Shown: one piece after another, positions 1-64,000 of the stretch
How the letters are laid out: each line of letters opens with the position of its first letter
How positions within the stretch are numbered: position 1 is the first letter of the stretch
Assembly (NCBI GenBank): GCA_964389675.1
Contig: CAYMEV010000001.1
Location: 156,539 to 220,538, forward strand
Origin: an uncultured Candidatus Sumerlaeota bacterium
GTDB lineage: Bacteria > CAYMEV01
Length of the DNA: 64,000 bases
Direction: 5' to 3'
Position numbers and translations under genes: made by a program
Notes under the pieces: model-generated
What the model saw: the letters and a program-made list of their open reading frames with translations, nothing else
Database searches by the model: none
Told to the model about the DNA's origin: nothing

Positions 1-130
1 AGAGGATACCTTCAGTGAAGCTGTTAAGGAGTCAGGTTTATATACATATCTGGGATTTTATGCTGTTTACCGCAAGGAAACAGGCAGTTTCGCGAGGCTG
101 TACACCGTATACCTTTTTGCAAGCTATTAG
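1..130 (+). CDS. 3' end of an unidentified gene running in from upstream (partial)
   Basis: Frame 2 is open from the window edge to TAG at 128-130 (..EDTFSEAVKESGLYTYLGFYAVYRKETGSFARLYTVYLFASY*). No recognisable motif; it ends 12 bp before murJ. Confidence 0.25.
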   Translation, partial: EDTFSEAVKESGLYTYLGFYAVYRKETGSFARLYTVYLFASY

Positions 131-141
131 GAAAATGCTTT

Positions 142-1734
142 ATGAACCACAATGAAACAAACAGAAGTACCCTGAAGCTCATCCACGGCACTCTCATAAG
201 CAAGGTATTCGGATTCCTGAGGGAAGTGATAATTGCAGCAAAATTTGGTGCAACAGCTGTTTCAGATGCATTTTTCCTGGCTCTTCAGATACCGGTCCTC
301 TTCAGAAGAATATTGGGTGAAGAAATGTTCGAAAAGACGATCATGCCAGTATTTGTCAACAAGCTTTCAAAGGACCGGAATAATGCCTGGAGATTCATTT
401 CAACCCTTTTCTGGTATTCAGTACTGCTGTCAGTATTAACGGTAGCCTTCCTGTATGCGCTAAAAAAGCCACTCATTGGCTTAATAGCACCCGGCATCAC
501 AGACCCTGAGACTGTCCTTCTGATAAACAGGATGGCTACATATATTATACCCTACCTTATACTGACAACGGTCTATTCCTTCCTGGGAACCATCTTCAAT
601 TTCACAAAAAGGCAGTTTATATTCTCCGTTGCGCCTGCAGTAAGCAATATTGCAATAATTGCCCTTATCCTTCTGTTTTATCCATATATAGAAGAATTAA
701 GCCTTCCGGTCGGATTCCTCCTTGGCGGTGTATTCTATATAATTTTCCTGATCCCGTTCTTCATGACCAGAAGATACAGGGAGGATTATCTTCCCAGGCT
801 CAGTTTCAGCTTGAGGAGGCCGTCAGCCGAGATTAAAACAGTCTCATCTGAATCCTTCTGGGTATTCATGCAGGCAATTTTAAATAAATCAGTGGAGCTG
901 GTTGACAGAATAATAGCATCTTTCCTGATAACAGGGAGTATTTCAGGGCTATGGTACGCAAAGAGGCTGGAACAGCTGCCGTCCTCCATTATCTCGATGT
1001 CCATATCAAGGGCAATTCTTTCCAATCTCTCTGACCACCATGCCAGAGAAAACTACCATGATTTTGGAGAGACCATAGTTTATGGAATAAAGCTCTGCAT
1101 ATCAGTCATAACCCCTGTCACAGTCTTGTTATGCCTCCTTGGAAAACCTGTAAGCATTTTTATATTTAAAAGGGGCGAATTTTCCGAAGCTGCGGCAGAT
1201 ATGACATCCCAGGCATTTATTGCATATGGTATTGGTTTCCTTGCTGTTGCATTCTATAACCTTTTTTCAAGGACATATTCAGTGCTTGCAAAAAACAGGT
1301 TTACTGCTGTAATAATGCTTTTTGCCTCTTTAATGAACGTACTGCTGAGCATTCTCCTGGCGCAGACATTTCTAAAGCTTGCAGGCATTGCGCTTGCTTC
1401 ATCTGTATCCTTCTATTTTGCTTCGATCATTCTTTTTATACAGCTTAAAAAAGAGCTCAGAGCAATAGGCTACACTATTGACCTTAAAAAACTTGGGTTT
1501 TTTGCCTTCAAGATCGCAGCAAGCTGTTCCTTAATGGGAATTATTGTATTTTATTCATTCCGGATCATGCAAAGGCATCTGTATATATCATTAAGCCTTT
1601 TATACTTTGACATCGGCCTGCTTATTATAATAACCGCTTCAGCTGTTTCGGGCCTTACCGCATTTATTCTTCTTTGCTGGTTTTTTGATATAAGGATCAT
1701 AAAAAATCTTTTTAATATCTTGAAAAAAAATTAA
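142..1734 (+). CDS. murJ: Lipid II flippase MurJ/MviN
   Basis: 530-aa polytopic membrane protein. The N-terminus LIHGTLISKVFGFLREVIIAAKFGATAVSDAFFLALQIPVLFRRILGEE is the conserved MurJ/MOP-superfamily signature. Confidence 0.85.
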   Translation: MNHNETNRSTLKLIHGTLISKVFGFLREVIIAAKFGATAVSDAFFLALQIPVLFRRILGEEMFEKTIMPVFVNKLSKDRNNAWRFISTLFWYSVLLSVLTVAFLYALKKPLIGLIAPGITDPETVLLINRMATYIIPYLILTTVYSFLGTIFNFTKRQFIFSVAPAVSNIAIIALILLFYPYIEELSLPVGFLLGGVFYIIFLIPFFMTRRYREDYLPRLSFSLRRPSAEIKTVSSESFWVFMQAILNKSVELVDRIIASFLITGSISGLWYAKRLEQLPSSIISMSISRAILSNLSDHHARENYHDFGETIVYGIKLCISVITPVTVLLCLLGKPVSIFIFKRGEFSEAAADMTSQAFIAYGIGFLAVAFYNLFSRTYSVLAKNRFTAVIMLFASLMNVLLSILLAQTFLKLAGIALASSVSFYFASIILFIQLKKELRAIGYTIDLKKLGFFAFKIAASCSLMGIIVFYSFRIMQRHLYISLSLLYFDIGLLIIITASAVSGLTAFILLCWFFDIRIIKNLFNILKKN

Positions 1735-1791
1735 ATTGCTGATAATATCCATAATTATTCTTAAACCTTAATTTATAATTATAAAGGAGAT

Positions 1792-4353
1792 ATGACCATG
1801 AAGATAGATAAAACCTTTAATGTTATTCCATCAATCCCGAAAGAACTGAAGGATCTTGAAATCATAGGCAACAATCTATGGTTCAGCTGGCATCCCGATG
1901 CCATAAATCTCTTTCACAGGCTGGATCCTGATCTCTGGGAAAAGGTCTCCCATAATCCCGTGGCAATGCTGGGCTCCCTTGATCAGAGCATTTTTGATGA
2001 GAGAAGGACTGATGAAGGCTATCTTATGCAGCTTGAAAGGGTTAAGAATGATTTTGACAGATATACAGGTTTTAAGACCTCTTATAATTTTAATATAGAT
2101 GAGCCTATAGACTTTTCCATAGCCTATTTCTCCGCTGAATTCGGCTTATCTGACTGCCTCCCCATCTACAGCGGCGGACTTGGGATATTATCAGGAGATC
2201 ACCTTAAATCAGCGTCTGACCTTCGTATTCCCCTTATAGGTGTCGGCCTGCTGTACCAGGAGGGATATTTCCATCAATACCTGAACGCAGACGGATGGCA
2301 GCAGGAGACCTACCCGGAAAATGATTTCAGCAGCCTTCCAATAAAGCTCCTTCGCGATGATCACGGGAATCCATTGTACAATTCGGTAAAAATCCTTAGC
2401 AGGGATGTTTTTTTTAAGATATGGGAAGTTAATGTAGGCAGAATATCCCTTTATCTCCTTGATACAAATACTCACAAAAACAGTATGGAGGACAGGGAAA
2501 TTACATCCCAGCTTTATGGCGGCGATTCTGAAATGAGGATAAAGCAGGAGATCCTCCTTGGAATAGGGGGCACAAAGGCACTGAACATGCTTGATATACA
2601 TCCCAGCGTTTATCATATGAATGAGGGCCATTCAGCATTTGCAATACTTGAGAGAATAAACCTTGCAATGAAAAAATACGGCCTTAACTTCAATGAAGCA
2701 AAGGAAATGGTCATATACTCTAATGTATTCACGACCCATACTCCCGTCCCTGCCGGTGTGGACCGTTTTGAGCCGGAGCTTATAACCAAATATTTTCAGG
2801 GATATGTCCCTGAGATCGGCATCAGTGTGGATGATCTTCTTCAGTTTGGGAGGATAAACCCGTCTTCGAAAAAAGAACCATTCTGCATGCTTGTATTTGC
2901 CATGAACTTCTCAGCGTTCAGGAATGCTGTCAGCAAGCTCCATACCAGGATATCAAAGAATATGTGGGCAAATATCTGGCCTAAATTCCCCAAGGAAGAC
3001 TCTCCTGTTGACGGTGTCACAAATGGTATCCATATCCCCTCCTGGATCTCCACCGATATGGGAAGCCTCTATGACAGGTATTTAGGCAGAAGGTGGATGG
3101 AAGATCCTGACAATGAAAAGGTCTGGGACAGGATCAATACAATACCCGATTCAGAGCTTTGGAGAACACATGAAAGAAGGAGGGAAAGGCTTGTCGGCTT
3201 TTCAAGGAGAAGGCTTCTAAGGCAGCTAAAAAACAGGGGGGCATCAAACAGCTATATTGAAAAAAGCGTTGAAGCATTGAACCCGGAAGCCCTGACGATA
3301 GGCTTTGCAAGAAGATTTGCAGCATATAAGAGGGGAAACCTTATCTTCAGGGACCCTGACAGAATAGCAAGGATACTCCAGAACCACGACAGGCCAGTTC
3401 AGATAATCTTCTCAGGCAAGGCTCACCCCCGGGATAATGAGGGGAAAAGGATAATAAAGGACATAATACATTTTCTGAAGGAAGAGCCATTCCGGAGCCA
3501 TGTTGTTTTTATTGAAGACTATGACATAAATGTTGCAAGATACATGGTCCAGGGTGTGGATTTATGGATGAATACACCCAGAAGGCCTGAGGAAGCATGC
3601 GGAACCAGCGGAATGAAGGCGACAGCCAACGGGGCGATCAACATGAGCATCCTGGACGGCTGGTGGGATGAGGCATATAATTTCAACAATGGATGGGCAA
3701 TCGGCAAAGGGGAGGAATATACAGACCTTGAACTTCAGGATGATGTTGAAAGCAGGGCTATATATACCCTTCTTGAAGAGGAGGTCGTACCCCTTTTCTA
3801 TAAAAAGGGCGCCGACAATATATCCAAAGACTGGGTCAAACTGATGAAGAACAGCCTCATAGGCCTCTGCAAATATTTCAATACCCACAGGATGGTGGAA
3901 GATTATCTGCTGAAGTATTATTATCCCGCTGCAAAGCATTATGATGTCTTTCAGAAAAACCCTGAAAAGAACAAAGAGCTGGCAGAATGGAAAAGCTTTA
4001 TGAAAAGCGGCTGGAACAATATAAAGGTGCTCAAGGTAATAACAAAGGAAAATGGCAATTCAGTTAAAATCAATAATCCCTATATAGTTGAAGCACGTAT
4101 AGATCTCGGCAGCATCAAGCCGGAAGACATCCAGGTGGACATTTATTACGGCAGACTGAATCATAAAGCAGAGCTGACCACCAGGGATATATGCCCTATG
4201 GTCCTTGAAAGCGCTGCTGATACATCAGTCTATAATTTCAAGGGCCTGGTTTGCCCCCAGAAAACAGGCAAATTTGGCTTTTTCATAAGGATTCTACCGA
4301 AACATCCCCTTCTTTTTGATATATACAGCTTAAACCTGGTACACTGGATATAG
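1792..4353 (+). CDS. glgP: Alpha-glucan (glycogen/maltodextrin) phosphorylase, GT35 family
   Basis: 853 aa. Motifs FSAEFGLSDCLPIYSGGLGILSGDHLKSASDLRIPLIGVGLLYQEGYFHQ and EACGTSGMKATANGAINMSILDGWWDE match the pyridoxal-phosphate site of GT35 phosphorylases. GGAGA RBS lies 6 nt before the ATG. Confidence 0.85.
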   Translation: MTMKIDKTFNVIPSIPKELKDLEIIGNNLWFSWHPDAINLFHRLDPDLWEKVSHNPVAMLGSLDQSIFDERRTDEGYLMQLERVKNDFDRYTGFKTSYNFNIDEPIDFSIAYFSAEFGLSDCLPIYSGGLGILSGDHLKSASDLRIPLIGVGLLYQEGYFHQYLNADGWQQETYPENDFSSLPIKLLRDDHGNPLYNSVKILSRDVFFKIWEVNVGRISLYLLDTNTHKNSMEDREITSQLYGGDSEMRIKQEILLGIGGTKALNMLDIHPSVYHMNEGHSAFAILERINLAMKKYGLNFNEAKEMVIYSNVFTTHTPVPAGVDRFEPELITKYFQGYVPEIGISVDDLLQFGRINPSSKKEPFCMLVFAMNFSAFRNAVSKLHTRISKNMWANIWPKFPKEDSPVDGVTNGIHIPSWISTDMGSLYDRYLGRRWMEDPDNEKVWDRINTIPDSELWRTHERRRERLVGFSRRRLLRQLKNRGASNSYIEKSVEALNPEALTIGFARRFAAYKRGNLIFRDPDRIARILQNHDRPVQIIFSGKAHPRDNEGKRIIKDIIHFLKEEPFRSHVVFIEDYDINVARYMVQGVDLWMNTPRRPEEACGTSGMKATANGAINMSILDGWWDEAYNFNNGWAIGKGEEYTDLELQDDVESRAIYTLLEEEVVPLFYKKGADNISKDWVKLMKNSLIGLCKYFNTHRMVEDYLLKYYYPAAKHYDVFQKNPEKNKELAEWKSFMKSGWNNIKVLKVITKENGNSVKINNPYIVEARIDLGSIKPEDIQVDIYYGRLNHKAELTTRDICPMVLESAADTSVYNFKGLVCPQKTGKFGFFIRILPKHPLLFDIYSLNLVHWI

Positions 4354-4363
4354 AACTGCAGCA

Positions 4364-5269
4364 ATGATAAAAAGCACTCTTAAGCTGTACAGGAAGACAG
4401 ACTGCATAACATCGGGATACCTTGCCTTCAGCAGCCTGATGATAGCAGTCTTTCACAGGAACATTAGACACTTTCATATTTTCCTCTCATTAAACCTGCT
4501 TTTGATGGTCCTGGTATTTCTTCTGATTAATTACAGAAAGAGAAGCAGGAACAGGTTTATTGCTCTTCTCAGGGACTGGTACCCGGTAATCCTGTACACA
4601 TTTCTTTTCGAAGAGACCGGATGGATTAACAGGACCCTGTTCAGCGATTATATAGACAGGTTCTTCATAGGGCTTGAATATAAAATATTCGGGCTCCATC
4701 CTGCAATAGAGCTTGGAAGGCTGTTTGACAATGTATATATAATGGAATACTTTCATTTTTCATACTTTACATATTACCTGATAATCCCGGGACTGGGGTT
4801 TCTTCTCTACTATAATAACCGGAAACACTTCCATGAATATCTTTTCGTCTCCTCATTCACATTCTACACATGCTATATCTCCTATATATTTCTGCCTGTT
4901 CTTGGCGCGAGGTATTATGCAAATGCACCATTCTTCGCAGAGCCTTTCTGGAAAGAGGGTTTCCTGTTCGTGCCTGTAATGAGGTTCATATATTCAGTAG
5001 GAGAGGTTGACGGAGCTGCTTTCCCCAGTTCACATGTAGCCATAGCTGCAGTAATCCTGATTTATGCATACAAATATGCAAAAAAATACCTTGCCCTCTT
5101 CTTTGTGGTGGTAGTATCACTGATAATCTCTACTGTTTACTGCAGGTTCCATTATCTGATAGATGTAATTGCAGGTATTTTATGGGCTCTGTCAGGCTTC
5201 TATTTCGGAAGGAAGCTTTACTTCTCGTCTCTTTTCGGCTGTGATAATGCAGTACTGGAAAACAGCTAA
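4364..5269 (+). CDS. PAP2-superfamily membrane phosphatase/phosphotransferase
   Basis: Multi-TM protein with PAP2 motifs PSSHVAIAAV and CRFHYLIDVIAG (the SxH and SRxxxxxHxxxD-like boxes). Confidence 0.6.
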   Translation: MIKSTLKLYRKTDCITSGYLAFSSLMIAVFHRNIRHFHIFLSLNLLLMVLVFLLINYRKRSRNRFIALLRDWYPVILYTFLFEETGWINRTLFSDYIDRFFIGLEYKIFGLHPAIELGRLFDNVYIMEYFHFSYFTYYLIIPGLGFLLYYNNRKHFHEYLFVSSFTFYTCYISYIFLPVLGARYYANAPFFAEPFWKEGFLFVPVMRFIYSVGEVDGAAFPSSHVAIAAVILIYAYKYAKKYLALFFVVVVSLIISTVYCRFHYLIDVIAGILWALSGFYFGRKLYFSSLFGCDNAVLENS

Positions 5270-5402
5270 AAAAAATATTTTATTGTAATAATTTATTAGC
5301 AACATATGATATTATAAAATCGATAATTTATGTAAACTGATTCCTGTTAGAAAATTTGGTTTTCGTTATATTGAAACCTAAAAATACAAAAGGAGATGAA
5401 CC

Positions 5403-5897
5403 ATGGAAGAAACCTTATTCAAAGATGAGGACCTGAAAGACTTCTTTGACAAAAAGAAAAGTTTTGCAGAAATTGCAGGAATCCCTCCTGAAATGCTCGC
5501 TTACTTTGCTGAGATGGCCTATAACCTCTATGAGCAGGGCCAGTATGAGGATGCCAAAAACATTATGGACAAAGTAATTATGATAGAGCCAAATGTTGCA
5601 TACTCTCATGCATTGTTAGGGGCGATCTATCAGAAACAGGAAAAATTCGATGAGGCTGTTGACTGCTATACAAAGGCAATAGACCTGAACCCGGAAGAGC
5701 TGCCGGCACTTGTTAACAGAGGAGAGCTTTATCTTCAGAGTTCAAAGTTTGACGAAGCTGCAAAGGACCTTGAAAAGGCAATAGACCTTGATCCCAAGGG
5801 AGAGGACCCTTATGCTCTCAGAGCCCGTACGCTTGTCCTTGTAACACATGAGCTTTTAGCAGAAGCAGAAAAATTAGCAAAAGAAAAACAGAAATAA
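5403..5897 (+). CDS. Type III secretion class II (translocator) chaperone, SycD/LcrH/CesD family, three TPRs
   Basis: 164 aa. It aligns by eye to Yersinia LcrH: YEQGQYEDAKNIMDKV vs YQSGKYEDAHKVFQAL; LLGAIYQKQEKFDEAVDCYTKAIDLN vs GLGACRQAMGQYDLAIHSYSYGAIMD; ELYLQSSKFDEAA vs ECLLQKGELAEAE. AAAAGGAGA RBS lies 5 nt upstream. Confidence 0.7.
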   Translation: MEETLFKDEDLKDFFDKKKSFAEIAGIPPEMLAYFAEMAYNLYEQGQYEDAKNIMDKVIMIEPNVAYSHALLGAIYQKQEKFDEAVDCYTKAIDLNPEELPALVNRGELYLQSSKFDEAAKDLEKAIDLDPKGEDPYALRARTLVLVTHELLAEAEKLAKEKQK

Positions 5898-5933
5898 TAC
5901 AGGGGGGTAATACCCCCTGTCTGATACAAATTT

Positions 5934-8042
5934 ATGAAGCTTATCAACTTTAATCAGCTTAAGAGCTCATTCCTTTCAGGCGACCTGAGCCTTGTTTTGA
6001 ACAGGTATAGCGACCTGCTCCTTGCGCTTCTGGTAATAGTCATAGTAGGCATGATGATAATCCCTCTGCCGACATGGCTTTTAGATATCCTCCTTACTAT
6101 AAATATTACCATAGGCGTTGTTTTACTGCTTATATCCCTTTATATACCAAATGCCCTTAATATTGCATCATTCCCTACGATTCTTCTTATAACCACACTC
6201 TACAGGCTTGCCTTAAATGTTTCCACAACAAGGCTTATTCTTCTCTATGCCAATGCCGGTACAGTCGTTGAGAGTTTCGGCGAGTTTGTTGTCAAAGGCA
6301 ATTATGTGGTAGGTTTTGTAATATTTCTCATCCTTGTAATCATAAATTTTCTTGTCATATCAAAGGGTGCTGAGAGAGTAAGCGAGGTCTCTGCAAGGTT
6401 TGTCCTTGATGCCATGCCGGGAAAACAGATGAGCATAGACTCAGACCTGCGCGCGGGGGCTTTTGACCTGAATGAGGCGAGACGACGCAGGACATCTCTT
6501 CAGAGGGAAAGCCAGCTTTACGGCGCTATGGATGGAGCCATGAAATTTGTAAAGGGGGATTCGATTGCAGGAATTATAATAACAATAATAAACATAGTAG
6601 GCGGAATCATTATCGGTGTTTTTATGATGGACCTCACTATTGTCGATTCCCTTCAGACATTCACACTTTTAACCATAGGTGACGGCCTTGTATCCCAGAT
6701 ACCTGCACTGCTGATATCCACCACATCAGGAATAATCGTTACAAGGGTAGCATCAGAAGAAGAAGACTCCAATCTCGGAAAGGATATAGGGACGCAGATA
6801 CTGGCTCATCCCAAGGCTATTTCAATAGCCTCAGGCCTTCTTGTCGCGCTTGCCATTATCCCGGGGCTCCCATTCAAACCGTTTATAATTCTGTCGATAT
6901 TCACCGGCAGTCTCGGTTACTCCCTTTACAAGACGAAAAGCCTGAAAGATGCTGAGATGGAGGAAAATGAAGAAAAGGAAGAAACTACTGAGACTTTCTT
7001 CCAGCCCTTCAGTATTCCCATAGCCCTGGATATTGGAAAAGGGCTCTCTCAATACCTGGATCCAAAGGATAAGGGTGAAAAATTCGATTCAGAGCTTCTC
7101 CCCATGATGATACAGTATTTCTACTTTGACATAGGCGTGAAGCTTCCCTATCCACAGATCAGGCTTTATGATCCATATATTGAACCCTTTTCCCTCACTA
7201 TCCGCATCAATGAGATCCCTGAAGCTGAATTCAACTATATTGACAAGCATTACCTGGTCGGTGAATCCTGTGAAAACCTCCAGACACTTAAATTTGACGG
7301 GATACCGGCTGTAAATCCATCTACAAAAGCACCTGCAACCTTCGTAAGCGAGGATAAAGTTGAATTTATGAAAAACCTCTTCCCTGTCTGGGGCCCTGAT
7401 GAATATGCAATATTGTGCCTGGAAGGGGTATTAAGGAATAAGGCGGCTGAATTCCTCGGCATCCAGGAGGTCCAGGGCATGCTTGATCAGATGCAGAACA
7501 GCTTCCCTGCCCTTATAAAGAATACCATTCCGAAGATCATCAATATTGACAAACTGACAGAGATATTAAAAAGGCTCGTTTCAGAATCCATTTCAATCCG
7601 CGACCTGAGGATCATCCTGGAAGCCATTATCAAGCACGGCAAGGGAGAAGAAGACACAGGAAAACTTACTGAAGCTATAAGAAGTGAGATGAAGAACTAT
7701 CTTACATATAAATACAAAAAGGGAAGCCCCAGCCTTGTGGTATTCCTGATGTCTCCCGACATGGAAGAAGCAATAAAGAATTCCATTAAATATACCCCGA
7801 AGGGAGCATTTTTGACCCTTGACAATGAAACCATGACCGCTTTCCTGAAAGGGGTACAGAAGGTTCTGGAAAGCATTCCGCCATCAGCACCCAAACCTGC
7901 CATACTTGCATCCCCTGAAACCAGGAGGTTTGTCAGGATACTGGTTTCCTTTGATTTTCCTGATGTTCCGGTAATCAGCATAAACGATATTGTTCCTGAT
8001 ACTCAGATCCAGCCGATAAGCTATATAAAACCGGTTTACTGA
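5934..8042 (+). CDS. Type III secretion export apparatus gate protein, FlhA/SctV (LcrD/InvA) family; the sequence favours the injectisome SctV branch
   Basis: 702 aa with 8 N-terminal TMs and a cytoplasmic C-domain. Conserved blocks FPTILLITTLYRLALNVSTTRLIL, SARFVLDAMPGKQMSIDSDLRAGAFDLNEARRRRTSLQRESQLYGAMDGAMKFVKGDSIAG and TLLTIGDGLVSQIPALLISTTSGIIVTRV. NEAR.RR and DGAMKFVKGD resemble LcrD more than FlhA (EAKKRR, DGASKFVRGD). It sits beside a SycD-like chaperone. Confidence 0.8.
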   Translation: MKLINFNQLKSSFLSGDLSLVLNRYSDLLLALLVIVIVGMMIIPLPTWLLDILLTINITIGVVLLLISLYIPNALNIASFPTILLITTLYRLALNVSTTRLILLYANAGTVVESFGEFVVKGNYVVGFVIFLILVIINFLVISKGAERVSEVSARFVLDAMPGKQMSIDSDLRAGAFDLNEARRRRTSLQRESQLYGAMDGAMKFVKGDSIAGIIITIINIVGGIIIGVFMMDLTIVDSLQTFTLLTIGDGLVSQIPALLISTTSGIIVTRVASEEEDSNLGKDIGTQILAHPKAISIASGLLVALAIIPGLPFKPFIILSIFTGSLGYSLYKTKSLKDAEMEENEEKEETTETFFQPFSIPIALDIGKGLSQYLDPKDKGEKFDSELLPMMIQYFYFDIGVKLPYPQIRLYDPYIEPFSLTIRINEIPEAEFNYIDKHYLVGESCENLQTLKFDGIPAVNPSTKAPATFVSEDKVEFMKNLFPVWGPDEYAILCLEGVLRNKAAEFLGIQEVQGMLDQMQNSFPALIKNTIPKIINIDKLTEILKRLVSESISIRDLRIILEAIIKHGKGEEDTGKLTEAIRSEMKNYLTYKYKKGSPSLVVFLMSPDMEEAIKNSIKYTPKGAFLTLDNETMTAFLKGVQKVLESIPPSAPKPAILASPETRRFVRILVSFDFPDVPVISINDIVPDTQIQPISYIKPVY

Positions 8043-8095
8043 TCCTGGCTGAAAATTTTTATAGATTCTTTTTCAAAAATTAATACTATTGCCCT

Positions 8096-10393
8096 ATGGA
8101 TGCTTCAATTATTATTCCCTGCTATAATTCAGAAAATACAATAAAGGAATGTATCGACAGCATAATCCTTGATTCACAGAATACACACCATAATGTGGAG
8201 ATCATTGCAGTCGATGACGGTTCAAACGACAGCACGAGGGATATACTCAGGAGCTACAAGGATGTAAAATATATCTATATCGAGAATATGGGGCCAGCTA
8301 CAGCAAGGAACAGGGGGGCAGAAACTGCCAGGGGAGAAATACTTCTTTTTACAGATTCAGACTGCATAGTCCAGCCAGGCTGGATCGATCAGATGCTGAT
8401 ACCCTTCCTTGAAAACAGACACATATCTGCAGTAAAAGGCGCCTACAGGACTCATCAGGAAGAGATTACAGCCCAGTTCTGCCAGCTTGAATTCCAGGAA
8501 AGATACCGGTTTCTTGAAAGACAGAAATTCATTGATTTTGTCGATACATATTCAGCGGCTTTCAAAAAGGATACATTCTGGGAGATAGGCGGATTTAACG
8601 AGAGTTTCCCCTATCCGAACAATGAGGATGTTGACTTGAGCTACAGGATGGCAAGCTACAGCAAGCTTATGGTCTTTAATCCAAAAGCGGTTGTTATACA
8701 TAAGCACAAAACAAAAGCAATTGATTATTTTAAGCTTAAATTCAGCAGGGCTTTCTGGCGGATGGTCGTTTACAGCAAATATCCTGAAAAGATAATCAGG
8801 GATTCTTATACGCCATACTCACTCAAAATTCAGATGATCCTTTTAGATGTTATGATCTTATCGCTTATACTAAGCCCTTTTATTAAACATGCCTTTTCCA
8901 TTTCTATTGCTGCTTTTGGTTTTTTTATCCTGTCATGCATACCTTTTTCTGTAACGGGCCTGAAGAACAGCTTCAGCCTTTTTCTGGTATCATTTCCAAT
9001 GCTTTTCCTGAGGGCACTGGCATTAAATCTCGGCATATTAGCATCCCTTTTCCCTATCAATCTAAATAAGCTGTTGAGCATAGGGCTTATAATTATTGAC
9101 AGCCTGACAATAATAGCCTCAATAATATTGTCATATATGGCTGTATCCTTTCTGTTATATGGAAGCCTTTTCAGCCCGGGCATTCCGATTAAAAGCTACC
9201 TGTATGCAATCCCTGCAGTAATCCTCCTTTATCTGATAATCCTTCAGAGTTCCGGGCTTTACCACATTCCTCAGAACTGTTCCGGAATATCCTATCTATT
9301 CAAGGTTTTCAGCAGTTCCCTGGTGCTGACTCTCTCGCTTGCTTCAATAAGCTACCTGTTTTTCCTTGATTATTCAAGGGCAGTTCTTGTATTGATATTC
9401 CCGACAGTATTCACGATTTCGATAACGGCAAGGATACTCTGGTTCAGGTTTTCAGAATTTCTTATCACAAGCGGCTACGGTACAAGAAGGGCTGTAATCG
9501 TCGGTATAAACGACACATCCAGGGCTCTCGCTGAAAAGATGATAAATATCAAAAACCTCGGCTACCGTTTTATCGGCTATATAGCCGGGAGCAGTAATGA
9601 AACAGGCCAGGCGAGAATAATAGGCAACATAAACAATCTGCCGAATATAATAAAGTCATACAGGATAAATGATGTGTTTTTTTCTGATCCTGAAATATCC
9701 ACAGATATTATTTTTGATATAATCTCAAGATCAAGCTATGACATAGCCTCATTCAAGATAGTCACTTCCGCCTCTGACATACTCATAAAAACAGTCGATA
9801 TCGAGTCCATTTCTGATATACCCCTGATCGACCTTAAAAATATACCCCCTTCATTTTTCTATAAGCTGTTAAAAAGGCTTTTTGACCTGGCTTTTGCTCT
9901 AATTCTCATTATACCACTTCTCATACCGCTTTTCATATTCTATCTTATCCTCATGGCATTCTGTGATGAAGAGCCTGTAATAAAGAGGACCCCCTCCACA
10001 GGCTATAAGGAAAAAGCTTTCAATATATTTACTTTCAATATAGACCCGTTAAAGAAAAAGGGTATATTAAAGGGCATTGTATATGGATTATATAAGAGGC
10101 TGTACATTTACCAGCTTCCAAAGCTTTTCAATGTATTCAACGGTACAATGAGTTTTGTAGGCCCAGGGGCGATCCCCAATGATTCTGCAAGGAAGTACAA
10201 AAGATGGCAGAGGATCCGGTTTGAGGCAATACCCGGGATTACAGGCATATCCCAGATAATGAACAGGGATCATAAGGATAATCCGGTAAGGATGCTGGAA
10301 TATGATTTCTTCTACATCAGGAACCGCTCCCTTGTAATGGACCTGGCAATACTTGTCAAAACGATAATTTATATGCTGTTTAAGGTATTATAG
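8096..10393 (+). CDS. Fusion protein: N-terminal GT2 glycosyltransferase, polytopic membrane region, C-terminal WbaP-type polyprenyl-phosphate phosphoglycosyltransferase (PGT)-like domain, apparently degenerate
   Basis: GT2: IIIPCYNSENTIKECIDSI..AVDDGSNDST..LLFTDSDCIV (DxD). PGT-like: Rossmann-like region GTRRAVIVGINDTS.., then YQLPKLFNVFNGTMSFVGPGA (cf. PglC/WbaP DELPQLINVLKGDMSLVGPRP) and PGITGISQI (cf. PGLTGLAQV). Confidence 0.65.
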   Translation: MDASIIIPCYNSENTIKECIDSIILDSQNTHHNVEIIAVDDGSNDSTRDILRSYKDVKYIYIENMGPATARNRGAETARGEILLFTDSDCIVQPGWIDQMLIPFLENRHISAVKGAYRTHQEEITAQFCQLEFQERYRFLERQKFIDFVDTYSAAFKKDTFWEIGGFNESFPYPNNEDVDLSYRMASYSKLMVFNPKAVVIHKHKTKAIDYFKLKFSRAFWRMVVYSKYPEKIIRDSYTPYSLKIQMILLDVMILSLILSPFIKHAFSISIAAFGFFILSCIPFSVTGLKNSFSLFLVSFPMLFLRALALNLGILASLFPINLNKLLSIGLIIIDSLTIIASIILSYMAVSFLLYGSLFSPGIPIKSYLYAIPAVILLYLIILQSSGLYHIPQNCSGISYLFKVFSSSLVLTLSLASISYLFFLDYSRAVLVLIFPTVFTISITARILWFRFSEFLITSGYGTRRAVIVGINDTSRALAEKMINIKNLGYRFIGYIAGSSNETGQARIIGNINNLPNIIKSYRINDVFFSDPEISTDIIFDIISRSSYDIASFKIVTSASDILIKTVDIESISDIPLIDLKNIPPSFFYKLLKRLFDLAFALILIIPLLIPLFIFYLILMAFCDEEPVIKRTPSTGYKEKAFNIFTFNIDPLKKKGILKGIVYGLYKRLYIYQLPKLFNVFNGTMSFVGPGAIPNDSARKYKRWQRIRFEAIPGITGISQIMNRDHKDNPVRMLEYDFFYIRNRSLVMDLAILVKTIIYMLFKVL

Positions 10394-10398
10394 GACAT

Positions 10399-11823
10399 AT
10401 GAAAGTTTTCTTTATCAACCCGCCTTTCATTAAAAAATTCTCAAGGCCTCAAAGGTCCCCCGCAGTCACCAAGAGTAATACAATGTATTATCCGCTGATG
10501 CTTTCTCAGGCTGCAGCAAACCTGAAATACCTTGCTTCAATAAATGTCTGCCTTATTGATGCATGCGCAAAAAGCATGACTGAAGAGGAAGTATTTGAAA
10601 AGATACCTGAATCGGACGAGAACCTGGCTGTCATAGAAACATCTACACCAAGCATTGAAAATGATATATCCTTTGCAGAGAGACTGAAGGAAAAGAGGAA
10701 AATAAAGACCTTCCTGGCAGGTACCCATGTCAGCGTTCTTAAAGATAAGATATTAAAAGACAGCAGGATTGACGGCTTATTTACCGGAGAATGGGACAGG
10801 ACTATCATGGATATGCTTGATAAAGGCATTGAAAACACGGGCGGAATTATATATAGAAAGGAAGAAGAAATTATAGATACCGGAGAACCCGATGTTTTTG
10901 AAAACCTTGATTCATTACCCTTTGTATCAAGGATATACAGGGAATTTCTGGATATAAAAGACTATTTCAATCCAAATGCCAGGTTTCCCATGGTGACTAT
11001 CTCTACATCAAGAGGGTGCCCTTTCACCTGCAGGTTCTGCCTTTATCCCCAGACATTCTTCAGGGCAAAGATAAGAAGAAGAAGCATTGATCACATTCTC
11101 AAAGAGATTGATTATATACTAAAAGAGCTTAAGCCTGCTTCAATATTCTTCGAGGATGACTGCTTCACATACGATAAGGAATTTGTCAGAGATTTCTGCA
11201 AAGAGATAATAAAAAGATATAAAAAGCCTTTCAAATGGACTGCAAATGCACGTGCAGACCTGGATTATGAACTGCTTGCCCTGATGAAAAAAGCGGGGCT
11301 GACAGTGCTTTGTGTCGGATATGAAAGCGGCAATCAGAAGGTTCTGGACTGGATAGACAAGAAGATCACCGTGGAAAGGATGATAAGATTCAGCGAATCC
11401 GCAAAAAAAGCAAAAGTACTGGTACATGGCTGTTTTGTCCTGGGGGCTCCGTTCGAGGACTTTGACAGCCTGAAAAAGACACTGGATCTAGTGCTCAGGG
11501 TCAGGCCTGATACAATCCAGGTCTATCCGATAATTGTATACCCGGGGACAAAAATATATCAGGAATACGAATACCTGGGGCTTCTTGAATTTGAAACCTA
11601 CAGGGACTGGCTTACAGAAAAAGGTCTTCTGAATACAACCATCAGGACAAAACATCTATCAAAAAAGGACCTTATTGATTATACATATCTCATAAGGAAA
11701 AAATTCTACCTCAGGCCGTCATATATAATAAAAAAAGGATTTTCAACAATTTTAAACCCCAGGGAATTTTCAAGGACATTCAAGGCTTTCAAGGCTTTCT
11801 GCAGGTTCATAAAAAACAGGTAA
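10399..11823 (+). CDS. B12-binding-domain radical SAM protein
   Basis: 474 aa. N-terminal cobalamin-binding-like region, then TISTSRGCPFTCRFCLYPQ (CxxxCxxC) and a radical-SAM core (VGYESGNQKVL). The start lies 5 bp after the upstream gene. Confidence 0.7.
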   Translation: MKVFFINPPFIKKFSRPQRSPAVTKSNTMYYPLMLSQAAANLKYLASINVCLIDACAKSMTEEEVFEKIPESDENLAVIETSTPSIENDISFAERLKEKRKIKTFLAGTHVSVLKDKILKDSRIDGLFTGEWDRTIMDMLDKGIENTGGIIYRKEEEIIDTGEPDVFENLDSLPFVSRIYREFLDIKDYFNPNARFPMVTISTSRGCPFTCRFCLYPQTFFRAKIRRRSIDHILKEIDYILKELKPASIFFEDDCFTYDKEFVRDFCKEIIKRYKKPFKWTANARADLDYELLALMKKAGLTVLCVGYESGNQKVLDWIDKKITVERMIRFSESAKKAKVLVHGCFVLGAPFEDFDSLKKTLDLVLRVRPDTIQVYPIIVYPGTKIYQEYEYLGLLEFETYRDWLTEKGLLNTTIRTKHLSKKDLIDYTYLIRKKFYLRPSYIIKKGFSTILNPREFSRTFKAFKAFCRFIKNR

Positions 11824-11866
11824 TTATAAGAAATAAATATCCCCGGCTACTCTCTGCATTTTTTTT

Positions 11867-11895
11867 TTGACATTAAAATCATTCAAGGCAATAAT
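11867..11895 (+). promoter_or_regulatory. Candidate sigma70-like promoter TTGACA-N17-AATAAT upstream of the hydrogenase operon
   Basis: TTGACA at 11867-11872, a 17-nt spacer, AATAAT at 11890-11895, preceded by a T10 tract. It lies about 140 nt before the hydB start. Confidence 0.3.
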
Positions 11896-12038
11896 TTATT
11901 ATGCTTTGTTTTTGTTGTCGGTTTCATCTGGAAGAAACATCCTCAGAAAGTAAGACATTTAGATTAAAAAATGCTTTTACAAAGATTTTAAAATATCTTA
12001 ATAAAAACCAAAAATCCTCTTAACAGGTAGGTAGAACT

Positions 12039-13076
12039 ATGCAAAATGTTATTCTAAAAAAGGAAAACTTTGATTCTTTCATCAAAGTGATTATGAAGCA
12101 GAAGAGGCTTGTCGGTCCGGTAAAAAAGGGTCTTAAAAGCTATTCCTTCCAGGATATCCATGACAGCAGTGAAATAGCTTTGAATTATATCCCCACAATC
12201 CTCCCTCCGAAAAAATACTTTATGCCTCAGGAGGAGACTTTCCTGCAATACGACAAGTCAGGCGGGGAAAACACCCAGGGTATTATTGAATATGATGATA
12301 TCATCATATTCGGCGTTCACACCTGCGACCTTGCAGGAATTCAGGCTCTCAATGTGGTATTCCAGGAACCACCGAAGGACCTGAATTATCTCTACAAAAA
12401 GAACCACATAACAATCATCGGCCTTGAATGCAATGATTACTGTGATGAACATGCATCCTGCGCGCTGATGAACAACCATATCCCTACAGGCGGATATGAC
12501 CTTTTCTTCACTGATCTTCAGGATTATTTCTTTGTTCATATCAATACTGATGAAGGTGAAAAGATCGTTAAATCAGCCGGCTGCTTTGACAGGGCTGAAA
12601 GCCACCATCATAAGGCACTTCAGGACCTCAGGGAAAAGAAAAAAGAAATATTCAAAAGGGAAGTTGATGTCAAGCTTGAGGATATTTCCAGGATATTTGA
12701 CAGGGCCTATAACTGCAGTGTATGGGAAAAGCTTGGAGAAAAATGCCTTGCATGCGGAAACTGCACAAATGTATGCCCGACCTGTTATTGCTTCGATGTC
12801 ATTGACGAATTAAACCTCGATCTTAATACAGGAAGGAGATACAGGGTCTGGGATTCATGCCAGGCCCAGCCGTTCGCCAGGATAGCAGGTGATGAAAACA
12901 CCAGGGAAAATCGTTCGGAAAGGCAGAGGCACAGATTTTTCAGGAAATTCAACTATCAGAACGATAAGTATTTCAGGTATTTCTGCACAGGCTGCGGAAG
13001 ATGTTCAAGGACATGCATGGCAGGAATTGACCTGAAAGAGACCCTTAATGAAATTATTAAGGAGGTAGGAGCGTAA
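12039..13076 (+). CDS. hydB: Cytoplasmic NiFe hydrogenase (sulfhydrogenase-type) beta subunit, Fe-S
   Basis: 345 aa with cysteine clusters CLACGNCTNVCPTCYCF and CTGCGRCSRTCMAGI. It is first in a beta-gamma-delta-alpha gene order typical of group 3b NiFe hydrogenases. It is also similar to AsrA. Confidence 0.7.
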   Translation: MQNVILKKENFDSFIKVIMKQKRLVGPVKKGLKSYSFQDIHDSSEIALNYIPTILPPKKYFMPQEETFLQYDKSGGENTQGIIEYDDIIIFGVHTCDLAGIQALNVVFQEPPKDLNYLYKKNHITIIGLECNDYCDEHASCALMNNHIPTGGYDLFFTDLQDYFFVHINTDEGEKIVKSAGCFDRAESHHHKALQDLREKKKEIFKREVDVKLEDISRIFDRAYNCSVWEKLGEKCLACGNCTNVCPTCYCFDVIDELNLDLNTGRRYRVWDSCQAQPFARIAGDENTRENRSERQRHRFFRKFNYQNDKYFRYFCTGCGRCSRTCMAGIDLKETLNEIIKEVGA

Positions 13077-13912
13077 TGAATACAGTTTTTGTCAAAGACT
13101 CGGAATATGTGACAAAAAAGGGAAAGATACTTGACACAAAACAGCTTACTTCCATGGAGAGATACTATAAAATAGAGCTCCCCGGAGGAGAAGACCTTAA
13201 GCATGAACCAGGCCAGTTTGTCCAGGTATCCCTGTGCGGTGTCGGAGAAGCCCCCATCTCAATATCCTCAAGCCCCACTCAGTATGGTTCATTCGAGCTT
13301 GTAGTCAGAAAAGTGGGAAGATTCACCAGCGCATTGAGCAAACTTGATGCGGGAGATGAACTGGGCATCAGGGGGCCTTACGGAAATGGCTTTCCCATCA
13401 GGGTACTTGAAGGCAATGACCTTCTCTTTATTGCCGGCGGTATTGGCATTGTCCCTTTAAGGTCGCTTATCAACTATGTGATCGACAATAGAAGGGATTT
13501 TGGAAAGGTGACCATACTCTTCGGGTGTAAAACGCCTGGAGATATGCTTTTTTCAGATGAATTTGAAACATGGGAAAACAGGCTTGACCTTGAATTCAAA
13601 TGCACCGTTGATAAGGGGGATCCCTCATGGAAAGGTAACGTAGGCCTTATTACCGGGCTCATCCCAGGTATTAACCTTACACCGTCAAAAACATTCGCTA
13701 TTGTATGTGGTCCTCCAATAATGTATAAGTTTGTAATTAAAGAACTTATCAATAAGGACATACCGGAGCGTCAGATATTCCTGTCACTTGAGAACCACAT
13801 GAAATGCGGTATCGGCAAATGCGGGCACTGTCAGATCAACGATCTTTACTGCTGCAAGGACGGTCCTGTCTTTAGCTATGATCAAATAAAAAATAAGGAA
13901 GAGGCAATTTAG
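13076..13912 (+). CDS. hydG: Hydrogenase gamma subunit: FAD/NAD(P)-binding oxidoreductase with C-terminal 2Fe-2S
   Basis: 278 aa. FNR-like fold (FELVVRKVGRFTSAL, LFIAGGIGIVPLRSL) with C-terminal CGIGKCGHCQINDLYCCKDGPVFS. ATG overlaps the hydB stop. Confidence 0.7.
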   Translation: MNTVFVKDSEYVTKKGKILDTKQLTSMERYYKIELPGGEDLKHEPGQFVQVSLCGVGEAPISISSSPTQYGSFELVVRKVGRFTSALSKLDAGDELGIRGPYGNGFPIRVLEGNDLLFIAGGIGIVPLRSLINYVIDNRRDFGKVTILFGCKTPGDMLFSDEFETWENRLDLEFKCTVDKGDPSWKGNVGLITGLIPGINLTPSKTFAIVCGPPIMYKFVIKELINKDIPERQIFLSLENHMKCGIGKCGHCQINDLYCCKDGPVFSYDQIKNKEEAI

Positions 13913-13913
13913 T

Positions 13914-14660
13914 ATGAGTAAGCCAAAAATAGCGTTTTTTGATTTTGCTTGTTGTGAAGGATGCCAGCTCCAGATCGCAAATATAGGTGAATTGCTCCTT
14001 GATGTACTGGAACTGGTAGATGTAGTGGAATTCAGAGAGGTAATGTCTGAAAAGTGGGAAGGCATGCTGGATGTAGCAGTCGTTGAAGGAAGCATCACAG
14101 ATAATCATGCTGTAGAAAGAATTAAGAAGATCAGAGAAAGATGCAAAATACTGATAGCCTATGGCGCCTGCGCTACTATAGGTGGTGTCAATGGCATGAA
14201 GAACAATTTTGACCTTACAGATATCAAGGAATATGTCTACGGTGATAAGCATAAGTATTTTGACAGCATCCCTACAAGGCCTGTTTCAGATGTCGTACCG
14301 GTTGATTACTATGTCCATGGATGCCCGATATATCCTCCTGAATTTATAAAGGTACTGAAATCTGTACTCCAGGGCATTAAATACATAGTCCCCGATCATT
14401 CAGTCTGCCAGGAATGCAAGCTCAATGAGAATGAATGCCTGTTTGAAAAGGGTATAGTCTGCCTGGGGCCGATTACCCGTGCAGGATGTAATTCATGGTG
14501 TCCGAATAACGGAAATATCTGTTACGGCTGCAGGGGAATGGTCAGCAATCCAAATACAAAGGGAGCTACAGATGTCCTTAAAAAATACAGGATATCAATG
14601 GATTATATAATTAATAAATTTCATATGTATAATACATGCAGGGAGCAGAAAGATGAGTAA
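13914..14660 (+). CDS. hydD: NiFe hydrogenase small (delta) subunit, NuoB-like
   Basis: 248 aa. N-terminal proximal-cluster motif FDFACCEGCQLQ; further cysteines GACATIGG and CQECKLNENEC. Confidence 0.75.
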   Translation: MSKPKIAFFDFACCEGCQLQIANIGELLLDVLELVDVVEFREVMSEKWEGMLDVAVVEGSITDNHAVERIKKIRERCKILIAYGACATIGGVNGMKNNFDLTDIKEYVYGDKHKYFDSIPTRPVSDVVPVDYYVHGCPIYPPEFIKVLKSVLQGIKYIVPDHSVCQECKLNENECLFEKGIVCLGPITRAGCNSWCPNNGNICYGCRGMVSNPNTKGATDVLKKYRISMDYIINKFHMYNTCREQKDE

Positions 14661-15978
14661 CAGGAATCTAAATATAAATGTAGAATACCTCACAAGGGTT
14701 GAGGGCCACGGCAATATTGTAGTTGATGTCAAGAACGGCGAATTATTGAAATGCCAGCTTCAGATAGTTGAATCACCCAGGCTTTTCGAGGGGATGCTCA
14801 GGGGCAGGTCTATTTTTGAAGCACAGCATATAACATCGAGGATCTGCGGTATATGCTCATGCGGTCATTCACTTGCCTCCATCCAGGCTGCTGAGGATGC
14901 AATATCTTTCATTCCTTCCGAGCAGACACAGGAGCTTCGAAAACTGCTCCTGCACATGGAGACTCTTGACAGCCACATCCTCCATATATATATCCTTGTC
15001 GCGCCGGACCTCCTCGGGGTAAAAAGCTTCGTACCGCTTATAAAGACCCATAATACAGTGGTAAGAAGGGCTCTCAGGCTTAAAAAGAGCTGTAATGACA
15101 TATGTGATATTCTGGTTGGAAGGCATGTACATCCAATATCAGCAATTGTAGGCGGCTTTACAAAACTTCCGCGCAAAAATGATCTGGACAGGATGCTGGA
15201 GATCCTCTATGTCATGAGAGATGATATGGATGAGACCCTTGAACTTGCAAAAACACTTAAATTCCCGGAATTCGAGAGAGAAACGGAATATATCGCCCTG
15301 GTCAATGATTCTGAGGAATATCCTTTCCTGTGCGGAGATGTCGGTTCATCTGACAATCACAGGTACAGCAAGTCTGAATACAGGGATCTGACAAATGAAT
15401 TTATCGTTCCGCATTCCAGTGCTAAGCATACCAGAAACAAAAGGGAATCCTATGCTGTTGGAGCACTTGCAAGGTATAACCTGAATTATCATAAATTGAA
15501 CAGGAAGGCAAAACAGGCCGCAGAATCGCTTGGCCTGCCGCCAAGGCTTACAAATCCATATCTAAATACTGCTGCACAGCTAATTGAATGTGTTCATGCA
15601 ATTGAAGACAGCATAAGGATAATACAGGAATATAAGGAAAAGGGGATCGATTATCAGCAGGAGATTACTGTAGGGCTTAATGAAAATGGCACAATTCCCG
15701 TGGTTAAGGGAGAGGGATTTGGTGCTGTTGAGGTTCCGAGGGGTATCCTTTTCCATAATTACAGGGTTGACGAGAAGGGTACGATCACGGATGCCAATTG
15801 TATTATACCGACAAATCAGAACTGCAACAATATTGAATGGGATATGAAAAAGCTGATTCCTGAGATCATGCATAAGACAGACGAGGAGATAGAACTTCTG
15901 CTTGAAATGCTTGTGCGTGCTTATGATCCATGTATTTCATGCTCTGCTCATTTTCTGGACATAGAGCTGATACGCTGA
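14653..15978 (+). CDS. hydA: NiFe hydrogenase large (alpha) subunit
   Basis: 441 aa. N-terminal Ni-binding RICGICSCGHSLA and C-terminal DPCISCSAHFLDIELIR (the two CxxC pairs of NiFe large subunits). 8-bp overlap with hydD. Confidence 0.85.
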   Translation: MSNRNLNINVEYLTRVEGHGNIVVDVKNGELLKCQLQIVESPRLFEGMLRGRSIFEAQHITSRICGICSCGHSLASIQAAEDAISFIPSEQTQELRKLLLHMETLDSHILHIYILVAPDLLGVKSFVPLIKTHNTVVRRALRLKKSCNDICDILVGRHVHPISAIVGGFTKLPRKNDLDRMLEILYVMRDDMDETLELAKTLKFPEFERETEYIALVNDSEEYPFLCGDVGSSDNHRYSKSEYRDLTNEFIVPHSSAKHTRNKRESYAVGALARYNLNYHKLNRKAKQAAESLGLPPRLTNPYLNTAAQLIECVHAIEDSIRIIQEYKEKGIDYQQEITVGLNENGTIPVVKGEGFGAVEVPRGILFHNYRVDEKGTITDANCIIPTNQNCNNIEWDMKKLIPEIMHKTDEEIELLLEMLVRAYDPCISCSAHFLDIELIR

Positions 15979-16001
15979 CAAAAAGCATTTTATAGAAACC
16001 G

Positions 16002-16030
16002 CCCGGCCCTGGCTTAGTCTCCAGGGCCGG
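16002..16030. terminator. GC-rich hairpin in a convergent intergenic region (putative bidirectional terminator)
   Basis: CCGGCCCTGG (16003-16012), loop CTTAGTCT, CCAGGGCCGG (16021-16030). A 10-bp perfect stem in AT-rich spacer between the hydA stop (15978) and the fdhD stop (16106). Confidence 0.5.
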
Positions 16031-16105
16031 ATATATCATTCCTGCACGGAACAGCCTTCTCCTGTAATTCTTAAATGCAGGGAATATCCAATCCATTAAA
16101 AGGTA

Positions 16106-16831
16106 TCAGGTATAGATGTTGAACCTTTTATTCCTCGAGAAACCTATTATTTTCAGGTTATATAGCATTGCCATGTTTATGGCTGAATATGTTACCGCTG
16201 ATCGTGATACAAGCAGGGGGATCTTAGCCCTGACGACCTTTTTGACAATCTCTGAGGAAAGCCTTCCTGTTGTAAGCATCATATGCCCTTGTGGCTTAAT
16301 ATTATTTTTCAGGATAAATCCAATGATCTTATCAACAGAATTATGCCTTCCAATATCTTCAAATGATACGATAAATCTTTCCTCCTGAAATAAAGCTGCA
16401 AGATGTGTACACCCGGTATCTTCGAAGTATTGCCCTCTTTTCAGAAATTGAGCGGTATTTCCAATTATGACATGAGTATCCGGATTGTAACTGTCCTTTA
16501 TCGGTGATAATTCTTCAAAGGCTTCACCTGAAGAAAAACACGAAGAAACCAGGGAAAATTGATCAGGGGTTTTCAAACCCTCGCGCAGTCTGATTCTTGC
16601 TTCGTAATCCTTCATCTTTATTTCAAGAACATCATCCATGCAGGAAATGAAAAAATTGGTAAAAAGATATCCATAGACGAAATATTCAATGAATTCGGGT
16701 AATAATCGGACAGAATATGTTTTTTCCCCTATGATTATATTGAGGTTCTTTTCCTCTATGACCTTGTCTTCTTTGTCTTGATAAGAACGATCTTTATATT
16801 GCTTTATCGAGACACTTTTTATAAAATCCAT
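16106..16831 (-). CDS. fdhD: Formate dehydrogenase accessory sulfurtransferase FdhD
   Basis: 241 aa. GCTHLAALF..IGRHNSVDKIIGF..LLVSRSAVTYSAINMA matches the FdhD active-site Cys-loop and C-terminal motifs. Confidence 0.75.
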   Translation of the reverse strand: MDFIKSVSIKQYKDRSYQDKEDKVIEEKNLNIIIGEKTYSVRLLPEFIEYFVYGYLFTNFFISCMDDVLEIKMKDYEARIRLREGLKTPDQFSLVSSCFSSGEAFEELSPIKDSYNPDTHVIIGNTAQFLKRGQYFEDTGCTHLAALFQEERFIVSFEDIGRHNSVDKIIGFILKNNIKPQGHMMLTTGRLSSEIVKKVVRAKIPLLVSRSAVTYSAINMAMLYNLKIIGFSRNKRFNIYT

Positions 16832-17414
16832 TGAGTTTCACCAAATCTCCCTTTGTATTTATATTAATGAAGCTTTCACCATCCCGGTCATATTCTCCCC
16901 AGATTGTTTCATCAATATCAAAAATGCTGAGATTATTAAAGAGATCTGATATTTTGTATGCTTTCCTGATTATCTGCGCCTCTGCAAAATTAATAATAGC
17001 ACGGGAATATACTGCAAATAACGGCTCGTAGAATCCATTGTTCACAGGAACAAAAACATCTGCATCCACGTATTCAACCAGGCTGAGCATTTTTTCAAGG
17101 AGAGCTGTTTTTATAAAGGGCATATCTCCGCCGAGAACAAATATATAATTGCTGTTGATTCTTTTCAATGCAGTATATATGCCGCCTATAGGGCCAAGGC
17201 CAGGCCTGATGTCCCGGAATGAGAGTATATCCCTGTCTGTATATTTTTCTCCGATTATATAAACAGGAAAGGAAGGGGGGACCAGATCCAGGACTGTGTC
17301 CAGGATAGACTTGTTATCTATCTTGAACGTCAGCTTATTCTGACCAAAACGGGAACTTAACCCCCCCGTTAAAATAGCAAAAGAAATATTATTTACACTC
17401 TTCCTGCTGTCCAC
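16794..17414 (-). CDS. mobA: Molybdenum cofactor guanylyltransferase MobA
   Basis: 206 aa. N-terminus SFAILTGGLSSRFGQNKL (MobA LAGG.SxRMG motif) and GPLGGIYTAL. Confidence 0.75.
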   Translation of the reverse strand: MDSRKSVNNISFAILTGGLSSRFGQNKLTFKIDNKSILDTVLDLVPPSFPVYIIGEKYTDRDILSFRDIRPGLGPIGGIYTALKRINSNYIFVLGGDMPFIKTALLEKMLSLVEYVDADVFVPVNNGFYEPLFAVYSRAIINFAEAQIIRKAYKISDLFNNLSIFDIDETIWGEYDRDGESFININTKGDLVKLNGFYKKCLDKAI

Positions 17415-18225
17415 TCTTCTTTAAATAAGCCCAGAAATAGAATGTTGCGACGAAAAAGGCACCGCCTATAATATTGCCTATAGTTACCGGTATAAAATTC
17501 TTGATTATCATATTCTGTATGGTGAGTGTGCTTACATCTATGTTGCCTGCGAGTTCTGTTCCCTTAAGGAATAAACCCATCGGAATAAAATAAAAGTTCG
17601 CGACAATGTGCTCAAATCCTGAGGCAACAAAGGCCATGATCGGGAAATATATTGCAAATACTTTTCCCACGACGTCGTTTGAGGCTATAGCCATCCATAC
17701 AGCAAGGCAGACAAGCCAGTTACAGCCAATAGCACGGACCAGTGCCGGCCAGAAATCGAGGTTGACTTTGCCAACTGCTATATTAACTGCAAATTCACCC
17801 CAGCCTCCACTTGCCCAAATCTTTGACACATACATCAAATAAGCAATGAAGAAAGCACCAATGAAATTTGCCAGGTAGACTATTCCCCATTTTGACAGGA
17901 CCTTTCCAAGAGTAGCTCTTTTCTCATAGGCTGCAAGAACCATAAGGTTATTTCCAGTAAAGAGTTCAGCACCTGCAATGACAACAAGCATGAGTCCTAC
18001 GCTAAACACAGATCCCATCAGGAATTTCTGAAAACCAAGACCTAATGCTTCTTTAACACCAAGGCCTGCCATTGTAGCAAGCTCACCGCCAAAACCGATA
18101 TATGCGCCTGCTAAAAATCCCAGAAGCGCAATCCGCCACCAGTCACCAATGGCTTTCTTGACACAGATTTCTTTTGAGAACGTCTCCGCCACAACGGCCG
18201 GAGATTTGAAGTTTGACATAACCAT
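17389..18225 (-). CDS. focA: Formate/nitrite transporter (FNT family, FocA-like)
   Basis: 278 aa, 6 TMs. FNT signature stretches GAELFTGNNL and FVASGFEHIVANFYFIPMG. Confidence 0.8.
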   Translation of the reverse strand: MVMSNFKSPAVVAETFSKEICVKKAIGDWWRIALLGFLAGAYIGFGGELATMAGLGVKEALGLGFQKFLMGSVFSVGLMLVVIAGAELFTGNNLMVLAAYEKRATLGKVLSKWGIVYLANFIGAFFIAYLMYVSKIWASGGWGEFAVNIAVGKVNLDFWPALVRAIGCNWLVCLAVWMAIASNDVVGKVFAIYFPIMAFVASGFEHIVANFYFIPMGLFLKGTELAGNIDVSTLTIQNMIIKNFIPVTIGNIIGGAFFVATFYFWAYLKKSGQQEECK

Positions 18226-18231
18226 TCCTCC

Positions 18232-20925
18232 TTATTGTTTTATTATTTTACACGCTGCTACTTTGAATTCAGGTATTTTTGCAACAGGGTCCAGAGCATC
18301 ATTGGTAAGCATATTTGCCGGTGCTTCACAGAAATGGAATGGAATAAAGACCAGTCCTTTGGATACCTTTTCAGATATCACGACCCTGGTCCTGATCTGA
18401 CCCCTCCTTGATTTAACAACTGCCATCTCTCCATCTTCAATGCCAAGCTGTCTGGCGTCCTCTGAGTTTACCTCGACATAACCCTCGTCTGCAAAGAAAT
18501 TCAGCACATCGCTCTTCCTGCTCATGGTCCCTGTATGGTATTGGACCAGAATCCTGCCTGTGGAGAGTATCAGCGGATACTCATCATCAGGTACCTCAGC
18601 CGGCGGCTTGAACTCTATAGCAGAAAACAGTCCTTTTCCGCGGGTAAAACTGCCGTTCTTATGCAGGAATTGCGTCCCGGGATGATCTGCATCCTTGCAG
18701 GGCCACTGGAGGCCCTGATCCACACGTTCAGGCGTAATCCCTGCATAGTGAGGCGCAAGTGAATTGATCTCCCTCAGGATATCCCAGACATTTTCATACT
18801 TCATTTTATAACCCATTTTGTCTGATACATCCCTGATTATCATCCAGTCTTCCCTGAGGTTCTTATCTGGTTTAAGCACAGGCCTTATTACCTGAACCCG
18901 CCTCTCTGTACTTGTAAAAGTACCGTATTTTTCAAGGGAAGCCTTTGCAGGCAATACTACATCAGCTAAAGAGGCCGTTTCTGTGAGAAAGATATCCTGG
19001 ACTACGAGAAATTCAAGATTTTTTAGGGATTCTTCGACATGATTCAGATTGGGATCGGATATCATAGGATTTTCTCCCATTATGTAAAGGCCTTTCAGCT
19101 CCCCCTCGCCTGCTTTATTCATCATCTCCACAACTGTCAGGCCGACCTTGTTATCAAGACTGACTCCCCATGCATCTTCGAATTTTTTCTGATTGTTAGG
19201 GTCAGTTACAGCCTGATAGCTGGGATATACATTGGGCAGGGCACCCATATCACATGCTCCCTGGACATTATTCTGTCCCCGGAGCGGGTTGACCCCTGAA
19301 GCGTGCTTACCGATCTGGCCGGCTATCATGGCAAGGTTTGCAAGCGAAAGGACATTGTCCGTCCCTGTAGTATGCTGAGTAATACCCATGGAAAATACAA
19401 TGGAGGCAGCCTTTGCCTTTGCATATGCCCTTGCAGCATAGACTATCTTTTCTTCCGGTACATTTGTTATTTCTGAAACTCTTTCCGGTGTGTATTTTTC
19501 TATGACCTTTATAAGCTCGTCAAAGTTCTCGGTAAATTTTTCGACGAATTCCCTGTTATAAAGGCCTTCCTTAAAAATAACATGCATAATGCCATTTATG
19601 AGAGCAACATCTGTGCCATTCTTCTGCTGAAGATGAACTTTGGCATAACGCGTAATATCAATCTTCCTTGGATCAGCAACTATCAGTACTGCACCCTTTT
19701 TTACCGCATTTTTGATATATGTGGAGATTACAGGATGAGTTTCGGTTGTATTTGAGCCTATTATGAATATGCAGTCTGAGTCTGCCATTCCGGCATTTGT
19801 GTTGGTCATAGCCCCTGAGCCAAAGGCCTTTGCAAGCCCGGCAACAGTGGATGCATGACATAGCCTTGCACAATGGTCTACATTGTTTGTTCCGAATACA
19901 GCCCTTATAAATTTCTGGAATATATAATTCTCTTCATTTGTACACCTTGCTGAAGACAGGCCTGCTATCCTTGCCGGCCCATATTTCTGCTTCATTTCCC
20001 TGAACTTATTGGCAACCAGGGTTAAAGCCTCATCCCAGGAAGCTTGCCTGAATTTGCCGTTTTCCTTGATAAGGGGCGTTTTAAGCCGGCCTTCATTATG
20101 GATATAATCATGCCCGAACCTTCCCTTTACGCATAGCCTGCCATCATTGGCCGGTGCATCGACTCCCTCGACCCTGACTATTTCATTATCTTTAGTAAAG
20201 ATATTCATCTGGCATCCGACTCCGCAGTATTCGCAGGTAGTCAAAACACTGGACAACTCCCAGTTTCTTCCCTTTCCGATAGCCTGCTTCGGAAGCAATG
20301 CCCCGACAGGGCATGCCTGGACACATTCACCGCAGGCATCACACTCGGAATCAGCCCAATTCCCGTTTGCACCTGCCCATACAACCTCTTTATTACCGCG
20401 ATAAGCCATGTCAATTACTGTTTTAACCTGGATTTCATCGCATGCTTTAATGCACCTGTAACAGAGAATACATTTTTGAGGGTCGTATATAAAGCCGGGA
20501 GAAGAGTCTTCTACTGCCATGCCTGTATCATAGATGTTTGGATATGCTTCAGAGTTAATATCGATCTGGTACCTGTAAGCAAGCTTTTCCAGTTCACAGT
20601 TGCCGCTTTTATCACAGACCATGCAGTCGTGCTTATGATCTGCAAGAATAAGGTTTAATATATCTTTCCTGTATTGCTCGATCTCTTCGGTAAACAACTC
20701 TATCTCAAGGCCTTTTGTTACATAGGCTGTACATGATGTCTCAAATTTAGCAGTACCCTTCTTTTTGAAAATACAAAGGCGGCATGATCCGGTTGGGCTG
20801 ATTTTTTCATAATAACAGAGGCCCGGCACATCATAACCGACCCTGCGTAACTCAGCAAGAAGGTTCTCGCCTTCTTCTAACCAGACTTCCTTTCCGTCAA
20901 CTTTTACATTTACAAGATTTGACAT
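18232..20925 (-). CDS. fdhA: NAD-dependent formate dehydrogenase catalytic (alpha) subunit, molybdopterin, Cys-type, with NuoG-like N-terminal Fe-S domains
   Basis: 897 aa. N-terminal 2Fe-2S (CYYEKISPTGSCRLC) and 4Fe-4S motifs, then a molybdopterin oxidoreductase core. The active-site region VDHCARLCHAST carries Cys rather than an in-frame TGA. Confidence 0.85.
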   Translation of the reverse strand: MSNLVNVKVDGKEVWLEEGENLLAELRRVGYDVPGLCYYEKISPTGSCRLCIFKKKGTAKFETSCTAYVTKGLEIELFTEEIEQYRKDILNLILADHKHDCMVCDKSGNCELEKLAYRYQIDINSEAYPNIYDTGMAVEDSSPGFIYDPQKCILCYRCIKACDEIQVKTVIDMAYRGNKEVVWAGANGNWADSECDACGECVQACPVGALLPKQAIGKGRNWELSSVLTTCEYCGVGCQMNIFTKDNEIVRVEGVDAPANDGRLCVKGRFGHDYIHNEGRLKTPLIKENGKFRQASWDEALTLVANKFREMKQKYGPARIAGLSSARCTNEENYIFQKFIRAVFGTNNVDHCARLCHASTVAGLAKAFGSGAMTNTNAGMADSDCIFIIGSNTTETHPVISTYIKNAVKKGAVLIVADPRKIDITRYAKVHLQQKNGTDVALINGIMHVIFKEGLYNREFVEKFTENFDELIKVIEKYTPERVSEITNVPEEKIVYAARAYAKAKAASIVFSMGITQHTTGTDNVLSLANLAMIAGQIGKHASGVNPLRGQNNVQGACDMGALPNVYPSYQAVTDPNNQKKFEDAWGVSLDNKVGLTVVEMMNKAGEGELKGLYIMGENPMISDPNLNHVEESLKNLEFLVVQDIFLTETASLADVVLPAKASLEKYGTFTSTERRVQVIRPVLKPDKNLREDWMIIRDVSDKMGYKMKYENVWDILREINSLAPHYAGITPERVDQGLQWPCKDADHPGTQFLHKNGSFTRGKGLFSAIEFKPPAEVPDDEYPLILSTGRILVQYHTGTMSRKSDVLNFFADEGYVEVNSEDARQLGIEDGEMAVVKSRRGQIRTRVVISEKVSKGLVFIPFHFCEAPANMLTNDALDPVAKIPEFKVAACKIIKQ

Positions 20926-20935
20926 TTTATTTCTC

Positions 20936-22669
20936 CTAAATATTTAGTTCTTCTGGAAATTTATCCAGCAGTGATGAAATAGGCAAAATGGCAGACTGAC
21001 CCAGTGCGCAGAGTGAGGTTTCTTTCATTGTTCGGGCTGCCTGAAGAATAATATCCCATTCATTTCCTTTAAGGTTTTTCTTTTTTTCTATATTATTCAA
21101 AAGTTTCAGGATAGTAGCATTGCCGGCCCTGCAGGGGATACATTTCCCGCAGGACTCATGGAGGAAGAACTCAACCTGATTTTTAAGGACATCAAACAGG
21201 GAATCATCCTCATCCATTACCATAATTGCCCCTGAACCCAGAACCGCACCATTTGCAAGAAGATTTTCATAATCCATTTTTACATCCAGCATCTTTTCAT
21301 TTACAAAAGCTCCCGCTGCTCCTCCCAGGAGGGCTGCCTTAAACCTTTTGCCATCCTTTATGCCTCCTCCGAAATCATATATGAGGGTCTTTAATGTTGT
21401 TCCCATAGGTACTTCAACAATGCCAGGGTTTTTAACCTTTCCGCTTAGGACAAAGATCTTGGTTCCGGGTGATTTTTCCGTTCCAAAGCTCTTAAACCAG
21501 CCGGCTCCTTTTTTGATAATGGAAGGTATATTCGCCAGGGTTTCCACATTATTTACAATTGTCGGGACCTGCCATATACCCTTTTGCCCCGGGAATGGTG
21601 GTTTTACCCTTGAATTGCCGCGATGACCCTCGAGGGACTCTATCAAAGCCGTTTCTTCTCCAACTACATATGATCCTGCACCAATACTTACATCTATGCT
21701 GAAATTGAAACCGCTGTTCATAATGGATTTTCCAAGAAATCCTTTCGATTCTGCCTGTTCTATGGCTTTTTTAATCCTTTCTATAGATCTGTAATATTCA
21801 CCGCGAATATAGATATGCCCCTTAACTGCACCTATTGCATAACCTGCAATTGCCATCCCTTCAATAACCTTGTGAGGGTCGCCCTCCATCAGAGGCCTGT
21901 CCTTGAATGTGCCGGGTTCGCCTTCATCCGCATTGCAGAGCACGAACTTCTCTCCCTTCAGGGGGGCAGTGAAGCTCCATTTCAGCCCGGCAGGGAAACC
22001 TGCTCCTCCCCTGCCCCTTAGGCAGGAGTTCTTAACCTCTTCTATTACTGCTGAAGGGTCCATGCTAAGTGCCTTCCTTAACCCTTCATAGCCGCCACTT
22101 CGGATATAATCATCTATGCTTTCAGGATCTATCTCTCCAAAATTATCGAGAAGAATCCTGGTCTGCCTGTCAACTTGCAGCATAGTATCACTCTGGTCAG
22201 ACTCATTTACATATCGTTCATTTCGCCTCAGGTCTTCAAGGATCCTGTGAATTTTCTCTGCTGTAAGGTTTCCATAGATGCTTCTATTGATCATCATTGC
22301 AGGCGCCATTCCGCAAACACCCAGGCAGGCTGTCTTTTCCAGGGTGAAAAGCCTGTCCGGTGTTGTTTCTCCAGCTGATACCCCGAGAGATTTCTCAAGT
22401 ACATCAACCAGGTTATCACTGCCCATTATATGGCAGGAGACAGATTCACAAACCCTTATTAGATACTTTCCCCTGGGTTTCAGGGAAAACATGGTATAAA
22501 AGCTTATGACACCATAGATCTTTACAATGGGAATATTCAGAAATCTGTGTATTTCATAAATATCATCATCGCAAAGGTAATGTTCCGGATGATTGTCCTG
22601 AACATCATGCAGAATAGGTATAAGATTTTCCTCTGAAGGTGTATATTTTTTAAGGATTTCCTTTATCAT
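20936..22669 (-). CDS. NAD(H)-binding diaphorase subunit (NuoE-NuoF fusion; FDH beta subunit)
   Basis: 577 aa. N-terminal NuoE-like 2Fe-2S (CESVSCHIMG..CLGVCGMAP), NuoF FMN/NADH core (GRGGAGFPAGLKW), C-terminal 4Fe-4S ESCGKCIPCR. Confidence 0.8.
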   Translation of the reverse strand: MIKEILKKYTPSEENLIPILHDVQDNHPEHYLCDDDIYEIHRFLNIPIVKIYGVISFYTMFSLKPRGKYLIRVCESVSCHIMGSDNLVDVLEKSLGVSAGETTPDRLFTLEKTACLGVCGMAPAMMINRSIYGNLTAEKIHRILEDLRRNERYVNESDQSDTMLQVDRQTRILLDNFGEIDPESIDDYIRSGGYEGLRKALSMDPSAVIEEVKNSCLRGRGGAGFPAGLKWSFTAPLKGEKFVLCNADEGEPGTFKDRPLMEGDPHKVIEGMAIAGYAIGAVKGHIYIRGEYYRSIERIKKAIEQAESKGFLGKSIMNSGFNFSIDVSIGAGSYVVGEETALIESLEGHRGNSRVKPPFPGQKGIWQVPTIVNNVETLANIPSIIKKGAGWFKSFGTEKSPGTKIFVLSGKVKNPGIVEVPMGTTLKTLIYDFGGGIKDGKRFKAALLGGAAGAFVNEKMLDVKMDYENLLANGAVLGSGAIMVMDEDDSLFDVLKNQVEFFLHESCGKCIPCRAGNATILKLLNNIEKKKNLKGNEWDIILQAARTMKETSLCALGQSAILPISSLLDKFPEELNI

Positions 22670-22882
22670 ATTATCCTCCTGTTTTATTTCTTTTTATTCA
22701 ATCAAATATTTATCCTGTAATGCAATAATGTCAATATTAATATATCTGAGCCACTGGAATGATAATGATTGCTCGACAACAATGCCAGCCAAGGCCTTTT
22801 TATTGAGATCATATTTCTTTTTAATCCTTTCTCCGTTCTTTCCCCTGAAATGAAAAAATTTATAAGCCTTTGCCAGAATATA

Positions 22883-23965
22883 TCAGTACCTCAGCAGAGC
22901 TGCAATAAACCCGTTTTTGCTCAGCTGGTCGATCCTGTCTGCAAATTCAATACGGGCAGAGGTTTTGCAGGCCCATTCAGTGATCTCATTAATCATATCA
23001 ACAGAAAATACATCCTCTGAACTGCATTTGGGGCACGGGCCTGTTTCATTCCGGCTTAAATGCCCGCAGGCTCTGCACCTGGTTCCCGATGGCCTGTAAT
23101 CCCTGTCAACCAGTACAGCATCAACCCTGCCTGTCATGATATTATCCAGAACATCCTTTAATCCCATTACAGCCAGGCTGCCGGACATATACCTAGAACT
23201 GATCTTCTGCCACATGTCAGCTTCTTCCTCGCGTTCCAGAGAGGTGAACAGCCTGTAGATCTCATCATCAGCATCATCCTGCTTGAGATCGATTATTTGA
23301 TCCTCGAAAAGCTTATCCCTGAACATTGCAGGCAATTCCTGCTTTAAGTGGATCAGGATCTCCCTTGCTCCTACCATCAGTATCCTTGAAAAATCATGCT
23401 CCCTGTCCAAAACCTGAAGATAATCAATAATATCCTGCACATAGTGGTGGAGTTCCTTGTCTCTTCTTCTTTCATACCTTTGCTGTGACCATCCTCCTAC
23501 CCTGACATGATTTTTAATATCACCCCTGATCACTTTCTTATCATGCTCCTTCAGCGCTGAAACCATAAATACCCTGGCTTTTTCATTATCAGCAACTATC
23601 ACTGCAAAATCCTCATACTCATCCTTGATCTCTGCCAGTGGCTTTATAAAAGGGGATGAATCTACGACCACTTTGTCAGGGACAGGGATCTCCAGTTTAT
23701 GACAGTTTACAAAATCCATCAGCCAGCATATAAAAAATACATAGCTGCCTGACATGCTGCTATCCTTTTTCATCTGTTCATATAAAAGCCTGACGTTTTC
23801 CTGATATATTTGCTTTTCATCGGGATGGGCAATAAGACTGCCGATATTATCTATTCTTTTCCCTATATTGCCGGGAGATTTGATATCTTCAATATAGACT
23901 GTGAGAAATGCCCTTTCCTTTGAAGAAACATCAGAAAGTTTTCTTAAATCAATTTCGCTGATCAT
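22883..23965 (-). CDS. eRF1/Dom34-like (baeRF-type) protein with C-terminal zinc ribbon; legacy 'host attachment protein'-type
   Basis: 360 aa. HVRVGGWSQQRYERRR parallels the eRF1 GGQ-loop block HGRGGQSALRFARLR. N-terminal FLTVYIED. C-terminal CRACGH..x11..CPKCSS zinc ribbon. Confidence 0.5.
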   Translation of the reverse strand: MISEIDLRKLSDVSSKERAFLTVYIEDIKSPGNIGKRIDNIGSLIAHPDEKQIYQENVRLLYEQMKKDSSMSGSYVFFICWLMDFVNCHKLEIPVPDKVVVDSSPFIKPLAEIKDEYEDFAVIVADNEKARVFMVSALKEHDKKVIRGDIKNHVRVGGWSQQRYERRRDKELHHYVQDIIDYLQVLDREHDFSRILMVGAREILIHLKQELPAMFRDKLFEDQIIDLKQDDADDEIYRLFTSLEREEEADMWQKISSRYMSGSLAVMGLKDVLDNIMTGRVDAVLVDRDYRPSGTRCRACGHLSRNETGPCPKCSSEDVFSVDMINEITEWACKTSARIEFADRIDQLSKNGFIAALLRY

Positions 23966-24106
23966 TACATATCCTTTACTTATTTATTTTTCGTGGCCTG
24001 CTTCATAAAATTTTCAGCCATTGAAAGCTTTTAACTCAACCGTTATGCTTTACTGCAGAACAGTTTATTGAATGTTCCCCTGGTTCTGTTTTCTTTATTT
24101 AAGGTT

Positions 24107-26653
24107 TCAGTCCACTGTAATTGATTTGCTTACATTTTTGGGGACATCAGGGTGCACTCCATGATTCTCTACCCTGCTTTTGTTGAGGTATTTCATCTTT
24201 GCTACGCTCATCTTAAAGGCAAGAAGCTGAAGTATCACAGCCGCCTGAAAGACAAATATGTTTTTATCCCCTGTTTTCGGTATTTCAATGTATTTATGCC
24301 AATAATCCCCGTCAGAGGACGGTTTCGTACTGACAGCTGAATTAAGGTCTTCATCGTACTCCGCTATGAGTAATATATCTGCTCCCCTTATCTTGTGCGT
24401 ATTTATCTGGGATATCGTTATTCTCCTGTCCCTGTCATCAGGAGGGCAGACAAATACCAGGGGGTAGTTTGAGAAGAACTTCTCAATATCTATCTTTTCT
24501 GTATAGAGATTGTATATCTTCCTGAACCTTTCCCTGCTTTTTCCCCTGCTAAGAAAAAGGGACGAGGCAAATTTTTCATCTATCTTCCGGAATTTAAAGT
24601 TTTTTGCCATATTCAGATAATTCCTGACTGAATCTTCCCTGGTTTTTTCTTCCCTGAAAAAACCGGAAATATAAAGCTGTTCAACCATCTCCAGCATGCC
24701 CCCCAGCAAAAGCTCCATATCCTGCATTGAGAATATGGTGTTTTTCCCGAGTATTGTATTGGGGCCGTGCTTAAACTCAGCTGAATCATAACCCTCTGTA
24801 TGATTCAGCACAACCTCGCGGATTTTTAATGCACCCTCCTTTGCCAGACCAGTAAGAGAGGTTCCAAGAATATGCATGGAAGATTTCATATAGAGCTTAT
24901 ATGCAGCATCTGATACAGGGATATCTGAATTGTTAAGCGTAAAATCAAAATAATATTTAATCCTGCGGAGATTATCAAGCACATTCTCTTCTTTCATATT
25001 TATCATTGCAGCCAGCACATAGAAAATAGCCAGCTGGCTGATAAATGATTTTGTGGCTGCCACAGCGATCTCGCTTCCGCACATTATAGGAAGGTAATAA
25101 TCGCTTTTTTCCTGAGGCAGGGTTGAGTTCTCATTATTTACAATGGTAACAAGGGTTACATCCTGATACGCTGAACTGACTTCACAGAAGATATCCACCA
25201 GGTCCTTGGTCTCTCCGCTCTGACTTACCCCTATAATTATGTCATTGCTTTTTATGGCATTCATATACCCGGCCCTGAAGAATCCAGGATTTGCTATAAC
25301 GACAGGTATGCTTGCCATATTATTGAAAAAATAGCCTGCAGTAAGTGCAGCATGGTAAGATGTCCCGCTCGCCACTATATAAATGCTCCCGCCTTTTGCA
25401 TTGCAGTCCCTGAGCTGACTTATAAGCCTGTCCCTGTATTTGATAATTGTCCTTTTCTTCTTCCAGATCAGCATTGTATCTATCATCCAGAGTTCCGGGA
25501 AATATTTGTCATCTATGCCAAGAAGCTCTTCTAATAGCGCTGTTTCCTCGGATTTAAAGCTGAAGTGCCTGGGGTCAGCCATGAATTTTTTGAGTTTTGA
25601 AAATATACTGCAGAAGGATTTATTCTCCCTTATAAGTTCAAATTCCCTTGCAAGCTCCTTCTTATCATATACATCAAATAAAGAAAGCAGGGAATAGAGC
25701 ATATGCCTCGCGTCATCCTTACAGCCCTCAAGTATTGCATGGACATCCCTTTCACAGGGATCATTAAAATAATAGAGCATTATATTATCAATGTTTCTGG
25801 GTGCTGTATATATCTCCTGCTCCATAAAAAAGTGGTACTTGGGCTGAAGCTGGATATCTGCTATGTTCAGCCTGCTCCTGGACAGCCTGCTTACCCATTC
25901 CCTGTCTTCCGACAGGGAGAACTGGCGGTAATCAGCATGATCAAAATATATGCCTTCACCCTCATTCATGGGTATGAGAAATCTTGTTTTTGATAATACG
26001 GAGGTCAGATCGCTTGATACGACAATGAAATTTCCTGCATTATCAGTACCCTTGCCTGCATAAAGCGAGGAGCCTGCTTTAATTGCAAAGACCCCCGGTA
26101 TGCCAGGGAGTGTCAGGCACGCGGCATAACTGCCTTCTATCATCTTCTGGGCCTTTTTGATCGCTTTTATGAATAGATTTATCCTGTCAGGAGCTTTCGC
26201 CTTTTTTTCCTTAAGCAGATTAAGATGATAAAAATGCTCGACAAGGTGGACAAGCATCTCCCCGTCATTGTCCGAAAGCACATTATGGCCGTTTTCTGTA
26301 AGAAAATCCTTCAGTTTCCAGGTATTGCTTATATTACCGTTATGAGCCCCCACCATGTGTTCATAGCATTTCACTTCATGAGGCTGGGCATTAAGATTGG
26401 TTACAGCTCCGTAGGTTGCCCACCTTACCTGACCGATGAACTTACATCCGGCAAGGCTTGTCATTTCAAGCTCTTCAATAACCCTGGAAGGAGCACCGAC
26501 CTTTTTCCTCAGCAGGACTTCTCCGTCCCTTTTTATAAATGCTCCGCCAGTTGAATCATAACCGCGATATTCAAGCTTTTTCAGAAGGGCAGAGCCCTTC
26601 TCCCCAAGCTCTTTATTATCCATTGAATATACTATTGAAACCACTCCGCACAT
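24107..26653 (-). CDS. Glutamine-fructose-6-phosphate aminotransferase-like protein (class II GATase plus 2 SIS domains) with large extra inserts
   Basis: Mature N-terminus should be MCGVVSIVY (catalytic Cys after Met), so the start is 26653 rather than 26668. RGYDSTGGAFI. SIS motifs IVASGTSYHAA and GVSQSGETKD. Total 848 aa vs about 610 for canonical GlmS. Confidence 0.65.
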   Translation of the reverse strand: MCGVVSIVYSMDNKELGEKGSALLKKLEYRGYDSTGGAFIKRDGEVLLRKKVGAPSRVIEELEMTSLAGCKFIGQVRWATYGAVTNLNAQPHEVKCYEHMVGAHNGNISNTWKLKDFLTENGHNVLSDNDGEMLVHLVEHFYHLNLLKEKKAKAPDRINLFIKAIKKAQKMIEGSYAACLTLPGIPGVFAIKAGSSLYAGKGTDNAGNFIVVSSDLTSVLSKTRFLIPMNEGEGIYFDHADYRQFSLSEDREWVSRLSRSRLNIADIQLQPKYHFFMEQEIYTAPRNIDNIMLYYFNDPCERDVHAILEGCKDDARHMLYSLLSLFDVYDKKELAREFELIRENKSFCSIFSKLKKFMADPRHFSFKSEETALLEELLGIDDKYFPELWMIDTMLIWKKKRTIIKYRDRLISQLRDCNAKGGSIYIVASGTSYHAALTAGYFFNNMASIPVVIANPGFFRAGYMNAIKSNDIIIGVSQSGETKDLVDIFCEVSSAYQDVTLVTIVNNENSTLPQEKSDYYLPIMCGSEIAVAATKSFISQLAIFYVLAAMINMKEENVLDNLRRIKYYFDFTLNNSDIPVSDAAYKLYMKSSMHILGTSLTGLAKEGALKIREVVLNHTEGYDSAEFKHGPNTILGKNTIFSMQDMELLLGGMLEMVEQLYISGFFREEKTREDSVRNYLNMAKNFKFRKIDEKFASSLFLSRGKSRERFRKIYNLYTEKIDIEKFFSNYPLVFVCPPDDRDRRITISQINTHKIRGADILLIAEYDEDLNSAVSTKPSSDGDYWHKYIEIPKTGDKNIFVFQAAVILQLLAFKMSVAKMKYLNKSRVENHGVHPDVPKNVSKSITVD

Positions 26654-26806
26654 CAGCCGGTTCTCCAAATTCTTTTTGCCGCATTACAGCTGTCTTTTTA
26701 CAGGCCTGTATTATTAGTTAATCGGATGAATATGCTAAACACTTTTGCTGGATTTTTAAAGAAAAAAACTGCACCCTGGTCTCTTCAAAACATTAAAATT
26801 TTTTGA

Positions 26807-28966
26807 TCAGATCTTCTGTTTCACCCTGTAATTTTTGGAAAACTCAGATGTATTACCTTCCTGGTCAGTTGCTGTCCCGGTTATTATCAGAGGATATACA
26901 TTATAGAAAATTTCAGGGGGTATGGTGATATTGAACCTGCCCTGAGCGTTTGAAACGACTGTCCCGATATACTGTCTGCCCTGGCCGTATTGCCAGGGGA
27001 ATGGTATATCTGCGACATATACATCAATTGTACAGGAAGGCATTGAAAATCCGCTTATATTGTTTACTGCCTGCTTTCCGAATACCGGGAAGAATATCCT
27101 CTTATTAGGGCCATTCCCATAATAATCGGGATCATTTTGTGTAACTCCTTCATTGCCCAGGTCAATGCCCAGCTGCCCGTTATTATTAAAGCTGTTCCCC
27201 CTGATGGTGTTATACAGGGTAGATGTGTCTGTGGGCCAGGTACCTACGGTAACCCCATTTCTCTGGTTATGCATTATCTTATTTATATGAACAAAATCCG
27301 GATCACCTATAACATTATATGAAGATCCATTCTGAAGCCTGATGCCGTCTATACCGTTCCCAAGCTGCGTATTCTCGTTCAAACCGCAGCCAATGTGGTT
27401 TCCGTAGAAGAAGTTATTTACTGTAGCGCTGCCACCTGTTCTTACCCCTGAATTGTTATTTCCTGAAATAATATTCCTGTAATTGACATTCAACCCTCCA
27501 ATGGTATTATGGTTTGAACCATTATCAAGCAGTATTCCATCAAGTGCATTCCCCCTGTCATAGCTTGATGTGGCATCAGTACCTATACGGTTTCCCCTGA
27601 TAAAATTATTCTGAGACAGCTGTCCGTTGGAAGGATTGTGAGTCAGGACTATGCCGTACTGCTGGTTGGCAGAGATTGTATTTCCTTCTGATTCGTAAAT
27701 ACCGCCTATCTGAGTATTCTTCGCTCCTGAAAGGTATATGCCATGGGTTCCGTTTCCCCTCGGGGTATTATAATCTATGGCAAGGCCTATTGAATTTGCC
27801 TTAACAGTGCAGAAACTGGAAGTAATCCTTACTCCGTAGAGCGTATTTGATGATATGATATTGGATAAAATGTTTGTATAGTGTGAGTATTCACTGATAT
27901 TAATGCCGGAATCGTTAGGGGCTGAATTTACTCCATTGGCCATAAGGCCTATTATATTATTCGATATGGTATTGCCCATTGAATACTGATGCAGGCATAT
28001 TATGCCGGCTGAGCCATTTCCTGAAATTACATTGCCTGCTACAGTATTATAGCCTGATTTGAAAAAGGCAATACCATAGCTTCCATTTCCCACCATGGCA
28101 TTGCCGTTAATATTCAGTCCGATATAATTGCCCGATATAGTATTGTCCCTGGTGTCATTATCCCCGTTTTTCTCAAGCCTGATACCATCAACAGTGTTTC
28201 CCGATATTATGTTTCTCTCTGATGGGTCCGTACCGCCTATCTGGGTATTTTTTATCCCGTTTATAAGGAGTATGCCCTCATAATTAGGTACTGCATACTG
28301 GCCTCCCCTGTTAAGGCCTATAATATTGCCTTTTATCTGGTTGCCTGTGCACACACCCGGGATCACTCCGCCGCCAACCTGTTCCAGAATGCCTATGGCT
28401 GCATTTTCGTTGCCGGATAAAAGGCAGTTCCGTATTATATTATTATTGCTGTTCTCCACCAGCATAATACCACCGTAATTGGGGTGGCCCTGAGATGCTT
28501 GTGAGGCTGAACCATCTGAATTTGTACCGAAATAGCAATACTCTATGATATTATTGGATGCATAATATACTACAATTCCCCTCTCAAAGTTATTGAAAAC
28601 AAGGCCCCTTATGGTAATGTTTTCAAGCGGTTCTTCCAGGCTGTAGTTTATCTTAATGCCGTTTATACTGCCATTCCCCTTCAGTATAACATCAGGGTAG
28701 TAATCTGAACCGGAGACAAGGCCGTCAATTGTAGTATTGCTTTTCTGCATCGGCAGTTCACTTGTAAGGTTTATCGTTATCGGATAAGACAGCCCGGATG
28801 AAAATGTTATTGTATTATATGTATCTCCGTTCTGATTAGCAGTAAGGACTGCCTGGTAAAGGCTCCCGGCTCCTGATGAATTGGTGTTGGTAACGGTAAT
28901 TGTAGCCCCGTAAACAGGAATTATAAGGATTGCCAGGATTATGACTGAAATTATCATTTTCATCAT
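26807..28966 (-). CDS. Secreted right-handed parallel beta-helix repeat protein
   Basis: 719 aa. Signal peptide MMKMIISVIILAILIIPVYG. Dozens of degenerate G-x-x-G-N/I-x-I-x-x-N repeats (NTISGNYIGLNINGN, NIISGNNNSGV..) typical of pectate-lyase/NosD-like beta-helices. Confidence 0.7.
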   Translation of the reverse strand: MMKMIISVIILAILIIPVYGATITVTNTNSSGAGSLYQAVLTANQNGDTYNTITFSSGLSYPITINLTSELPMQKSNTTIDGLVSGSDYYPDVILKGNGSINGIKINYSLEEPLENITIRGLVFNNFERGIVVYYASNNIIEYCYFGTNSDGSASQASQGHPNYGGIMLVENSNNNIIRNCLLSGNENAAIGILEQVGGGVIPGVCTGNQIKGNIIGLNRGGQYAVPNYEGILLINGIKNTQIGGTDPSERNIISGNTVDGIRLEKNGDNDTRDNTISGNYIGLNINGNAMVGNGSYGIAFFKSGYNTVAGNVISGNGSAGIICLHQYSMGNTISNNIIGLMANGVNSAPNDSGINISEYSHYTNILSNIISSNTLYGVRITSSFCTVKANSIGLAIDYNTPRGNGTHGIYLSGAKNTQIGGIYESEGNTISANQQYGIVLTHNPSNGQLSQNNFIRGNRIGTDATSSYDRGNALDGILLDNGSNHNTIGGLNVNYRNIISGNNNSGVRTGGSATVNNFFYGNHIGCGLNENTQLGNGIDGIRLQNGSSYNVIGDPDFVHINKIMHNQRNGVTVGTWPTDTSTLYNTIRGNSFNNNGQLGIDLGNEGVTQNDPDYYGNGPNKRIFFPVFGKQAVNNISGFSMPSCTIDVYVADIPFPWQYGQGRQYIGTVVSNAQGRFNITIPPEIFYNVYPLIITGTATDQEGNTSEFSKNYRVKQKI

Positions 28967-29050
28967 GTTAAACTCCTTTTAATATAGCACTCTATATTAT
29001 ATACTATAGTACCCGGGAGTATGTTTTCCAATCTTTTTTAAGACCAGGTT

Positions 29051-29413
29051 TTATTTGTTTTTAACCCTGATAACTGTTTTCAGGTTTCCCCTCGGGTTAA
29101 AGTCACCGATTACCTCGAGCAGGCGGGGTTCTATCAGGTCATTTATGCTGTCATAGACTGTATTGACGGCATCCTCGTGAGAGATGCTTCTGTCCCTGAA
29201 GCTGTTTAAGAAAAGCTTCAGCGATTTCAGTTCAACAATATATTTGTCAGGAATATAGTTGATTTTAATTTCAGCAAAATCGGGATAACCTGATCTTGGG
29301 CATTTACACGTAAACTCAGGGAAACTGAGCTCTATGGTGTAATCCCTGCCGGGAAAGCTGTTCTCCCATTTTTCAAGGCAATTTTCCACTATAGCCTTTT
29401 CGCCGTATTTCAT
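29051..29413 (-). CDS. queF: NADPH-dependent 7-cyano-7-deazaguanine reductase QueF (unimodular type)
   Basis: 120 aa. [19 protein letters not shown] and [14 protein letters not shown] match the QueF/T-fold signature (Cys nucleophile, E(S/L)K(S/A)hK(L/Y)(Y/F/W) motif). Confidence 0.85.
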
Positions 29414-29422
29414 TTCATTACC

Positions 29423-30193
29423 TCACTGCAGATATTTGGATGTAATATGGAATATATTTTCAGTTTTAACCCAGCCGACTATACCGTTAGGAAGGGTTAT
29501 CCTGAGATAATCACCGCGCTTCTCCGATACCCTGACCATTGTCCCGTCATTTATCATGGCCAGGCTTACCATTCCGGGGTCGGGTCCATTCCTGACATTT
29601 GTCTGATCTGATATGACCACTCCGATTGAAGGGTTATTATACAGTTTATAAGATGATCTGTAGAATGGAAAGATTATTAGTGCTGTCATCATCAGAGACA
29701 GCATTATCAGAAAAATGCTTTTAAGCCTCAGGTTGAAAAATATAAAATAAATTATGAATAACAGCATAAACAGGCTTATTACTGAATAGAAGACAATATT
29801 CCAGGTTGAAAACGTAAATGACTTCACTATTTTTTCATAAAAATCATATATGAAGAAACTGTATCTCTGATCAAACCTGTCTTTCAGCCTGCTCTCGATT
29901 ATATCAGTATTATATTCTATATCCCGGTTACGGGGCTCATACATTCCTGCTATAATGAAATAAGCCCGTGAAAGCCCCAGCTCACCTTTCTTATAATATG
30001 AACAGCCGATATTGTAAAAAAGCCCTGCTGACCTGTATCCCTCACGGTATATCTCATCATATATATCTATTGCTTTCTGATAATCACCCTGCTTGTATAG
30101 TTCCTCAGCCCTGCTGAACATGCTCTGGTAATCCTTTCCATAGGCTATTGCCGCTGAAAGAAGGATAACTATTATAGATACCAGCTTTTTCAT
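29423..30193 (-). CDS. batE: BatE-like: TPR repeats, TM segment, C-terminal bacterial SH3 domain
   Basis: 256 aa. Signal/TM, TPR (YNIGCSYYKKGELGLS), a mid TM, SH3b-like GTMVRVSEKRGDYLRITLPNGIVGWV. Last gene of the Bat operon. Confidence 0.65.
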   Translation of the reverse strand: MKKLVSIIVILLSAAIAYGKDYQSMFSRAEELYKQGDYQKAIDIYDEIYREGYRSAGLFYNIGCSYYKKGELGLSRAYFIIAGMYEPRNRDIEYNTDIIESRLKDRFDQRYSFFIYDFYEKIVKSFTFSTWNIVFYSVISLFMLLFIIYFIFFNLRLKSIFLIMLSLMMTALIIFPFYRSSYKLYNNPSIGVVISDQTNVRNGPDPGMVSLAMINDGTMVRVSEKRGDYLRITLPNGIVGWVKTENIFHITSKYLQ

Positions 30194-31959
30194 GTTTCTG
30201 TCCTTTTAATTATCTGGAGAATATCCTTCTTTACTTCATCCAGGCTCTGATCAGCATTTCCTGCCGGATTATATGCTATGCTGTTAAGAAGTTCAAGCAC
30301 GGCTGTTATCATTTCAACAGCTGTCTCATCAGCCGAATTTTCCCTCAGCTCTCCTATAAGCTCAGTCTTTGTGAGAGAATTAGCGGTAATATCAAACCTT
30401 TTGCTGAGATAATAATTCAGAATCTGAACAAGCTCCTTTGCAGACTCTTTAGGCTTATTGCATGGATCAACCTTCCTAAGCATCCTTCTTGCTCTCTGGG
30501 ATGATCTTCTTATCCTCTGTATCTTAGAATAGGACTGCCTGTCCCTGTAAACGCCTGTTATAACGGACAGAAAAGATAAAACTGCAAGACTATAAAGGAT
30601 AATCTCAGGGAATCTCAAGGAAAATGGCGTACTATCATTATGACTGTATTGCATCAGGTAGAGTATATCGCTCTTTGCATTCCTGACCTCATTATACTTC
30701 TGATTTTCTGTAAATTCGCCTTTTTTTGCAGGCTTAAAATCCAGAGTTATTTCTTCGGCGATATCTGTCTCCACCCTTTTTCTTTCAGGGTCAAAATACT
30801 TCAGTGATACCCCGGGAACAGTCAGTTTACCGCTTTCTCCCGGAATTATTATATATTCCATCTCTGTAATGCTGTCCAGCCTGTTTTCCGTGAACCTTTT
30901 TTCTGAGCTTATCTTCGGCGGATATATCTCAAATCTGTCATCCCTGTTATCTATCATTATGTCGCTTTCCCTGAGCCTTCCTTTACCCTCTGCCCTGACC
31001 TTCATGACAACAGGCTGGCTCTGGTAATAATCCTGCTTTGCCTCCATGGACCTTTCCAATTTGAATTTGCCGACAGGGATAATGCTTTCTGTCGGCAGAG
31101 GTTTTACCATCAGTGTTTTGGCATCAGATTCAAAAGTAATGGGATTTGAAGAGAAAAACGATACCGGAGACACTGTGATCCTTGCCTTAGGCAGTACAAG
31201 TTCTCCGCTTTTAGTAGGATAGAATACAAAATATATCTTATGCAGGCTGTATCGCTGGTTATCCCTGTAGGTATATCCCATATCCTGATAGGCATCCTGG
31301 TCCAGCTCCTCCATCCACACATCTGGTATCTGGAAAGGGTTTAACGATGCCTCTCCCATTAAATCAGGCTTCTTGTAGAATAAGACTGTGAGAACAACCT
31401 GTTCATAGATATAAGGGTTCTCATTGCTTACAGAAAGCTCAACAAAAGCATCCTCTCTGCTTATCTGGTCTCTCCTCCTCAAATTTCTGTCCATATCAAA
31501 AAATGAGTCAAAAGGGTCCGGATTCATGAAGGGGCTGCTTCTTCTCCTTGAACTCTGAGATACTATGCTTCCCTCCTTTACGGTGACTTTAAGAGGCTTT
31601 GTCCTGTAGCTTTTGCTTTTATAAAGGGCTTCCCCTGCTCCTATGGTGAGAATACCTGTCTCTTTGGGTTTTAGCACAAAATTATGTATGGTTCCCCTTG
31701 TTACGCTGTTATTTATTATTGATATGCTGGATGAGCGGGAAGTTGAGATAAGCTCAAACCTGTCGAATGAAGGCGGGTTTACATCAGGATCTGCATCCTG
31801 ATCAGCACTTTCAATCTTTATGCTGTAGATAAAAGTATCATCAATGCCGACAGTATCATGAGAAATGTCTGCACTTACGGAAATATCGCCACAATAGGCA
31901 TCTGCCGATGACAGGATAATTATTAAAATAAAAAGCAGTTTACCAGTCCTTCTTATCAT
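30190..31959 (-). CDS. batD: BatD-like oxygen-tolerance protein
   Basis: About 590 aa. Likely start MIRRTGKLLFILIII (signal). Large extracytoplasmic domain, C-terminal TM (ILYSLAVLSFLSVITGVY) and cytoplasmic tail. Position between batC and batE. The ORF-track start at 32037 would overlap batC by about 100 bp. Confidence 0.6.
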   Translation of the reverse strand: MIRRTGKLLFILIIILSSADAYCGDISVSADISHDTVGIDDTFIYSIKIESADQDADPDVNPPSFDRFELISTSRSSSISIINNSVTRGTIHNFVLKPKETGILTIGAGEALYKSKSYRTKPLKVTVKEGSIVSQSSRRRSSPFMNPDPFDSFFDMDRNLRRRDQISREDAFVELSVSNENPYIYEQVVLTVLFYKKPDLMGEASLNPFQIPDVWMEELDQDAYQDMGYTYRDNQRYSLHKIYFVFYPTKSGELVLPKARITVSPVSFFSSNPITFESDAKTLMVKPLPTESIIPVGKFKLERSMEAKQDYYQSQPVVMKVRAEGKGRLRESDIMIDNRDDRFEIYPPKISSEKRFTENRLDSITEMEYIIIPGESGKLTVPGVSLKYFDPERKRVETDIAEEITLDFKPAKKGEFTENQKYNEVRNAKSDILYLMQYSHNDSTPFSLRFPEIILYSLAVLSFLSVITGVYRDRQSYSKIQRIRRSSQRARRMLRKVDPCNKPKESAKELVQILNYYLSKRFDITANSLTKTELIGELRENSADETAVEMITAVLELLNSIAYNPAGNADQSLDEVKKDILQIIKRTET

Positions 31960-32698
31960 CCATATCCCCCTGCGGTATTTCTTTAAGAATTGCAGACCTG
32001 ACCCTTTCCTCCTGGGTCTCTTTATCCTCATCCTCAATCATATTTAGAAGCCTTTCCATTTCCTGTTCTTCTATTTTTTCTGCTGATTCCTCATTTTTCT
32101 GTTCTTCAGCTTTTTCAGGCTGTTTCTGTTTCTGGTCCTGTTCCTTATCTTCCTGTTCTCTATCCTCGCTGTCCTCTTCCCTGCTGTTTTCATCTTTTTT
32201 TTCATCTTCTTTCTGCTCGTTTTTTTCCTCTTCCTGCTTTTGCTGCTGCTCCAGCATTTTAAGGCTGAGCTCAAAGTTATGCCTGGCATCCTCATTGTCA
32301 GGATTGATCTTTAACGATTCAATATAGGATTCTACAGCTTTCTCATACATCTGCTTCTGGAAATAGGCATTTCCTGAATTATAGTATGAATCTGCTTTAA
32401 TACTATCATTTTCCGCCATGGAATTTGCAAGGAGATATTCAGCCAGAGCCTTGTCATATTCGCCCAGCTTATAAAAAACATTCCCAATATTTGTATGGAG
32501 CAGAGGTTTTGATTCTTCATATTTCCTGTTAAGAGCCTTTGTATAACAGGTAAGTGCCCTTTCCATCTCGCCGCTTTCATAGCATTCATTTCCCTCTTTG
32601 TTCAGTTCAGCCTGCCTGTTTCTGTCTGTGAAACCGCAGAAAATTGACCATAAAAGAGCAAGGGCAAAAGCAAATAATATTTTTCTACCTGAAGTCAA
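31940..32698 (-). CDS. batC: BatC-like TPR protein with acidic, low-complexity C-terminal tail
   Basis: TPRs (YYNSGNAYFQKQMYEKAVESYIESLKINPDNEDA). The tail is E/K/D/Q-rich (EEEKNEQKEDEKKDENSREEDSEDREQEDKEQD). Probable start is TTG giving M-TSGRKILFAFALALLWSIFCG, with AAGGAGGA RBS upstream. The ORF-track start at 32761 is a further-upstream TTG. Confidence 0.6.
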   Translation of the reverse strand: MTSGRKILFAFALALLWSIFCGFTDRNRQAELNKEGNECYESGEMERALTCYTKALNRKYEESKPLLHTNIGNVFYKLGEYDKALAEYLLANSMAENDSIKADSYYNSGNAYFQKQMYEKAVESYIESLKINPDNEDARHNFELSLKMLEQQQKQEEEKNEQKEDEKKDENSREEDSEDREQEDKEQDQKQKQPEKAEEQKNEESAEKIEEQEMERLLNMIEDEDKETQEERVRSAILKEIPQGDMDDKKDW

Positions 32699-33716
32699 AA
32701 CTTCTTTTCCTCCTTGTCCTGTATGAAAGTATAATATATATTGAAAGGAAAAATAGCGCAATACCTGTAAAAATTGGGCTCTGGTCCTTAAGGTCGCTTG
32801 ATACTATCTCCTCAAAGTCCTTTTTTTCCATTTCCTGCATTTTTTCAAAGACCCTGTCCAGCACATTCTCATAATCATCAATTCTGTAAAAAGCTCCGCC
32901 TGTTTCTTCTGCAATTAATCTCAGAGAATCATCCACAAGGTAAGTCTGGACGATATTCCCCTCTTTATCCCTCTGATAATCTATTATAGCCCCATTTTCA
33001 ACAATAGGGACCGGGACATGGTTCTCACCCGCCACGCCTATTATGAACAATCTTATTCCCTGCTCTTTCAGCTTTTTAATCTCATTTTCCGAATTTCCAA
33101 CAGTCTCCTGCCCATCAGTAAATAACACTATCGCTTTATATTTGGTTTCATCTTTTATAAACAGCGACATTGCTTTTTGGACAGCCTGTTCTATATTGCT
33201 GCCCCCCAAAGGTATAAGGTCCGTGTCCAGCACGTCAAGAAACATTGCGACAGCAGTATAATCAATGGTCAGCGGGGACTGCACATAGGCTGTCCCGCTG
33301 AAAGCAACGAGTCCGACCCTGTTGCCTGACAGCTTTCTGAAAAGGTCATTTACAAGCATCCTTGTCTTTTCCAGCCTTGAGGGCTTAATATCAATAGCGT
33401 TCATACTCTTGGAAACATCGACTGCAATGACTATATCCAGCCCTTTTATCTGGTGGGTCCTCTCGCTTATGCCGTATCTGGGCCCTGAGGCGGATATAAT
33501 AAGCGAAAATAAGGCGATCAGAAGGGAAATTCTCCGCAATAAATAAAAAGGCCTGAGCGGACTTAGTATAATCCGGTCATAATTAATGCTTCCGAACTTT
33601 GAAAGCCTTTTATTATAAATCTTTGAATAGAATATATAGAGTATAAGTATAACCGGAATAAGGGCTAAGAAAACAAGATAAAACGGATCCTGAAAGTATC
33701 TGCTGAAAAAAACCAT
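32685..33716 (-). CDS. batB: BatB-like vWA-domain membrane protein
   Basis: 343 aa. N-terminal TMs, then a vWA domain with MIDAS motif DIVIAVDVSKSM and TxG. Confidence 0.75.
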   Translation of the reverse strand: MVFFSRYFQDPFYLVFLALIPVILILYIFYSKIYNKRLSKFGSINYDRIILSPLRPFYLLRRISLLIALFSLIISASGPRYGISERTHQIKGLDIVIAVDVSKSMNAIDIKPSRLEKTRMLVNDLFRKLSGNRVGLVAFSGTAYVQSPLTIDYTAVAMFLDVLDTDLIPLGGSNIEQAVQKAMSLFIKDETKYKAIVLFTDGQETVGNSENEIKKLKEQGIRLFIIGVAGENHVPVPIVENGAIIDYQRDKEGNIVQTYLVDDSLRLIAEETGGAFYRIDDYENVLDRVFEKMQEMEKKDFEEIVSSDLKDQSPIFTGIALFFLSIYIILSYRTRRKRSFDFR

Positions 33717-33724
33717 AAACCCTC

Positions 33725-34705
33725 CTATGGTATCCTGCTGAAGTATAAAATCCTGAATACAGCATAAAAAGCCAGGAGGATCATTGCAATAATCCTGAAT
33801 GGCCTGCTTTTATCCATAAAAACAGTATACTTCATAGAATGAACGAGAGTTTTTTCTTCCTCGTCAATTTTTTCAAAAACGCTTTTAAGCATATTCTCAT
33901 CATTTACATAATAGTACCCGGCATTTGTCAGGGAAGCTATCTTTTTCAGAAGCTGTTCATCAATATTGATATCTGTATATATATACTGCCTTCCCAGCAT
34001 AGGATTATCCACAGGAAATTTTACTGACCCTTCGGACCCTACACCTATGGTATATACCTTTATATCAAGCTTTTCTGCCATGTCTGCGCCTGCATCAGGG
34101 GTTATATTGCCCCTGTTGTTCTCTCCGTCTGTAAGGAGAATTATTATTTTGGCCTTTGCCTCGCTTGCCCTTAGCCTGTTTACTGCAGTTGCAACAGCAT
34201 TTCCTATGGCAGTCCCGTCCTCTATCATCTTGAGGCGGACACTGTCCAGATAATCAATAAGGACATTATGGTCCAGTGTCAGCGGGCAGTGAGTAAAGGC
34301 CCTCCCTGCAAATACTACAAGCCCTATTCTGTCCGCAGGCCTCATATTTATAAAATCCTTTACTATATCCTTCGCCTTTTCAAGCCTGTTAGGGTTAAAA
34401 TCCATGGCAGCCATCGATCCTGATGCATCAAGTGCAATGATTATATCCCTTGTTTCTGTATATATCTCACGTTCCTCATAACCCTTCTGAGGGCCTGCAA
34501 GAGCAATGATCAGAAAAATAAGGACTGCAAAAGGCAGATACCTGAATACTGCATAGGCATAATATGAGAATGTTTTAGGCAGGCTGCCGTAAATATGGGA
34601 CACTGTAAAAATAACCCTTTCTCTTGTTATTCTTTTCCAGTAAATAAAAAATATATAAGCTGAAACAAAAAGGATAAGTATTAAAAACTGCGGGTTTTTG
34701 AACAT
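33725..34705 (-). CDS. batA: BatA-like vWA-domain membrane protein
   Basis: 326 aa. TM, vWA MIDAS DIIIALDASGSM, ..LLTDGENN.., C-terminal TM. Confidence 0.75.
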   Translation of the reverse strand: MFKNPQFLILILFVSAYIFFIYWKRITRERVIFTVSHIYGSLPKTFSYYAYAVFRYLPFAVLIFLIIALAGPQKGYEEREIYTETRDIIIALDASGSMAAMDFNPNRLEKAKDIVKDFINMRPADRIGLVVFAGRAFTHCPLTLDHNVLIDYLDSVRLKMIEDGTAIGNAVATAVNRLRASEAKAKIIILLTDGENNRGNITPDAGADMAEKLDIKVYTIGVGSEGSVKFPVDNPMLGRQYIYTDINIDEQLLKKIASLTNAGYYYVNDENMLKSVFEKIDEEEKTLVHSMKYTVFMDKSRPFRIIAMILLAFYAVFRILYFSRIP

Positions 34706-35674
34706 CTAATCTGCCTCTCCTGTGGAAGAATAGACAATTTTAGCTTTCCTGCCTGAGCTGTCCCTCTCAACAAGGTCATAACCCCTGTCATAGAGCTCTT
34801 TTGCCTTCTGCACTTCAATTCCGATATCACTGAATTTATATAGATCGCATTCAATAAAATATTGCATAATGGATTCATAGAGCTTCTCTTCAATATCTGC
34901 CTGCCTTAAGGAAATGCCCAGTTCGCTCGTTGTCATATCAGTTGCATTGAAAAAGTAAGCACCCTGGATATACTCCTTTATTATTTGTGTAAGCCTGAAT
35001 AAAAACAGTTTAAGGCTGCCTTTCTCCAGGAGTTCGCTTTCGATAAGCTCTGCAAGCTTTCTCCTGGCAATATTTTCCGGAGGGATAACCTCTGCGGGCT
35101 TTTCAGGAATATTCATCCTTCTCTTATAATACAGGTAAAGGATTATGGAAACAGCGGTCAGAAATAAAAAAAACACAATAATATGTGCCATATAGGATTT
35201 TTTAAGAATAAAAGGCCCTTTTATATCCCTGGGGATATTATCATCCCCTGAAAGGTTTGAAATGACATTCATATCTATAGGGTTTGTAAGCAGAAAACTC
35301 TTTTTTTCAGGTTCCCCTTCCCTCCAGTACTCTATCTTCAGGGGCGGTATTATGATATTGCCCTCTTTCTTTGGCATAATAGAGAAGCTTTTGGAGACTC
35401 TTTTAATACTGCCGTCTTTTTCAGCAGTTACTATTTCTTTTTCTTCCCCGGCAATATAATAATCCTCGGATGCAAGCTCATCAGAACCGGAAATACTGTA
35501 AAGGAATTCTTCTTCAATCACCATGCTGAAATTAACTGAGACAATATCCCCTATCCTGATATTATCCTCCCCGCTGATAGAGTAGGAGTATTCAACACTG
35601 CCCTGAAGCGTATTATGGGAAGAGAGGCCATAAAGCAAAAAAAAGAATATGAGCAGTATAAGAAGCCTTTTCAT
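34706..35674 (-). CDS. DUF4381-like membrane protein of the Bat operon
   Basis: 322 aa. Signal peptide, extracytoplasmic domain, single TM (IIVFFLFLTAVSIILYLYY), cytoplasmic helical tail. Conserved position between the DUF58 and batA genes. Confidence 0.5.
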   Translation of the reverse strand: MKRLLILLIFFFLLYGLSSHNTLQGSVEYSYSISGEDNIRIGDIVSVNFSMVIEEEFLYSISGSDELASEDYYIAGEEKEIVTAEKDGSIKRVSKSFSIMPKKEGNIIIPPLKIEYWREGEPEKKSFLLTNPIDMNVISNLSGDDNIPRDIKGPFILKKSYMAHIIVFFLFLTAVSIILYLYYKRRMNIPEKPAEVIPPENIARRKLAELIESELLEKGSLKLFLFRLTQIIKEYIQGAYFFNATDMTTSELGISLRQADIEEKLYESIMQYFIECDLYKFSDIGIEVQKAKELYDRGYDLVERDSSGRKAKIVYSSTGEAD

Positions 35675-36621
35675 AATTTCAGGAGATGCTCCCTTTTTTT
35701 GAAAAATCTTATAAGGCTTGGCGCATAATCGATATCTGTAAATATCTCTATAAAATCAATCCCATTTTGCCTGAAAATGGTCCTTTTTTTCTGTGTCCTT
35801 TCCTCTGCAGACCTCCTGTAGGCATCTCTGACCTTCCGGCTTGATGTGTCTATTACCATGTCCTTCTGGGTCTCCGGATCAAATATATTTATAAAACCTG
35901 CATCTGGAAGCTCATTTTCACGGCGGTCCTTTATTATTACCGGTATTATATCAAACCTTTTTCTTGCTGATATAAATTCCTTATAATTATCAAGGGGTTC
36001 AAAATCTGAGATAATGAATAATACTCCCCTCTTCTTCTGGACACTCAAAATATATCTTAAAAGGCTCCTCAGGTCAGCTACAGATGATTCCGGTTTATAA
36101 CCAATGATCTCCCTTATTATGCGCATGCTCTGGTCCCTGGATTTCTTCTGCGGAATATACTTCCTTATCGAATCATCATAAAGGACAAGCCCTATCTTGT
36201 CATTGTTAATACTTGCCGATACTGAAAGCGTCGCAACTATCTCTGATGCCGCATCTATCTTGAACATCCTTGAAGAAGGCTTTCCTTCCTCCTCTCTGGA
36301 TGGAAAGGAGCCAAAATACATGCTTGGCGAGACATCAACAGCCAGAAGGATGTTCAGCTCCCTTTCCTCGACAAACTGCTTTATAAATGGTTTCCCCATC
36401 CTTGCTGTGACATTCCATTCTATCTGCTTGATACTGTCCCCGAAAACATAATCCCTGACCTCTGAAAACTCTATCCCTCTGCCCTTGAATACGCTTCTGT
36501 AATGCCCTGAAAGCATCTCGCCCGCTTTATGCCTGGTCTTGATCTCAATCCTTCTGACCTTTTTCAGTATCTCTTTGATCCTTTCAATATCAGAAGCATC
36601 ATTAATCAGTTCATTATGCAT
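35671..36621 (-). CDS. DUF58-family protein (MoxR-associated, vWA-like)
   Basis: 316 aa. DUF58 architecture (RRIEIKTRHKAGEML..YVFGDSIKQIEWNVTAR..LAVDVSPSM). 4-bp overlap with the downstream gene; follows moxR. Confidence 0.7.
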   Translation of the reverse strand: MHNELINDASDIERIKEILKKVRRIEIKTRHKAGEMLSGHYRSVFKGRGIEFSEVRDYVFGDSIKQIEWNVTARMGKPFIKQFVEERELNILLAVDVSPSMYFGSFPSREEEGKPSSRMFKIDAASEIVATLSVSASINNDKIGLVLYDDSIRKYIPQKKSRDQSMRIIREIIGYKPESSVADLRSLLRYILSVQKKRGVLFIISDFEPLDNYKEFISARKRFDIIPVIIKDRRENELPDAGFINIFDPETQKDMVIDTSSRKVRDAYRRSAEERTQKKRTIFRQNGIDFIEIFTDIDYAPSLIRFFKKREHLLKL

Positions 36622-36624
36622 ATC

Positions 36625-37600
36625 CTACGGAACCTCTATATTATTGAAGATCTCTCTTATCACTGAATCAGTCGTCTTTCCTTCTGCCTCTGCCTCATAG
36701 GACAGTATAATCCTGTGCCTCAGCACATCCAGCCCTATTTCCTTTATATCCTCAGGGGTGACATAGTACCTCCCGTGAAGGAAGGCATTTGCTTTTGCTG
36801 CCCTGGTTATATATATTGTTGCCCTCGGAGATGCTCCGTACTGGATAAGATGGTCCATCTCCATCTGGTACTGAGAAGGCTTCCTGGTTGCTGAGACTAT
36901 ATCGACAATATACCTTTTCAGCTTGTCTTCTATATATATCTCTTTTACGACCTCTCTCAGGCTGAGGATCTCTTTTTCATCCATTACCTTCGACACTGGT
37001 ATTTCATCCGTCTTTTCCATCCTGTTGAGTATCTGGTATTCCTCTTCCCTCGTCGGATAGGTTATATTTATTTTGAGCATGAACCTGTCAACCTGAGCTT
37101 CCGGAAGAGGATATGTCCCTTCATGCTCAATAGGGTTCTGCGTTGCAAGCACAAAGAAAGGCTCTGATACCGTATAGCTGTTATCATAGATTGTTACCTG
37201 CCTTTCCTGCATAACCTCAAGAAGAGCGCTCTGCACCTTGGCCGGAGCCCTGTTGATCTCATCGGCAAGCAGTATATTTGTAAATATGGGGCCTTTTCTC
37301 GGGGAAAATTTATTTTCTTTCTGATTATATATCATTGTACCTATAAGATCAGCTGGAAGAAGGTCAGGAGTAAACTGGACTCTCTTAAAATCCAGGGAAA
37401 GTGCATTAGCCAGCGTTACTATGGTCTTTGTTTTAGCCAGGCCAGGAACACCCTCTATCAATACATGGCCATTTGTCAATATCCCTGTGAGAATACTGGC
37501 TATCATATGCTCCTGCCCTATTATTACCTGTCTTAACTGGTTTTTAAGGCTCTCTATTGATTTGTGCTTTTCTTTTATAACCTCTGCAATTCCAAAATCA
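36625..37600 (-). CDS. moxR: MoxR-family AAA+ ATPase
   Basis: Walker A GHVLIEGVPGLAKT, Walker B LLADEINRA, sensor motifs. The true start is the internal ATG (MNDFGIAEV..) preceded by GGAGGGG-ACTA. The 421-aa ORF-track version adds about 95 non-homologous residues. Confidence 0.85.
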
Positions 37601-37682
37601 TTCATTAGTCCCCTCCAATTAATTTGGTATATATAACAATTCTTATCATTTTTGGTTTCATTATACAGTTTTTTTTCTGCTA

Positions 37683-38441
37683 TTGATTTCAGATAATTTT
37701 TTATGTAATATAACTTATATGTCTGAAAATAATACAAAAAATCACAGGTTAAGGCTCCGTGAAAAATATGATAAAAGCGGGATAAATGCTTTTCTTGACT
37801 ATGAAAAGCTTGAGCTTCTGCTGTCATTCTGTATCCCTTATAAGGACACCAAACCCCTTGCAAAGGAATTAATAAGCAGATTCGGCTCAATATCAGGGGT
37901 ATTTTCAGCCCATAAGCAGGAGCTGACAGGCATAAAGGGCATAAACGAAAGGACAGCCCTTTTCTTGAGGCTTATAAGGGATATTGGCGAAAGCATTAAA
38001 CATTCTGAGCTTCTGGAGAAGGGGTCAATAAGAAATCCCTCTGAGATTGTTGATTATTATAAATTATATTTCACACATAAAAAGGATGAAGAATTTTGTG
38101 TGGTTTATATGAACAATCAGAACAGGATAATCATGCTCGAGACACTCTGCAAAGGGACAATAAACCGTGTTGATGTCTATCCCCGCAGTCTCATAGACAG
38201 GATATTAAGACTCAATGCAAAGAATATAATAATTCTCCATAACCATCCCGGTGGCTCATTAAGCCCGTCTATGGACGATAATTACCTTACGTTCCGCCTT
38301 GCCATCGCTCTCAGGAATATTGAATCCTCTATCCTGGACCACATAATCATCTGCAATGATAATTATTTCAGTTATTCTGAAGAGGGTATAATTGCTGATA
38401 TATACAAAAAAATAGACACAATTGAAAGGGATTTTTTCTGA
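37683..38441 (+). CDS. radC: RadC-like JAB/MPN-domain protein (UPF0758)
   Basis: HhH-like N-terminus. JAMM motif region IIILHNHPGGSLSPSMDD with the conserved E..HNHPSG..S..D pattern. Confidence 0.8.
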   Translation: MISDNFLCNITYMSENNTKNHRLRLREKYDKSGINAFLDYEKLELLLSFCIPYKDTKPLAKELISRFGSISGVFSAHKQELTGIKGINERTALFLRLIRDIGESIKHSELLEKGSIRNPSEIVDYYKLYFTHKKDEEFCVVYMNNQNRIIMLETLCKGTINRVDVYPRSLIDRILRLNAKNIIILHNHPGGSLSPSMDDNYLTFRLAIALRNIESSILDHIIICNDNYFSYSEEGIIADIYKKIDTIERDFF

Positions 38442-38537
38442 TTTCCTTCTCTCTGGCCCCCTATCCTGCCGTGCTGAATAAATCAGTGAGCATCTGAACG
38501 CTGAATACTATCGAGGGATATTGAAGACTACCGCTGT

Positions 38538-39572
38538 TTATTGAAAAAGGATGTCAATATCTGCAGACTGTATGGAGCTTAAAATATCATTTTCTGATAT
38601 ACCGCCGGAATTATAGCAGATATCCTTTATCCTTGTCTCTGACAGGATTCTTTTCCTGTTTTCAAGGTTATAACCGTTTAAGAACCTCTTAAGGCTGCTT
38701 TCCAGGTCAAGCCTGTCATTTATATTTTTTATATTCAACAGGTATTTCAATATTCTGAAAAATGCCCTGTATTCAACATAGTCTCCTAATGAATGATGCA
38801 TGAGGCCCGCTATATAGTTTTCCCTGATGGATTTATCAATGCAGAGCCCTATGCGTATAACTGGAATATTTCTTTGGTAGAATAAAATTAGGGCCAATTC
38901 CAGAAGCTCGTAGAAAACGGATTTGTCCCACAGCCTGTATTCATTCTTTTTATAGAGGGATTCCAGCTGTGTATTTTTCAGGATGAGTGTCGGGCAGACC
39001 CTGACTCCTGCTATCGGCTTTTCTGAAGCCCACAGGATCGTTCTTCTGCTTTTTTCAGCAGTATCGCAAGGCAGGCCCAGCATAATCTGAAGGACCACTT
39101 TTATTCCCTTCTCATTGATCTTTGCAACTGCCTCTTCAACCGTATCCAGGCTGTAACCCCTGTTGGACTTCTCAAGGACTTCAGGATCGATGGACTCTAT
39201 GCCAAGGCAGATGGTCCTGACATTGTACTCCTTCAGGAAGGACAGTATATCGTCACTAACAGCATCCGGCCGGGTGGATATTCTTATTCCGCTTATTGCC
39301 CCATTCTTAATATACTGCTGGACAGGCTCAAGATACCGGAACATATCGGACCTTGTCAACTGTGTGAATGTGCCCCCGAAAAATGCTGTCTCTACAGCCT
39401 CCTTATGCCTTAATGTTGAAATATAATGATCTATATGCCTTTTTATAGAGCCGGGATCAATACTGGATGAATCAACCATTGATTCCTGATTACAGAATGA
39501 ACATCTGGATTTACAGCCTTTATGAAATGAAAATATAGGTATTACACTGGCCCTGTCTTTGACAAACAGCAT
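38538..39572 (-). CDS. Radical SAM protein, Elp3-like/TIGR01212 (YhcC) family
   Basis: 344 aa. CKSRCSFC CxxxCxxC near the N-terminus, and a TIM-barrel core (GGTFTQL, IRISTRPD, CLGIESID). Confidence 0.65.
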   Translation of the reverse strand: MLFVKDRASVIPIFSFHKGCKSRCSFCNQESMVDSSSIDPGSIKRHIDHYISTLRHKEAVETAFFGGTFTQLTRSDMFRYLEPVQQYIKNGAISGIRISTRPDAVSDDILSFLKEYNVRTICLGIESIDPEVLEKSNRGYSLDTVEEAVAKINEKGIKVVLQIMLGLPCDTAEKSRRTILWASEKPIAGVRVCPTLILKNTQLESLYKKNEYRLWDKSVFYELLELALILFYQRNIPVIRIGLCIDKSIRENYIAGLMHHSLGDYVEYRAFFRILKYLLNIKNINDRLDLESSLKRFLNGYNLENRKRILSETRIKDICYNSGGISENDILSSIQSADIDILFQ

Positions 39573-39574
39573 TA

Positions 39575-40300
39575 TTATTCTTTTAAGAGCAGTATTTCGT
39601 CTAATACTCTCTTTGCAAGCTTCTTTTCCGCCTGTTTTTTCGTTCTGCCTTTCTCAGGCCCGAAAGTCCTGTCCCCTATGGTTATTGAAACATAATACTC
39701 CCTGTTGTGGTCGGGGCCTATTACCTTCTCAACATTATAAAGAGGCGTGATCTTTTCCTTGCTCTGGATAAATTCCTGGAGTGCGGCTTTATAATCAAAA
39801 ACTATATGCCCTGATACCAGTGTCTTTATCTCCTTTTTCAGCTGCCTTCTTATAAAGCTTTTTGCTTTAGTAATTCCTCCGTCAAGGTATAATGCGCCTA
39901 TCAGGGCTTCATAAGCATTTGCAAGCAGGGATTTTTTGCTTCTGCCCCCGCTTGATTCTTCTCCCCGTCCAAGCAGAAGGTACTTCCCCAGTGAGATCTT
40001 TTGGGCTTTATCTGAGAGGAATTCTCCGCTTGTAACAAATGCCTTGATCTTTGACATCTGGCCCTCCGGCAGTTCAGGAACCTCCCTGTAGAGAATATCG
40101 GTGACAATAAAGTTAAGGATGGAATCTCCGAGAAACTCCATCCTCTCATTATCTGTATCAACTGACATTATTTCGTTTTTATACGATTTATGGGTTAGAG
40201 CAGAATTAAGCAGCTTAATATTCTTAAAAAAGAGCTTATTTAATTTCTGGAATTCATTCAGGTTTGAATACCTGAATTTTTCAAGCTCAGTCATCAGCAT
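39575..40300 (-). CDS. rnc: Ribonuclease III
   Basis: 241 aa. RNase III signature ERMEFLGDSILNFIVTDILY and a C-terminal dsRBD. Confidence 0.9.
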   Translation of the reverse strand: MLMTELEKFRYSNLNEFQKLNKLFFKNIKLLNSALTHKSYKNEIMSVDTDNERMEFLGDSILNFIVTDILYREVPELPEGQMSKIKAFVTSGEFLSDKAQKISLGKYLLLGRGEESSGGRSKKSLLANAYEALIGALYLDGGITKAKSFIRRQLKKEIKTLVSGHIVFDYKAALQEFIQSKEKITPLYNVEKVIGPDHNREYYVSITIGDRTFGPEKGRTKKQAEKKLAKRVLDEILLLKE

Positions 40301-41525
40301 ATTTTTTCAGGACAAGACAGGTGTTTGTGCCTCCGAAACCGAAGCTGTTATTCAGCGCATACCTCATTCTTTTTTCAATCCCCGTATCCGGGGTATAATC
40401 AAGGTCACACTGGGGATCTGGCTCATTCAGGTTAATGGTGGGCAGTATAAAGTCATTTTCCAGGCACATGGCCGTAAATGCCGTTTCAACACCCCCTGCA
40501 GCTCCCAGCAGATGGCCGATCATGGATTTATTGGAGGATATCCTGACTCCGGTATCATTCCCAAAAACTCTCTTTATTGCCTTCGTCTCGGTTATATCGT
40601 TGAGATAGGTTGATGTGCCATGAGCATTAATATAGTCAATGTCCCCAGGGCTGATTGAAGCATCTCTAATGGCATTATCCATGCAGTTGGCTGCCCCCTC
40701 TCCATCTTCCGACGGTGCTGTTATATGGAATGCATCACTGGTCATCCCGAACCCCGTGATCTCAGCATAGATGTGGGCATTGCGCTTTTTTGCAGATTCA
40801 AGCTCCTCAAGCACCAGTATGCCTGAGCCTTCAGAAACAACAAAACCGTTCCTGTCTTTGTCAAAAGGCCTTGAAGCTTCTTTGGGCCGGTCATTCCTTG
40901 TTGATAAAGCCCTGAGTTTTGAAAATCCGCTTATTCCGAGCTTTGTTATTGATGATTCAGCTCCGCCGCATACCATAATATCTGCCTTATCATTCCGTAT
41001 AAGGTCAAAAGCAAGCCCGACAGAATGATTTCCTGCCGCGCATGCAGTGCACGGGCTCATGCTGGGCCCTTTCAGTTTGAACTCTATGGAGACCATTCCT
41101 GCTACAAGGTTTATAAGCATTGAGGGTATAAAATACGGTTTTATGCTCCTGAATCCGTTGTTCAGCAGGTTTATATGCTCCCTCTCAATTGTATTTATCC
41201 CTCCGATCCCTGAGCCTATAATAGTTCCTGCCCTTTTTGAAAGTTCAGGAGTAATTTCAAGCCCTGAATCAGCCATTGCCTCCCTTGAAGCGACTATGCC
41301 CAGCTGAAGGAACCTGTCAAGCCTTTCAGCCTCCCTTACCCCGAATATCTCAGCCGGATCAAAGTCCTTAACCATTCCAGCAATCTTTACAGGCAGATCT
41401 GAGGTGTCAAAAGTGTCTATCAGTGCAATACCTGATTCACCATTGGCCACCCTTGCCCAGTTCTTTTCCCTGCCGGACCCTAATGGTGTGATCAGCCCTA
41501 TTCCGGTAATAGCTACCCTTCTCAA
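40287..41525 (-). CDS. fabF: 3-oxoacyl-ACP synthase II
   Basis: 412 aa. Active-site Cys context GPSMSPCTACAAG, His-His (HGTSTYLND, GHLLGAAG). Confidence 0.9.
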   Translation of the reverse strand: MRRVAITGIGLITPLGSGREKNWARVANGESGIALIDTFDTSDLPVKIAGMVKDFDPAEIFGVREAERLDRFLQLGIVASREAMADSGLEITPELSKRAGTIIGSGIGGINTIEREHINLLNNGFRSIKPYFIPSMLINLVAGMVSIEFKLKGPSMSPCTACAAGNHSVGLAFDLIRNDKADIMVCGGAESSITKLGISGFSKLRALSTRNDRPKEASRPFDKDRNGFVVSEGSGILVLEELESAKKRNAHIYAEITGFGMTSDAFHITAPSEDGEGAANCMDNAIRDASISPGDIDYINAHGTSTYLNDITETKAIKRVFGNDTGVRISSNKSMIGHLLGAAGGVETAFTAMCLENDFILPTINLNEPDPQCDLDYTPDTGIEKRMRYALNNSFGFGGTNTCLVLKKYADD

Positions 41526-41529
41526 TGAA

Positions 41530-41769
41530 TCAACTCACCTTCTTCTGTATAAAAGAGATCGCGTCACCCACGCTGGAGATCGACAGTATCTCCTTGTCGT
41601 CTATCTGCAGGCCCATATCGGAAAACTCCTCCTGAACTGCATCTATGAAATCATAGATGTCGATCGAATCAAACTGCAGATCAACCTTAAAAGATGCATT
41701 TTCCTTTATCTTTTCCGGATTGACGTTCAAGTTTTCCAGAACCTTATAAACTCTTTCTTTGATATCCAT
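41530..41769 (-). CDS. acpP: Acyl carrier protein
   Basis: 79 aa. DLQFDSIDIYDFIDAVQEEF contains the phosphopantetheine-attachment DS(I/L)D motif. Confidence 0.8.
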   Translation of the reverse strand: MDIKERVYKVLENLNVNPEKIKENASFKVDLQFDSIDIYDFIDAVQEEFSDMGLQIDDKEILSISSVGDAISFIQKKVS

Positions 41770-41797
41770 ATTAAATCCCTCCTGAAATATTTATTTT

Positions 41798-42523
41798 TTA
41801 ATTCATGTAAAGGCCGCCGTCAATACTTATAACATCACCTGTAATATATGAACTGATATCCTGAGACAGGAAGAATATCAGGGAAGCGACCTCTGACGGC
41901 TTTCCTGTTCTTTTTAAGGGTATCCTGCTTACTATGGACTCGATGATATTCTCCTCCATATTTTCTGTCATTCTGGTTTTGATAAGGCCGGGCGCTACGG
42001 TATTACATGTGATATTCCAGGGAGCAAGTTCCTTGGCAAGCGACATTGTAAAGCCGATAATACCCGCCTTGGATGCAGCATAGTTGGTCTGGCCGATATT
42101 TCCAGCCTTCCCGGAAACAGAGGAGATATTTATTATTCTTCCCCACCTTTTTTTCATCATAGGCCTGACAAATGCCTTTACAACCCTGTAAAATCCGTTG
42201 AGGTTTGTATCAATTACATCAGTCCATTTCTTTTCGGTCATTCCAAGAATAAAGCTGTCAGCTGATATACCCGAAACATTGACTATAATATCGGGATAAC
42301 CGAATTCTTCAACTGATCTGTAAAGATCTCTTATGCTTTCTGCATCTGTTATATCAAGCCGGCCATAGAAAATATCCTTATCTTCCCTGTCTTTAAACCT
42401 TTCCTTCAGCTTATCAATATCCCTTCCTGTTGCAATGACCCTGTAGGAAGAGGAGGTGAAACAACAGGCCGTCTCAAACCCTATATCAGATGTAGCTCCT
42501 GCTATTAGAGCCGTTCTTGTCAA
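41798..42523 (-). CDS. fabG: 3-oxoacyl-ACP reductase (SDR)
   Basis: Rossmann TALIAGATSDIG. Catalytic YAASKAG. Probable TTG start giving M-TRTALIAG, with AAGGAGA RBS upstream. The ORF-track start at 42550 would overlap rpmF. Confidence 0.85.
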   Translation of the reverse strand: MTRTALIAGATSDIGFETACCFTSSSYRVIATGRDIDKLKERFKDREDKDIFYGRLDITDAESIRDLYRSVEEFGYPDIIVNVSGISADSFILGMTEKKWTDVIDTNLNGFYRVVKAFVRPMMKKRWGRIINISSVSGKAGNIGQTNYAASKAGIIGFTMSLAKELAPWNITCNTVAPGLIKTRMTENMEENIIESIVSRIPLKRTGKPSEVASLIFFLSQDISSYITGDVISIDGGLYMN

Positions 42524-42527
42524 AAGA

Positions 42528-42722
42528 TTATTTCTCCTTACTGGTCTCAACTACCTTTTCATTGTTATAATGCCCGCAATATGGGCATACCCTGTGAGAA
42601 GGGATATACTCCATGCAATCCTTATTTGAGCACTGTGTCAGAACAACAGGCTTTATAGATGCATTCATGGACCTTCTCAATCTTGTCTTGCTTTTTGATT
42701 TCTTTCTCTTTGGCAGAGCCAT
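42528..42722 (-). CDS. rpmF: 50S ribosomal protein L32
   Basis: 64 aa. MALPKRKKSKSKTRLRR.. with a CxxC..CxxC zinc ribbon (CSNKDC..CPYCGHY). Confidence 0.9.
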   Translation of the reverse strand: MALPKRKKSKSKTRLRRSMNASIKPVVLTQCSNKDCMEYIPSHRVCPYCGHYNNEKVVETSKEK

Positions 42723-42734
42723 CAGCTTACTCCT

Positions 42735-43247
42735 TTACTTCATTTTTAGTGCTTCCCATCTAGGGTCAATATTCTCCTTAATACAGCCGCATTCTGCCTT
42801 GTTGAGATCAGTACCGCAGAAAGGGCACAAGCCTTTGCAGGCTGTATTACATAATGCCTTTGCAGGCAATGATATAATGACCTGTTCATTGACAAAATCA
42901 TCCAGGTCAAGTATTAAATCCTCAAGATAATAATTATCAAGCTCATTTTCTTCCAGATCGAGGTTGCCTTTGTTTCCCTCAAGGGATTTATCAAAGAGAT
43001 ATACCCTTTCATTCCTGTCAATGTTCAGTTCAATCCTCTTAAGGCATCTTGCGCAGTCGGTTTCCGCATTAAAGGATATATTGAAATCCATGACAAAGCA
43101 ACCCTTGACCTTATTAATGCTCGCTTTAAGGTTGACATCCGTAAGCATCCTGAAAAGAAAGTCTTTCAGGTCAAAGCCCCCTCCTGGAAAAACTTCCCGT
43201 AATTCTACGGGAAACACTCCATAATCATTAAGATCTATTTTACTCAT
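42735..43247 (-). CDS. yceD: YceD/DUF177 protein (23S rRNA accumulation), conserved partner upstream of rpmF
   Basis: 170 aa. C-terminal C..C..CGCI cysteine cluster. Synteny yceD-rpmF-fab. Confidence 0.75.
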   Translation of the reverse strand: MSKIDLNDYGVFPVELREVFPGGGFDLKDFLFRMLTDVNLKASINKVKGCFVMDFNISFNAETDCARCLKRIELNIDRNERVYLFDKSLEGNKGNLDLEENELDNYYLEDLILDLDDFVNEQVIISLPAKALCNTACKGLCPFCGTDLNKAECGCIKENIDPRWEALKMK

Positions 43248-43473
43248 ATAAAATGGCCTATACTTAATTACCTTTGTATATTTTGAAAAAATGCAAAAAT
43301 GTCAAGCATTTTCTAATTAAATATGCAGTTCAGGTATTCTATTATATTTTTTCATGATTACAATAAATATAATTTGAAAATATAAGCAATGAAGATATAT
43401 TATATTATTGCCTGGATAAAATAAGGCTGGCTTCATCCTGCAGGAAAGGAGAATCGGCAGTAATTGCCGGATT

Positions 43474-44118
43474 ATGTTTGAAAATCTTAAATTCAGATTA
43501 AGGACAATGTTCATCACAGGCATAGCAGTGCTTTTTCCTGTTGTTATCACCCTGTATATAGGGTACTTTCTTTATAATATAATTACCAGAATTACCAGCC
43601 CTGTCGTACGCTATATTCTGAATAATATACTTGGGCTGGGCGGATATGACTACATAGCTCCTTTATTCGGCTTTGCCCTGGTCATTATGGTTATTTTCGG
43701 CGTTGGTTTCCTGGCAACAAATTACTTCGGCAAGAAAATAATTCAACTGGGTGAGAACATTCTCCTGAGAATTCCACTCTTAAACGGGATCTTTTCTTCA
43801 GCTAAACAGTTCCTAAGTGCACTTTCCATCTCGAACAAGAAGGGTTTTTCAAAGGTGGTTCTCATTGAGTATCCCAGAAAGGGGATATATACAATAGGTT
43901 TTCTTACTACATCTGCTGAAAAGATACTCAGGGATATTGATAATATTGATGAATCAGAACTGGTTTACGTTTTTATACCTACGACTCCTAACCCGACATC
44001 CGGCTGGCTGGCCCTGGTAAAGAGAAATGATATCATATATATTGACCTGAAGATCGAAGATGCTGTTAAACTAATAATATCAGGGGGGCTCGTCCATCCC
44101 GAGGAGCTGGATACTTAA
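43474..44118 (+). CDS. DUF502-family membrane protein
   Basis: 214 aa. Two N-terminal TMs and the conserved DUF502 core (GGYDYIAPLFG...RIPLLNGIFSSAKQ..VVLIEYPRKG..TPNPTSGWL). Confidence 0.65.
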   Translation: MFENLKFRLRTMFITGIAVLFPVVITLYIGYFLYNIITRITSPVVRYILNNILGLGGYDYIAPLFGFALVIMVIFGVGFLATNYFGKKIIQLGENILLRIPLLNGIFSSAKQFLSALSISNKKGFSKVVLIEYPRKGIYTIGFLTTSAEKILRDIDNIDESELVYVFIPTTPNPTSGWLALVKRNDIIYIDLKIEDAVKLIISGGLVHPEELDT

Positions 44119-44143
44119 AACAGGAACAGATAATGCGGATATA

Positions 44144-45490
44144 CTATTGCAGAAGTATAAGCCTTGCTATATTAAAATAGATTATCAATCCAACTGCATC
44201 GACCATTGTTGTCAGAAGCGGGCTGCTTACCACTGCCGGGTCAAAATTCAGTTTTGTAAGAATTATAGGGAGTATACAGCCTGCAACATTCGTCCAGAAC
44301 ACTATGGCAACCATAGAAATAGCAAGTACTAATCCGATCTCAGGCCCTCCCCTCCAGACAAAGCTTCTTAAAAAAAGGATGATTCCCAGGCTTATGCCGA
44401 GAAGAGCCCCGATGACAAGTTCCCTTTTAACGACCTGGAACCATTTTTTTACGGTAAGCTCCCCGAGGCTTATTGCACGTATGACGAGAGTGGCCGATTG
44501 CGTAGCGGTATTTCCACCACTGTCGATCAGTATTGGAATAAATATAGTAAGTGTTATGAATTTTGAAATAAGCTCCTCAAAATGGGAAATTACCCCCGAG
44601 GATAGGAAGTCAGCAACCAGAAGAAGGACAAGCCAGCCGATCCTTTTCCTGTAAAGCACAAAGGGTGATGTTGACATATAGCCAAGCTCAAGAGGGCTTA
44701 CAGCTGCCTCTTTCTGGAAGTCCTCCGTAGCTTCCTCATCCATGACATCAATGATATCATCGATTGTCACTATACCGATCAGAACGCCTTCTGAATCAAT
44801 TACCGGCAGGGCTACAAGGTCATATCTCTTCATCATCTCAGCACCCTCATCCTGATCATCAAAAGCAGACCCGGCGATAAAGCTGTAATCCATGACCGAT
44901 TCAATAGTATGCTCCGGATTACCCAATATTATGCGCCTTATCGGTATTTCATCCAGAAGCTTTGATTCATCATCTGTTACATAGAGCATATTAATAGTTT
45001 CGCTGTCTTTGCCATATTTCCTTATATACTCAAGGGCATTACGCAATGTAAAGTAGGGCCTTACAGATATATAATCAGGGGTCATCAGCCTGCCGAGGCT
45101 GTTTTCCGGGTAGCCGAGGAGAAAAAGGGCTTCTTTCCTCTCTTCTGAAGGCAGGAGGTCCATCAGTTTTTGAGTGACCTGAGCAGGCAGTTCCTCAAAG
45201 ATCTCAGTCCTGTCATCAGGGCTTATTTCCAGTACCAGCTCCTTAAGCTGCTGGCTCTTGATCTGAGTCAGGATATGCTCCTGGTCATCGCTTTCAAGTT
45301 CGACAAAAACCCTGGCTGCCTGCTTCCTCGGCAGAAGACGGTACAGGATTATCATCTCATCCTCTGGAAGGTCAGCCAGCAGGTCTGCAATATCAACAGC
45401 CTGCCAGTCAGAGAAGAGTTCTTTTATCTTTTTCCAGTCCTTGTTCCCGATCAGGTCTTTAATCTCTGGTTTCAGTATATCCCCGAGCAT
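44144..45490 (-). CDS. mgtE: Magnesium transporter MgtE
   Basis: 448 aa. N-domain, tandem CBS, 5-TM MgtE domain (..PFVLYRKRIGWLVLLLVADF.., ..DAVGLIIYFNIARLIL). Confidence 0.85.
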   Translation of the reverse strand: MLGDILKPEIKDLIGNKDWKKIKELFSDWQAVDIADLLADLPEDEMIILYRLLPRKQAARVFVELESDDQEHILTQIKSQQLKELVLEISPDDRTEIFEELPAQVTQKLMDLLPSEERKEALFLLGYPENSLGRLMTPDYISVRPYFTLRNALEYIRKYGKDSETINMLYVTDDESKLLDEIPIRRIILGNPEHTIESVMDYSFIAGSAFDDQDEGAEMMKRYDLVALPVIDSEGVLIGIVTIDDIIDVMDEEATEDFQKEAAVSPLELGYMSTSPFVLYRKRIGWLVLLLVADFLSSGVISHFEELISKFITLTIFIPILIDSGGNTATQSATLVIRAISLGELTVKKWFQVVKRELVIGALLGISLGIILFLRSFVWRGGPEIGLVLAISMVAIVFWTNVAGCILPIILTKLNFDPAVVSSPLLTTMVDAVGLIIYFNIARLILLQ

Positions 45491-45537
45491 ACATCATCCT
45501 CTAAGGTCAAATGTCTAATGTTACCTCATTTCAAAGC

Positions 45538-45846
45538 CTAATCAACAGATTTATTTACAGGGTATACAGTCTCATCGAAAAACTGGATATTGAAATCTTC
45601 CCTCAGTATAGTCTCATAATAGATCTCTTTATCATTATCAAACAGGAGCTTACGGTATTCAAGGCTTTCATTTTCCTTAACAAGCTCGTCCCTTACGCTT
45701 TCAAGATACTGCATATCTTCCTGCTGTTTATTGATTTTCATCTTTATCTCATCTGAAATATCCTGATGAAGGCTTAAAAGGTAAATTAAAACAGCAACAG
45801 CGAAAACTGCAAAGAATATCTCTCTTGCAAGGCTGTTCTTTTTCAT
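45538..45846 (-). CDS. ftsB: FtsB/DivIC-like septum formation initiator
   Basis: 102 aa. N-terminal TM plus coiled coil. Conserved location immediately downstream of eno. Confidence 0.5.
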   Translation of the reverse strand: MKKNSLAREIFFAVFAVAVLIYLLSLHQDISDEIKMKINKQQEDMQYLESVRDELVKENESLEYRKLLFDNDKEIYYETILREDFNIQFFDETVYPVNKSVD

Positions 45847-47117
45847 TATCTTCTTTTTCCGAACAGGGCTGATTCTCCAAGCATTTCCTCGATCCTGAGA
45901 AGCTCATTATACTTGCTGAGCCTGTCAGACCTGTTTGGTGCCCCTGTCTTAATAAAGCCGCAGTTTGTAGCCACTGCGAGGTGAGCAATATAGTTATCCT
46001 CAGTCTCCCCGCTTCTATGCGAGACGACAGTTTTATAACCGTTATTCATGGCAAATTCCATAGCATCCAGTGTTTCTGTTACAGTTCCTATCTGATTAAG
46101 CTTTATAAGGACTGCATTGGCTATATCAGGCACGGCCTTCTGTATTATGCTCCTGTTGGTTACAAATATATCATCTCCGACTATCATTATCTTGTCCTTA
46201 AGCTGGGATGTCATCATCCTCCAGCCGTCCCAGTCATCCTCAGCAAGCCCGTCCTCAATACTTATAACCGGATAATCTGCAATAATATCAGCCCAGTATG
46301 CTATCATCTCACTGGAATCAAGTGCCTTTGATTCTGCCTTTAAATTGTATTTTCCTTCAGCATAAAACTCTGATGCTGCAGGATCCATTGCGATCGCTAT
46401 CTCTGCTCCCGGCTGGAATCCGGCGCTCTTAATTGCTTCAACGAGCAGATCCAGTGCTTCAAGGTTGCTTTTAAGCATAGGGGCAAATCCGCCTTCATCC
46501 CCGTACCCGCTGCTTAAGCCCTTCCTGGAAAGAATCCTTCTTAATGCATAGAAGGTCTCAGCCCCATATCTCAATGCTTCAGCAAAATTGGAAGCACCCA
46601 GCGGAACTACCATAAATTCCTGTATATCAAGATTATTTGCTGCATGTGCCCCGCCATTAATGACATTAAGCATAGGGACAGGAAGCAGCCTGGAATTAGG
46701 CGAACCCAGATACCTGAAAAGTGGCAGCCTGCATTCCTCTGCAGATGCTTTTGCAGCTGCAAGGCTTGTTCCCAGTATTGCATTGGCACCTAAGTTTGTT
46801 TTATTCGGTGTTCCGTCAAGGTCAATAAGAAGCCTGTCAATTTCCGTCTGCAGAGTGCTCTCAAATCCTATAAGCTCATTTGCAATATGGGTATTGACAT
46901 TTTCAACTGCCTTGAGCACACCCTTGCCGTTATACCTGTTTTCATCCTTATCCCGCAGTTCACAAGCCTCTCTTGTCCCTGTTGATGCCCCCGAGGGTAC
47001 TGATGCTCGCCCGATAATCTCCCCGAAGTCAGAATCGATTGTGACCTCCACTTCCACTGTTGGATATCCTCTTGAATCCAGGATTTCCCTTCCGAAAATA
47101 TCAATTATTTCTCCCAT
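45846..47117 (-). CDS. eno: Enolase
   Basis: 423 aa. [41 protein letters not shown] are enolase signatures. Confidence 0.95.
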
Positions 47118-47270
47118 TTTGATCCTCCTTGGAATTTTTTATATTTGTTCTGGATTTTACATCAAAAAAATAATATTTCAATCAATTAATTTTTATTTTT
47201 TCTGGGATAATTGCATGGTAGAATGATAATATATATCATATATGCTATAAGAAAGAAGGTATAATTTCAT

Positions 47271-47885
47271 ATGTATGAGATCCTGAAAGATATTTTTTCC
47301 GGCTGGCATGATTCCGATCCTGAGGCCAGGAAGAGAATAAAGGGCAAAATCCATGATAAATACAGCAGAGAGCTTTCTATAATGTTCTCTGACATTGCTG
47401 ACTTCTCATATAAAACAAGAGCAATAGGGACAGTGGAGTTTCTCAGCCAGCTTGACCTGGTTTACTCAATAGCCAGAAAACACACCAGGAAAAACAAAGG
47501 CAGGATTATAAGGACCATAGGGGATAATCTTTTCTTTGCTTTTGATGGCCCGCTTGAATCACTTAAGACAGCTGTCAGCATACAGAAGGAACTGGCCAGG
47601 GAAAATGAGGGAAAAGATGACCCGCTTCAGAAAATCCAGGTATGTTTCGGAATAACTTACGGACAATGCCTTGATTTCAAAAGGGAGATCTACGGCGACT
47701 GTGTTAATATGGCATCCAAGCTTGCCGAAGATATTGCTGACAGTAACGATATACTTTTAGGCGAAAAGGCCTTTTCAATGATAAAGGGGCATCTGCAGGA
47801 TATCCCCGCAGTCATGGAAAATACTGTCATATCTGATATTCCTCTCTGTTATTACAGGCTTGTCAGCCTGCCGGACATGCTTTGA
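47271..47885 (+). CDS. Stand-alone class III adenylate/guanylate cyclase catalytic (CHD) domain protein
   Basis: 204 aa. IMFSDIADFS (metal Asp), RTIGDNLFFAF, GDCVNMASKLAE (GD..N.AsRL). No sensory domain attached. Confidence 0.7.
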   Translation: MYEILKDIFSGWHDSDPEARKRIKGKIHDKYSRELSIMFSDIADFSYKTRAIGTVEFLSQLDLVYSIARKHTRKNKGRIIRTIGDNLFFAFDGPLESLKTAVSIQKELARENEGKDDPLQKIQVCFGITYGQCLDFKREIYGDCVNMASKLAEDIADSNDILLGEKAFSMIKGHLQDIPAVMENTVISDIPLCYYRLVSLPDML

Positions 47886-47971
47886 TCAGCCGGAAAAGCT
47901 TATTTTTTATTGATTAATTCACTCTTTTGAATACCCTGTAATTAAACTATATTTATTAAAAGGAGTTATAG

Positions 47972-49000
47972 ATGCTTGATTTTCTTAACAAAATCCTGGA
48001 ATTTCCAAGTATATCTGGTAATGAAGAATATTTTATAAAGGAATGGTCAGGGCTTATTGGGGGTTTGTGCGACAGGACATGGGTCGATAATTTCGGCAAC
48101 TGCATTTCAGCTGTGAATGAAAAAGCTGAAAAAAGCATTCTTATAAACGCTCACTGCGATGAAATTGGACTTATGGCAACAAAAATCAATGACAACGGGA
48201 CAATAAAATTCAAGGCTCTGGGAACTCATGATGCTGCAGTCCTGTACGGACAAAGGGTCAAGATCCTCGGGAAAAGACAGGTAACCGGCCTTATACAGCT
48301 TCAGAGGAAGCTTGAAAAAAAGGACAGTGAAATAAAGATGGAAGACCTTCTGATCGATATAGGCTCAGATTCAGGCAGTGAAACCCGTAAACTGGTTGAT
48401 ATTGGCAGCTATATCCAGCTTGCAAGCATCCCTGAGACCCTGCAGGACGGCAAGATCATGGCAAATGGCCTGGACGATAAGGCAGGGCTTGCTGTATTGT
48501 ATTTTCTTATGAAGAATATTAATAAGGAAATGCTGCCTTCCCTCTGCATATATTTTGCTGCAACCCTCAGGGAGGAGATAAATTCAGGAGGAGCCGTTAC
48601 ATTGGCTTCAGATCTAATGCCGGATTATTCACTCTCCATAGATGTAACAGAAACAAATGATACAACAGAAACAAAAAGCAATGACTGTGCTCTAAGCCTT
48701 GGCAAAGGCCCTGCAATCCTAAGATGCCCCATACTGGACCGCAGGCTGGAAAATATTCTCATAAGGTCAGCAGAGAATATCAGCATAAAGGTACAGTATG
48801 AAGCTTCTCCCTATTTATCCTTTACGGATGCTGATGCAATACACAAGGTAAGAAAGGGGGTCCCGAGCACAGTACTGTCCATACCCGTCAGGTATATACA
48901 TACATCAAATGAGGTGATCAGCTTAAATGACCTTGAAAACACTGCAAAACTGACAATGGAATTCCTCAGGGAGCTTGACAGGTCAGTCAGCTCTAAATAG
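47972..49000 (+). CDS. M42-family aminopeptidase (FrvX/YsdC-like)
   Basis: 342 aa. HCDEIGLM, GLDDKAG and a C-terminal metal-site motif typical of M42 (TET) peptidases. Confidence 0.75.
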   Translation: MLDFLNKILEFPSISGNEEYFIKEWSGLIGGLCDRTWVDNFGNCISAVNEKAEKSILINAHCDEIGLMATKINDNGTIKFKALGTHDAAVLYGQRVKILGKRQVTGLIQLQRKLEKKDSEIKMEDLLIDIGSDSGSETRKLVDIGSYIQLASIPETLQDGKIMANGLDDKAGLAVLYFLMKNINKEMLPSLCIYFAATLREEINSGGAVTLASDLMPDYSLSIDVTETNDTTETKSNDCALSLGKGPAILRCPILDRRLENILIRSAENISIKVQYEASPYLSFTDADAIHKVRKGVPSTVLSIPVRYIHTSNEVISLNDLENTAKLTMEFLRELDRSVSSK

Positions 49001-49067
49001 CATTCCCTGGAGTTCTAGATTAATTTTTTCAGCTGTTTAAGCCAGGCCCGGACTGTCATAAATTATC

Positions 49068-49790
49068 TTGTATAAAATTTTTTTTATAGTAGTTTTAATG
49101 AGTGGGTGGCAAGGATTGAAAGAACTCTATTTTACAGATGAAAATATCCGGCGCATATCAGAAGATATCCTGTCCCGCCTTAGCATCTACAGGAGAAAGC
49201 ATGACCTGTTCAGGCTGGACCCGGAAAGGACAGCACTGCTGGTGATAGATATGCAGGAGTGGTTCCTGGACAGCAGTCTTAATAGCTATATACCCTCAGC
49301 CAGTACGGTTAAAAAGAATATCATCAGGCTTATAAGGCTCTTTGAAAGGGAAAAGCTGAATATAATCTATACCAGGCATATAAATACCCCCCGGGATGCA
49401 AAGATGATATCCAGATGGTGGAAGAGCATAATCACAGAAGATAATGTTCATTCCTGCATCTCAGATGGCCTGCTTGCAGAGGACCCTGTCATAATAGAGA
49501 AAACCCAGTATGATGCATTTTACGGTACAGGCCTGGAAGATCACCTGAATGCATCGGGAATAAGCCAGCTGGTAATTACAGGTTTAATGACCAATGTCTG
49601 CTGTGATGCAACTGCAAGGTCCGGTTTTGCAAGGGGCTTTGAGGTGTTCATGGTCGTTGACGGGATGGCAGCCCACAGTTATGACCTTCATTTTTCGTCC
49701 CTGCTGAGCCTTTCTCACTGCTGTGCTGTCCCAATAAATACAGAAAATATAATAAATCTAATAAATACAGGAAATAGCGGAAATGATTGA
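49068..49790 (+). CDS. Isochorismatase-family cysteine hydrolase
   Basis: ALLVIDMQEWF (catalytic Asp), ..K.., and VITGLMTNVCCDATARSGF (catalytic Cys) give the D-K-C triad. Confidence 0.75.
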   Translation: MYKIFFIVVLMSGWQGLKELYFTDENIRRISEDILSRLSIYRRKHDLFRLDPERTALLVIDMQEWFLDSSLNSYIPSASTVKKNIIRLIRLFEREKLNIIYTRHINTPRDAKMISRWWKSIITEDNVHSCISDGLLAEDPVIIEKTQYDAFYGTGLEDHLNASGISQLVITGLMTNVCCDATARSGFARGFEVFMVVDGMAAHSYDLHFSSLLSLSHCCAVPINTENIINLINTGNSGND

Positions 49791-50676
49791 TATTATAATC
49801 ATAGGGTGCGGCCCGGCCGGTATGTCCGCAGCATTACAGCTGAAAAGATACGGATATTCCTTTGAGGTCTTTGAAAAAAGCCAGATAGGCGGGCTGGTAA
49901 AGAATGCAAACCTGATCGAGAACTACCCGGGTTTTCCTCACGGGATAAGGGGAACAGAGCTCATACAGCTTTTTGCTGAACAATGCAGGATTAACGATAT
50001 CAAGCCGGTCTATGAAAAAGTGACAGACCTTGATTACCTCGATGACCTGTTCTATATAAAGACCAAACAGAACTATTTCAGGTCAGCATACGCAGTAATT
50101 GCAACAGGAACAGAGCCAAGGAAGCTTAATCTGCCTAATACTGAAAATATGAATGGCAGGAATATCTTTTATGACATTTATGAGATCATGCAGGTTAAAG
50201 ACAAGAATATAGCAATAATAGGATCAGGGGATATTGCATTTGATTATGCACTGAACCTTTCGGATAATAATACGGTTACAGTCTTCAACAGGAGCCAGGC
50301 TCCGAAATGTATCCCGATACTCTGGGAACGGGCAAAGAAAAAGGAAAACCTGATCTACCTGAACAGATCCAACCTTATTAATATATTCCCAACGGAATCT
50401 GACAGAATAAAGCTGGAGTATTACTCCAATGATGAACATGCAGTAAAGGAGGGCTTTTTCGATTATGTAATACCTGCAATCGGAAGACAGCCGGCAAATA
50501 ATTTCATATCGGAAAGGATATATAAAAATCAGAACATGCTTATTAAGAACGGAAGGCTCTTCTTTATTGGAGACTTCAATAATGACATATGCAGGCAGGT
50601 AGCTATATCAGCGGGAGACGGAATAAAGACGGCCATGCTGTTAAAAAGCAGGATTGAGAGCACAAAAAGGGACTGA
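49783..50676 (+). CDS. FAD/NAD(P)-binding oxidoreductase (TrxR-like fold, no CxxC)
   Basis: IIIIGCGPAGMSAALQ dinucleotide motif and a second Rossmann IAIIGSGDIAFDYA. No redox-active CxxC seen. 8-bp overlap with the upstream gene. Confidence 0.65.
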   Translation: MIDIIIIGCGPAGMSAALQLKRYGYSFEVFEKSQIGGLVKNANLIENYPGFPHGIRGTELIQLFAEQCRINDIKPVYEKVTDLDYLDDLFYIKTKQNYFRSAYAVIATGTEPRKLNLPNTENMNGRNIFYDIYEIMQVKDKNIAIIGSGDIAFDYALNLSDNNTVTVFNRSQAPKCIPILWERAKKKENLIYLNRSNLINIFPTESDRIKLEYYSNDEHAVKEGFFDYVIPAIGRQPANNFISERIYKNQNMLIKNGRLFFIGDFNNDICRQVAISAGDGIKTAMLLKSRIESTKRD

Positions 50677-51629
50677 TGAGGGTAATAAAGAAGACACATA
50701 GATCCAGTATAGCCTCGGTATATATTGCCAGGACAGCTGACGGCCATCTGGTTGAGTTCGTGGAAAGCATTCAGCCTCCTCTCTCCAGGAGAGAAAAGTG
50801 GGTCATAATACTCTCTTCGCTGGTAGGATGCCCTGCAAAATGCAAATTCTGCGAAGCCGGCGGCAATTTTAAGCGAATCCTCAGCAAGGACGAGCTGTTT
50901 TTCCAGATCAGATACCTTCTGGATCTATACGGATTTGCAGGTTCAGTCCCTTCAGCCAAGTTCAAGATTCAGTTTGCCAGGATAGGGGAGCCCTCATTCA
51001 ATAATAATGTACTTATGCTCCTGGAAGACCTGCCTTCAGCAATAGATTCTCCCGGGCTTCTCCCATGCATCTCCACTATTGCTCCTCAATCCAGAGGGGC
51101 TTTCTTTGAAATGCTTCTGGAGATAAAGAACAGGCTTTATAAAAAGGCCTTTCAGCTTCAGTTCTCTGTCCACTCAACTGACAGAAACTTCAGGGATTAC
51201 CTTCTCCCTTTGCCTAAATGGCCTCTGGAACAGATTGCTGACTATGGCAGAAGGTTTTATAATAAGGACAACAGAAAGATCACACTGAATTTCGCCCCAT
51301 CTGTTAATACACCTGTCTGTCCGGAAATTATTAAAAAGCACTTTGATCCTGACATTTTTCTTCTGAAATTCACTCCGATAAATCCCACATCTGAAGCAAA
51401 AAGGAATCGCCTGAAATCACTTATAAACCCCCGGGGAAAAAAATACGACATAATAGAAAAGCTGAGGACAGCAGGTTTTGATGTAATATTAAGCCTGGGT
51501 GAGTATGAAGAGAACAGGATAGGAAGCAATTGCGGGCAGTATATTACAAATTTCAATAAAGCATCAAGGCAGGTTGATGATGCCTATACATACCCGCTTG
51601 AGAATGTATCGTCAGAAACAAAGGTTTGA
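50676..51629 (+). CDS. RlmN/Cfr-like radical SAM enzyme, short form; appears to lack the Cys118-equivalent resolving cysteine
   Basis: ILSSLVGCPAKCKFC (cf. RlmN CVSSQVGCALECKFC); ARIGEP (MGMGEP); ISTIAPQS (LSTSG); SVHSTDRNFRDYLLPLPKWP ([20 protein letters not shown]); C-terminal GSNCGQYIT (cf. AACGQLAG, the methyl-carrying Cys355). Start codon shares 1 bp with the upstream stop (TGATG). Confidence 0.6.
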   Translation: MRVIKKTHRSSIASVYIARTADGHLVEFVESIQPPLSRREKWVIILSSLVGCPAKCKFCEAGGNFKRILSKDELFFQIRYLLDLYGFAGSVPSAKFKIQFARIGEPSFNNNVLMLLEDLPSAIDSPGLLPCISTIAPQSRGAFFEMLLEIKNRLYKKAFQLQFSVHSTDRNFRDYLLPLPKWPLEQIADYGRRFYNKDNRKITLNFAPSVNTPVCPEIIKKHFDPDIFLLKFTPINPTSEAKRNRLKSLINPRGKKYDIIEKLRTAGFDVILSLGEYEENRIGSNCGQYITNFNKASRQVDDAYTYPLENVSSETKV

Positions 51630-51755
51630 TACCCTATATCAGGAAATATATGTTATACAGTACCCTGTTTTTTATTTATTTTAATAAATAATTGCATTAA
51701 CCTTTATAACTGCAAAGCATGCGAAACATATTTATCTTATAAAGAGGGATGGATC

Positions 51756-52499
51756 ATGAGTAATCTTAAATACATTTACAAACCATATGATACAAAAAGG
51801 TATGAAAAATACCTTAAATTTTTCAAGATGCCTTTTGTGGAAAAAATACTGAATACATTCAAATATGCTGTAATGGGATTAATAATCTCTCTATCTTTCT
51901 CACTGCTTGTCTTTTTATTTGACTTTCTGACCTATTTTTTCAACTTTATAGCAGGTTCAGATGCCTCTGTATTATCTTTTGGTTCCTATCTGCTCATTAA
52001 TACCTTTATACCCCTTTTGATCTGGATATACGGATTTTTCAGCAAAAACAGAAGATCGAAAAAATTTGTTAATAACAGCCTGGAAAAACAGAAGTACCTC
52101 ATAAACCGCCTGACAGACCTATACAACAACAGGCTGAAACTCCTGGAATATCTCGGCAATAATACTACCAAGGGATTAATCTCCGATGAAGAGACAGCTC
52201 ATATAAAAAATGTGCTTGAAAAGATTCTTCCAAAAATTGAAGAGATGAAAAAGAATGTTGAAATACATAAGAAGAACAAGGATTTCCTCTCAAAATTCTC
52301 CATGCAGAAGGATAGCCTTTACAGTATAATAGATGAGCTTAAAGTCCTGGACGACCGGATATCCAGTGAATCCAGGGATCAGATAGACAAATATATAGAT
52401 GATGCATATATATTTGAAGCCTTCGACAATATAGAAAAGGATATGAAAAAGCTGGATATTGATTCCATTGAACCAGGGCTTCAAAATGAAAAATCCTGA
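51756..52499 (+). CDS. Hypothetical membrane protein (2 TM) with cytoplasmic coiled-coil domain
   Basis: 247 aa. TM helices (VMGLIISLSFSLLVFLF, LLINTFIPLLIWIYGFF), then a K/E-rich helical region. No recognisable motif. Confidence 0.4.
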   Translation: MSNLKYIYKPYDTKRYEKYLKFFKMPFVEKILNTFKYAVMGLIISLSFSLLVFLFDFLTYFFNFIAGSDASVLSFGSYLLINTFIPLLIWIYGFFSKNRRSKKFVNNSLEKQKYLINRLTDLYNNRLKLLEYLGNNTTKGLISDEETAHIKNVLEKILPKIEEMKKNVEIHKKNKDFLSKFSMQKDSLYSIIDELKVLDDRISSESRDQIDKYIDDAYIFEAFDNIEKDMKKLDIDSIEPGLQNEKS

Positions 52500-53127
52500 G
52501 CAAAAATTAATATTTGACCTTGACGGGACCCTCTTCGATACACTTGAAGATATCATTACAGCAGTAAAGGGTACTTTTGCTGAAATAAGCCTGGCCATAC
52601 CGGATTCAGAACAAATAAGATCATCGATAGGCTGGGGGTCAAGGCAGCTTTTCCTTAGTCTTCTTGAAGAGAACGGCGGCATGGTGGACAAATCCCTTGA
52701 TATATTCAGCAGAATATACCTTGAGAAGATAGCAGATACCACAAAGCCCTATCCCGGTGTAAAAAGCGTACTGGATGGTCTAAGGCCGGATTACTCCCTG
52801 AATATTCTTACCAATAAGCCTAAAAGATTCACAATCCCGCTTATTGAGCATTTTGGCCTTTCCTGCCTTTTTGAAAATATAATCACCCCGGAGGATGTAT
52901 CAGATATTAAAAAGCCTGATATAAGGCTTTGTTCCGTCGGCATCCTTGATGAAGCCCTTCTTTTTGTCGGGGATTCAGCAGTAGATATCAAAATGGCCCA
53001 TGCATGCGGGATACCTTCGGTATTTGTAACCTACGGATATGGAAGCATTGACAGCATAGAGCCTTCCTTTATCATAGACAGCTTTCAGGAACTCCCTGAA
53101 ATTATCGACTGCCTGAAAATGGACTGA
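52486..53127 (+). CDS. HAD-superfamily hydrolase (phosphoglycolate phosphatase-like)
   Basis: Motif I LIFDLDGTLFDT, motif II ILTNK, motif IV GDSAVD. Likely start MKNPEQK at 52486, overlapping the upstream stop by 14 bp. Confidence 0.75.
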   Translation: MKNPEQKLIFDLDGTLFDTLEDIITAVKGTFAEISLAIPDSEQIRSSIGWGSRQLFLSLLEENGGMVDKSLDIFSRIYLEKIADTTKPYPGVKSVLDGLRPDYSLNILTNKPKRFTIPLIEHFGLSCLFENIITPEDVSDIKKPDIRLCSVGILDEALLFVGDSAVDIKMAHACGIPSVFVTYGYGSIDSIEPSFIIDSFQELPEIIDCLKMD

Positions 53128-53300
53128 TAAACCTCAGATATGTATTTTTGACACTTACAGAGCTGTCAATGGTTTTTTTATTAATCCTTTTGACGGAATA
53201 CTATTCTTTGATCGAATATTTTTTATCACATGATAGAAAGTGTTTTTCTTTTTATATCAAAAGTATTAAAATATAGAAAAAATGAAGAAAGGAGAGACGG

Positions 53301-55490
53301 ATGAAACTTTTCAGGAAAAACATGAATTTGCCGGTTGTCTTAGGCCTTCTAATCCTCATTTCAGCGCTTTTTACACCCCGGCTAATTTCTGAAGAACGTC
53401 AGGTGGTCTTTAACGATGGCCTTGCACAGCAGAGCATTGCCTGGCAGATAGAGGAGCTGGCAAAATGGCTTATTAAATCGAGAGACCTGATTCCGAGGCC
53501 TGAAGAATGTACGGAATACTGCTTTACAATAGATACACTCAATATATCAGGGTCTATAGAGAAGAACAGACTGCTTTTCAGTCTGAACGGCCATGTCCTG
53601 TCTGATGATTATGCACTGATACCGCTTTTCAGCCAGCCCAAAAAGATTGGCCTTTTAAATGTAACGGTAAATAACAAGCCTGCTATAGTAGGTTTTGAGG
53701 ACCTTAACCACTATTTCGTAAGAACAGCCGAAAAGGATTTTGTTATAAAGGGCGAGCTTGAGTTCCGCGAGGAATCCAATCTCAATATCGTGGGCCCTGT
53801 TAATTCTTTCTACGGGGAGATTGAAGACGGCAGAATAGTACAGGGCAATAAGCTCGCAGGATTAAGAAACACACTTATACACATTGAATCTACAAAAGCC
53901 AGGCCTGTTTCGGATGAACCTGAAATAAAGCCTTTGTTCCAGCTTAACAGATCTTTCAGGATCACAGATGAAATTGCATTTGAATATCATGTATATATCC
54001 GGTCAGGGACAGAGATAAGCAATTATATCATACCTCTTAAAAACAGCGAGATAGTGCTTGATGTCAGGGGCGTAAGGGATTGGAAGCTTGAAAAGGACAG
54101 GCTCATTATCAATTCAAACCAGAAAAGCATTCAATGCATAATAACAGGTAATATCAAGAGCCTTGAAGCCTTAAGCATGGATGAAAGGTCCGGTTATGAA
54201 TGGTGGCTTATTGAATCTGACCCCCAGCACAGGATCTCCGTTAAGACCACAGGAAAGCAGATAGATTCATCTGAATCCCCGATACCGAGAAAAATGTCAT
54301 TATCCAGGCTTTATTTCATGACAAAGGGCAATGAGATCAGCATAAGCGTTCAAAAGCTGAAATCCCTTGAAGCACTTGCAGCTGTTGTACATTCCCAGAA
54401 AAGAAAAATAGTCTGGACAAAGGATGGAGACATAGTAGCCTATGACACTTTGACATATGAGAACAGCGGGGTTGACTACCTTGTTTTTGATACAAAGGGA
54501 AAGCCCATATATCTCGAAATTGACAATTCTCCCCAGAGGCTCCTGTCTCAGGATGACATCCCTGAAACCGCCGTCCTGCTTCCACTGCTGAAGGGTAAAC
54601 ACAATGTCTTTATTCAGAACATAGCCAAATCAGAGATAAATCATCTTGGCGGATCTCTTGAGCTTCCATCACCTGAACACAGCTTTACAATAAGCAACGG
54701 CTATATTGAATTTGGCCTCCCCGATATGATCATACCGCTTTATTTTACTGAAGGTACAGGCTTTCTGAATCCATTCAGCCTTACAGACATAATACTTTTC
54801 ATTATAATAATCATAATATCATTTTACCTGTTTAAAAGCAGGAGCATAAGATTCTTTTCAGTAATCTCGCTTGCTGGAATATACCTGCTGTTGAAGGGGT
54901 TTTTTATTGCCCTGCTTATACTGGCGATATTAATAAAGCTGGTATTCTACCTGAGGAAAAAATACTCAAAGAAGACCTTCCTCCTTATTATAATAATAAC
55001 AGCCATGGCACTCATCTCACTGCTTGTCTACTCGATGATCCTGCCATCACTGCTGATTTCAGGCCGCTCTCATGCCGGTTATGATCAATCCAGGCAAAGG
55101 CCGGAAGCTCCATCTATGCAGGCTTATGATGAATATGAACAGAAAACACTGAGCAAAAGCGAAGAAAGATGGGGGCAAAGAGATGCCGGAAGCATTGATT
55201 ATGATAAACTGCTTAGGGAAGATGCTGTCATTTCAGACTCAAGCATAGTAGAGGGAATAATACCGGTCGCTTTGCCTATGCCTAAATATGATTACAGCCT
55301 CTATGCATACAAAGAACTTATAACGAAGGACAGGCCTCTTGCACCAAGGCTGCTTTATATAACAAGATATACGCTTATACCTGTTTATCTCCTATGGCTG
55401 ATATCGCTTCTGATTTTAATAAGGCATCTGTATCCTGAGATCAGGCCTTATTTAAAAAGGGATGAGATAAAAAAGCAGGAACCTGAGTAG
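53301..55490 (+). CDS. Large hypothetical envelope protein: signal peptide, about 480-aa extracytoplasmic domain, 3-4 TM, cytoplasmic tail, terminal TM
   Basis: 729 aa. AAGGAGAG RBS. Signal peptide LPVVLGLLILISALFTP. TMs ILFIIIIIISFYLF, VISLAGIYLLL, LLIIIITAMALISLLVY, IPVYLLWLISLLILI. No recognisable catalytic motif. Confidence 0.5.
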   Translation: MKLFRKNMNLPVVLGLLILISALFTPRLISEERQVVFNDGLAQQSIAWQIEELAKWLIKSRDLIPRPEECTEYCFTIDTLNISGSIEKNRLLFSLNGHVLSDDYALIPLFSQPKKIGLLNVTVNNKPAIVGFEDLNHYFVRTAEKDFVIKGELEFREESNLNIVGPVNSFYGEIEDGRIVQGNKLAGLRNTLIHIESTKARPVSDEPEIKPLFQLNRSFRITDEIAFEYHVYIRSGTEISNYIIPLKNSEIVLDVRGVRDWKLEKDRLIINSNQKSIQCIITGNIKSLEALSMDERSGYEWWLIESDPQHRISVKTTGKQIDSSESPIPRKMSLSRLYFMTKGNEISISVQKLKSLEALAAVVHSQKRKIVWTKDGDIVAYDTLTYENSGVDYLVFDTKGKPIYLEIDNSPQRLLSQDDIPETAVLLPLLKGKHNVFIQNIAKSEINHLGGSLELPSPEHSFTISNGYIEFGLPDMIIPLYFTEGTGFLNPFSLTDIILFIIIIIISFYLFKSRSIRFFSVISLAGIYLLLKGFFIALLILAILIKLVFYLRKKYSKKTFLLIIIITAMALISLLVYSMILPSLLISGRSHAGYDQSRQRPEAPSMQAYDEYEQKTLSKSEERWGQRDAGSIDYDKLLREDAVISDSSIVEGIIPVALPMPKYDYSLYAYKELITKDRPLAPRLLYITRYTLIPVYLLWLISLLILIRHLYPEIRPYLKRDEIKKQEPE

Positions 55491-55668
55491 TACAGGCATG
55501 GTATCTTCCATGCCTTTTCCCCCAGGCATGGGCTTTGCCCATGCGTTTATACAGGCATGGTATCTTCCATGCCTTTTCCCCCATGCATGGTACTCCATGC
55601 GTTTCCCCCATGCATGGGCTTTGCCCATGCGCTGGAGAGGCAGGGAATTTTCACCCTGCCTTCTTCTG
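55491..55668. repeat. Tandem array of short palindromic (REP/BIME-like) units built on a GCATGG..CCATGC core, followed by a terminator-like hairpin
   Basis: 33-bp unit TACAGGCATGGTATCTTCCATGCCTTTTCCCCC at 55491-55523 and 55550-55582. Unit GCATGGGCTTTGCCCATGCG at about 55526-55545 and 55612-55631. Variant GCATGGTACTCCATGC at about 55585-55600. Hairpin GGCAGGG-AATTTTCA-CCCTGCC at 55639-55660, then TTCTTCT. Confidence 0.7.
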
Positions 55669-55762
55669 CATTATGGATCTATAGACTTCAGCCTTATATA
55701 ATATTTGAAAAGAGCCCTGACTAAATATTCCGGTCTAAAGGGTGCTTTCAGCAAACAGGCTC

Positions 55763-57271
55763 TCAGAATGGAAAATCATCCAGTTTCTTCTTCTGTGAAC
55801 CTCTCGGGCGTATATATGCCTTTTCATGAATATCAAGAGGCTTTACTGCTATTGCCTTCGTGCCCTCAACGGGGCATGAATACTGGCATATTCCGCATCC
55901 AATACAGTGTTTTGTGCTTACCACCGGTGCAAGGACCTTCCCAAGGTCTATCATCTTTATCGCTGCGGTAGGACAGTGTTCTGCGCATGCACCACAGTCC
56001 AGGCCCAGGCTGTAGGGTATGCAGAGGCCGGTGTCCAGTCTGGCCTTCCCTATTGCTGTTACCTGCTTTTCAGGAAGGCTCAGGTATTTCAGTGCATTCA
56101 TGGGGCATACACTCATGCAGACATTGCATTCAAAGCTGCAGTAGGATTTATTAAAATCAAGGGCGGGAAGCAGCCTGTTTGAACTGCTGTGAGAATAGCT
56201 GACTGGCTTTAATACCCCCGTAGGGCATACAGAAATACATAAACCGCAGTTTGTGCACCTGGATAAGAAGCTTTCATAGGTGTCACCGCCGGGCGGGAAG
56301 ACCTCGGCAATATCGGTGTTTTTGCTTTCAGCTCCTGCCAGGCTTTTGAGCAAAAACCCTCCGGACAACCCAAGTCCTGCAAACAGGGCTGATCTAAGCA
56401 ATCCTCTCTTTTCCTTTGAATAACTTGCTTTTTCATCCTGACGGCCCTTGCCAGCCTTAAATGAAAGTCTCAGTGAATTAACAGGGCACTGCCTGAGGCA
56501 TTCAAAGCACATAATGCACTGTGTTTTATCAACATAGCCATCTTCGATACACATAACAGGGCACTTTCTGTCGCATTTACCGCAGGTTCTGCATGAATCT
56601 TCCTGCCTTATGCTCAGCAGGGAATGTCTGGCAAGAAAGGAGAACAGAAGGCCTGACGGACAAATACTGTTGCAGAATAGCCTCGGGAAAAAGAGCGACG
56701 AAATAAATACAGAGAGAATAAAGAAAATGGAATAGAAAAAAGACCTGTGGAGATCAAATGGAATCTCACGAAAATATATGGACGAATACTCATAGACCGC
56801 GCCTGATAATGGACTTACGGCCATGCTTATAAGGGGATTTACCGCATGAGCAAGGAATGATACCATATTTGTAAAGTGGTCGACAAGGAAATAAAGAGGA
56901 AGCCTGACAAAAACAAGCACGAGGAAAAGAAAGAGCAAAAAGGTCTTAAATGATGCCATTCCCGGGACTTTTCTCTTTTTTATGCCGAGTTTGTCAGAAA
57001 CTGCTATTGAAATATCCTGAATCAGGCCTACAGGGCATAAAAATGAGCAGTACAGCCTTCCAAATATAAGGTTGACCAGAATAAGAAGGAGAAATACAAG
57101 CATATAGGTGCTTATGCTTAGATCCGCCAGTTTTGACAGAGAAGGCACAACATGCAGATAATTAAATACGCTTATCAGCCCTATGCTCTCAATAAGGTTA
57201 AGTGTCACTAAAATTGCGAAGGCCAGGAATATAGCCTGGGACAGTCTTCTTATTAATCTTATGTATCTCAA
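55763..57271 (-). CDS. Membrane-bound polyferredoxin (NapH/MauN/CcoG-like 4Fe-4S protein)
   Basis: 502 aa. TM helices carrying LYCSFLCPVG; multiple CxxCxxCxxxCP ferredoxin motifs (CTNCGLCISVCPTG, CNVCMSVCPMN, CGACAEHCPT, CIGCGICQYSCPVEG). Confidence 0.7.
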   Translation of the reverse strand: MRYIRLIRRLSQAIFLAFAILVTLNLIESIGLISVFNYLHVVPSLSKLADLSISTYMLVFLLLILVNLIFGRLYCSFLCPVGLIQDISIAVSDKLGIKKRKVPGMASFKTFLLFLFLVLVFVRLPLYFLVDHFTNMVSFLAHAVNPLISMAVSPLSGAVYEYSSIYFREIPFDLHRSFFYSIFFILSVFISSLFFPRLFCNSICPSGLLFSFLARHSLLSIRQEDSCRTCGKCDRKCPVMCIEDGYVDKTQCIMCFECLRQCPVNSLRLSFKAGKGRQDEKASYSKEKRGLLRSALFAGLGLSGGFLLKSLAGAESKNTDIAEVFPPGGDTYESFLSRCTNCGLCISVCPTGVLKPVSYSHSSSNRLLPALDFNKSYCSFECNVCMSVCPMNALKYLSLPEKQVTAIGKARLDTGLCIPYSLGLDCGACAEHCPTAAIKMIDLGKVLAPVVSTKHCIGCGICQYSCPVEGTKAIAVKPLDIHEKAYIRPRGSQKKKLDDFPF

Positions 57272-57275
57272 GCCC

Positions 57276-58187
57276 TTATATTGATATCCTCCTGATATTT
57301 ATATTGTCAAGTACGGTGGTCCCTATCATATGGCTTTCTGCCATTTTTATATGGTCGATATCCGACGGCTCCATGCCCATTATGGCAGCACATGCTGTAT
57401 CTACGGCAACCATGTCCGTACCTGCTATCAGCATTCTGTCATTCCTTAGATCATCTTCTGACAATCCCCTGGGGCCATTGTGGATCATGACATTATATGC
57501 ATCGATGATATTCAAATCCGGCTTCCTTACCAGGGGAATCTCTGAAATACATTGATGCAGGCCATTCCTGTGAAAGAACCTTCTGTCATAGACAACTCCC
57601 ATCATATTCTTTAATGCAGCTGTCATTCTCGTAGAACCGTGGCTTTTCAGCTTTGCAAGATTAATAAAAACGTCAGCCTCAAGGTATAATTTATTAAAAA
57701 GTGCTTCCTTCAGTATCTTTGCAGCAGGTATTTTTACATTGCTGTAATCCTTCTTGTCATAAGCAGGAAGCATTATCCCAGAGCTGTCTTTCACAGCCCG
57801 TTCCACACCGCTGTTCCTGTAGCTTCCTGACCATTCATTGCACGTATTGTCAAAGGCATATACAGTCTTTGCACCAGCCTTATATGCCATCTCAACAACC
57901 TTTGCCACCAGCTCCGGGCTTACATTTGCCCCCTGTGAAGGAGTCCTGTTCCATGATGTATTAGGTTTTACAGCTACTATCTGCCCCTTACTGATAAACC
58001 TTGAGAACCCCCCCATTGCATCTATTGCTATCTCGAACATCTGCGCAGGTGTTCCGTTTCTCACCGCGACCATGTCGGGAAAGGAGCTTTTTGACTCTTC
58101 ACCCAGCAGGGGCAGGCTGGGAAAAAGCGTCAGTATGCCCGCAGCAGCTCCCATTTTTATAAAATCACGCCTGTTGTATGAAACCAT
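57276..58187 (-). CDS. Tat-exported DUF362-domain protein
   Basis: Twin-arginine signal MVSYNRRDFIKMGAAAGILTLFP. DUF362 core VAVKPNTSWNRTPSQGANVSPELVAKVVEMAYKAGAKTVYAFDNT. 4 bp from the polyferredoxin gene. Confidence 0.6.
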   Translation of the reverse strand: MVSYNRRDFIKMGAAAGILTLFPSLPLLGEESKSSFPDMVAVRNGTPAQMFEIAIDAMGGFSRFISKGQIVAVKPNTSWNRTPSQGANVSPELVAKVVEMAYKAGAKTVYAFDNTCNEWSGSYRNSGVERAVKDSSGIMLPAYDKKDYSNVKIPAAKILKEALFNKLYLEADVFINLAKLKSHGSTRMTAALKNMMGVVYDRRFFHRNGLHQCISEIPLVRKPDLNIIDAYNVMIHNGPRGLSEDDLRNDRMLIAGTDMVAVDTACAAIMGMEPSDIDHIKMAESHMIGTTVLDNINIRRISI

Positions 58188-58265
58188 TTCATGACCTCCT
58201 TTTATTTTATTAAAAAGCCATATAGATCTATATACAGTGAGAATAGAAAAAATGTTACACAGATA

Positions 58266-59861
58266 TCAGATAAACATGACCCTCTCATTCACCTCCACTG
58301 CGATTGCTTCCTGATTCAGCTTCCTTTTGAGATTGTCGATATAATCAAGCACATCATATAAGTGGAGGTCCATCAGGTCATCCTTCATAAAGCTTTTAAT
58401 AATATAAACCCTTTCAACAATAATGTTCTGACCGCTTTTATAGGTTCCATCAGCCTCTAATACTGTGACTCCTCCGAATAGGCATGTCATGTACTTTTTC
58501 AGCTGATCCCGTATTTCAGAAGTATCAAATGACTCATCCCTGTTTATTGTAGTAGGGATGTAAATGCAGATACAGCAGTCCTTATCCATAAAAGACATGA
58601 ATCTCAAAAGGTCCTTTTCCCTTATTTCTTCATTCTGACTGATAATAATATCATACCGGTCATCATCCTCTTCTTTACCGGTATTATCTTCTGGCTCCAG
58701 AATCTTAAAGACCATTCCTGTTTTTGCCTTGTGGGTATTTCTGCGAAGGATCTTTTCAACATCTGTCAGCGAAGGCTTTTTGCCATCCAGGATCACGCAC
58801 AGTTTATCTGCTTTTGAAAAATCCATATTCTCGAGCCTGTCCTTATCAACGGTATGTTGAATGCAAATAAGGCTGTATCTGGAGATGACATCCTGGTAAA
58901 GATATTCATCCCTGAAAAAATCTTCCCCTTTTTTGTATTTAATATCAAAGAACTCACTGAACCTCTCACCTTCTTTTCCCTCTGCATTAGTTCCGCAGGT
59001 TTTTTCCCTTTCCGGGTCATTTATGATAAAGCAGATCTTTTTTTCTGTCATCTCTGAGTATTTTGAAAGGATCTTGAATTCTGCATCCTTTCCATCAGAA
59101 TTAAATCTCAAAAAGACAATGATCTTTGCCTTTTTCTCACCTGAGATAACCAGCTTTCTGCTCTCATCAATTGCAGAACTGAGCATACAATCCGCAAAGG
59201 CGGGATGCCGGCTGATAAGCTCCCTTATATAATCCACGGGTATCTCGAATATCTCAAGCCTGCTGTATGCAATTACACTGTAAGGCATGGTACTGTCATA
59301 ACAGGAGAGTGCATATCCTCCAATAAGATCGCCTTTGTGGAAATACTGCACTATCCTGTTTTTTTCCAGCTCAGGCTTGATTATGCAGGCAGCTGAAATT
59401 CCGTTCTTGATCAGGCATAGGTTCTCAGGGGTATCCTCCTGCCATAATAATATCTCATTCAGCCTGTATATCCGTTTTTTGGAAATATCTATTGTCTTTG
59501 AGATATTTTCCGTGCTGAGGCCCCTGAAAAGCCTGTTTTTTTTGAAAAAGTCATAATCACTGATCTCATAGGATTCCCACAGGCTTGGAGGAAGGAATGC
59601 CTTATGCGTTCTCAGATTATCAGCAAGATTTGCACAGTAGCTTATGCGTCTGTCCTGAAGGATCTGCTTTATCATTCCTTTTTTCAGCATTTCCCTGATA
59701 TATTTTCCAGGCTCATCCTCTTTGATGCCAAGTGCATTTATGATACCAGGGATTGAGGATCCCGGGTTCTTTACAAGAAAGGTCATTATCTTTCTATAGC
59801 ATGCAGGCATCAGCAGAATATCCGAAAGTGTGACGCCGCTTTTGAAATCTTTCTCACTCAT
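58266..59861 (-). CDS. Multidomain regulator: N-terminal winged HTH, cNMP-binding (CAP effector) domain, about 300-aa uncharacterised C-terminal region
   Basis: 531 aa. wHTH (YRKIMTFLVKNPGSSIPGIINALGI). cNMP-binding fold FRGLSTENISKTIDISKKRIYRLNEILLWQEDTPENLCLIKNGISAACII.. with glycine-rich loop residues. The C-terminal half has no recognisable motif. Confidence 0.55.
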   Translation of the reverse strand: MSEKDFKSGVTLSDILLMPACYRKIMTFLVKNPGSSIPGIINALGIKEDEPGKYIREMLKKGMIKQILQDRRISYCANLADNLRTHKAFLPPSLWESYEISDYDFFKKNRLFRGLSTENISKTIDISKKRIYRLNEILLWQEDTPENLCLIKNGISAACIIKPELEKNRIVQYFHKGDLIGGYALSCYDSTMPYSVIAYSRLEIFEIPVDYIRELISRHPAFADCMLSSAIDESRKLVISGEKKAKIIVFLRFNSDGKDAEFKILSKYSEMTEKKICFIINDPEREKTCGTNAEGKEGERFSEFFDIKYKKGEDFFRDEYLYQDVISRYSLICIQHTVDKDRLENMDFSKADKLCVILDGKKPSLTDVEKILRRNTHKAKTGMVFKILEPEDNTGKEEDDDRYDIIISQNEEIREKDLLRFMSFMDKDCCICIYIPTTINRDESFDTSEIRDQLKKYMTCLFGGVTVLEADGTYKSGQNIIVERVYIIKSFMKDDLMDLHLYDVLDYIDNLKRKLNQEAIAVEVNERVMFI

Positions 59862-61023
59862 TTTTTTCCCCCCTGCTGAGTTTCAGGTCTTTTGCAATGG
59901 ATTTCAGCTTTTTGAAGTAATCTGACTGGATGATCCTATCCACCTGTTCGCTTTGTTCTTTCTTATCAATCTTCAGCTTCAGAATATCGACCTGTGTTTT
60001 AAGCCTTTCCTCCCTGTTGTCCACCTCTTTTACCATATTATTGAATACACTGATAAGCCTGCCTATTTCATCCGCACTGCCTGTGCCTATCGATGGCTCA
60101 ATATATTCATATTTGCCCTTTTCAACTGCTACGGCAGCCTTTGTAAGAGCCTTCAGCGGACTGACCAGCCTTTTTGAGAGGTATATTGATGCTGTAAGGC
60201 CAAGCATCAGAATTATAAAAATGATTGTTCCTGCATCGTACAGCATGACGACCTCATCCCTTTCTTTCTTCTCCTGGTCTTCTGATCCATATTTATCAAA
60301 TAAGGGGCCGGATGATGTCTCTTGAGTATATTGTGCATTGTGAGAACCTCTGTAGTAACCGCTTAATACGAGAAATCCGCAAACCTGGCTGATTATAAGT
60401 ATAAGTGATATCACAAGTATGAACCTTGTCTCAATATTTAGGACTATCCTTTTCATTAAAAGAAGTATGACAGGAAGCACAATAATACCTGCAATTATAT
60501 TGGTCATTGCTGCCGGAAGGAACCAGAAACTGTATGCATCACTCAGCGAAAGCCTGTTTATCAGGTACACATCTGCAATAAAAGAAGAAAAGCCTATTCC
60601 GATAATATTGCCTGTTATAATCAGCATTATCAGGATCCCCATATCATATGCCGATTTTATCCGGCTGATCCTGAAATACCTGTAGAAGCCCATTACAAGG
60701 CCTATAATCCCATTCCCTGCATGCCACTGCACAAAGGTCAAAGCTCCATACCCGATAAGATAATCACCGGCCATATTTCCCAGAAAGCCCGCTAAAAACC
60801 CGGCTAAAGGCCCAAAGATCAGGCCTGTCAGCATAACTATCACGATCTGCAGCCTGAAACTTGCAAATGTTATTCCGGGAAGGATGGTATCCTGGAGAAG
60901 GTAATTGAAAAGGCCATACAAGAAAGCACCGGCAATGGCACCTGCAACAGCTCTGATCATCCTCCGGCCTTTTCTCTCAGGCATCCGGAAAACACCTGAA
61001 AGCATTTTTCTGATCTTCTTCAT
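59854..61023 (-). CDS. Membrane protein: ECF-transporter S-component-like 6-TM domain fused to TM-loop-TM-HAMP-coiled coil
   Basis: 389 aa. Gly-rich TM core LTGLIFGPLAGFLAGFLGNMAGDYLIGYGAL.. reminiscent of ECF S components. HAMP LVSPLKALTKAAVAVEKGKYEYIEPSIGTGSADEIGRLISVFNNMV (P..G..DEIG.L...FN.M). No output domain. 8-bp overlap with the downstream gene. Confidence 0.5.
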   Translation of the reverse strand: MKKIRKMLSGVFRMPERKGRRMIRAVAGAIAGAFLYGLFNYLLQDTILPGITFASFRLQIVIVMLTGLIFGPLAGFLAGFLGNMAGDYLIGYGALTFVQWHAGNGIIGLVMGFYRYFRISRIKSAYDMGILIMLIITGNIIGIGFSSFIADVYLINRLSLSDAYSFWFLPAAMTNIIAGIIVLPVILLLMKRIVLNIETRFILVISLILIISQVCGFLVLSGYYRGSHNAQYTQETSSGPLFDKYGSEDQEKKERDEVVMLYDAGTIIFIILMLGLTASIYLSKRLVSPLKALTKAAVAVEKGKYEYIEPSIGTGSADEIGRLISVFNNMVKEVDNREERLKTQVDILKLKIDKKEQSEQVDRIIQSDYFKKLKSIAKDLKLSRGEKNE

Positions 61024-61032
61024 GGGATTATG

Positions 61033-61785
61033 CTATTCAATCTCTTCTGCTATCTTTTTGAATATGCCTGTAAGCTCATGGTCAGGATAATCCAGTGAGA
61101 ATACCCCGCTGCTTCCGTATATCATAAGTTCATCTGAATGGGGTACGATAAGCACTTCTTTGCATTCATAATCATCGCTGATCCTGGCTTTCAGCATCTC
61201 CCCGCTCAGAGACCCCGGAACCTTATTGGCTATAATAAGAATATCCCTGATCTCAAGCTGCCTTGCAACCTCAAGAAGCACGCCGGTCCCTGCATAATCC
61301 TGCTGGTCAGGCCTCAGTACCACAACAAGTTTATCCGAAAGAGCAATACTGAGAAGGGTTTCCTCATTCAGCCCGGGATGAGTATCAATGATCAGGTGGT
61401 CGAGCCTGAGTTCTTTTATTATATCATTCAGGCCATTGTTCAAGAGATTAATATCATATCCCCTGCTTAATATATATGCAATATCCCCTGCATCAATACT
61501 GGATGGTACGAGGTAGATCCCTCCTTCTGAACTGCTTTTAAGCTTTGGTTTCAGATCGACCGCTGTTTCCGCTATTCTGCATTTACCCAGGAGGTAATCG
61601 TTCAACGATCTCCTGCAGGCTTCCCTGTCCAGTGAAAAAAGTATATGTATGCCCGGTGACTGTATATCAGTGTCTATGATACCGACTCTCTTTCCAGAAA
61701 GATAGATGTTTACAGCAATATTTGCCGTAATATTAGATTTCCCGGTACCTCCCCTGAATGAATGGACAGCGGTAATCCTGCTCAT
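61033..61785 (-). CDS. MinD/ParA-superfamily P-loop ATPase with Arg in place of the Walker A signature Lys
   Basis: 250 aa. Walker A FRGGTGKSN (cf. KGGVGKT), Walker A' IIDTDIQSP, Walker B LIIDTHPG. Confidence 0.65.
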   Translation of the reverse strand: MSRITAVHSFRGGTGKSNITANIAVNIYLSGKRVGIIDTDIQSPGIHILFSLDREACRRSLNDYLLGKCRIAETAVDLKPKLKSSSEGGIYLVPSSIDAGDIAYILSRGYDINLLNNGLNDIIKELRLDHLIIDTHPGLNEETLLSIALSDKLVVVLRPDQQDYAGTGVLLEVARQLEIRDILIIANKVPGSLSGEMLKARISDDYECKEVLIVPHSDELMIYGSSGVFSLDYPDHELTGIFKKIAEEIE

Positions 61786-62045
61786 ATTAAAGATCCTCCC
61801 GGACTATATCCTTAAGCAAAATTGCAGACAGCATATTATGAAATATTATAGTATTTTTCTCCATCTTTCCAGTTATATTTTTATGAGCCTGATTTTTAGA
61901 GCATGAAATTAAGATTTCAAGCATTATTTCCATGCCCGTTTTAAAAGGGAGGCTTTTTGGGAATCCGGCAATGATAATTTACTGTCAGATCGATCCTGAT
62001 TATGCTATAATATTTAAACATAAATAACTGTTCTGAAAGACTCTC

Positions 62046-64000
62046 ATGAAAATGAAGAACCTGGTCCCATATTTCATATTAAAGCAGTACGAAGCAAAAA
62101 GGCATAAAGGGTGTTTTTATGCCTATACCCTGAACCTTGATATATCAGGATTTACAAAACTTACCGAAATGCTTATGAAACACGGAAAAAGTGGTTCTGA
62201 AACTCTTACAGAAGCCTTAAATGAAATTTTTGAGCCTATAATTGAACAGATCTACATAAATGGAGGCTTTATCACTTCATTTGCCGGAGACGGTTTTAAT
62301 GCGATATTACCTGTTGAAGCCAGGAAACCCGATAAAATCACTGCTTTAAGATTAATGCATATACTTTCATTTATAAAGGCCCATTTCCAGACAAAGAAGA
62401 ATATCAGGACCCCTTATGGCAATTTTAGAATGGATTTCAAGGCCTTTGCCACATTTGGCAGGGTAGGCTGGATGATAATCAAAGCAGTATCAAGATATTC
62501 CTATCTTTTCAACGGAAAACCCATTGAAAAATGCTCTGAATTCAGGATGAACATTCGCAAGGGTGACATCATCGCTGATAAAAGCATCATCGGGTCAATA
62601 GAAGGCAAAAAGAGAAAGATTAGGAATAAAGAGCTTTACAGGCTAAAAACAGACAAATTTCATGCTGCAGGTCCATCTCCCTGCAATAATAATGAAACTG
62701 ACAGGCTTCTTTACAGGCATATGGCAAAATTCCTGCCGTCCTCTGTCTTAAATTTCAGGGGAATTGCGGAGTTCAGGGATATCGTATCAGTATTCATCCT
62801 GTTCAGCCACAGGATACCTGAAAATAATATGAAAAAGCTCATCAGAATGCTTATTGACAGCTCTGATGAATTCGGAGGCTATCTGAACAAGGCCGATATA
62901 GGGGATAAGGGAGGAACAGCCCTTGTACTGTTCGGTGCACCGGTTTCCTATGAAAACAATATTGAAAGAGCTTTATCCTTTATACTTTCCATTAAAAGCA
63001 GGGTAACTGCCCCTGCGCTTAGAACAGGCATATCCTTCGGCCCTGTATATTCCGGTATCATAGGGAGCCATATCAGATGCGAATATACTGCAATTGGAGA
63101 TATAGTCAACCTTTCAGCCAGGCTTGCGGGCAGAGCAAAAAAGTGTGAATCATGGTGCAGCCCGGAGGTTTACAGGCATATGCAAAGATCCTTCAGTTTC
63201 AATTTCCTTGATAGACTGAAATTCAGGGGCAAGTCCGGAAAAATACCGGTTTACATGCTGAAAGGGAAAAAAAAGATCGATGAGCTCCCTGTTTTCAGCG
63301 GGAAAATTGCAGGCAGGGCCAGGGAGATCAAAATGACAGTTGATATCCTCAGCAAAAGCCTGAGGTCCGGTGAAAGCCATATCGCATACATATCAGGGGA
63401 CCCAGGAATAGGAAAATCCAGGCTGGTGGCGGAGGTGAAAAAGGAAATATACAAAGGGTTTAAGGGCCGGATCAGCTGGTTTATTTTTACATGCGAGGAG
63501 ATCCTGAGGAAGCCCTTTAACTGTGCTTTGCATTTTCTGAAAAAAAGGTTCGGGGCTTTTGATGAAGTATCGGCAGCCGAGGCAGTAGAAAGCTTCAGAT
63601 TCAGGTATAATAAGCTCATCAGGGATATCACGGGTATCAATGATGAAATATCAGATGAGCTTAAAAGGACAGAATCGATCATTGCAGGCTATATCGGAAT
63701 AGGTTTTGAGCAGTCACTTTATGAAAAACTGGATGCCAGGCAAAGATATGAGAACTTCATATATGCCCTGAAAAACCTTATTAAGGCTGAAAGCCTAATT
63801 AATCCTGTAGTTATAGAAATCGAGGATACGCAATGGATGGATGCAGACTCTTTAAATTTTTTCAGCGTCCTCACGACAAACCTGTCGGGATTCCCTGTAT
63901 CAATAATTTCCCATGCAAGATACCGTGATGATGGGACCGAGTTCAGGCTGGACGCTGATGAAATACCTGAAACATCAATAAGGCTGGGTGCCCTTGGAAA
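62046..64000 (+). CDS. Large signalling protein (5' partial in window): two tandem class III cyclase (CHD) domains followed by a STAND/AAA-type NTPase; continues past the window end
   Basis: Open frame from ATG 62046 to the window edge with no stop (checked codon by codon). CHD-1 YTLNLDISGFTKL..SFAGDGFNAILP looks degenerate. CHD-2 FSHRIPENN..ADIGDKGGTALVLFGAP..CEYTAIGDIVNLSARLAGRA looks canonical. P-loop ISGDPGIGKSRLVAEV. Not in the ORF track because it lacks a stop codon. Confidence 0.7.
   Translation, partial: MKMKNLVPYFILKQYEAKRHKGCFYAYTLNLDISGFTKLTEMLMKHGKSGSETLTEALNEIFEPIIEQIYINGGFITSFAGDGFNAILPVEARKPDKITALRLMHILSFIKAHFQTKKNIRTPYGNFRMDFKAFATFGRVGWMIIKAVSRYSYLFNGKPIEKCSEFRMNIRKGDIIADKSIIGSIEGKKRKIRNKELYRLKTDKFHAAGPSPCNNNETDRLLYRHMAKFLPSSVLNFRGIAEFRDIVSVFILFSHRIPENNMKKLIRMLIDSSDEFGGYLNKADIGDKGGTALVLFGAPVSYENNIERALSFILSIKSRVTAPALRTGISFGPVYSGIIGSHIRCEYTAIGDIVNLSARLAGRAKKCESWCSPEVYRHMQRSFSFNFLDRLKFRGKSGKIPVYMLKGKKKIDELPVFSGKIAGRAREIKMTVDILSKSLRSGESHIAYISGDPGIGKSRLVAEVKKEIYKGFKGRISWFIFTCEEILRKPFNCALHFLKKRFGAFDEVSAAEAVESFRFRYNKLIRDITGINDEISDELKRTESIIAGYIGIGFEQSLYEKLDARQRYENFIYALKNLIKAESLINPVVIEIEDTQWMDADSLNFFSVLTTNLSGFPVSIISHARYRDDGTEFRLDADEIPETSIRLGALG

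What the first reader, a model, noticed from the sequence alone, without database searches (positions are those of the whole stretch)
5403..8042. Orphan injectisome-type export gate (SctV) with a translocator-class TPR chaperone and no other T3SS genes
A two-gene unit with its own AT-rich upstream region. The first gene is a SycD/LcrH-family class II chaperone; blocks align residue-by-residue with Yersinia LcrH. The second is a full-length FlhA/SctV export gate whose conserved loops (NEARRRR, DGAMKFVKGD) look more like LcrD/InvA than flagellar FlhA. Nothing else in 64 kb encodes SctU/R/S/T, a secretin, needle, ATPase or translocators. Flanking genes are housekeeping (PAP2 phosphatase, GT2 glycosyltransferase). 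Class II chaperones normally guard pore-forming translocators, so a chaperone paired only with the gate protein is unusual. It may be a remnant, a dispersed T3SS as in Chlamydiae, or a repurposed gate-plus-adaptor module.
Basis: partly seen in the sequence, partly recalled or inferred. Interest (0 to 1): 0.7.

Follow-up and report, generated by a model that had tools for sequence, protein, structure and literature searches.

The report
Detached T3SS gate-plus-chaperone gene pair
Two well-conserved genes, a type III secretion export gate (SctV) and a SycD/LcrH-like chaperone, are the tail end of the "needleless" secretion operon known from myxobacteria, but here they sit alone among housekeeping genes of an uncultured low-GC anaerobe; whether the rest of the machine lies elsewhere in the genome could not be checked.

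Summary
Window 5403-5897 encodes a 164-aa acidic cytoplasmic TPR protein. Window 5934-8042 encodes a full-length 702-aa SctV. No other T3SS gene was found among the ~55 other window ORFs scanned.

- **SctV is injectisome-type, not flagellar.** It passes the NCBIfam SctV cut-off and fails the FlhA cut-off. It sits in a 100%-bootstrap non-flagellar clade and carries the diagnostic DGAM motif.
- **It belongs to the Myxo-type "needleless" T3SS group** (about 50% identity).
- **The pairing itself is not odd.** Myxo-type operons end ...sctU-TPR1-needle/rod-like gene-TPR2-sctV. The window TPR corresponds to TPR2.
- **The chaperone is SycD/LcrH-like by profile and fold,** but falls below the NCBIfam cut-off.
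- **The pair is not a remnant.** Five relatives (71-91% SctV identity) carry SctV; three with upstream sequence keep PAP2-TPR-SctV. Synonymous sites are saturated while pN is 0.05. The pair is more conserved than its housekeeping neighbours.
- **Detached TPR-SctV or solitary SctV loci recur** in at least three other lineages of this group.

Best reading: a functional, separately transcribed module of a multi-locus Myxo-type T3SS. A truly orphan, repurposed gate is not excluded, because only 64 kb of the genome could be seen.

The parts
5270..5402 (+). AT-rich upstream regulatory region of the two-gene unit. It holds conserved blocks ATTTATTAGCAAC (5291-5303) and CGATA (5321-5325; TCGATAAT in the window), and a strong Shine-Dalgarno AAGGAG (5390-5395).
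   Evidence: Sequence. Alignment with L081 and L083 shows conserved blocks, although synonymous sites between these genomes are saturated. The promoter scan count is no higher than chance, so the promoter itself is inferred.
5403..5897 (+). SycD/LcrH-like TPR chaperone: 164 aa, pI 4.6, no signal peptide. It corresponds to the sctV-proximal TPR gene ('TPR2') of Myxo-type T3SS operons.
   Evidence: - TIGR02552 gives 68 bits end to end, below the cut-off.
- The family profile matches PcrH, SycD and AcrH over their full length, E about 1e-17 to 1e-19.
- The AF2 model has pLDDT 95. The best natural structural matches are IpgC, AcrH, SycD and Scc3.
- It is 38-43% identical to the TPR directly upstream of sctV in L001, L023 and L087, and 32-37% to those in L085 and L170.
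- pN is 0.05 against a saturated pS.
5899..5920 (+). Intercistronic GC-rich hairpin (8-bp stem, 6-nt loop, -16.7 kcal/mol) between the chaperone stop codon and the sctV start codon. No U-tract follows it, and sctV has no recognisable Shine-Dalgarno.
   Evidence: The stem is kept in L081 and L083 through base changes on both arms. Its function (setting the chaperone:gate expression ratio or stabilising the mRNA) is inferred.
5934..8042 (+). Full-length non-flagellar T3SS export-gate protein SctV (702 aa), Myxo-type lineage.
   Evidence: - Family scores as.
- By PDB sequence search, YscV (528 bits) > SsaV (423) > FlhA (374).
- The NJ tree puts it in a non-flagellar clade with 100% bootstrap and a Myxo-type clade with 87%.
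- It keeps 93 of 101 near-invariant family positions.
- The TM domain is 66-70% identical to Myxo-type SctV.
- dN/dS is about 0.02.

Best explanation
The pair is a functional, separately transcribed module of a Myxo-type ("needleless", T3SS*-like) non-flagellar type III secretion system. It corresponds to the last two genes of the ancestral operon ...sctR-S-T-U-TPR1-needle/rod-like-TPR2-sctV.

- **Shown:** the identity of both proteins, the inherited adjacency, the conserved position in this lineage and strong purifying selection.
- **Inferred:**
  - SctV forms the nonameric inner-membrane export gate.
  - The acidic SycD/LcrH-like TPR protein holds a secretion substrate and delivers it to the SctV cytoplasmic ring. 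In relatives the likely substrate is the needle/rod-family protein encoded next to it.
  - The remaining core genes (sctRSTU, N, J, Q, L and the needle/rod-like substrate) lie at other loci of the same genome, as in other scattered T3SSs.
  - The conserved hairpin and the missing ribosome-binding site in front of sctV plausibly keep gate expression below chaperone expression.
For: 1. **SctV identity and placement**.
2. **Full operons in the same SctV group.**
   - L001, L023, L090, L091, L170 and L173 carry full operons that end in a TPR gene at or near sctV. In L170 three genes intervene.
   - L090 and L091 branch basal to the window clade, so a full operon is the ancestral state.
3. **Selection.**
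   - TPR and SctV are 91% identical to L081 at the protein level.
   - The flanking MurJ, PAP2, GT2, rSAM and GlgP are 67-88% identical.
   - pS is 0.72-0.77 (saturated) and pN is 0.05.
4. **Conserved position.**
   - PAP2-TPR-SctV is kept in L081, L082 and L083.
   - The GT2 gene directly follows SctV in L081, L082 and L084, and lies 3.4 kb downstream in L083.
5. **Gate machinery intact.**
   - 93 of 101 near-invariant positions are kept, including the charged TM/FHIPEP residues.
   - The TM domain is 66-70% identical to Myxo-type SctV.
6. **Splitting at this point recurs.**
   - L085 has rod-like-TPR-SctV between glycosyltransferase and nuo genes, yet its sister L173 has the full operon.
   - L174 has needle-like-TPR-SctV among housekeeping genes.
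   - L087 has an SctD-like gene beside the module.
7. **No compositional anomaly** at the locus.
8. **Literature.** Scattered non-flagellar T3SS loci and conserved, functional Myxo systems are documented (PMC3459982; PMC12075869).
Against: - No other T3SS gene lies in the 5.4 kb upstream or the 56 kb downstream of sctV. L081 extends the upstream view to about 8 kb and also shows none.
- The rest of the genome could not be searched: the contig is 330,654 bp but DNA look-ups for it returned nothing. The existence of partner genes is therefore pure inference.
- Unlike every other TPR2-sctV locus examined, the window clade lacks the needle/rod-like gene upstream of the TPR.
- The SctV cytoplasmic domain is unusually diverged (37-40% to Myxo-type; 8 mismatches at near-invariant positions, the maximum seen in the set).
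- The host looks unlike a myxobacterium: GC 41.5% and anaerobic metabolism.
Confidence: 0.55

Rival explanations
1. True orphan, repurposed module. The lineage kept or acquired only TPR2-sctV. The SctV nonamer with its TPR adaptor works without SctRSTU, for example as an ion-conducting or protein-handling membrane complex, possibly linked to the envelope polysaccharide genes around it.
For: - Nothing T3SS-like is present in 64 kb.
- The needle/rod-like putative substrate gene is missing only in this clade.
- The cytoplasmic domain is unusually diverged while still under selection.
- Detached or solitary SctV loci recur, and all four seen here lie next to glycosyltransferase or sugar-nucleotide genes: the window, L085, L174 and L172.
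Against: - From general knowledge of T3SS assembly, not tested here: SctV/FlhA rings assemble around the SctRST/FliPQR core, and no autonomous function of SctV is known.
- The near-complete retention of gate-domain residues fits the canonical role.
- L085's sister lineage has the full operon, and L087 has SctD next to the module. This shows that such modules coexist with other T3SS parts.
- Absence of partners is unproven beyond 64 kb.
Confidence: 0.25
2. The module serves another export apparatus in the same cell, for example a flagellar T3SS or a second, complete non-flagellar T3SS. It would act as an alternative gate subunit with its own chaperone, comparable to the stray flagellar homologues of Chlamydia.
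For: - Myxobacteria carry more than one Myxo-type locus (PMC3459982).
- Solitary SctV paralogues occur in this group (L021, L172).
- The SctV TM domain is highly conserved.
Against: - There is no evidence of any flagellar or T3SS gene in the window.
- No second SctV or FlhA of this lineage was seen.
- This reading cannot be told apart from the best explanation without the genome.
Confidence: 0.12
3. Decaying remnant of a lost T3SS.
For: The location is isolated, and the other operon genes are lost from the locus.
Against: - Both ORFs are intact in the relatives that cover them: SctV in all six clade sequences, the TPR gene in the window, L081, L082 and L083.
- pN is 0.05 against a saturated pS.
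- Both genes are more conserved than the neighbouring housekeeping genes.
- The regulatory region and the intercistronic hairpin are also conserved.
Confidence: 0.03
4. Flagellar FlhA with a generic TPR neighbour.
For: FlhA and SctV are homologous. TIGR01398 scores 616 bits. Generic Pfam TPR families score highest on the 164-aa protein.
Against: - The FlhA score is below its cut-off, while the SctV model passes.
- The non-flagellar clade has 100% bootstrap.
- The DGAM Met is found in none of 104 flagellar sequences.
- The TPR adjacency is inherited from T3SS operons.
- Class II chaperones are the best natural structural matches.
Confidence: 0.01

Closest known systems
Myxo-type 'needleless' non-flagellar T3SS (T3SS*) of Myxococcus and other Cystobacterineae (Abby & Rocha 2012, PMC3459982; Herrou et al. 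2025, PMC12075869)
   Same: - SctV groups inside this radiation (about 50% identity, 87% bootstrap).
- The TPR gene corresponds to the TPR directly upstream of sctV in these operons (38-43% identity).
- No secretin or translocon genes are nearby.
   Different: - Only the last two operon genes are present at the locus.
- The needle/rod-like gene that precedes TPR2 elsewhere is absent.
- The host is a low-GC (41.5%) anaerobe of unresolved taxonomy, not a high-GC myxobacterium.
- The SctV cytoplasmic domain is more diverged.
- No Tad/Kil genes are in the window.
Scattered non-flagellar T3SS of Chlamydiales
   Same: Core T3SS genes are spread over several loci among housekeeping genes. SycD/LcrH-like chaperones are present (Scc3 is among the structural matches).
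   Different: - SctV is only about 44% identical and lies outside the chlamydial branch.
- In the two Chlamydiae loci fetched here, sctV sits next to sctU (L002, L004), which is not the case in the window.
- The lifestyle here is free-living and anaerobic.
Class II T3SS translocator chaperones (SycD/LcrH, PcrH, IpgC, AcrH, SicA; TIGR02552)
   Same: - Same length class, acidic, cytoplasmic.
- N-terminal helix, three TPRs and a long C-terminal helix.
- Full-length profile match and the best natural fold matches.
   Different: - The score is below the family's trusted cut-off (68 versus 104.8 bits).
- No translocator genes are adjacent.
- The family has its own invariant C-terminal DP...RAR motif.
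- In relatives the neighbouring candidate substrate is a needle/rod-family protein rather than a pore former.
YscY (SctY)-YscV arrangement of the Ysc family
   Same: A TPR chaperone gene lies immediately upstream of sctV. From general knowledge, YscX-YscY binds the SctV ring.
   Different: The SctY model scores only 27 bits against a cut-off of 70. No SctX-like gene is present. The protein is 164 aa, not about 110.

Membership tests
SctV (non-flagellar T3SS export gate, TIGR01399) | Scores above the curated family cut-off and above the flagellar paralogue | tested here: met
   749.6 bits versus a cut-off of 692.25. FlhA gives 615.9 versus a cut-off of 772.1.
SctV (non-flagellar T3SS export gate, TIGR01399) | Full-length FHIPEP architecture: N-terminal TM domain with the conserved cytoplasmic loop, a linker and a C-terminal ring domain | tested here: met
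   - Pfam FHIPEP matches 1-656 of 657.
- Hydrophobic segments are confined to residues 28-320.
- 93 of 101 near-invariant positions are kept.
SctV (non-flagellar T3SS export gate, TIGR01399) | Phylogenetic placement with injectisome SctV rather than FlhA | tested here: met
   - NJ tree of 199 sequences: the non-flagellar clade of 95 has 100% bootstrap.
- Met203 of DGAM is in 95 of 95 non-flagellar and 0 of 104 flagellar sequences.
- By PDB sequence search, YscV > SsaV > FlhA.
SctV (non-flagellar T3SS export gate, TIGR01399) | Encoded together with the other core export genes (sctR, S, T, U, N, J, Q) | tested here: not met
   None is present in the 64-kb window or within 10 kb in L081-L083. Genome-wide presence is not testable with these tools.
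Myxo-type needleless T3SS (T3SS*) | SctV belongs to the Myxo clade | tested here: met
   The 50-sequence clade has 87% bootstrap. Operon-bearing L090 and L091 are basal to the window clade. The method is NJ only, so branch order within the clade is weak (24-63%).
Myxo-type needleless T3SS (T3SS*) | Conserved operon sctJ-L-N-O-P-Q-fliO-R-S-T-U-TPR-needle/rod-like-TPR-sctV | tested here: not met
   Only TPR2-sctV is present at the locus. The full operon is seen in L001, L170 and L173.
Myxo-type needleless T3SS (T3SS*) | Absence of secretin, needle filament and translocon genes in the genome | not testable with these tools
   Only 64 kb of a contig of at least 330 kb is visible.
Myxo-type needleless T3SS (T3SS*) | Host belongs to Myxococcota | tested here: inconclusive
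   GC is 41.5%, with an anaerobe gene set (NiFe hydrogenase, NAD-dependent formate dehydrogenase, Bat operon). The nearest named enolases are only about 63% identical and come from mixed phyla.
Class II T3SS chaperone (SycD/LcrH family, TIGR02552) | Scores above the curated cut-off | tested here: not met
   68 bits versus 104.8. The control TPR P0245/P0250, which has no T3SS gene within 10 kb, scores 78 bits. A sub-cut-off hit alone therefore does not prove T3SS function.
Class II T3SS chaperone (SycD/LcrH family, TIGR02552) | End-to-end homology including the pre-TPR N-terminal helix | tested here: met
   The model is aligned over 2-129 of 136. Profile A3 matches PcrH 6-136, SycD 7-132 and AcrH 4-137 in single stretches, E 5e-19 to 2e-17.
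Class II T3SS chaperone (SycD/LcrH family, TIGR02552) | All-helical fold with three TPRs; small, acidic, cytoplasmic | tested here: met
   - AF2 pLDDT is 95, with 9 helices.
- By Foldseek, the highest query TM-scores go to AcrH (0.77), IpgC (0.71) and SycD (0.70).
- pI is 4.59, mass 18.8 kDa, no signal peptide.
Class II T3SS chaperone (SycD/LcrH family, TIGR02552) | Encoded next to, and binding, hydrophobic translocators | tested here: not met
   No translocator-like gene is in the window. In relatives the neighbour is a needle/rod-family protein. Binding is not testable here.
Flagellar FlhA (TIGR01398) | Score above the cut-off, flagellar clade, flagellar gene neighbourhood (fliPQR-flhB-flhA) | tested here: not met
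   The score is below the cut-off, the protein lies outside the flagellar clade, and there is no fliPQR or flhB nearby.
SctY (YscY-type assembly chaperone, NF052415) | Score above the cut-off | tested here: not met
   27.2 bits versus a cut-off of 70.

The most novel reading that the evidence does not exclude
The window lineage, and perhaps the other lineages with detached or solitary Myxo-type sctV, has no SctRSTU, ATPase or basal body at all. Under strong selection it maintains a stand-alone SctV nonamer plus a SycD/LcrH-like adaptor that performs a new function without a secretion channel. That function may be tied to the envelope polysaccharide genes that flank all four detached loci seen here. 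This would be the first autonomous use of the T3SS export-gate protein.
Probability: 0.2. Interest if true: 0.85.

Novelty: new variant of a known kind. Interest (0 to 1): 0.45.

Why it matters
The Myxo-type system is regarded as the earliest-branching non-flagellar T3SS, and its mode of action is still open. This finding adds three things:

- The family reaches low-GC anaerobic uncultured lineages.
- Its operon has a recurrent break point that frees a (needle/rod-like)-TPR-sctV module.
- The sctV-proximal TPR protein is a SycD/LcrH-type chaperone, in a system described as lacking a translocon.

If the rest of the machine is found elsewhere in the genome, this is one more scattered T3SS, with a chaperone-gate pair suitable for studying substrate docking. 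If it is not found, SctV would have a function independent of secretion, which would change how solitary FHIPEP-family genes in metagenomes are read.

Tried and rejected
1. **Locating the window's own contig.**
   - Exact look-ups of the window SctV and of the identical enolase P0121 returned no DNA.
   - The sequence is nevertheless on record on a 330,654-bp NCBI contig. A genome-wide search for the rest of the T3SS was therefore impossible.
2. **Host taxonomy.**
   - The enolase search gave a 'Candidatus Kuenenia' hit with a high score. It proved to be an artefact of an internally duplicated 635-aa protein, only 58% identical.
   - Other named hits are about 63% identical and come from mixed phyla.
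   - The window has no tRNA and no Rfam RNA.
   - Cluster look-ups gave no organism names.
3. **More clade members.** The metagenome-contig scan found none (best 48%). The genome-contig scan also had no close relative (best 51%).
4. **PDB sequence search with the single TPR sequence.** It was swamped by designed consensus TPR proteins. It became informative only with the family profile.
5. **Promoter and terminator scan.** Counts were at or near chance level, so no promoter is claimed.
6. **Literature.** Searches for orphan or solitary SctV/FHIPEP genes, and for T3SS in anammox bacteria, gave nothing relevant.
7. **Chlamydiae-type affiliation.** Considered and rejected on identity and tree position.
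8. **Recent horizontal acquisition.** Considered and not supported. GC is uniform and the position is conserved across relatives of 71-91% identity.
Full report
**1. What is there**

The two ORFs are exactly as reported. A 164-aa protein is encoded at 5403-5897 and a 702-aa protein at 5934-8042, both on the + strand. A 133-bp AT-rich region with a strong AAGGAG ribosome-binding site precedes the first gene. A 36-bp spacer separates the two genes.

The 702-aa protein matches Pfam FHIPEP end to end (710 bits). It passes the NCBIfam equivalog cut-off for SctV (749.6 versus 692 bits) and fails the one for flagellar FlhA (615.9 versus 772). Against solved structures, Yersinia YscV scores 528 bits, SsaV 423, and the best FlhA 374.

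I built a neighbour-joining tree from 199 SctV/FlhA sequences taken from the fetched loci and protein hits (681 columns, 100 bootstraps).
- The protein falls in a 95-member non-flagellar clade with 100% support. That clade also holds chlamydial, Bilophila, Achromobacter, Pseudomonas and Erwinia sequences.
- The 104 flagellar sequences, including all Firmicutes, form the remainder.
The Met is present in 95 of 95 non-flagellar sequences and in none of 104 flagellar ones, which carry S, T or N. NEARRRR does not discriminate.

**2. The rest of the window**

I scanned every ORF of 120 aa or more, plus one 66-aa ORF, against Pfam. No T3SS or flagellar family appeared.
- The content is that of an anaerobe. 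It includes MurJ, alpha-glucan phosphorylase, PAP2, a GT2/Bac_transf fusion, radical-SAM enzymes, a group-3b-like NiFe hydrogenase and an NAD-linked formate dehydrogenase with FdhD, MobA and FocA.
- It also includes a MoxR/DUF58/VWA/BatD operon, fab genes, RNase III and enolase.
- tblastn with a full set of Myxo-type T3SS proteins taken from L170 (SctL, N, O, P, Q, R, S, T, U) and with the needle/rod-like proteins found nothing in the window or in the relatives' loci.
- GC is uniform across the locus.

"No other T3SS gene in 64 kb" is therefore confirmed.

**3. Relatives and selection**

The closest SctV proteins are 91%, 86%, 85% and 71% identical. After that there is a gap down to about 52%.

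The contigs carrying the close relatives keep the arrangement.
- L081, L082 and L083 have PAP2-TPR(164 aa)-SctV.
- In L084 (71%), whose contig starts inside sctV, the GT2/Bac_transf orthologue follows SctV.

Between the window and L081, synonymous sites are saturated (pS 0.72-0.77) while pN is 0.05 for both genes.
- Both proteins are 91% identical to their L081 counterparts.
- The flanking MurJ, PAP2, GT2, radical-SAM and GlgP proteins are 67, 72, 73, 73 and 88% identical.

The pair is thus the best-conserved part of its neighbourhood, and a decaying remnant can be dismissed.

The SctV also looks like a working gate.
- It keeps 93 of 101 positions that are at least 90% conserved across the whole family, including the charged residues of the TM/FHIPEP region.
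- Its 8 mismatches are mostly in the cytoplasmic domain (R393I, W470F, H495C, P631N). Eight is the maximum seen in the set.
- The TM domain is 66-70% identical to Myxo-type SctV. The cytoplasmic domain is only 37-40% identical.

**4. Which T3SS family**

Beyond its own small clade, the nearest sequences are the SctV of Myxococcota and "Deltaproteobacteria" MAGs. In the tree, the window clade (100% support) is nested in a 50-member Myxo-type clade (87%).

This is the "Myxo" non-flagellar T3SS of Abby & Rocha. They describe it as the earliest-branching injectisome lineage, lacking a secretin, SctF, a tip protein and a translocon (PMC3459982). In Myxococcus xanthus it is the "needleless" T3SS* that acts with the Kil Tad pilus in prey lysis (PMC12075869).

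**5. The pairing is inherited**

In Archangium locus L001, NCBIfam names the genes upstream of sctV as follows:
- sctQ, a fliO-like gene, sctR, sctT, sctU and a 92-aa FlhB-C-like ORF;
- a TPR protein that passes the LcrH_SycD cut-off (112.5 bits; "TPR1");
- a 171-aa protein with no family match;
- a second TPR protein (83.7 bits; "TPR2");
- sctV.

The window TPR is 38-41% identical to TPR2 of L001 and 43% to that of L023.

The same end of the operon is seen elsewhere.
- It appears in L023, L089, L090 and L091.
- It appears, with pre-computed Pfam annotation of complete operons (sctJ-L-N-O-P-Q-fliO-R-S-T-U ... TPR ... TPR ... sctV), in L170 and L173.
- L090 and L091 branch basal to the group that holds the window clade, so the full operon is the ancestral state.

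The window pair is therefore its last two genes.

**6. What the TPR protein is**

Evidence for a SycD/LcrH-type chaperone:
- The best NCBIfam model is TIGR02552, aligned over positions 2-129 of 136. This includes the helix before the TPRs.
- A profile of the family (alignment A3) matches PcrH, SycD and AcrH in single end-to-end stretches, with E from 5e-19 to 2e-17.
- An AlphaFold model has pLDDT 95. Its highest query-normalised TM-scores go to AcrH (0.77), IpgC (0.71) and SycD (0.70), with chlamydial Scc3 also listed. Designed TPRs reach 0.67 at most.
- The protein has 164 aa, pI 4.6 and no signal peptide.

Caveats:
- The score of 68 bits is below the trusted cut-off of 104.8.
- A control shows that this level is not specific to a T3SS context. 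The cytoplasmic 250-aa proteins P0245 and P0250 come from a 67%-GC genome and have no T3SS gene within 10 kb. They score 78 bits and are 44% identical to the window protein over its whole length.
- Those proteins share the family's own signatures, an N-terminal ...AEL.G... segment and an invariant DP...RAR motif. They are probably stand-alone members of the same family rather than generic TPR proteins.

Membership of the equivalog family is therefore not met. Membership of the wider SycD/LcrH-like family is well supported, mainly by the inherited synteny.

**7. A likely client, missing here**

In every other locus with TPR2-sctV, the gene just upstream of TPR2 encodes a protein of 170-480 aa.
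- It has a Gly-rich N-terminus.
- Its C-terminus has the form ...MMKTM....M.IIQN.K/R (L001, L023, L085, L087, L089, L090, L091, L170, L173, L174).
- From my recollection of PrgI and MxiH, not tested here, this C-terminus resembles those of needle and inner-rod proteins. In L087 the pre-computed annotation gives a weak T3SS_needle_F hit.

This is probably the "inner rod" gene of Abby & Rocha. It is the obvious candidate substrate of TPR2, which is an inference from adjacency only. The window clade has a PAP2 membrane protein in that position and no such gene anywhere in 64 kb.

**8. Detached modules recur**

| Locus | GC | Arrangement | Context |
|---|---|---|---|
| L085 | 35% | rod-like-TPR-SctV | Between glycosyltransferase genes and the nuo operon. 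Its sister L173 has the complete operon. |
| L174 | 46% | needle-like-TPR-SctV | Among FtsH, nucleotidyl-transferase and polysaccharide-deacetylase genes. |
| L087 | 35% | needle-like-TPR-SctV | An FHA/YscD-like gene lies alongside. |
| L172, L021 | 67-69% | Solitary sctV, no TPR | L172 lies between lexA and ABC-transporter/dTDP-sugar genes. |

Many other non-flagellar sctV loci also lack sctQRTU within 10 kb. The junction before the (rod)-TPR2-sctV block is thus a repeated break point. At least some of these genomes clearly own other T3SS parts.

**9. Most likely mechanism**

- **Shown:** an intact, selected SctV of the Myxo type; an intact, selected SycD/LcrH-like partner inherited with it; a conserved upstream region of their own; and a conserved intercistronic hairpin. 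The hairpin lies at 5899-5920, folds at -16.7 kcal/mol with z = -3.4, and keeps its stem in L081 and L083 through changes on both arms.
- **Inferred:**
  - The two genes form a separate transcription unit of a multi-locus, needle-less T3SS.
  - SctV forms the nonameric gate around an SctRST/U core encoded elsewhere.
  - The TPR protein carries a needle/rod-family or other early substrate to the SctV cytoplasmic ring.
  - The hairpin, together with the absence of a Shine-Dalgarno before sctV, keeps gate synthesis below chaperone synthesis.

I put this at 0.55. The main rival, a true orphan with a new function, gets 0.25. The reasons are the empty 64 kb, the missing client gene and the diverged ring domain. 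A gate subunit serving another export apparatus gets 0.12. Remnant and flagellar readings are essentially excluded.

**10. Limits**

- The genome beyond the window could not be searched.
- Host taxonomy is unresolved.
- The tree is distance-based, and the order of branches inside the Myxo clade is weakly supported (24-63%).
- The client assignment rests on gene order alone.

**11. Verdict**

It is best filed as a detached variant of the Myxo-type T3SS rather than an unexplained oddity. The genome-level "orphan" claim is untested. Interest is moderate (0.45). It would be high if a whole-genome search showed that no other T3SS core gene exists.

Noticed in passing
window 5899-5920 (also L081 about 7925-7945, L083 about 1650-1670): A GC-rich 8-bp hairpin lies in the 36-bp spacer between the chaperone and sctV. 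It is kept in two diverged relatives through changes on both arms and is not followed by a U-tract. sctV has no Shine-Dalgarno, whereas the chaperone has AAGGAG.
   Followed up: partly
window 5291-5303 and 5321-5325: Sequence blocks ATTTATTAGCAAC and CGATA (TCGATAAT in the window) in the AT-rich upstream region are conserved in L081 and L083, although synonymous sites are saturated. They may be a promoter or a regulator site.
   Followed up: no
L001 8646-9161; L023 7386-8567; L085 8820-9392; L087 776-1864; L089 396-1070; L090 4961-5479; L091 8120-9256; L170 9326-9991; L173 8703-9395; L174 7480-8913: Myxo-type 'needleless' T3SS loci all encode, just upstream of the sctV-proximal TPR gene, a protein of variable length (170-480 aa). 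It has a Gly-rich N-terminus and a needle/rod-like C-terminus (...MMKTM....M.IIQN.K/R). The window clade lacks it.
   Followed up: partly
L168/L169 10001-10750 (P0250; also P0245-P0263): A family of cytoplasmic proteins of about 250 aa in 67%-GC genomes is 44% identical to the window chaperone over its full length. It scores 78 bits on the LcrH_SycD model, yet no T3SS gene lies within 10 kb; it sits next to a BamD-like gene.
   Followed up: partly
L172 10001-12151; L021 10001-12130: Solitary Myxo-type sctV genes, without even a TPR neighbour, lie among housekeeping genes (lexA, an ABC transporter, dTDP-sugar genes). They belong to a well-supported 20-member subclade.
   Followed up: partly
window 142-11823; L085 5041-7078; L174 6378-7190 and 12199-13236; L172 12158-19985: All four detached sctV loci seen here lie beside envelope-polysaccharide genes: MurJ, PAP2 and GT2-Bac_transf; GT4 and GT2; a nucleotidyl-transferase and a polysaccharide deacetylase; an ABC-2 exporter and dTDP-sugar enzymes. 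This may be coincidence.
   Followed up: no
L001 7250-7528; L023 6577-6849: A 90-92-aa ORF that consists only of an FlhB/SctU C-terminal domain directly follows the full-length sctU in Archangium loci.
   Followed up: no
window 61786-63250: About 1.4 kb has only two short ORFs (53 and 76 aa, the latter reaching in from the 3' edge). No Rfam match, tRNA or notable repeat was found.
   Followed up: partly
P0125 (not in the window): An enolase annotated 'Candidatus Kuenenia sp.' has 635 aa with an internal duplication of about 290 residues. This inflated its score and briefly suggested a wrong taxonomy for the window.
   Followed up: yes
window 50676-51629, 51756-52499, 53301-55490, 63251-63682: Four ORFs (317, 247, 729 and 143 aa) have no Pfam family at E<=0.001. 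The 729-aa and 143-aa ORFs have none even at E<=0.1; the other two show only weak sub-threshold hits.
   Followed up: no

What the first reader, a model, noticed from the sequence alone, without database searches (positions are those of the whole stretch)
58266..61785. Candidate novel signalling operon: MinD-like ATPase, then ECF-S-like/HAMP membrane protein, then wHTH-cNMP-binding protein with an unknown 300-aa C-terminal module
Three overlapping or abutting minus-strand genes, with a 10-bp gap then an 8-bp overlap. (1) A MinD/ParA-fold ATPase whose Walker A is FRGGTGKS, with Arg replacing the signature Lys as in BcsQ-type proteins. (2) A membrane protein combining an ECF S-component-like 6-TM bundle with a TM-loop-TM-HAMP-coiled-coil and no output domain. 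(3) A soluble protein with a winged helix, a CAP-type cyclic-nucleotide-binding domain and a large C-terminal region I could not assign. On the opposite strand, 260 bp away, sits a tandem-cyclase/STAND ATPase gene. The combination suggests a cNMP-gated switch coupled to a membrane input and a positional P-loop ATPase. I do not recognise this architecture as a described system.
Basis: partly seen in the sequence, partly recalled or inferred. Interest (0 to 1): 0.65.

Follow-up and report, generated by a model that had tools for sequence, protein, structure and literature searches.

The report
Sensor–MinD ATPase operon with SAM-lyase output
Three adjacent genes encode a membrane sensor, a MinD-type ATPase and a multidomain protein whose previously unassigned end looks like a phage-type enzyme that destroys S-adenosylmethionine, and the same three-part module recurs in many bacteria but was not found described in the literature searched.

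Summary
The three minus-strand genes exist as described (9-nt gap, 8-nt overlap), and the stated domains are confirmed.

**The "unknown 300 aa" resolves into two parts.**
- aa 422-531 is a PII-like domain. Its best sequence and fold matches are the phage SAM lyase Svi3-3. It keeps every conserved SAM-lyase residue: G472, Y474, E483, Q517, E518.
- aa ~239-410 sits where relatives carry a degenerate MinD/ParA (pseudo-ATPase) domain. For this protein alone that assignment is weak.

**The HAMP protein does have an output.** Its C-terminal "coiled coil" is a conserved ~50-aa tail (…LRIEID…ETDYF…LR). In other genomes the same tail ends sensors with varied inputs that sit next to the same Arg-signature MinD-like ATPase. 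The N-terminal winged helix of the 531-aa protein is a third system-specific module, also found as a small standalone protein beside that ATPase.

**The three families are co-conserved**, in Chloroflexota genomes and in metagenomes.

**The "cNMP-gated" reading is doubtful here.** This protein's phosphate-binding cassette lacks the key Glu and Arg.

**Best reading:** sensor → MinD-type ATPase → regulated SAM lyase. I found no description of this in the literature. Enzyme activity and the protein contacts are inferred, not shown.

The parts
61033..61785 (-). MinD-type P-loop ATPase (250 aa) of a distinct subfamily. Its motifs are HSFRGGTGKSN, DTDIQSPGIH and IDTHPGLNEETLLS.
   Evidence: Pfam AAA_31, ParA and CbiA. 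The family profile against the PDB gives MinD-1 1HYQ as best hit at 7e-21. It is 45-56% identical to Chloroflexota and metagenome homologues. Leave-one-out HMM: 318 bits.
61735..61761 (-). Deviant Walker A, S-F-R-G-G-T-G-K-S (aa 9-17). Arg11 replaces the MinD signature Lys. The P-loop Lys16 is kept.
   Evidence: Sequence. R11, G12-G15, K16 and S17 are invariant in 12 of 12 aligned subfamily members.
59854..61023 (-). Membrane sensor (389 aa): an ECF-S-like multi-TM bundle, then TM-loop-TM, HAMP and the conserved tail.
   Evidence: Pfam. Hydropathy. Full-length homologues in L148 and L152 (E 7e-66) and in L158 lie directly downstream of the MinD-like gene.
60382..60954 (-). ECF-transporter S-component-like membrane bundle (aa ~24-214), the presumed ligand-sensing input.
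   Evidence: PF07155: 56.1 bits, above the gathering score of 26.7. The RibU equivalog model scores only 39.9 bits against a cutoff of 99.
60025..60180 (-). HAMP domain (aa 282-333).
   Evidence: PF00672: 30.7 bits, above the cutoff of 25.
59863..60021 (-). Conserved C-terminal tail module (aa ~335-387). Here it reads REERLKTQVDILKLKIDKKEQSEQVDRIIQSDYFKKLKSIAKDLK. The family consensus is RExxLKxQVxxLRIEIDExKKxRQVAEITETDYFxxLxxxAxxLR.
   Evidence: The tail occurs in 41 proteins from 39 loci. In metagenome loci, 28 of 38 lie within 300 bp of the MinD-like gene. Leave-one-out HMM E 2.7e-27. Carriers have HAMP, cNMP+HAMP, HisKA+REC or dCache+GAF inputs.
58266..59861 (-). Effector protein (531 aa): wHTH module, CAP-fold domain, degenerate MinD-like region, SAM-lyase-like domain.
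   Evidence: Alignment A1 with 25 relatives of the same architecture. AF2 model with mean pLDDT 75. Architecture census.
59580..59843 (-). System-specific winged-helix module (aa 7-94). It is homologous to small standalone proteins encoded beside the MinD-like ATPase.
   Evidence: Leave-one-out HMM E 2e-10. An independent model built from 22 standalone proteins gives E 1.9e-8, and hhalign gives 99.2%. Presence of the module correlates with ATPase adjacency: 11/26 against 1/54, Fisher p = 7e-6. The wHTH topology is seen in the AF2 model.
59193..59552 (-). CAP/CRP-type cyclic-nucleotide-binding fold (aa ~104-223) with a non-canonical phosphate-binding cassette (GDLIGGYAL…MPYSVIA).
   Evidence: PF00027: 38.8 bits, above the cutoff of 27.5. 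Foldseek returns CRP/CNB structures. The cassette Glu and Arg are both missing.
58632..59147 (-). Degenerate α/β region (aa ~239-410) at the position of the family's pseudo-MinD/ParA domain. It has no intact Walker A (FLRFNSDGKD) or Walker B (YSLICIQHT).
   Evidence: The family profile hits Soj, ParA and MinD structures (best 7.5e-7). It matches the neighbouring ATPase family at 96-97% hhalign probability. For the window protein alone, the evidence is only a collinear alignment at E 0.011 and alternating β/α secondary structure at pLDDT 60-75.
58269..58598 (-). SAM-lyase-like PII-fold domain (aa 422-531) with G472, Y474, E483, Q517 and E518.
   Evidence: Profile against PDB: Svi3-3 6ZM9, E 0.0015. 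AF2 pLDDT 92.5. Foldseek top hits are 6ZM9 and 6ZNB, E 1e-4, TM 0.68. The key residues are invariant or nearly so in 230 sequences and equal Svi3-3 G56, Y58, E69, Q104 and E105. Leave-one-out HMM E 9e-28.
61786..62045 (.). 260-nt divergent intergenic region between the operon and the cyclase gene. It presumably holds both promoters.
   Evidence: Sequence. Only consensus-level promoter-like sites were found, and they are not enriched over shuffled sequence.
62046..64000 (+). Divergent gene for a class III nucleotidyl cyclase domain plus an AAA_16 STAND-type ATPase. It runs off the window. Its membership of the system is uncertain.
   Evidence: Pfam Guanylate_cyc 1.2e-9 (aa 243-406) and AAA_16 6.2e-15. 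TPR-cyclases lie divergently beside short-form homologues in 18 Bacteroidota loci.

Best explanation
The operon is one instance of a widespread three-module signalling system that I did not find described.

**The three modules**
1. A sensor protein ending in a conserved ~50-aa tail. Here the sensor is an ECF-S-like membrane bundle plus HAMP.
2. A dedicated MinD-type ATPase in which Arg replaces the signature Lys.
3. A protein carrying a system-specific winged-helix module. Here that module is fused to a CAP-fold domain, a degenerate MinD-like region and a C-terminal SAM-lyase-like domain.

**Proposed mechanism (inferred)**
- A ligand sensed by the membrane bundle is transmitted through HAMP to the tail.
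- The tail and the wHTH module both engage the ATP-bound dimer of the MinD-type ATPase. The degenerate MinD-like region may also pair with it.
- The ATPase acts as a nucleotide-dependent switch or scaffold. It controls the assembly state of the effector.
- Assembly state would control activity, because SAM lyases are active only as trimers with active sites between subunits.
- The output would be cleavage of S-adenosylmethionine to 5'-methylthioadenosine (MTA) and homoserine lactone. That would lower the methyl-donor pool or generate MTA.

**Shown:** the homologies, the conserved residues and the gene linkage.
**Inferred:** enzyme activity, substrate, all protein-protein contacts and the direction of signalling.
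For: **Lyase domain**
- Sequence profile to Svi3-3: E 0.0015.
- Best PDB fold matches are 6ZM9 and 6ZNB, ahead of CutA/PII proteins.
- Counts in 230 sequences: G472 227, W/Y474 225, E483 230, Q517 230, E/D518 228.
- These are exactly the residues that PMC7877911 reports as conserved or important: G56, Y58, E69, Q104, E105.
- A bona fide MTA/SAH nucleosidase (196 bits against a cutoff of 169) is embedded among system genes in L018 and L020, and follows the tail-bearing gene in L022 and L024.
- Standalone homologues are common in phages.

**System**
- ATPase homologues of 45-56% identity lie directly upstream of long-form effector genes in 11 of 26 loci. Tail-bearing proteins are nearby in 13 of 26. 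The short form gives 1 of 54 and 0 of 54.
- Of 21 ATPase-centred metagenome loci with full flanks, 16 have a tail and/or wHTH partner.
- Tail carriers have diverse inputs.
- ECF-S/HAMP homologues lie directly downstream of the ATPase gene in L148, L152 and L158.
- The family middle domain is homologous to ParA/MinD.
- Leave-one-out tests hold for the wHTH, tail, lyase and ATPase modules.
Against: - There is no biochemical evidence. Identity to Svi3-3 is only ~12-13%.
- The conserved residues are substrate-binding residues. They would also be kept in a non-catalytic SAM or MTA sensor.
- Pfam S-AdoMet_lyase is not matched by the window domain itself. It is matched by only 4 of 30 relatives, weakly.
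- T3-type SAMases rank low in the viral fold search (E ~0.06).
- The window protein's own middle region is not significantly MinD-like.
- A dimeric ATPase controlling a trimeric enzyme is conjecture.
- Only 1 of the 80 best ATPase loci carries a lyase effector (L097). The ATPase system is therefore generic, and the lyase is one of several outputs.
- MtnN linkage is seen in only 4 loci.
Confidence: 0.5

Rival explanations
1. The C-terminal domain is a non-catalytic PII-like ligand sensor. It would bind SAM, MTA or another adenine nucleotide at the inter-subunit cleft, as PII and CutA-type proteins do. The operon would then be a regulatory or positioning complex with no enzymatic output.
For: The fold is PII-like, and CutA/PII proteins fill ranks 3-50 of the fold search. 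PMC7877911 notes that SAH sits where PII binds ATP, and that the conserved residues are binding residues. The rest of the protein is made of sensor-type domains.
Against: The lyase structures are the top hits by both sequence and fold. The full set G/aromatic/E/Q/E, including the catalytically critical Glu (a 1500-4500-fold loss in Svi3-3 E69 mutants), is invariant across 230 sequences. Linkage to an MTA nucleosidase fits product formation.
Confidence: 0.2
2. It is an anti-phage defence system of the Pycsar type. The neighbouring cyclase makes a cyclic nucleotide on infection, the CAP domain senses it, and the lyase depletes SAM to abort infection.
For: A cyclase gene lies divergently upstream here, and TPR-cyclases lie beside 18 short-form homologues that have canonical cNMP pockets. 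The cyclase hits PycC weakly (24.8 bits), and relatives' CAP domains resemble those of Pycsar effectors. Metabolite depletion is a known defence logic (general knowledge).
Against: PADLOC has no match for the effector or the sensor. This protein's cNMP cassette lacks Glu and Arg. The neighbours are housekeeping or redox genes, with no mobile-element or other defence genes among the neighbours scanned. Homologues are conserved at 35-49% identity across whole classes of Chloroflexota and Cytophagales. That pattern suggests a stable chromosomal gene.
Confidence: 0.1
3. The domain is a lyase, but its substrate is a SAM-derived or related sulfonium compound and not free SAM. Candidates include SAM-AMP, as for the CRISPR-associated SAM-AMP lyases. 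The system would then switch off a signal instead of draining a metabolite.
For: The same fold family contains SAM-AMP-specific lyases that do not cleave SAM. Only the catalytic Glu and Gln are structurally conserved between the two enzyme types.
Against: The best fold matches are the SAM lyase Svi3-3, and no SAM-AMP lyase appears in the top 50. The aromatic residue equivalent to Svi3-3 Tyr58 is conserved. No CRISPR type III or CorA genes were seen next to the operon. MtnN acts on MTA and SAH.
Confidence: 0.1
4. One reading: a cNMP-gated switch in which cyclic nucleotide from the neighbouring cyclase binds the CAP domain, with the MinD-like protein acting as a positional ATPase.
For: A CAP fold is present and a cyclase is adjacent. 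MinD/ParA ATPases commonly position cargo (general knowledge).
Against: The phosphate-binding Glu and Arg are both replaced in this protein and in 24 of 26 long-form relatives. ATPase linkage tracks the wHTH module, not an intact cNMP pocket. There is no evidence on localisation.
Confidence: 0.07

Closest known systems
Phage SAM lyases (Svi3-3, PDB 6ZM9; T3 SAMase)
   Same: The fold is the same PII-like ferredoxin-type fold. These are the top sequence-profile and fold matches. The conserved residue set is identical: Gly56, aromatic 58, Glu69, Gln104, Glu105.
   Different: Here the domain is the C-terminal part of a 531-aa bacterial multidomain protein, inside a chromosomal signalling operon. 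The known enzymes are small standalone phage counter-defence proteins. Identity is only ~12-13%. Trp usually replaces Tyr58 in the family, although this protein has Tyr. Activity is untested.
SAM-AMP lyases of type III CRISPR systems (PMC12255297)
   Same: A trimeric PII-superfamily lyase with the conserved catalytic Glu and Gln. It is a bacterial, host-encoded member used in a signalling context.
   Different: No CRISPR or CorA context here. It is not among the top fold matches. The AMP-binding residues were not examined.
MinD/ParA ATPases with partner or adaptor proteins (MinD-MinE/MinC; ParA-ParB; from memory, ParC-ParP and PpfA-TlpT for chemoreceptor arrays)
   Same: The deviant Walker A P-loop fold is closest to archaeal-type MinD structures. 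The ATPase is encoded with dedicated small partner proteins and with HAMP-containing sensor proteins.
   Different: Arg replaces the signature Lys. The partners are a wHTH module and a C-terminal tail motif that I found in no Pfam or NCBIfam model. The cargo is signalling and enzymatic (SAM lyase, SpoIIE, transporters), not DNA, the divisome or chemoreceptor arrays. No localisation data exist.
Pycsar / cNMP-dependent effector systems
   Same: The short-form relatives combine an adjacent cyclase with a canonical cNMP-binding domain fused to an effector.
   Different: There are no PADLOC matches. The effector type is new, namely pseudo-MinD plus lyase. The window protein lacks the cNMP-contacting residues.
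Streptomyces conservons (CvnA HAMP-type membrane sensor, CvnC wHTH-like DUF742, CvnD P-loop GTPase). Recalled from memory, not tested.
   Same: The logic is similar: a membrane HAMP sensor, a small wHTH protein and a P-loop NTPase switch encoded together.
   Different: The NTPase here is of the MinD/SIMIBI type and not Ras-like. There is no Roadblock component and no histidine-kinase-like ATPase domain. No sequence relationship was tested.

Membership tests
MinD/ParA (deviant Walker A) ATPases | P-loop GK[ST], Switch I/II and Walker B aspartates, and overall homology to MinD structures | tested here: met
   GGTGKS with K16, DTD (aa 38-40) and IDTH (D134) are invariant in the subfamily. The profile against the PDB gives MinD-1 1HYQ at 7e-21.
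MinD/ParA (deviant Walker A) ATPases | Signature Lys at the start of the deviant Walker A (KGGxxGK[ST]) | tested here: not met
   The position is Arg11, invariant in 12 of 12 subfamily members.
Bacterial MinD proper (septum site-determining) | Score above the equivalog cutoff; MinC/MinE partners | tested here: not met
   TIGR01968 scores 45.7 bits against a cutoff of 212.9. minD_arch scores 74.9 against 201.75. The adjacent genes are not minC or minE.
BcsQ (cellulose biosynthesis) | Score above the TIGR03371 cutoff; bcs operon context | tested here: not met
   36.1 bits against a cutoff of 157.85. No bcs genes among the neighbours.
NCBIfam AAA_KGGVGR variant ATPase (NF047398) | Score above the curated cutoff of 90 bits | tested here: not met
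   71.8 bits. Relatives score 70.7-82.3 bits.
ECF transporter S component | Pfam ECF-ribofla_trS domain above the gathering score | tested here: met
   56.1 bits against 26.7, aa 49-191.
ECF transporter S component | Equivalog-level match to a known S component, and partnership with EcfA/EcfT | tested here: not met
   The RibU model scores 39.9 bits against a cutoff of 99. The folate S-component model scores 19.6 against 60. The bundle is fused to HAMP, and its neighbours are the ATPase and the effector, not EcfA or EcfT.
HAMP domain proteins | Pfam HAMP above the gathering score, directly after a TM helix | tested here: met
   30.7 bits against 25, aa 282-333, following TM 258-276.
CAP/CRP cyclic-nucleotide-binding domain | β-roll cNMP-binding fold | tested here: met
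   PF00027 scores 38.8 bits against 27.5. Foldseek hits CRP, PKG and CNG structures.
CAP/CRP cyclic-nucleotide-binding domain | Phosphate-binding cassette Glu and Arg (G-E…R-[ST]-A) that contact the cyclic phosphate | tested here: not met
   The window protein reads GDLIGGYAL…MPYSVIA. The cassette is canonical in 51 of 54 short-form relatives but only 2 of 26 long-form relatives.
CRP/FNR transcription factors | C-terminal HTH DNA-binding domain after the cNMP domain | tested here: not met
   The C-terminal part is the α/β region plus the lyase-like domain. The winged helix is N-terminal and belongs to a system-specific family.
SAM lyase (Svi3-3 / T3 SAMase family) | PII-like ferredoxin-type fold closest to solved SAM lyases | tested here: met
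   The model has pLDDT 92.5. Foldseek ranks 1-2 are 6ZM9 and 6ZNB, E 1e-4 and 4.5e-4, TM 0.68.
SAM lyase (Svi3-3 / T3 SAMase family) | Strictly conserved Gly56, Glu69 and Gln104, plus Tyr58 and Glu105 | tested here: met
   G472, E483, Q517, Y474 and E518 in the window protein. They are conserved in 225-230 of 230 relatives, counting W/Y at 474 and E/D at 518.
SAM lyase (Svi3-3 / T3 SAMase family) | Match to Pfam S-AdoMet_lyase (PF23780) | tested here: not met
   No hit for the window domain. Only 4 of 30 relatives match, best E 0.005. DUF3574 is matched by 12 of 30.
SAM lyase (Svi3-3 / T3 SAMase family) | Homotrimer with inter-subunit active sites; cleavage of SAM to MTA plus homoserine lactone | not testable with these tools
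   This needs oligomer modelling or SEC-MALS, and an enzyme assay.
SAM-AMP lyase (type III CRISPR ancillary) | Type III CRISPR / CorA gene context | tested here: not met
   The neighbours are the ATPase, the sensor, a DUF362 protein, a polyferredoxin and the cyclase-STAND gene.
Pycsar defence system | PycC cyclase plus a cNMP-binding effector recognised by defence-system models | tested here: not met
   PADLOC finds nothing for the effector. The cyclase scores only 24.8 bits to PycC.

The most novel reading that the evidence does not exclude
Bacteria possess a widespread, so far unrecognised signal-transduction system in which many kinds of sensors carry a common "LRIEID…ETDYF" tail. These sensors would signal through a dedicated Arg-signature MinD-type ATPase to proteins bearing a specific winged-helix module. 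One recurrent output would be a host-encoded, regulated SAM lyase. Cells would then deliberately destroy their methyl donor, or make MTA and homoserine lactone, in response to a signal. In the short-form relatives the signal would be cAMP or cGMP.
Probability: 0.35. Interest if true: 0.9.

Novelty: new variant of a known kind. Interest (0 to 1): 0.72.

Why it matters
**SAM lyases outside phages.** SAM lyases are known as small phage counter-defence enzymes, and one CRISPR-associated SAM-AMP lyase family is also known. A chromosomal, sensor-fused version would mean that bacteria regulate the SAM pool or MTA production by signal-controlled degradation. That would be a new kind of signalling output domain. 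The version found here is conserved across Chloroflexota and Cytophagales and is often paired with a cyclase.

**A new role for MinD/ParA ATPases.** The analysis also exposes an abundant MinD-type ATPase subfamily, with at least 589 metagenome hits. It has two dedicated partner modules, a tail and a wHTH, that connect HAMP, GAF, Cache, cNMP and REC sensors to varied outputs. This would extend MinD/ParA ATPases from positioning machines to signal transducers.

**Annotation.** It gives a testable function to Pfam DUF3574 and to PHROGs 31027 and 3543.

Tried and rejected
**Searches that found nothing useful**
- Word-seeded homologue searches with the 531-aa protein, the 389-aa protein and the family alignment returned only the query or unrelated cNMP proteins.
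- Rfam on the whole window: no family at gathering score, so no SAM riboswitch.
- PADLOC: no defence-system assignment.
- The promoter and terminator scan was no better than shuffled sequence.
- Literature searches for the architecture, the motif strings, DUF3574 or a sensor-fused SAM lyase found nothing relevant.

**Tool failures and limits**
- The first locus search with the broad alignment failed for lack of a conserved stretch.
- The full-length fold search was dominated by CRP-type hits and said nothing about the middle domain.

**Ideas rejected or downgraded**
- BcsQ membership is rejected.
- CRP-type transcription factor is rejected, because there is no C-terminal HTH.
- "Tandem cyclase" is not supported.
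- The downstream DUF362 and polyferredoxin genes do not recur in related loci, so I do not count them as part of the system.
- I first labelled the Chloroflexota partner proteins "TM-HAMP-GAF". Pfam reports only GAF or dCache there, and what they share with the window protein is the tail.
- I first took the window protein's pseudo-MinD domain as established. Leave-one-out tests showed it is not independently significant.

**Not achieved**
- The source organism could not be identified.

Full report
**1. Observation.**
Three minus-strand ORFs lie at 61033-61785 (250 aa), 59854-61023 (389 aa) and 58266-59861 (531 aa).

Pfam and NCBIfam confirm the stated domains.
- The first protein is a MinD/ParA-type P-loop protein with Walker A SFRGGTGKS.
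- The second has an ECF S-component-like bundle (PF07155, 5.9e-15) followed by HAMP (3.9e-7).
- The third has a cNMP-binding fold (PF00027, 9.2e-10).

A hydropathy profile supports the TM-loop-TM-HAMP layout. The divergent gene starts 260 nt upstream at 62046 and carries a class III cyclase domain and an AAA_16 STAND-type ATPase.

Its N-terminal 230 aa could not be shown to be a second cyclase domain.

All three operon proteins are singletons at 90% identity, and word-seeded searches found only themselves. The source lineage is therefore poorly sampled, and I could not identify it.

**2. The unassigned C-terminus: the last ~110 aa.**
An exhaustive phmmer search with aa 235-531 gave 365 hits. 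Almost all matched only the last ~100 aa. This is a mobile domain.
- It occurs standalone in ~115-aa proteins.
- It occurs at the C-terminus of cNMP-binding and dCache proteins.

A profile of 30 members hits the phage SAM lyase Svi3-3 (6ZM9, E 0.0015). Individual members hit Pfam DUF3574 (12 of 30) and S-AdoMet_lyase (4 of 30).

An AF2 model of the window domain has pLDDT 92.5. Its two best PDB fold matches are the Svi3-3 structures (E 1e-4, TM 0.68), ahead of generic CutA/PII proteins.

The structural paper on Svi3-3 (PMC7877911) reports the following.
- Only Gly56, Glu69 and Gln104 are strictly conserved among SAM lyases.
- Tyr58 makes a cation-π contact with the sulfonium.
- Glu105 matters for activity.
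- E69 mutants lose 1500-4500-fold activity.

In 230 domain sequences the equivalent positions are conserved as follows.

| Window residue | Svi3-3 equivalent | Conserved in |
|---|---|---|
| G472 | Gly56 | 227 |
| W/Y474 | Tyr58 | 225 |
| E483 | Glu69 | 230 |
| Q517 | Gln104 | 230 |
| E/D518 | Glu105 | 228 |

The window protein has G, Y, E, Q and E at these positions.

Gene context gives independent support. In Chloroflexota loci L018 and L020, a genuine MTA/SAH nucleosidase (NF004079, 196 bits against a cutoff of 169) sits between a tail-bearing sensor gene and a second ATPase gene. In L022 and L024 it directly follows the tail-bearing gene. MTA is the product of SAM lyase.

Standalone homologues are frequent in phage genomes. 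They occur in 87 viral contigs, in PHROGs 31027 and 3543 of "unknown function", and in many uncharacterised phage proteins in BFVD.

**3. The unassigned C-terminus: the middle region.**
The 531-aa protein aligns end to end with 25 relatives of the same architecture at 16-23% identity.

The family's middle domain is homologous to ParA/MinD.
- hhalign against the neighbouring ATPase family gives 96-97% probability.
- Its profile hits Soj, ParA and MinD structures (best 7.5e-7).

The Walker A Lys is lost in nearly all members, and the Walker B Asp is lost in many. The domain is therefore a pseudo-ATPase.

Caveat: a leave-one-out model does not recover the window protein's own middle region. A single-sequence comparison gives only a collinear alignment at E 0.011. 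For this protein the call rests on three things:
- its position in the architecture;
- that weak alignment;
- the alternating β/α secondary structure at moderate confidence.

**4. The other two modules.**
The segment after HAMP (aa ~335-387) is not a generic coiled coil. It matches a sharply conserved C-terminal tail with consensus RExxLKxQVxxLRIEIDExKKxRQVAEITETDYFxxLxxxAxxLR.
- The tail occurs in 41 proteins from 39 loci.
- In metagenome loci, 28 of 38 carriers lie within 300 bp of a homologue of the ATPase gene.
- The leave-one-out E-value is 2.7e-27.
- Tail carriers have different inputs: TM-HAMP, cNMP+HAMP, HisKA+REC, dCache+GAF and the ECF-S-like bundle.

Full-length homologues of the window sensor lie immediately downstream of the ATPase gene in L148, L152 and L158.

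The N-terminal winged helix (aa 7-94) is homologous to small (~111-170 aa) standalone proteins encoded beside the same ATPase.
- An independent model built from those proteins gives E 1.9e-8.
- hhalign gives 99.2%.
- The module is also fused to an MFS transporter and to other large proteins.

**5. Co-conservation.**
The ATPase belongs to a distinct subfamily with motifs HSFRGGTGKSN, DTDIQSPGIH and IDTHPGLNEETLLS. Arg replaces the signature Lys in all 12 aligned members. The subfamily has at least 589 metagenome relatives.

Eighty loci centred on the effector family were collected. Their linkage to the other modules is as follows.

| Effector form | Loci | ATPase within 4 kb | Tail protein within 4 kb |
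|---|---|---|---|
| Long form (with wHTH) | 26 | 11 | 13 |
| Short form (no wHTH) | 54 | 1 | 0 |

Fisher's exact test for the ATPase gives p = 7e-6.

Of 21 ATPase-centred metagenome loci with at least 2 kb on both sides, 16 have a tail and/or wHTH partner within 2.5 kb. Gene calling was crude, so these counts are lower bounds.

Only one of the 80 best ATPase loci (L097) carries the lyase effector. The ATPase, tail and wHTH trio is therefore a general platform, and the lyase is one of its outputs.

**6. The cyclic-nucleotide question.**
The canonical phosphate-binding cassette (G-E…R-[ST]-A) is distributed as follows.
- It is present in 51 of 54 short-form proteins.
- That includes all 18 that sit divergently beside a TPR-cyclase.
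- It is present in only 2 of 26 long-form proteins.
- The window protein has Gly and Tyr at the two key positions.

The family therefore appears to have two regulatory modes. Short forms are plausibly cNMP-controlled. Long forms, including this one, are coupled to the ATPase and tail-sensor system and keep a CAP fold of uncertain ligand. Whether the adjacent cyclase-STAND gene is functionally linked here remains open.

**7. Mechanism.**
I propose that signalling runs from the sensor (ECF-S-like bundle, HAMP, tail) to the MinD-type ATPase switch, and then to the wHTH-bearing effector. The effector's output would be cleavage of SAM.

Control of the effector's oligomeric state is an attractive route, because SAM lyases need a trimer.

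All contacts, the substrate and the direction of signalling are inferred.

The rivals are:
- a non-catalytic PII-like sensor;
- a Pycsar-like defence system, for which PADLOC gives no support;
- a lyase acting on a SAM derivative;

**8. Comparison with what is known, and novelty.**
Every fold here is known: MinD, HAMP, CAP and SAM lyase.
- The ATPase fails the curated cutoffs for MinD, BcsQ and the KGGVGR variant.
- The bundle is S-component-like but is not an identified transporter subunit.
- The lyase-like domain meets the fold and residue criteria of SAM lyases but not the Pfam model.

I found no paper describing a sensor-fused SAM lyase, the tail motif or this ATPase subfamily. The library searched is limited to open-access papers and preprints.

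I rate it a new variant of known kinds: a MinD/ParA-plus-adaptor system and a SAM-lyase-family enzyme. A reading that it is a categorically new signalling system remains plausible.

Noticed in passing
Family level (P0006 and other ~115-aa proteins; viral loci L162-L241): Pfam DUF3574 and PHROGs 31027 and 3543 ("unknown function") appear to belong to the SAM-lyase / PII-like superfamily. They carry the G…(W/Y)…E…QE signature. Standalone copies are common in phage genomes.
   Followed up: partly
L003:12868-13116, L004:3964-4182, L009:12919-13140, L016:5729-5947: A Cys-rich 72-82-aa protein (CRFCGRF…WCGEC, probably zinc-binding) sits between the tail-bearing sensor gene and a standalone wHTH gene in Chloroflexota operons. 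It has no Pfam or NCBIfam match.
   Followed up: no
L092:9186-10883 (-), L124:1518-4448 (+): The system-specific wHTH module is also fused to an MFS transporter (565 aa). It is also embedded in ~976-aa proteins that have no Pfam hits. This suggests further output types for the ATPase system.
   Followed up: partly
L094:8839-9729; L129:1343-4786; L105:2543-3772: Other neighbours of the MinD-like ATPase include a SpoIIE/PP2C phosphatase, a 1147-aa HEAT-repeat plus cNMP-binding protein, and a HisKA+REC protein ending in the tail.
   Followed up: partly
P0032 (1167 aa); P0015, P0044, P0050, P0054, P0137 (755-824 aa): The pseudo-MinD plus lyase cassette also follows a metallo-β-lactamase-fold region with two cNMP domains. 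In other proteins it follows dCache sensor domains.
   Followed up: partly
window 55763-58187 (-): Directly downstream on the same strand, 78 nt after the operon, lie a TAT-signal DUF362 protein and a NapH/NapG-like membrane polyferredoxin. They do not recur in related loci.
   Followed up: partly
window 53301-55490 (+) and 50676-51629 (+): A 729-aa protein with a hydrophobic N-terminal segment (possible signal or TM) and a multi-TM C-terminal part, and a 317-aa protein. Neither has any Pfam match.
   Followed up: no
window 18232-22669 (-): A formate-dehydrogenase-like molybdopterin oxidoreductase (897 aa, with NuoG-type Fe-S domains) lies next to a fused NuoE/NuoF-like flavoprotein (577 aa).
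   Followed up: no
window 1-64000: No Rfam family reaches its gathering score anywhere in the 64 kb. No riboswitch was found, including no SAM riboswitch, and no RNA gene was found by Rfam at gathering score.
   Followed up: yes
window 62046-62735 (+): The N-terminal 230 aa of the cyclase-STAND protein contain motif-like strings (LDISGFT, FAGDGF) reminiscent of cyclase metal-binding motifs. No significant similarity to a cyclase domain was found.
   Followed up: partly
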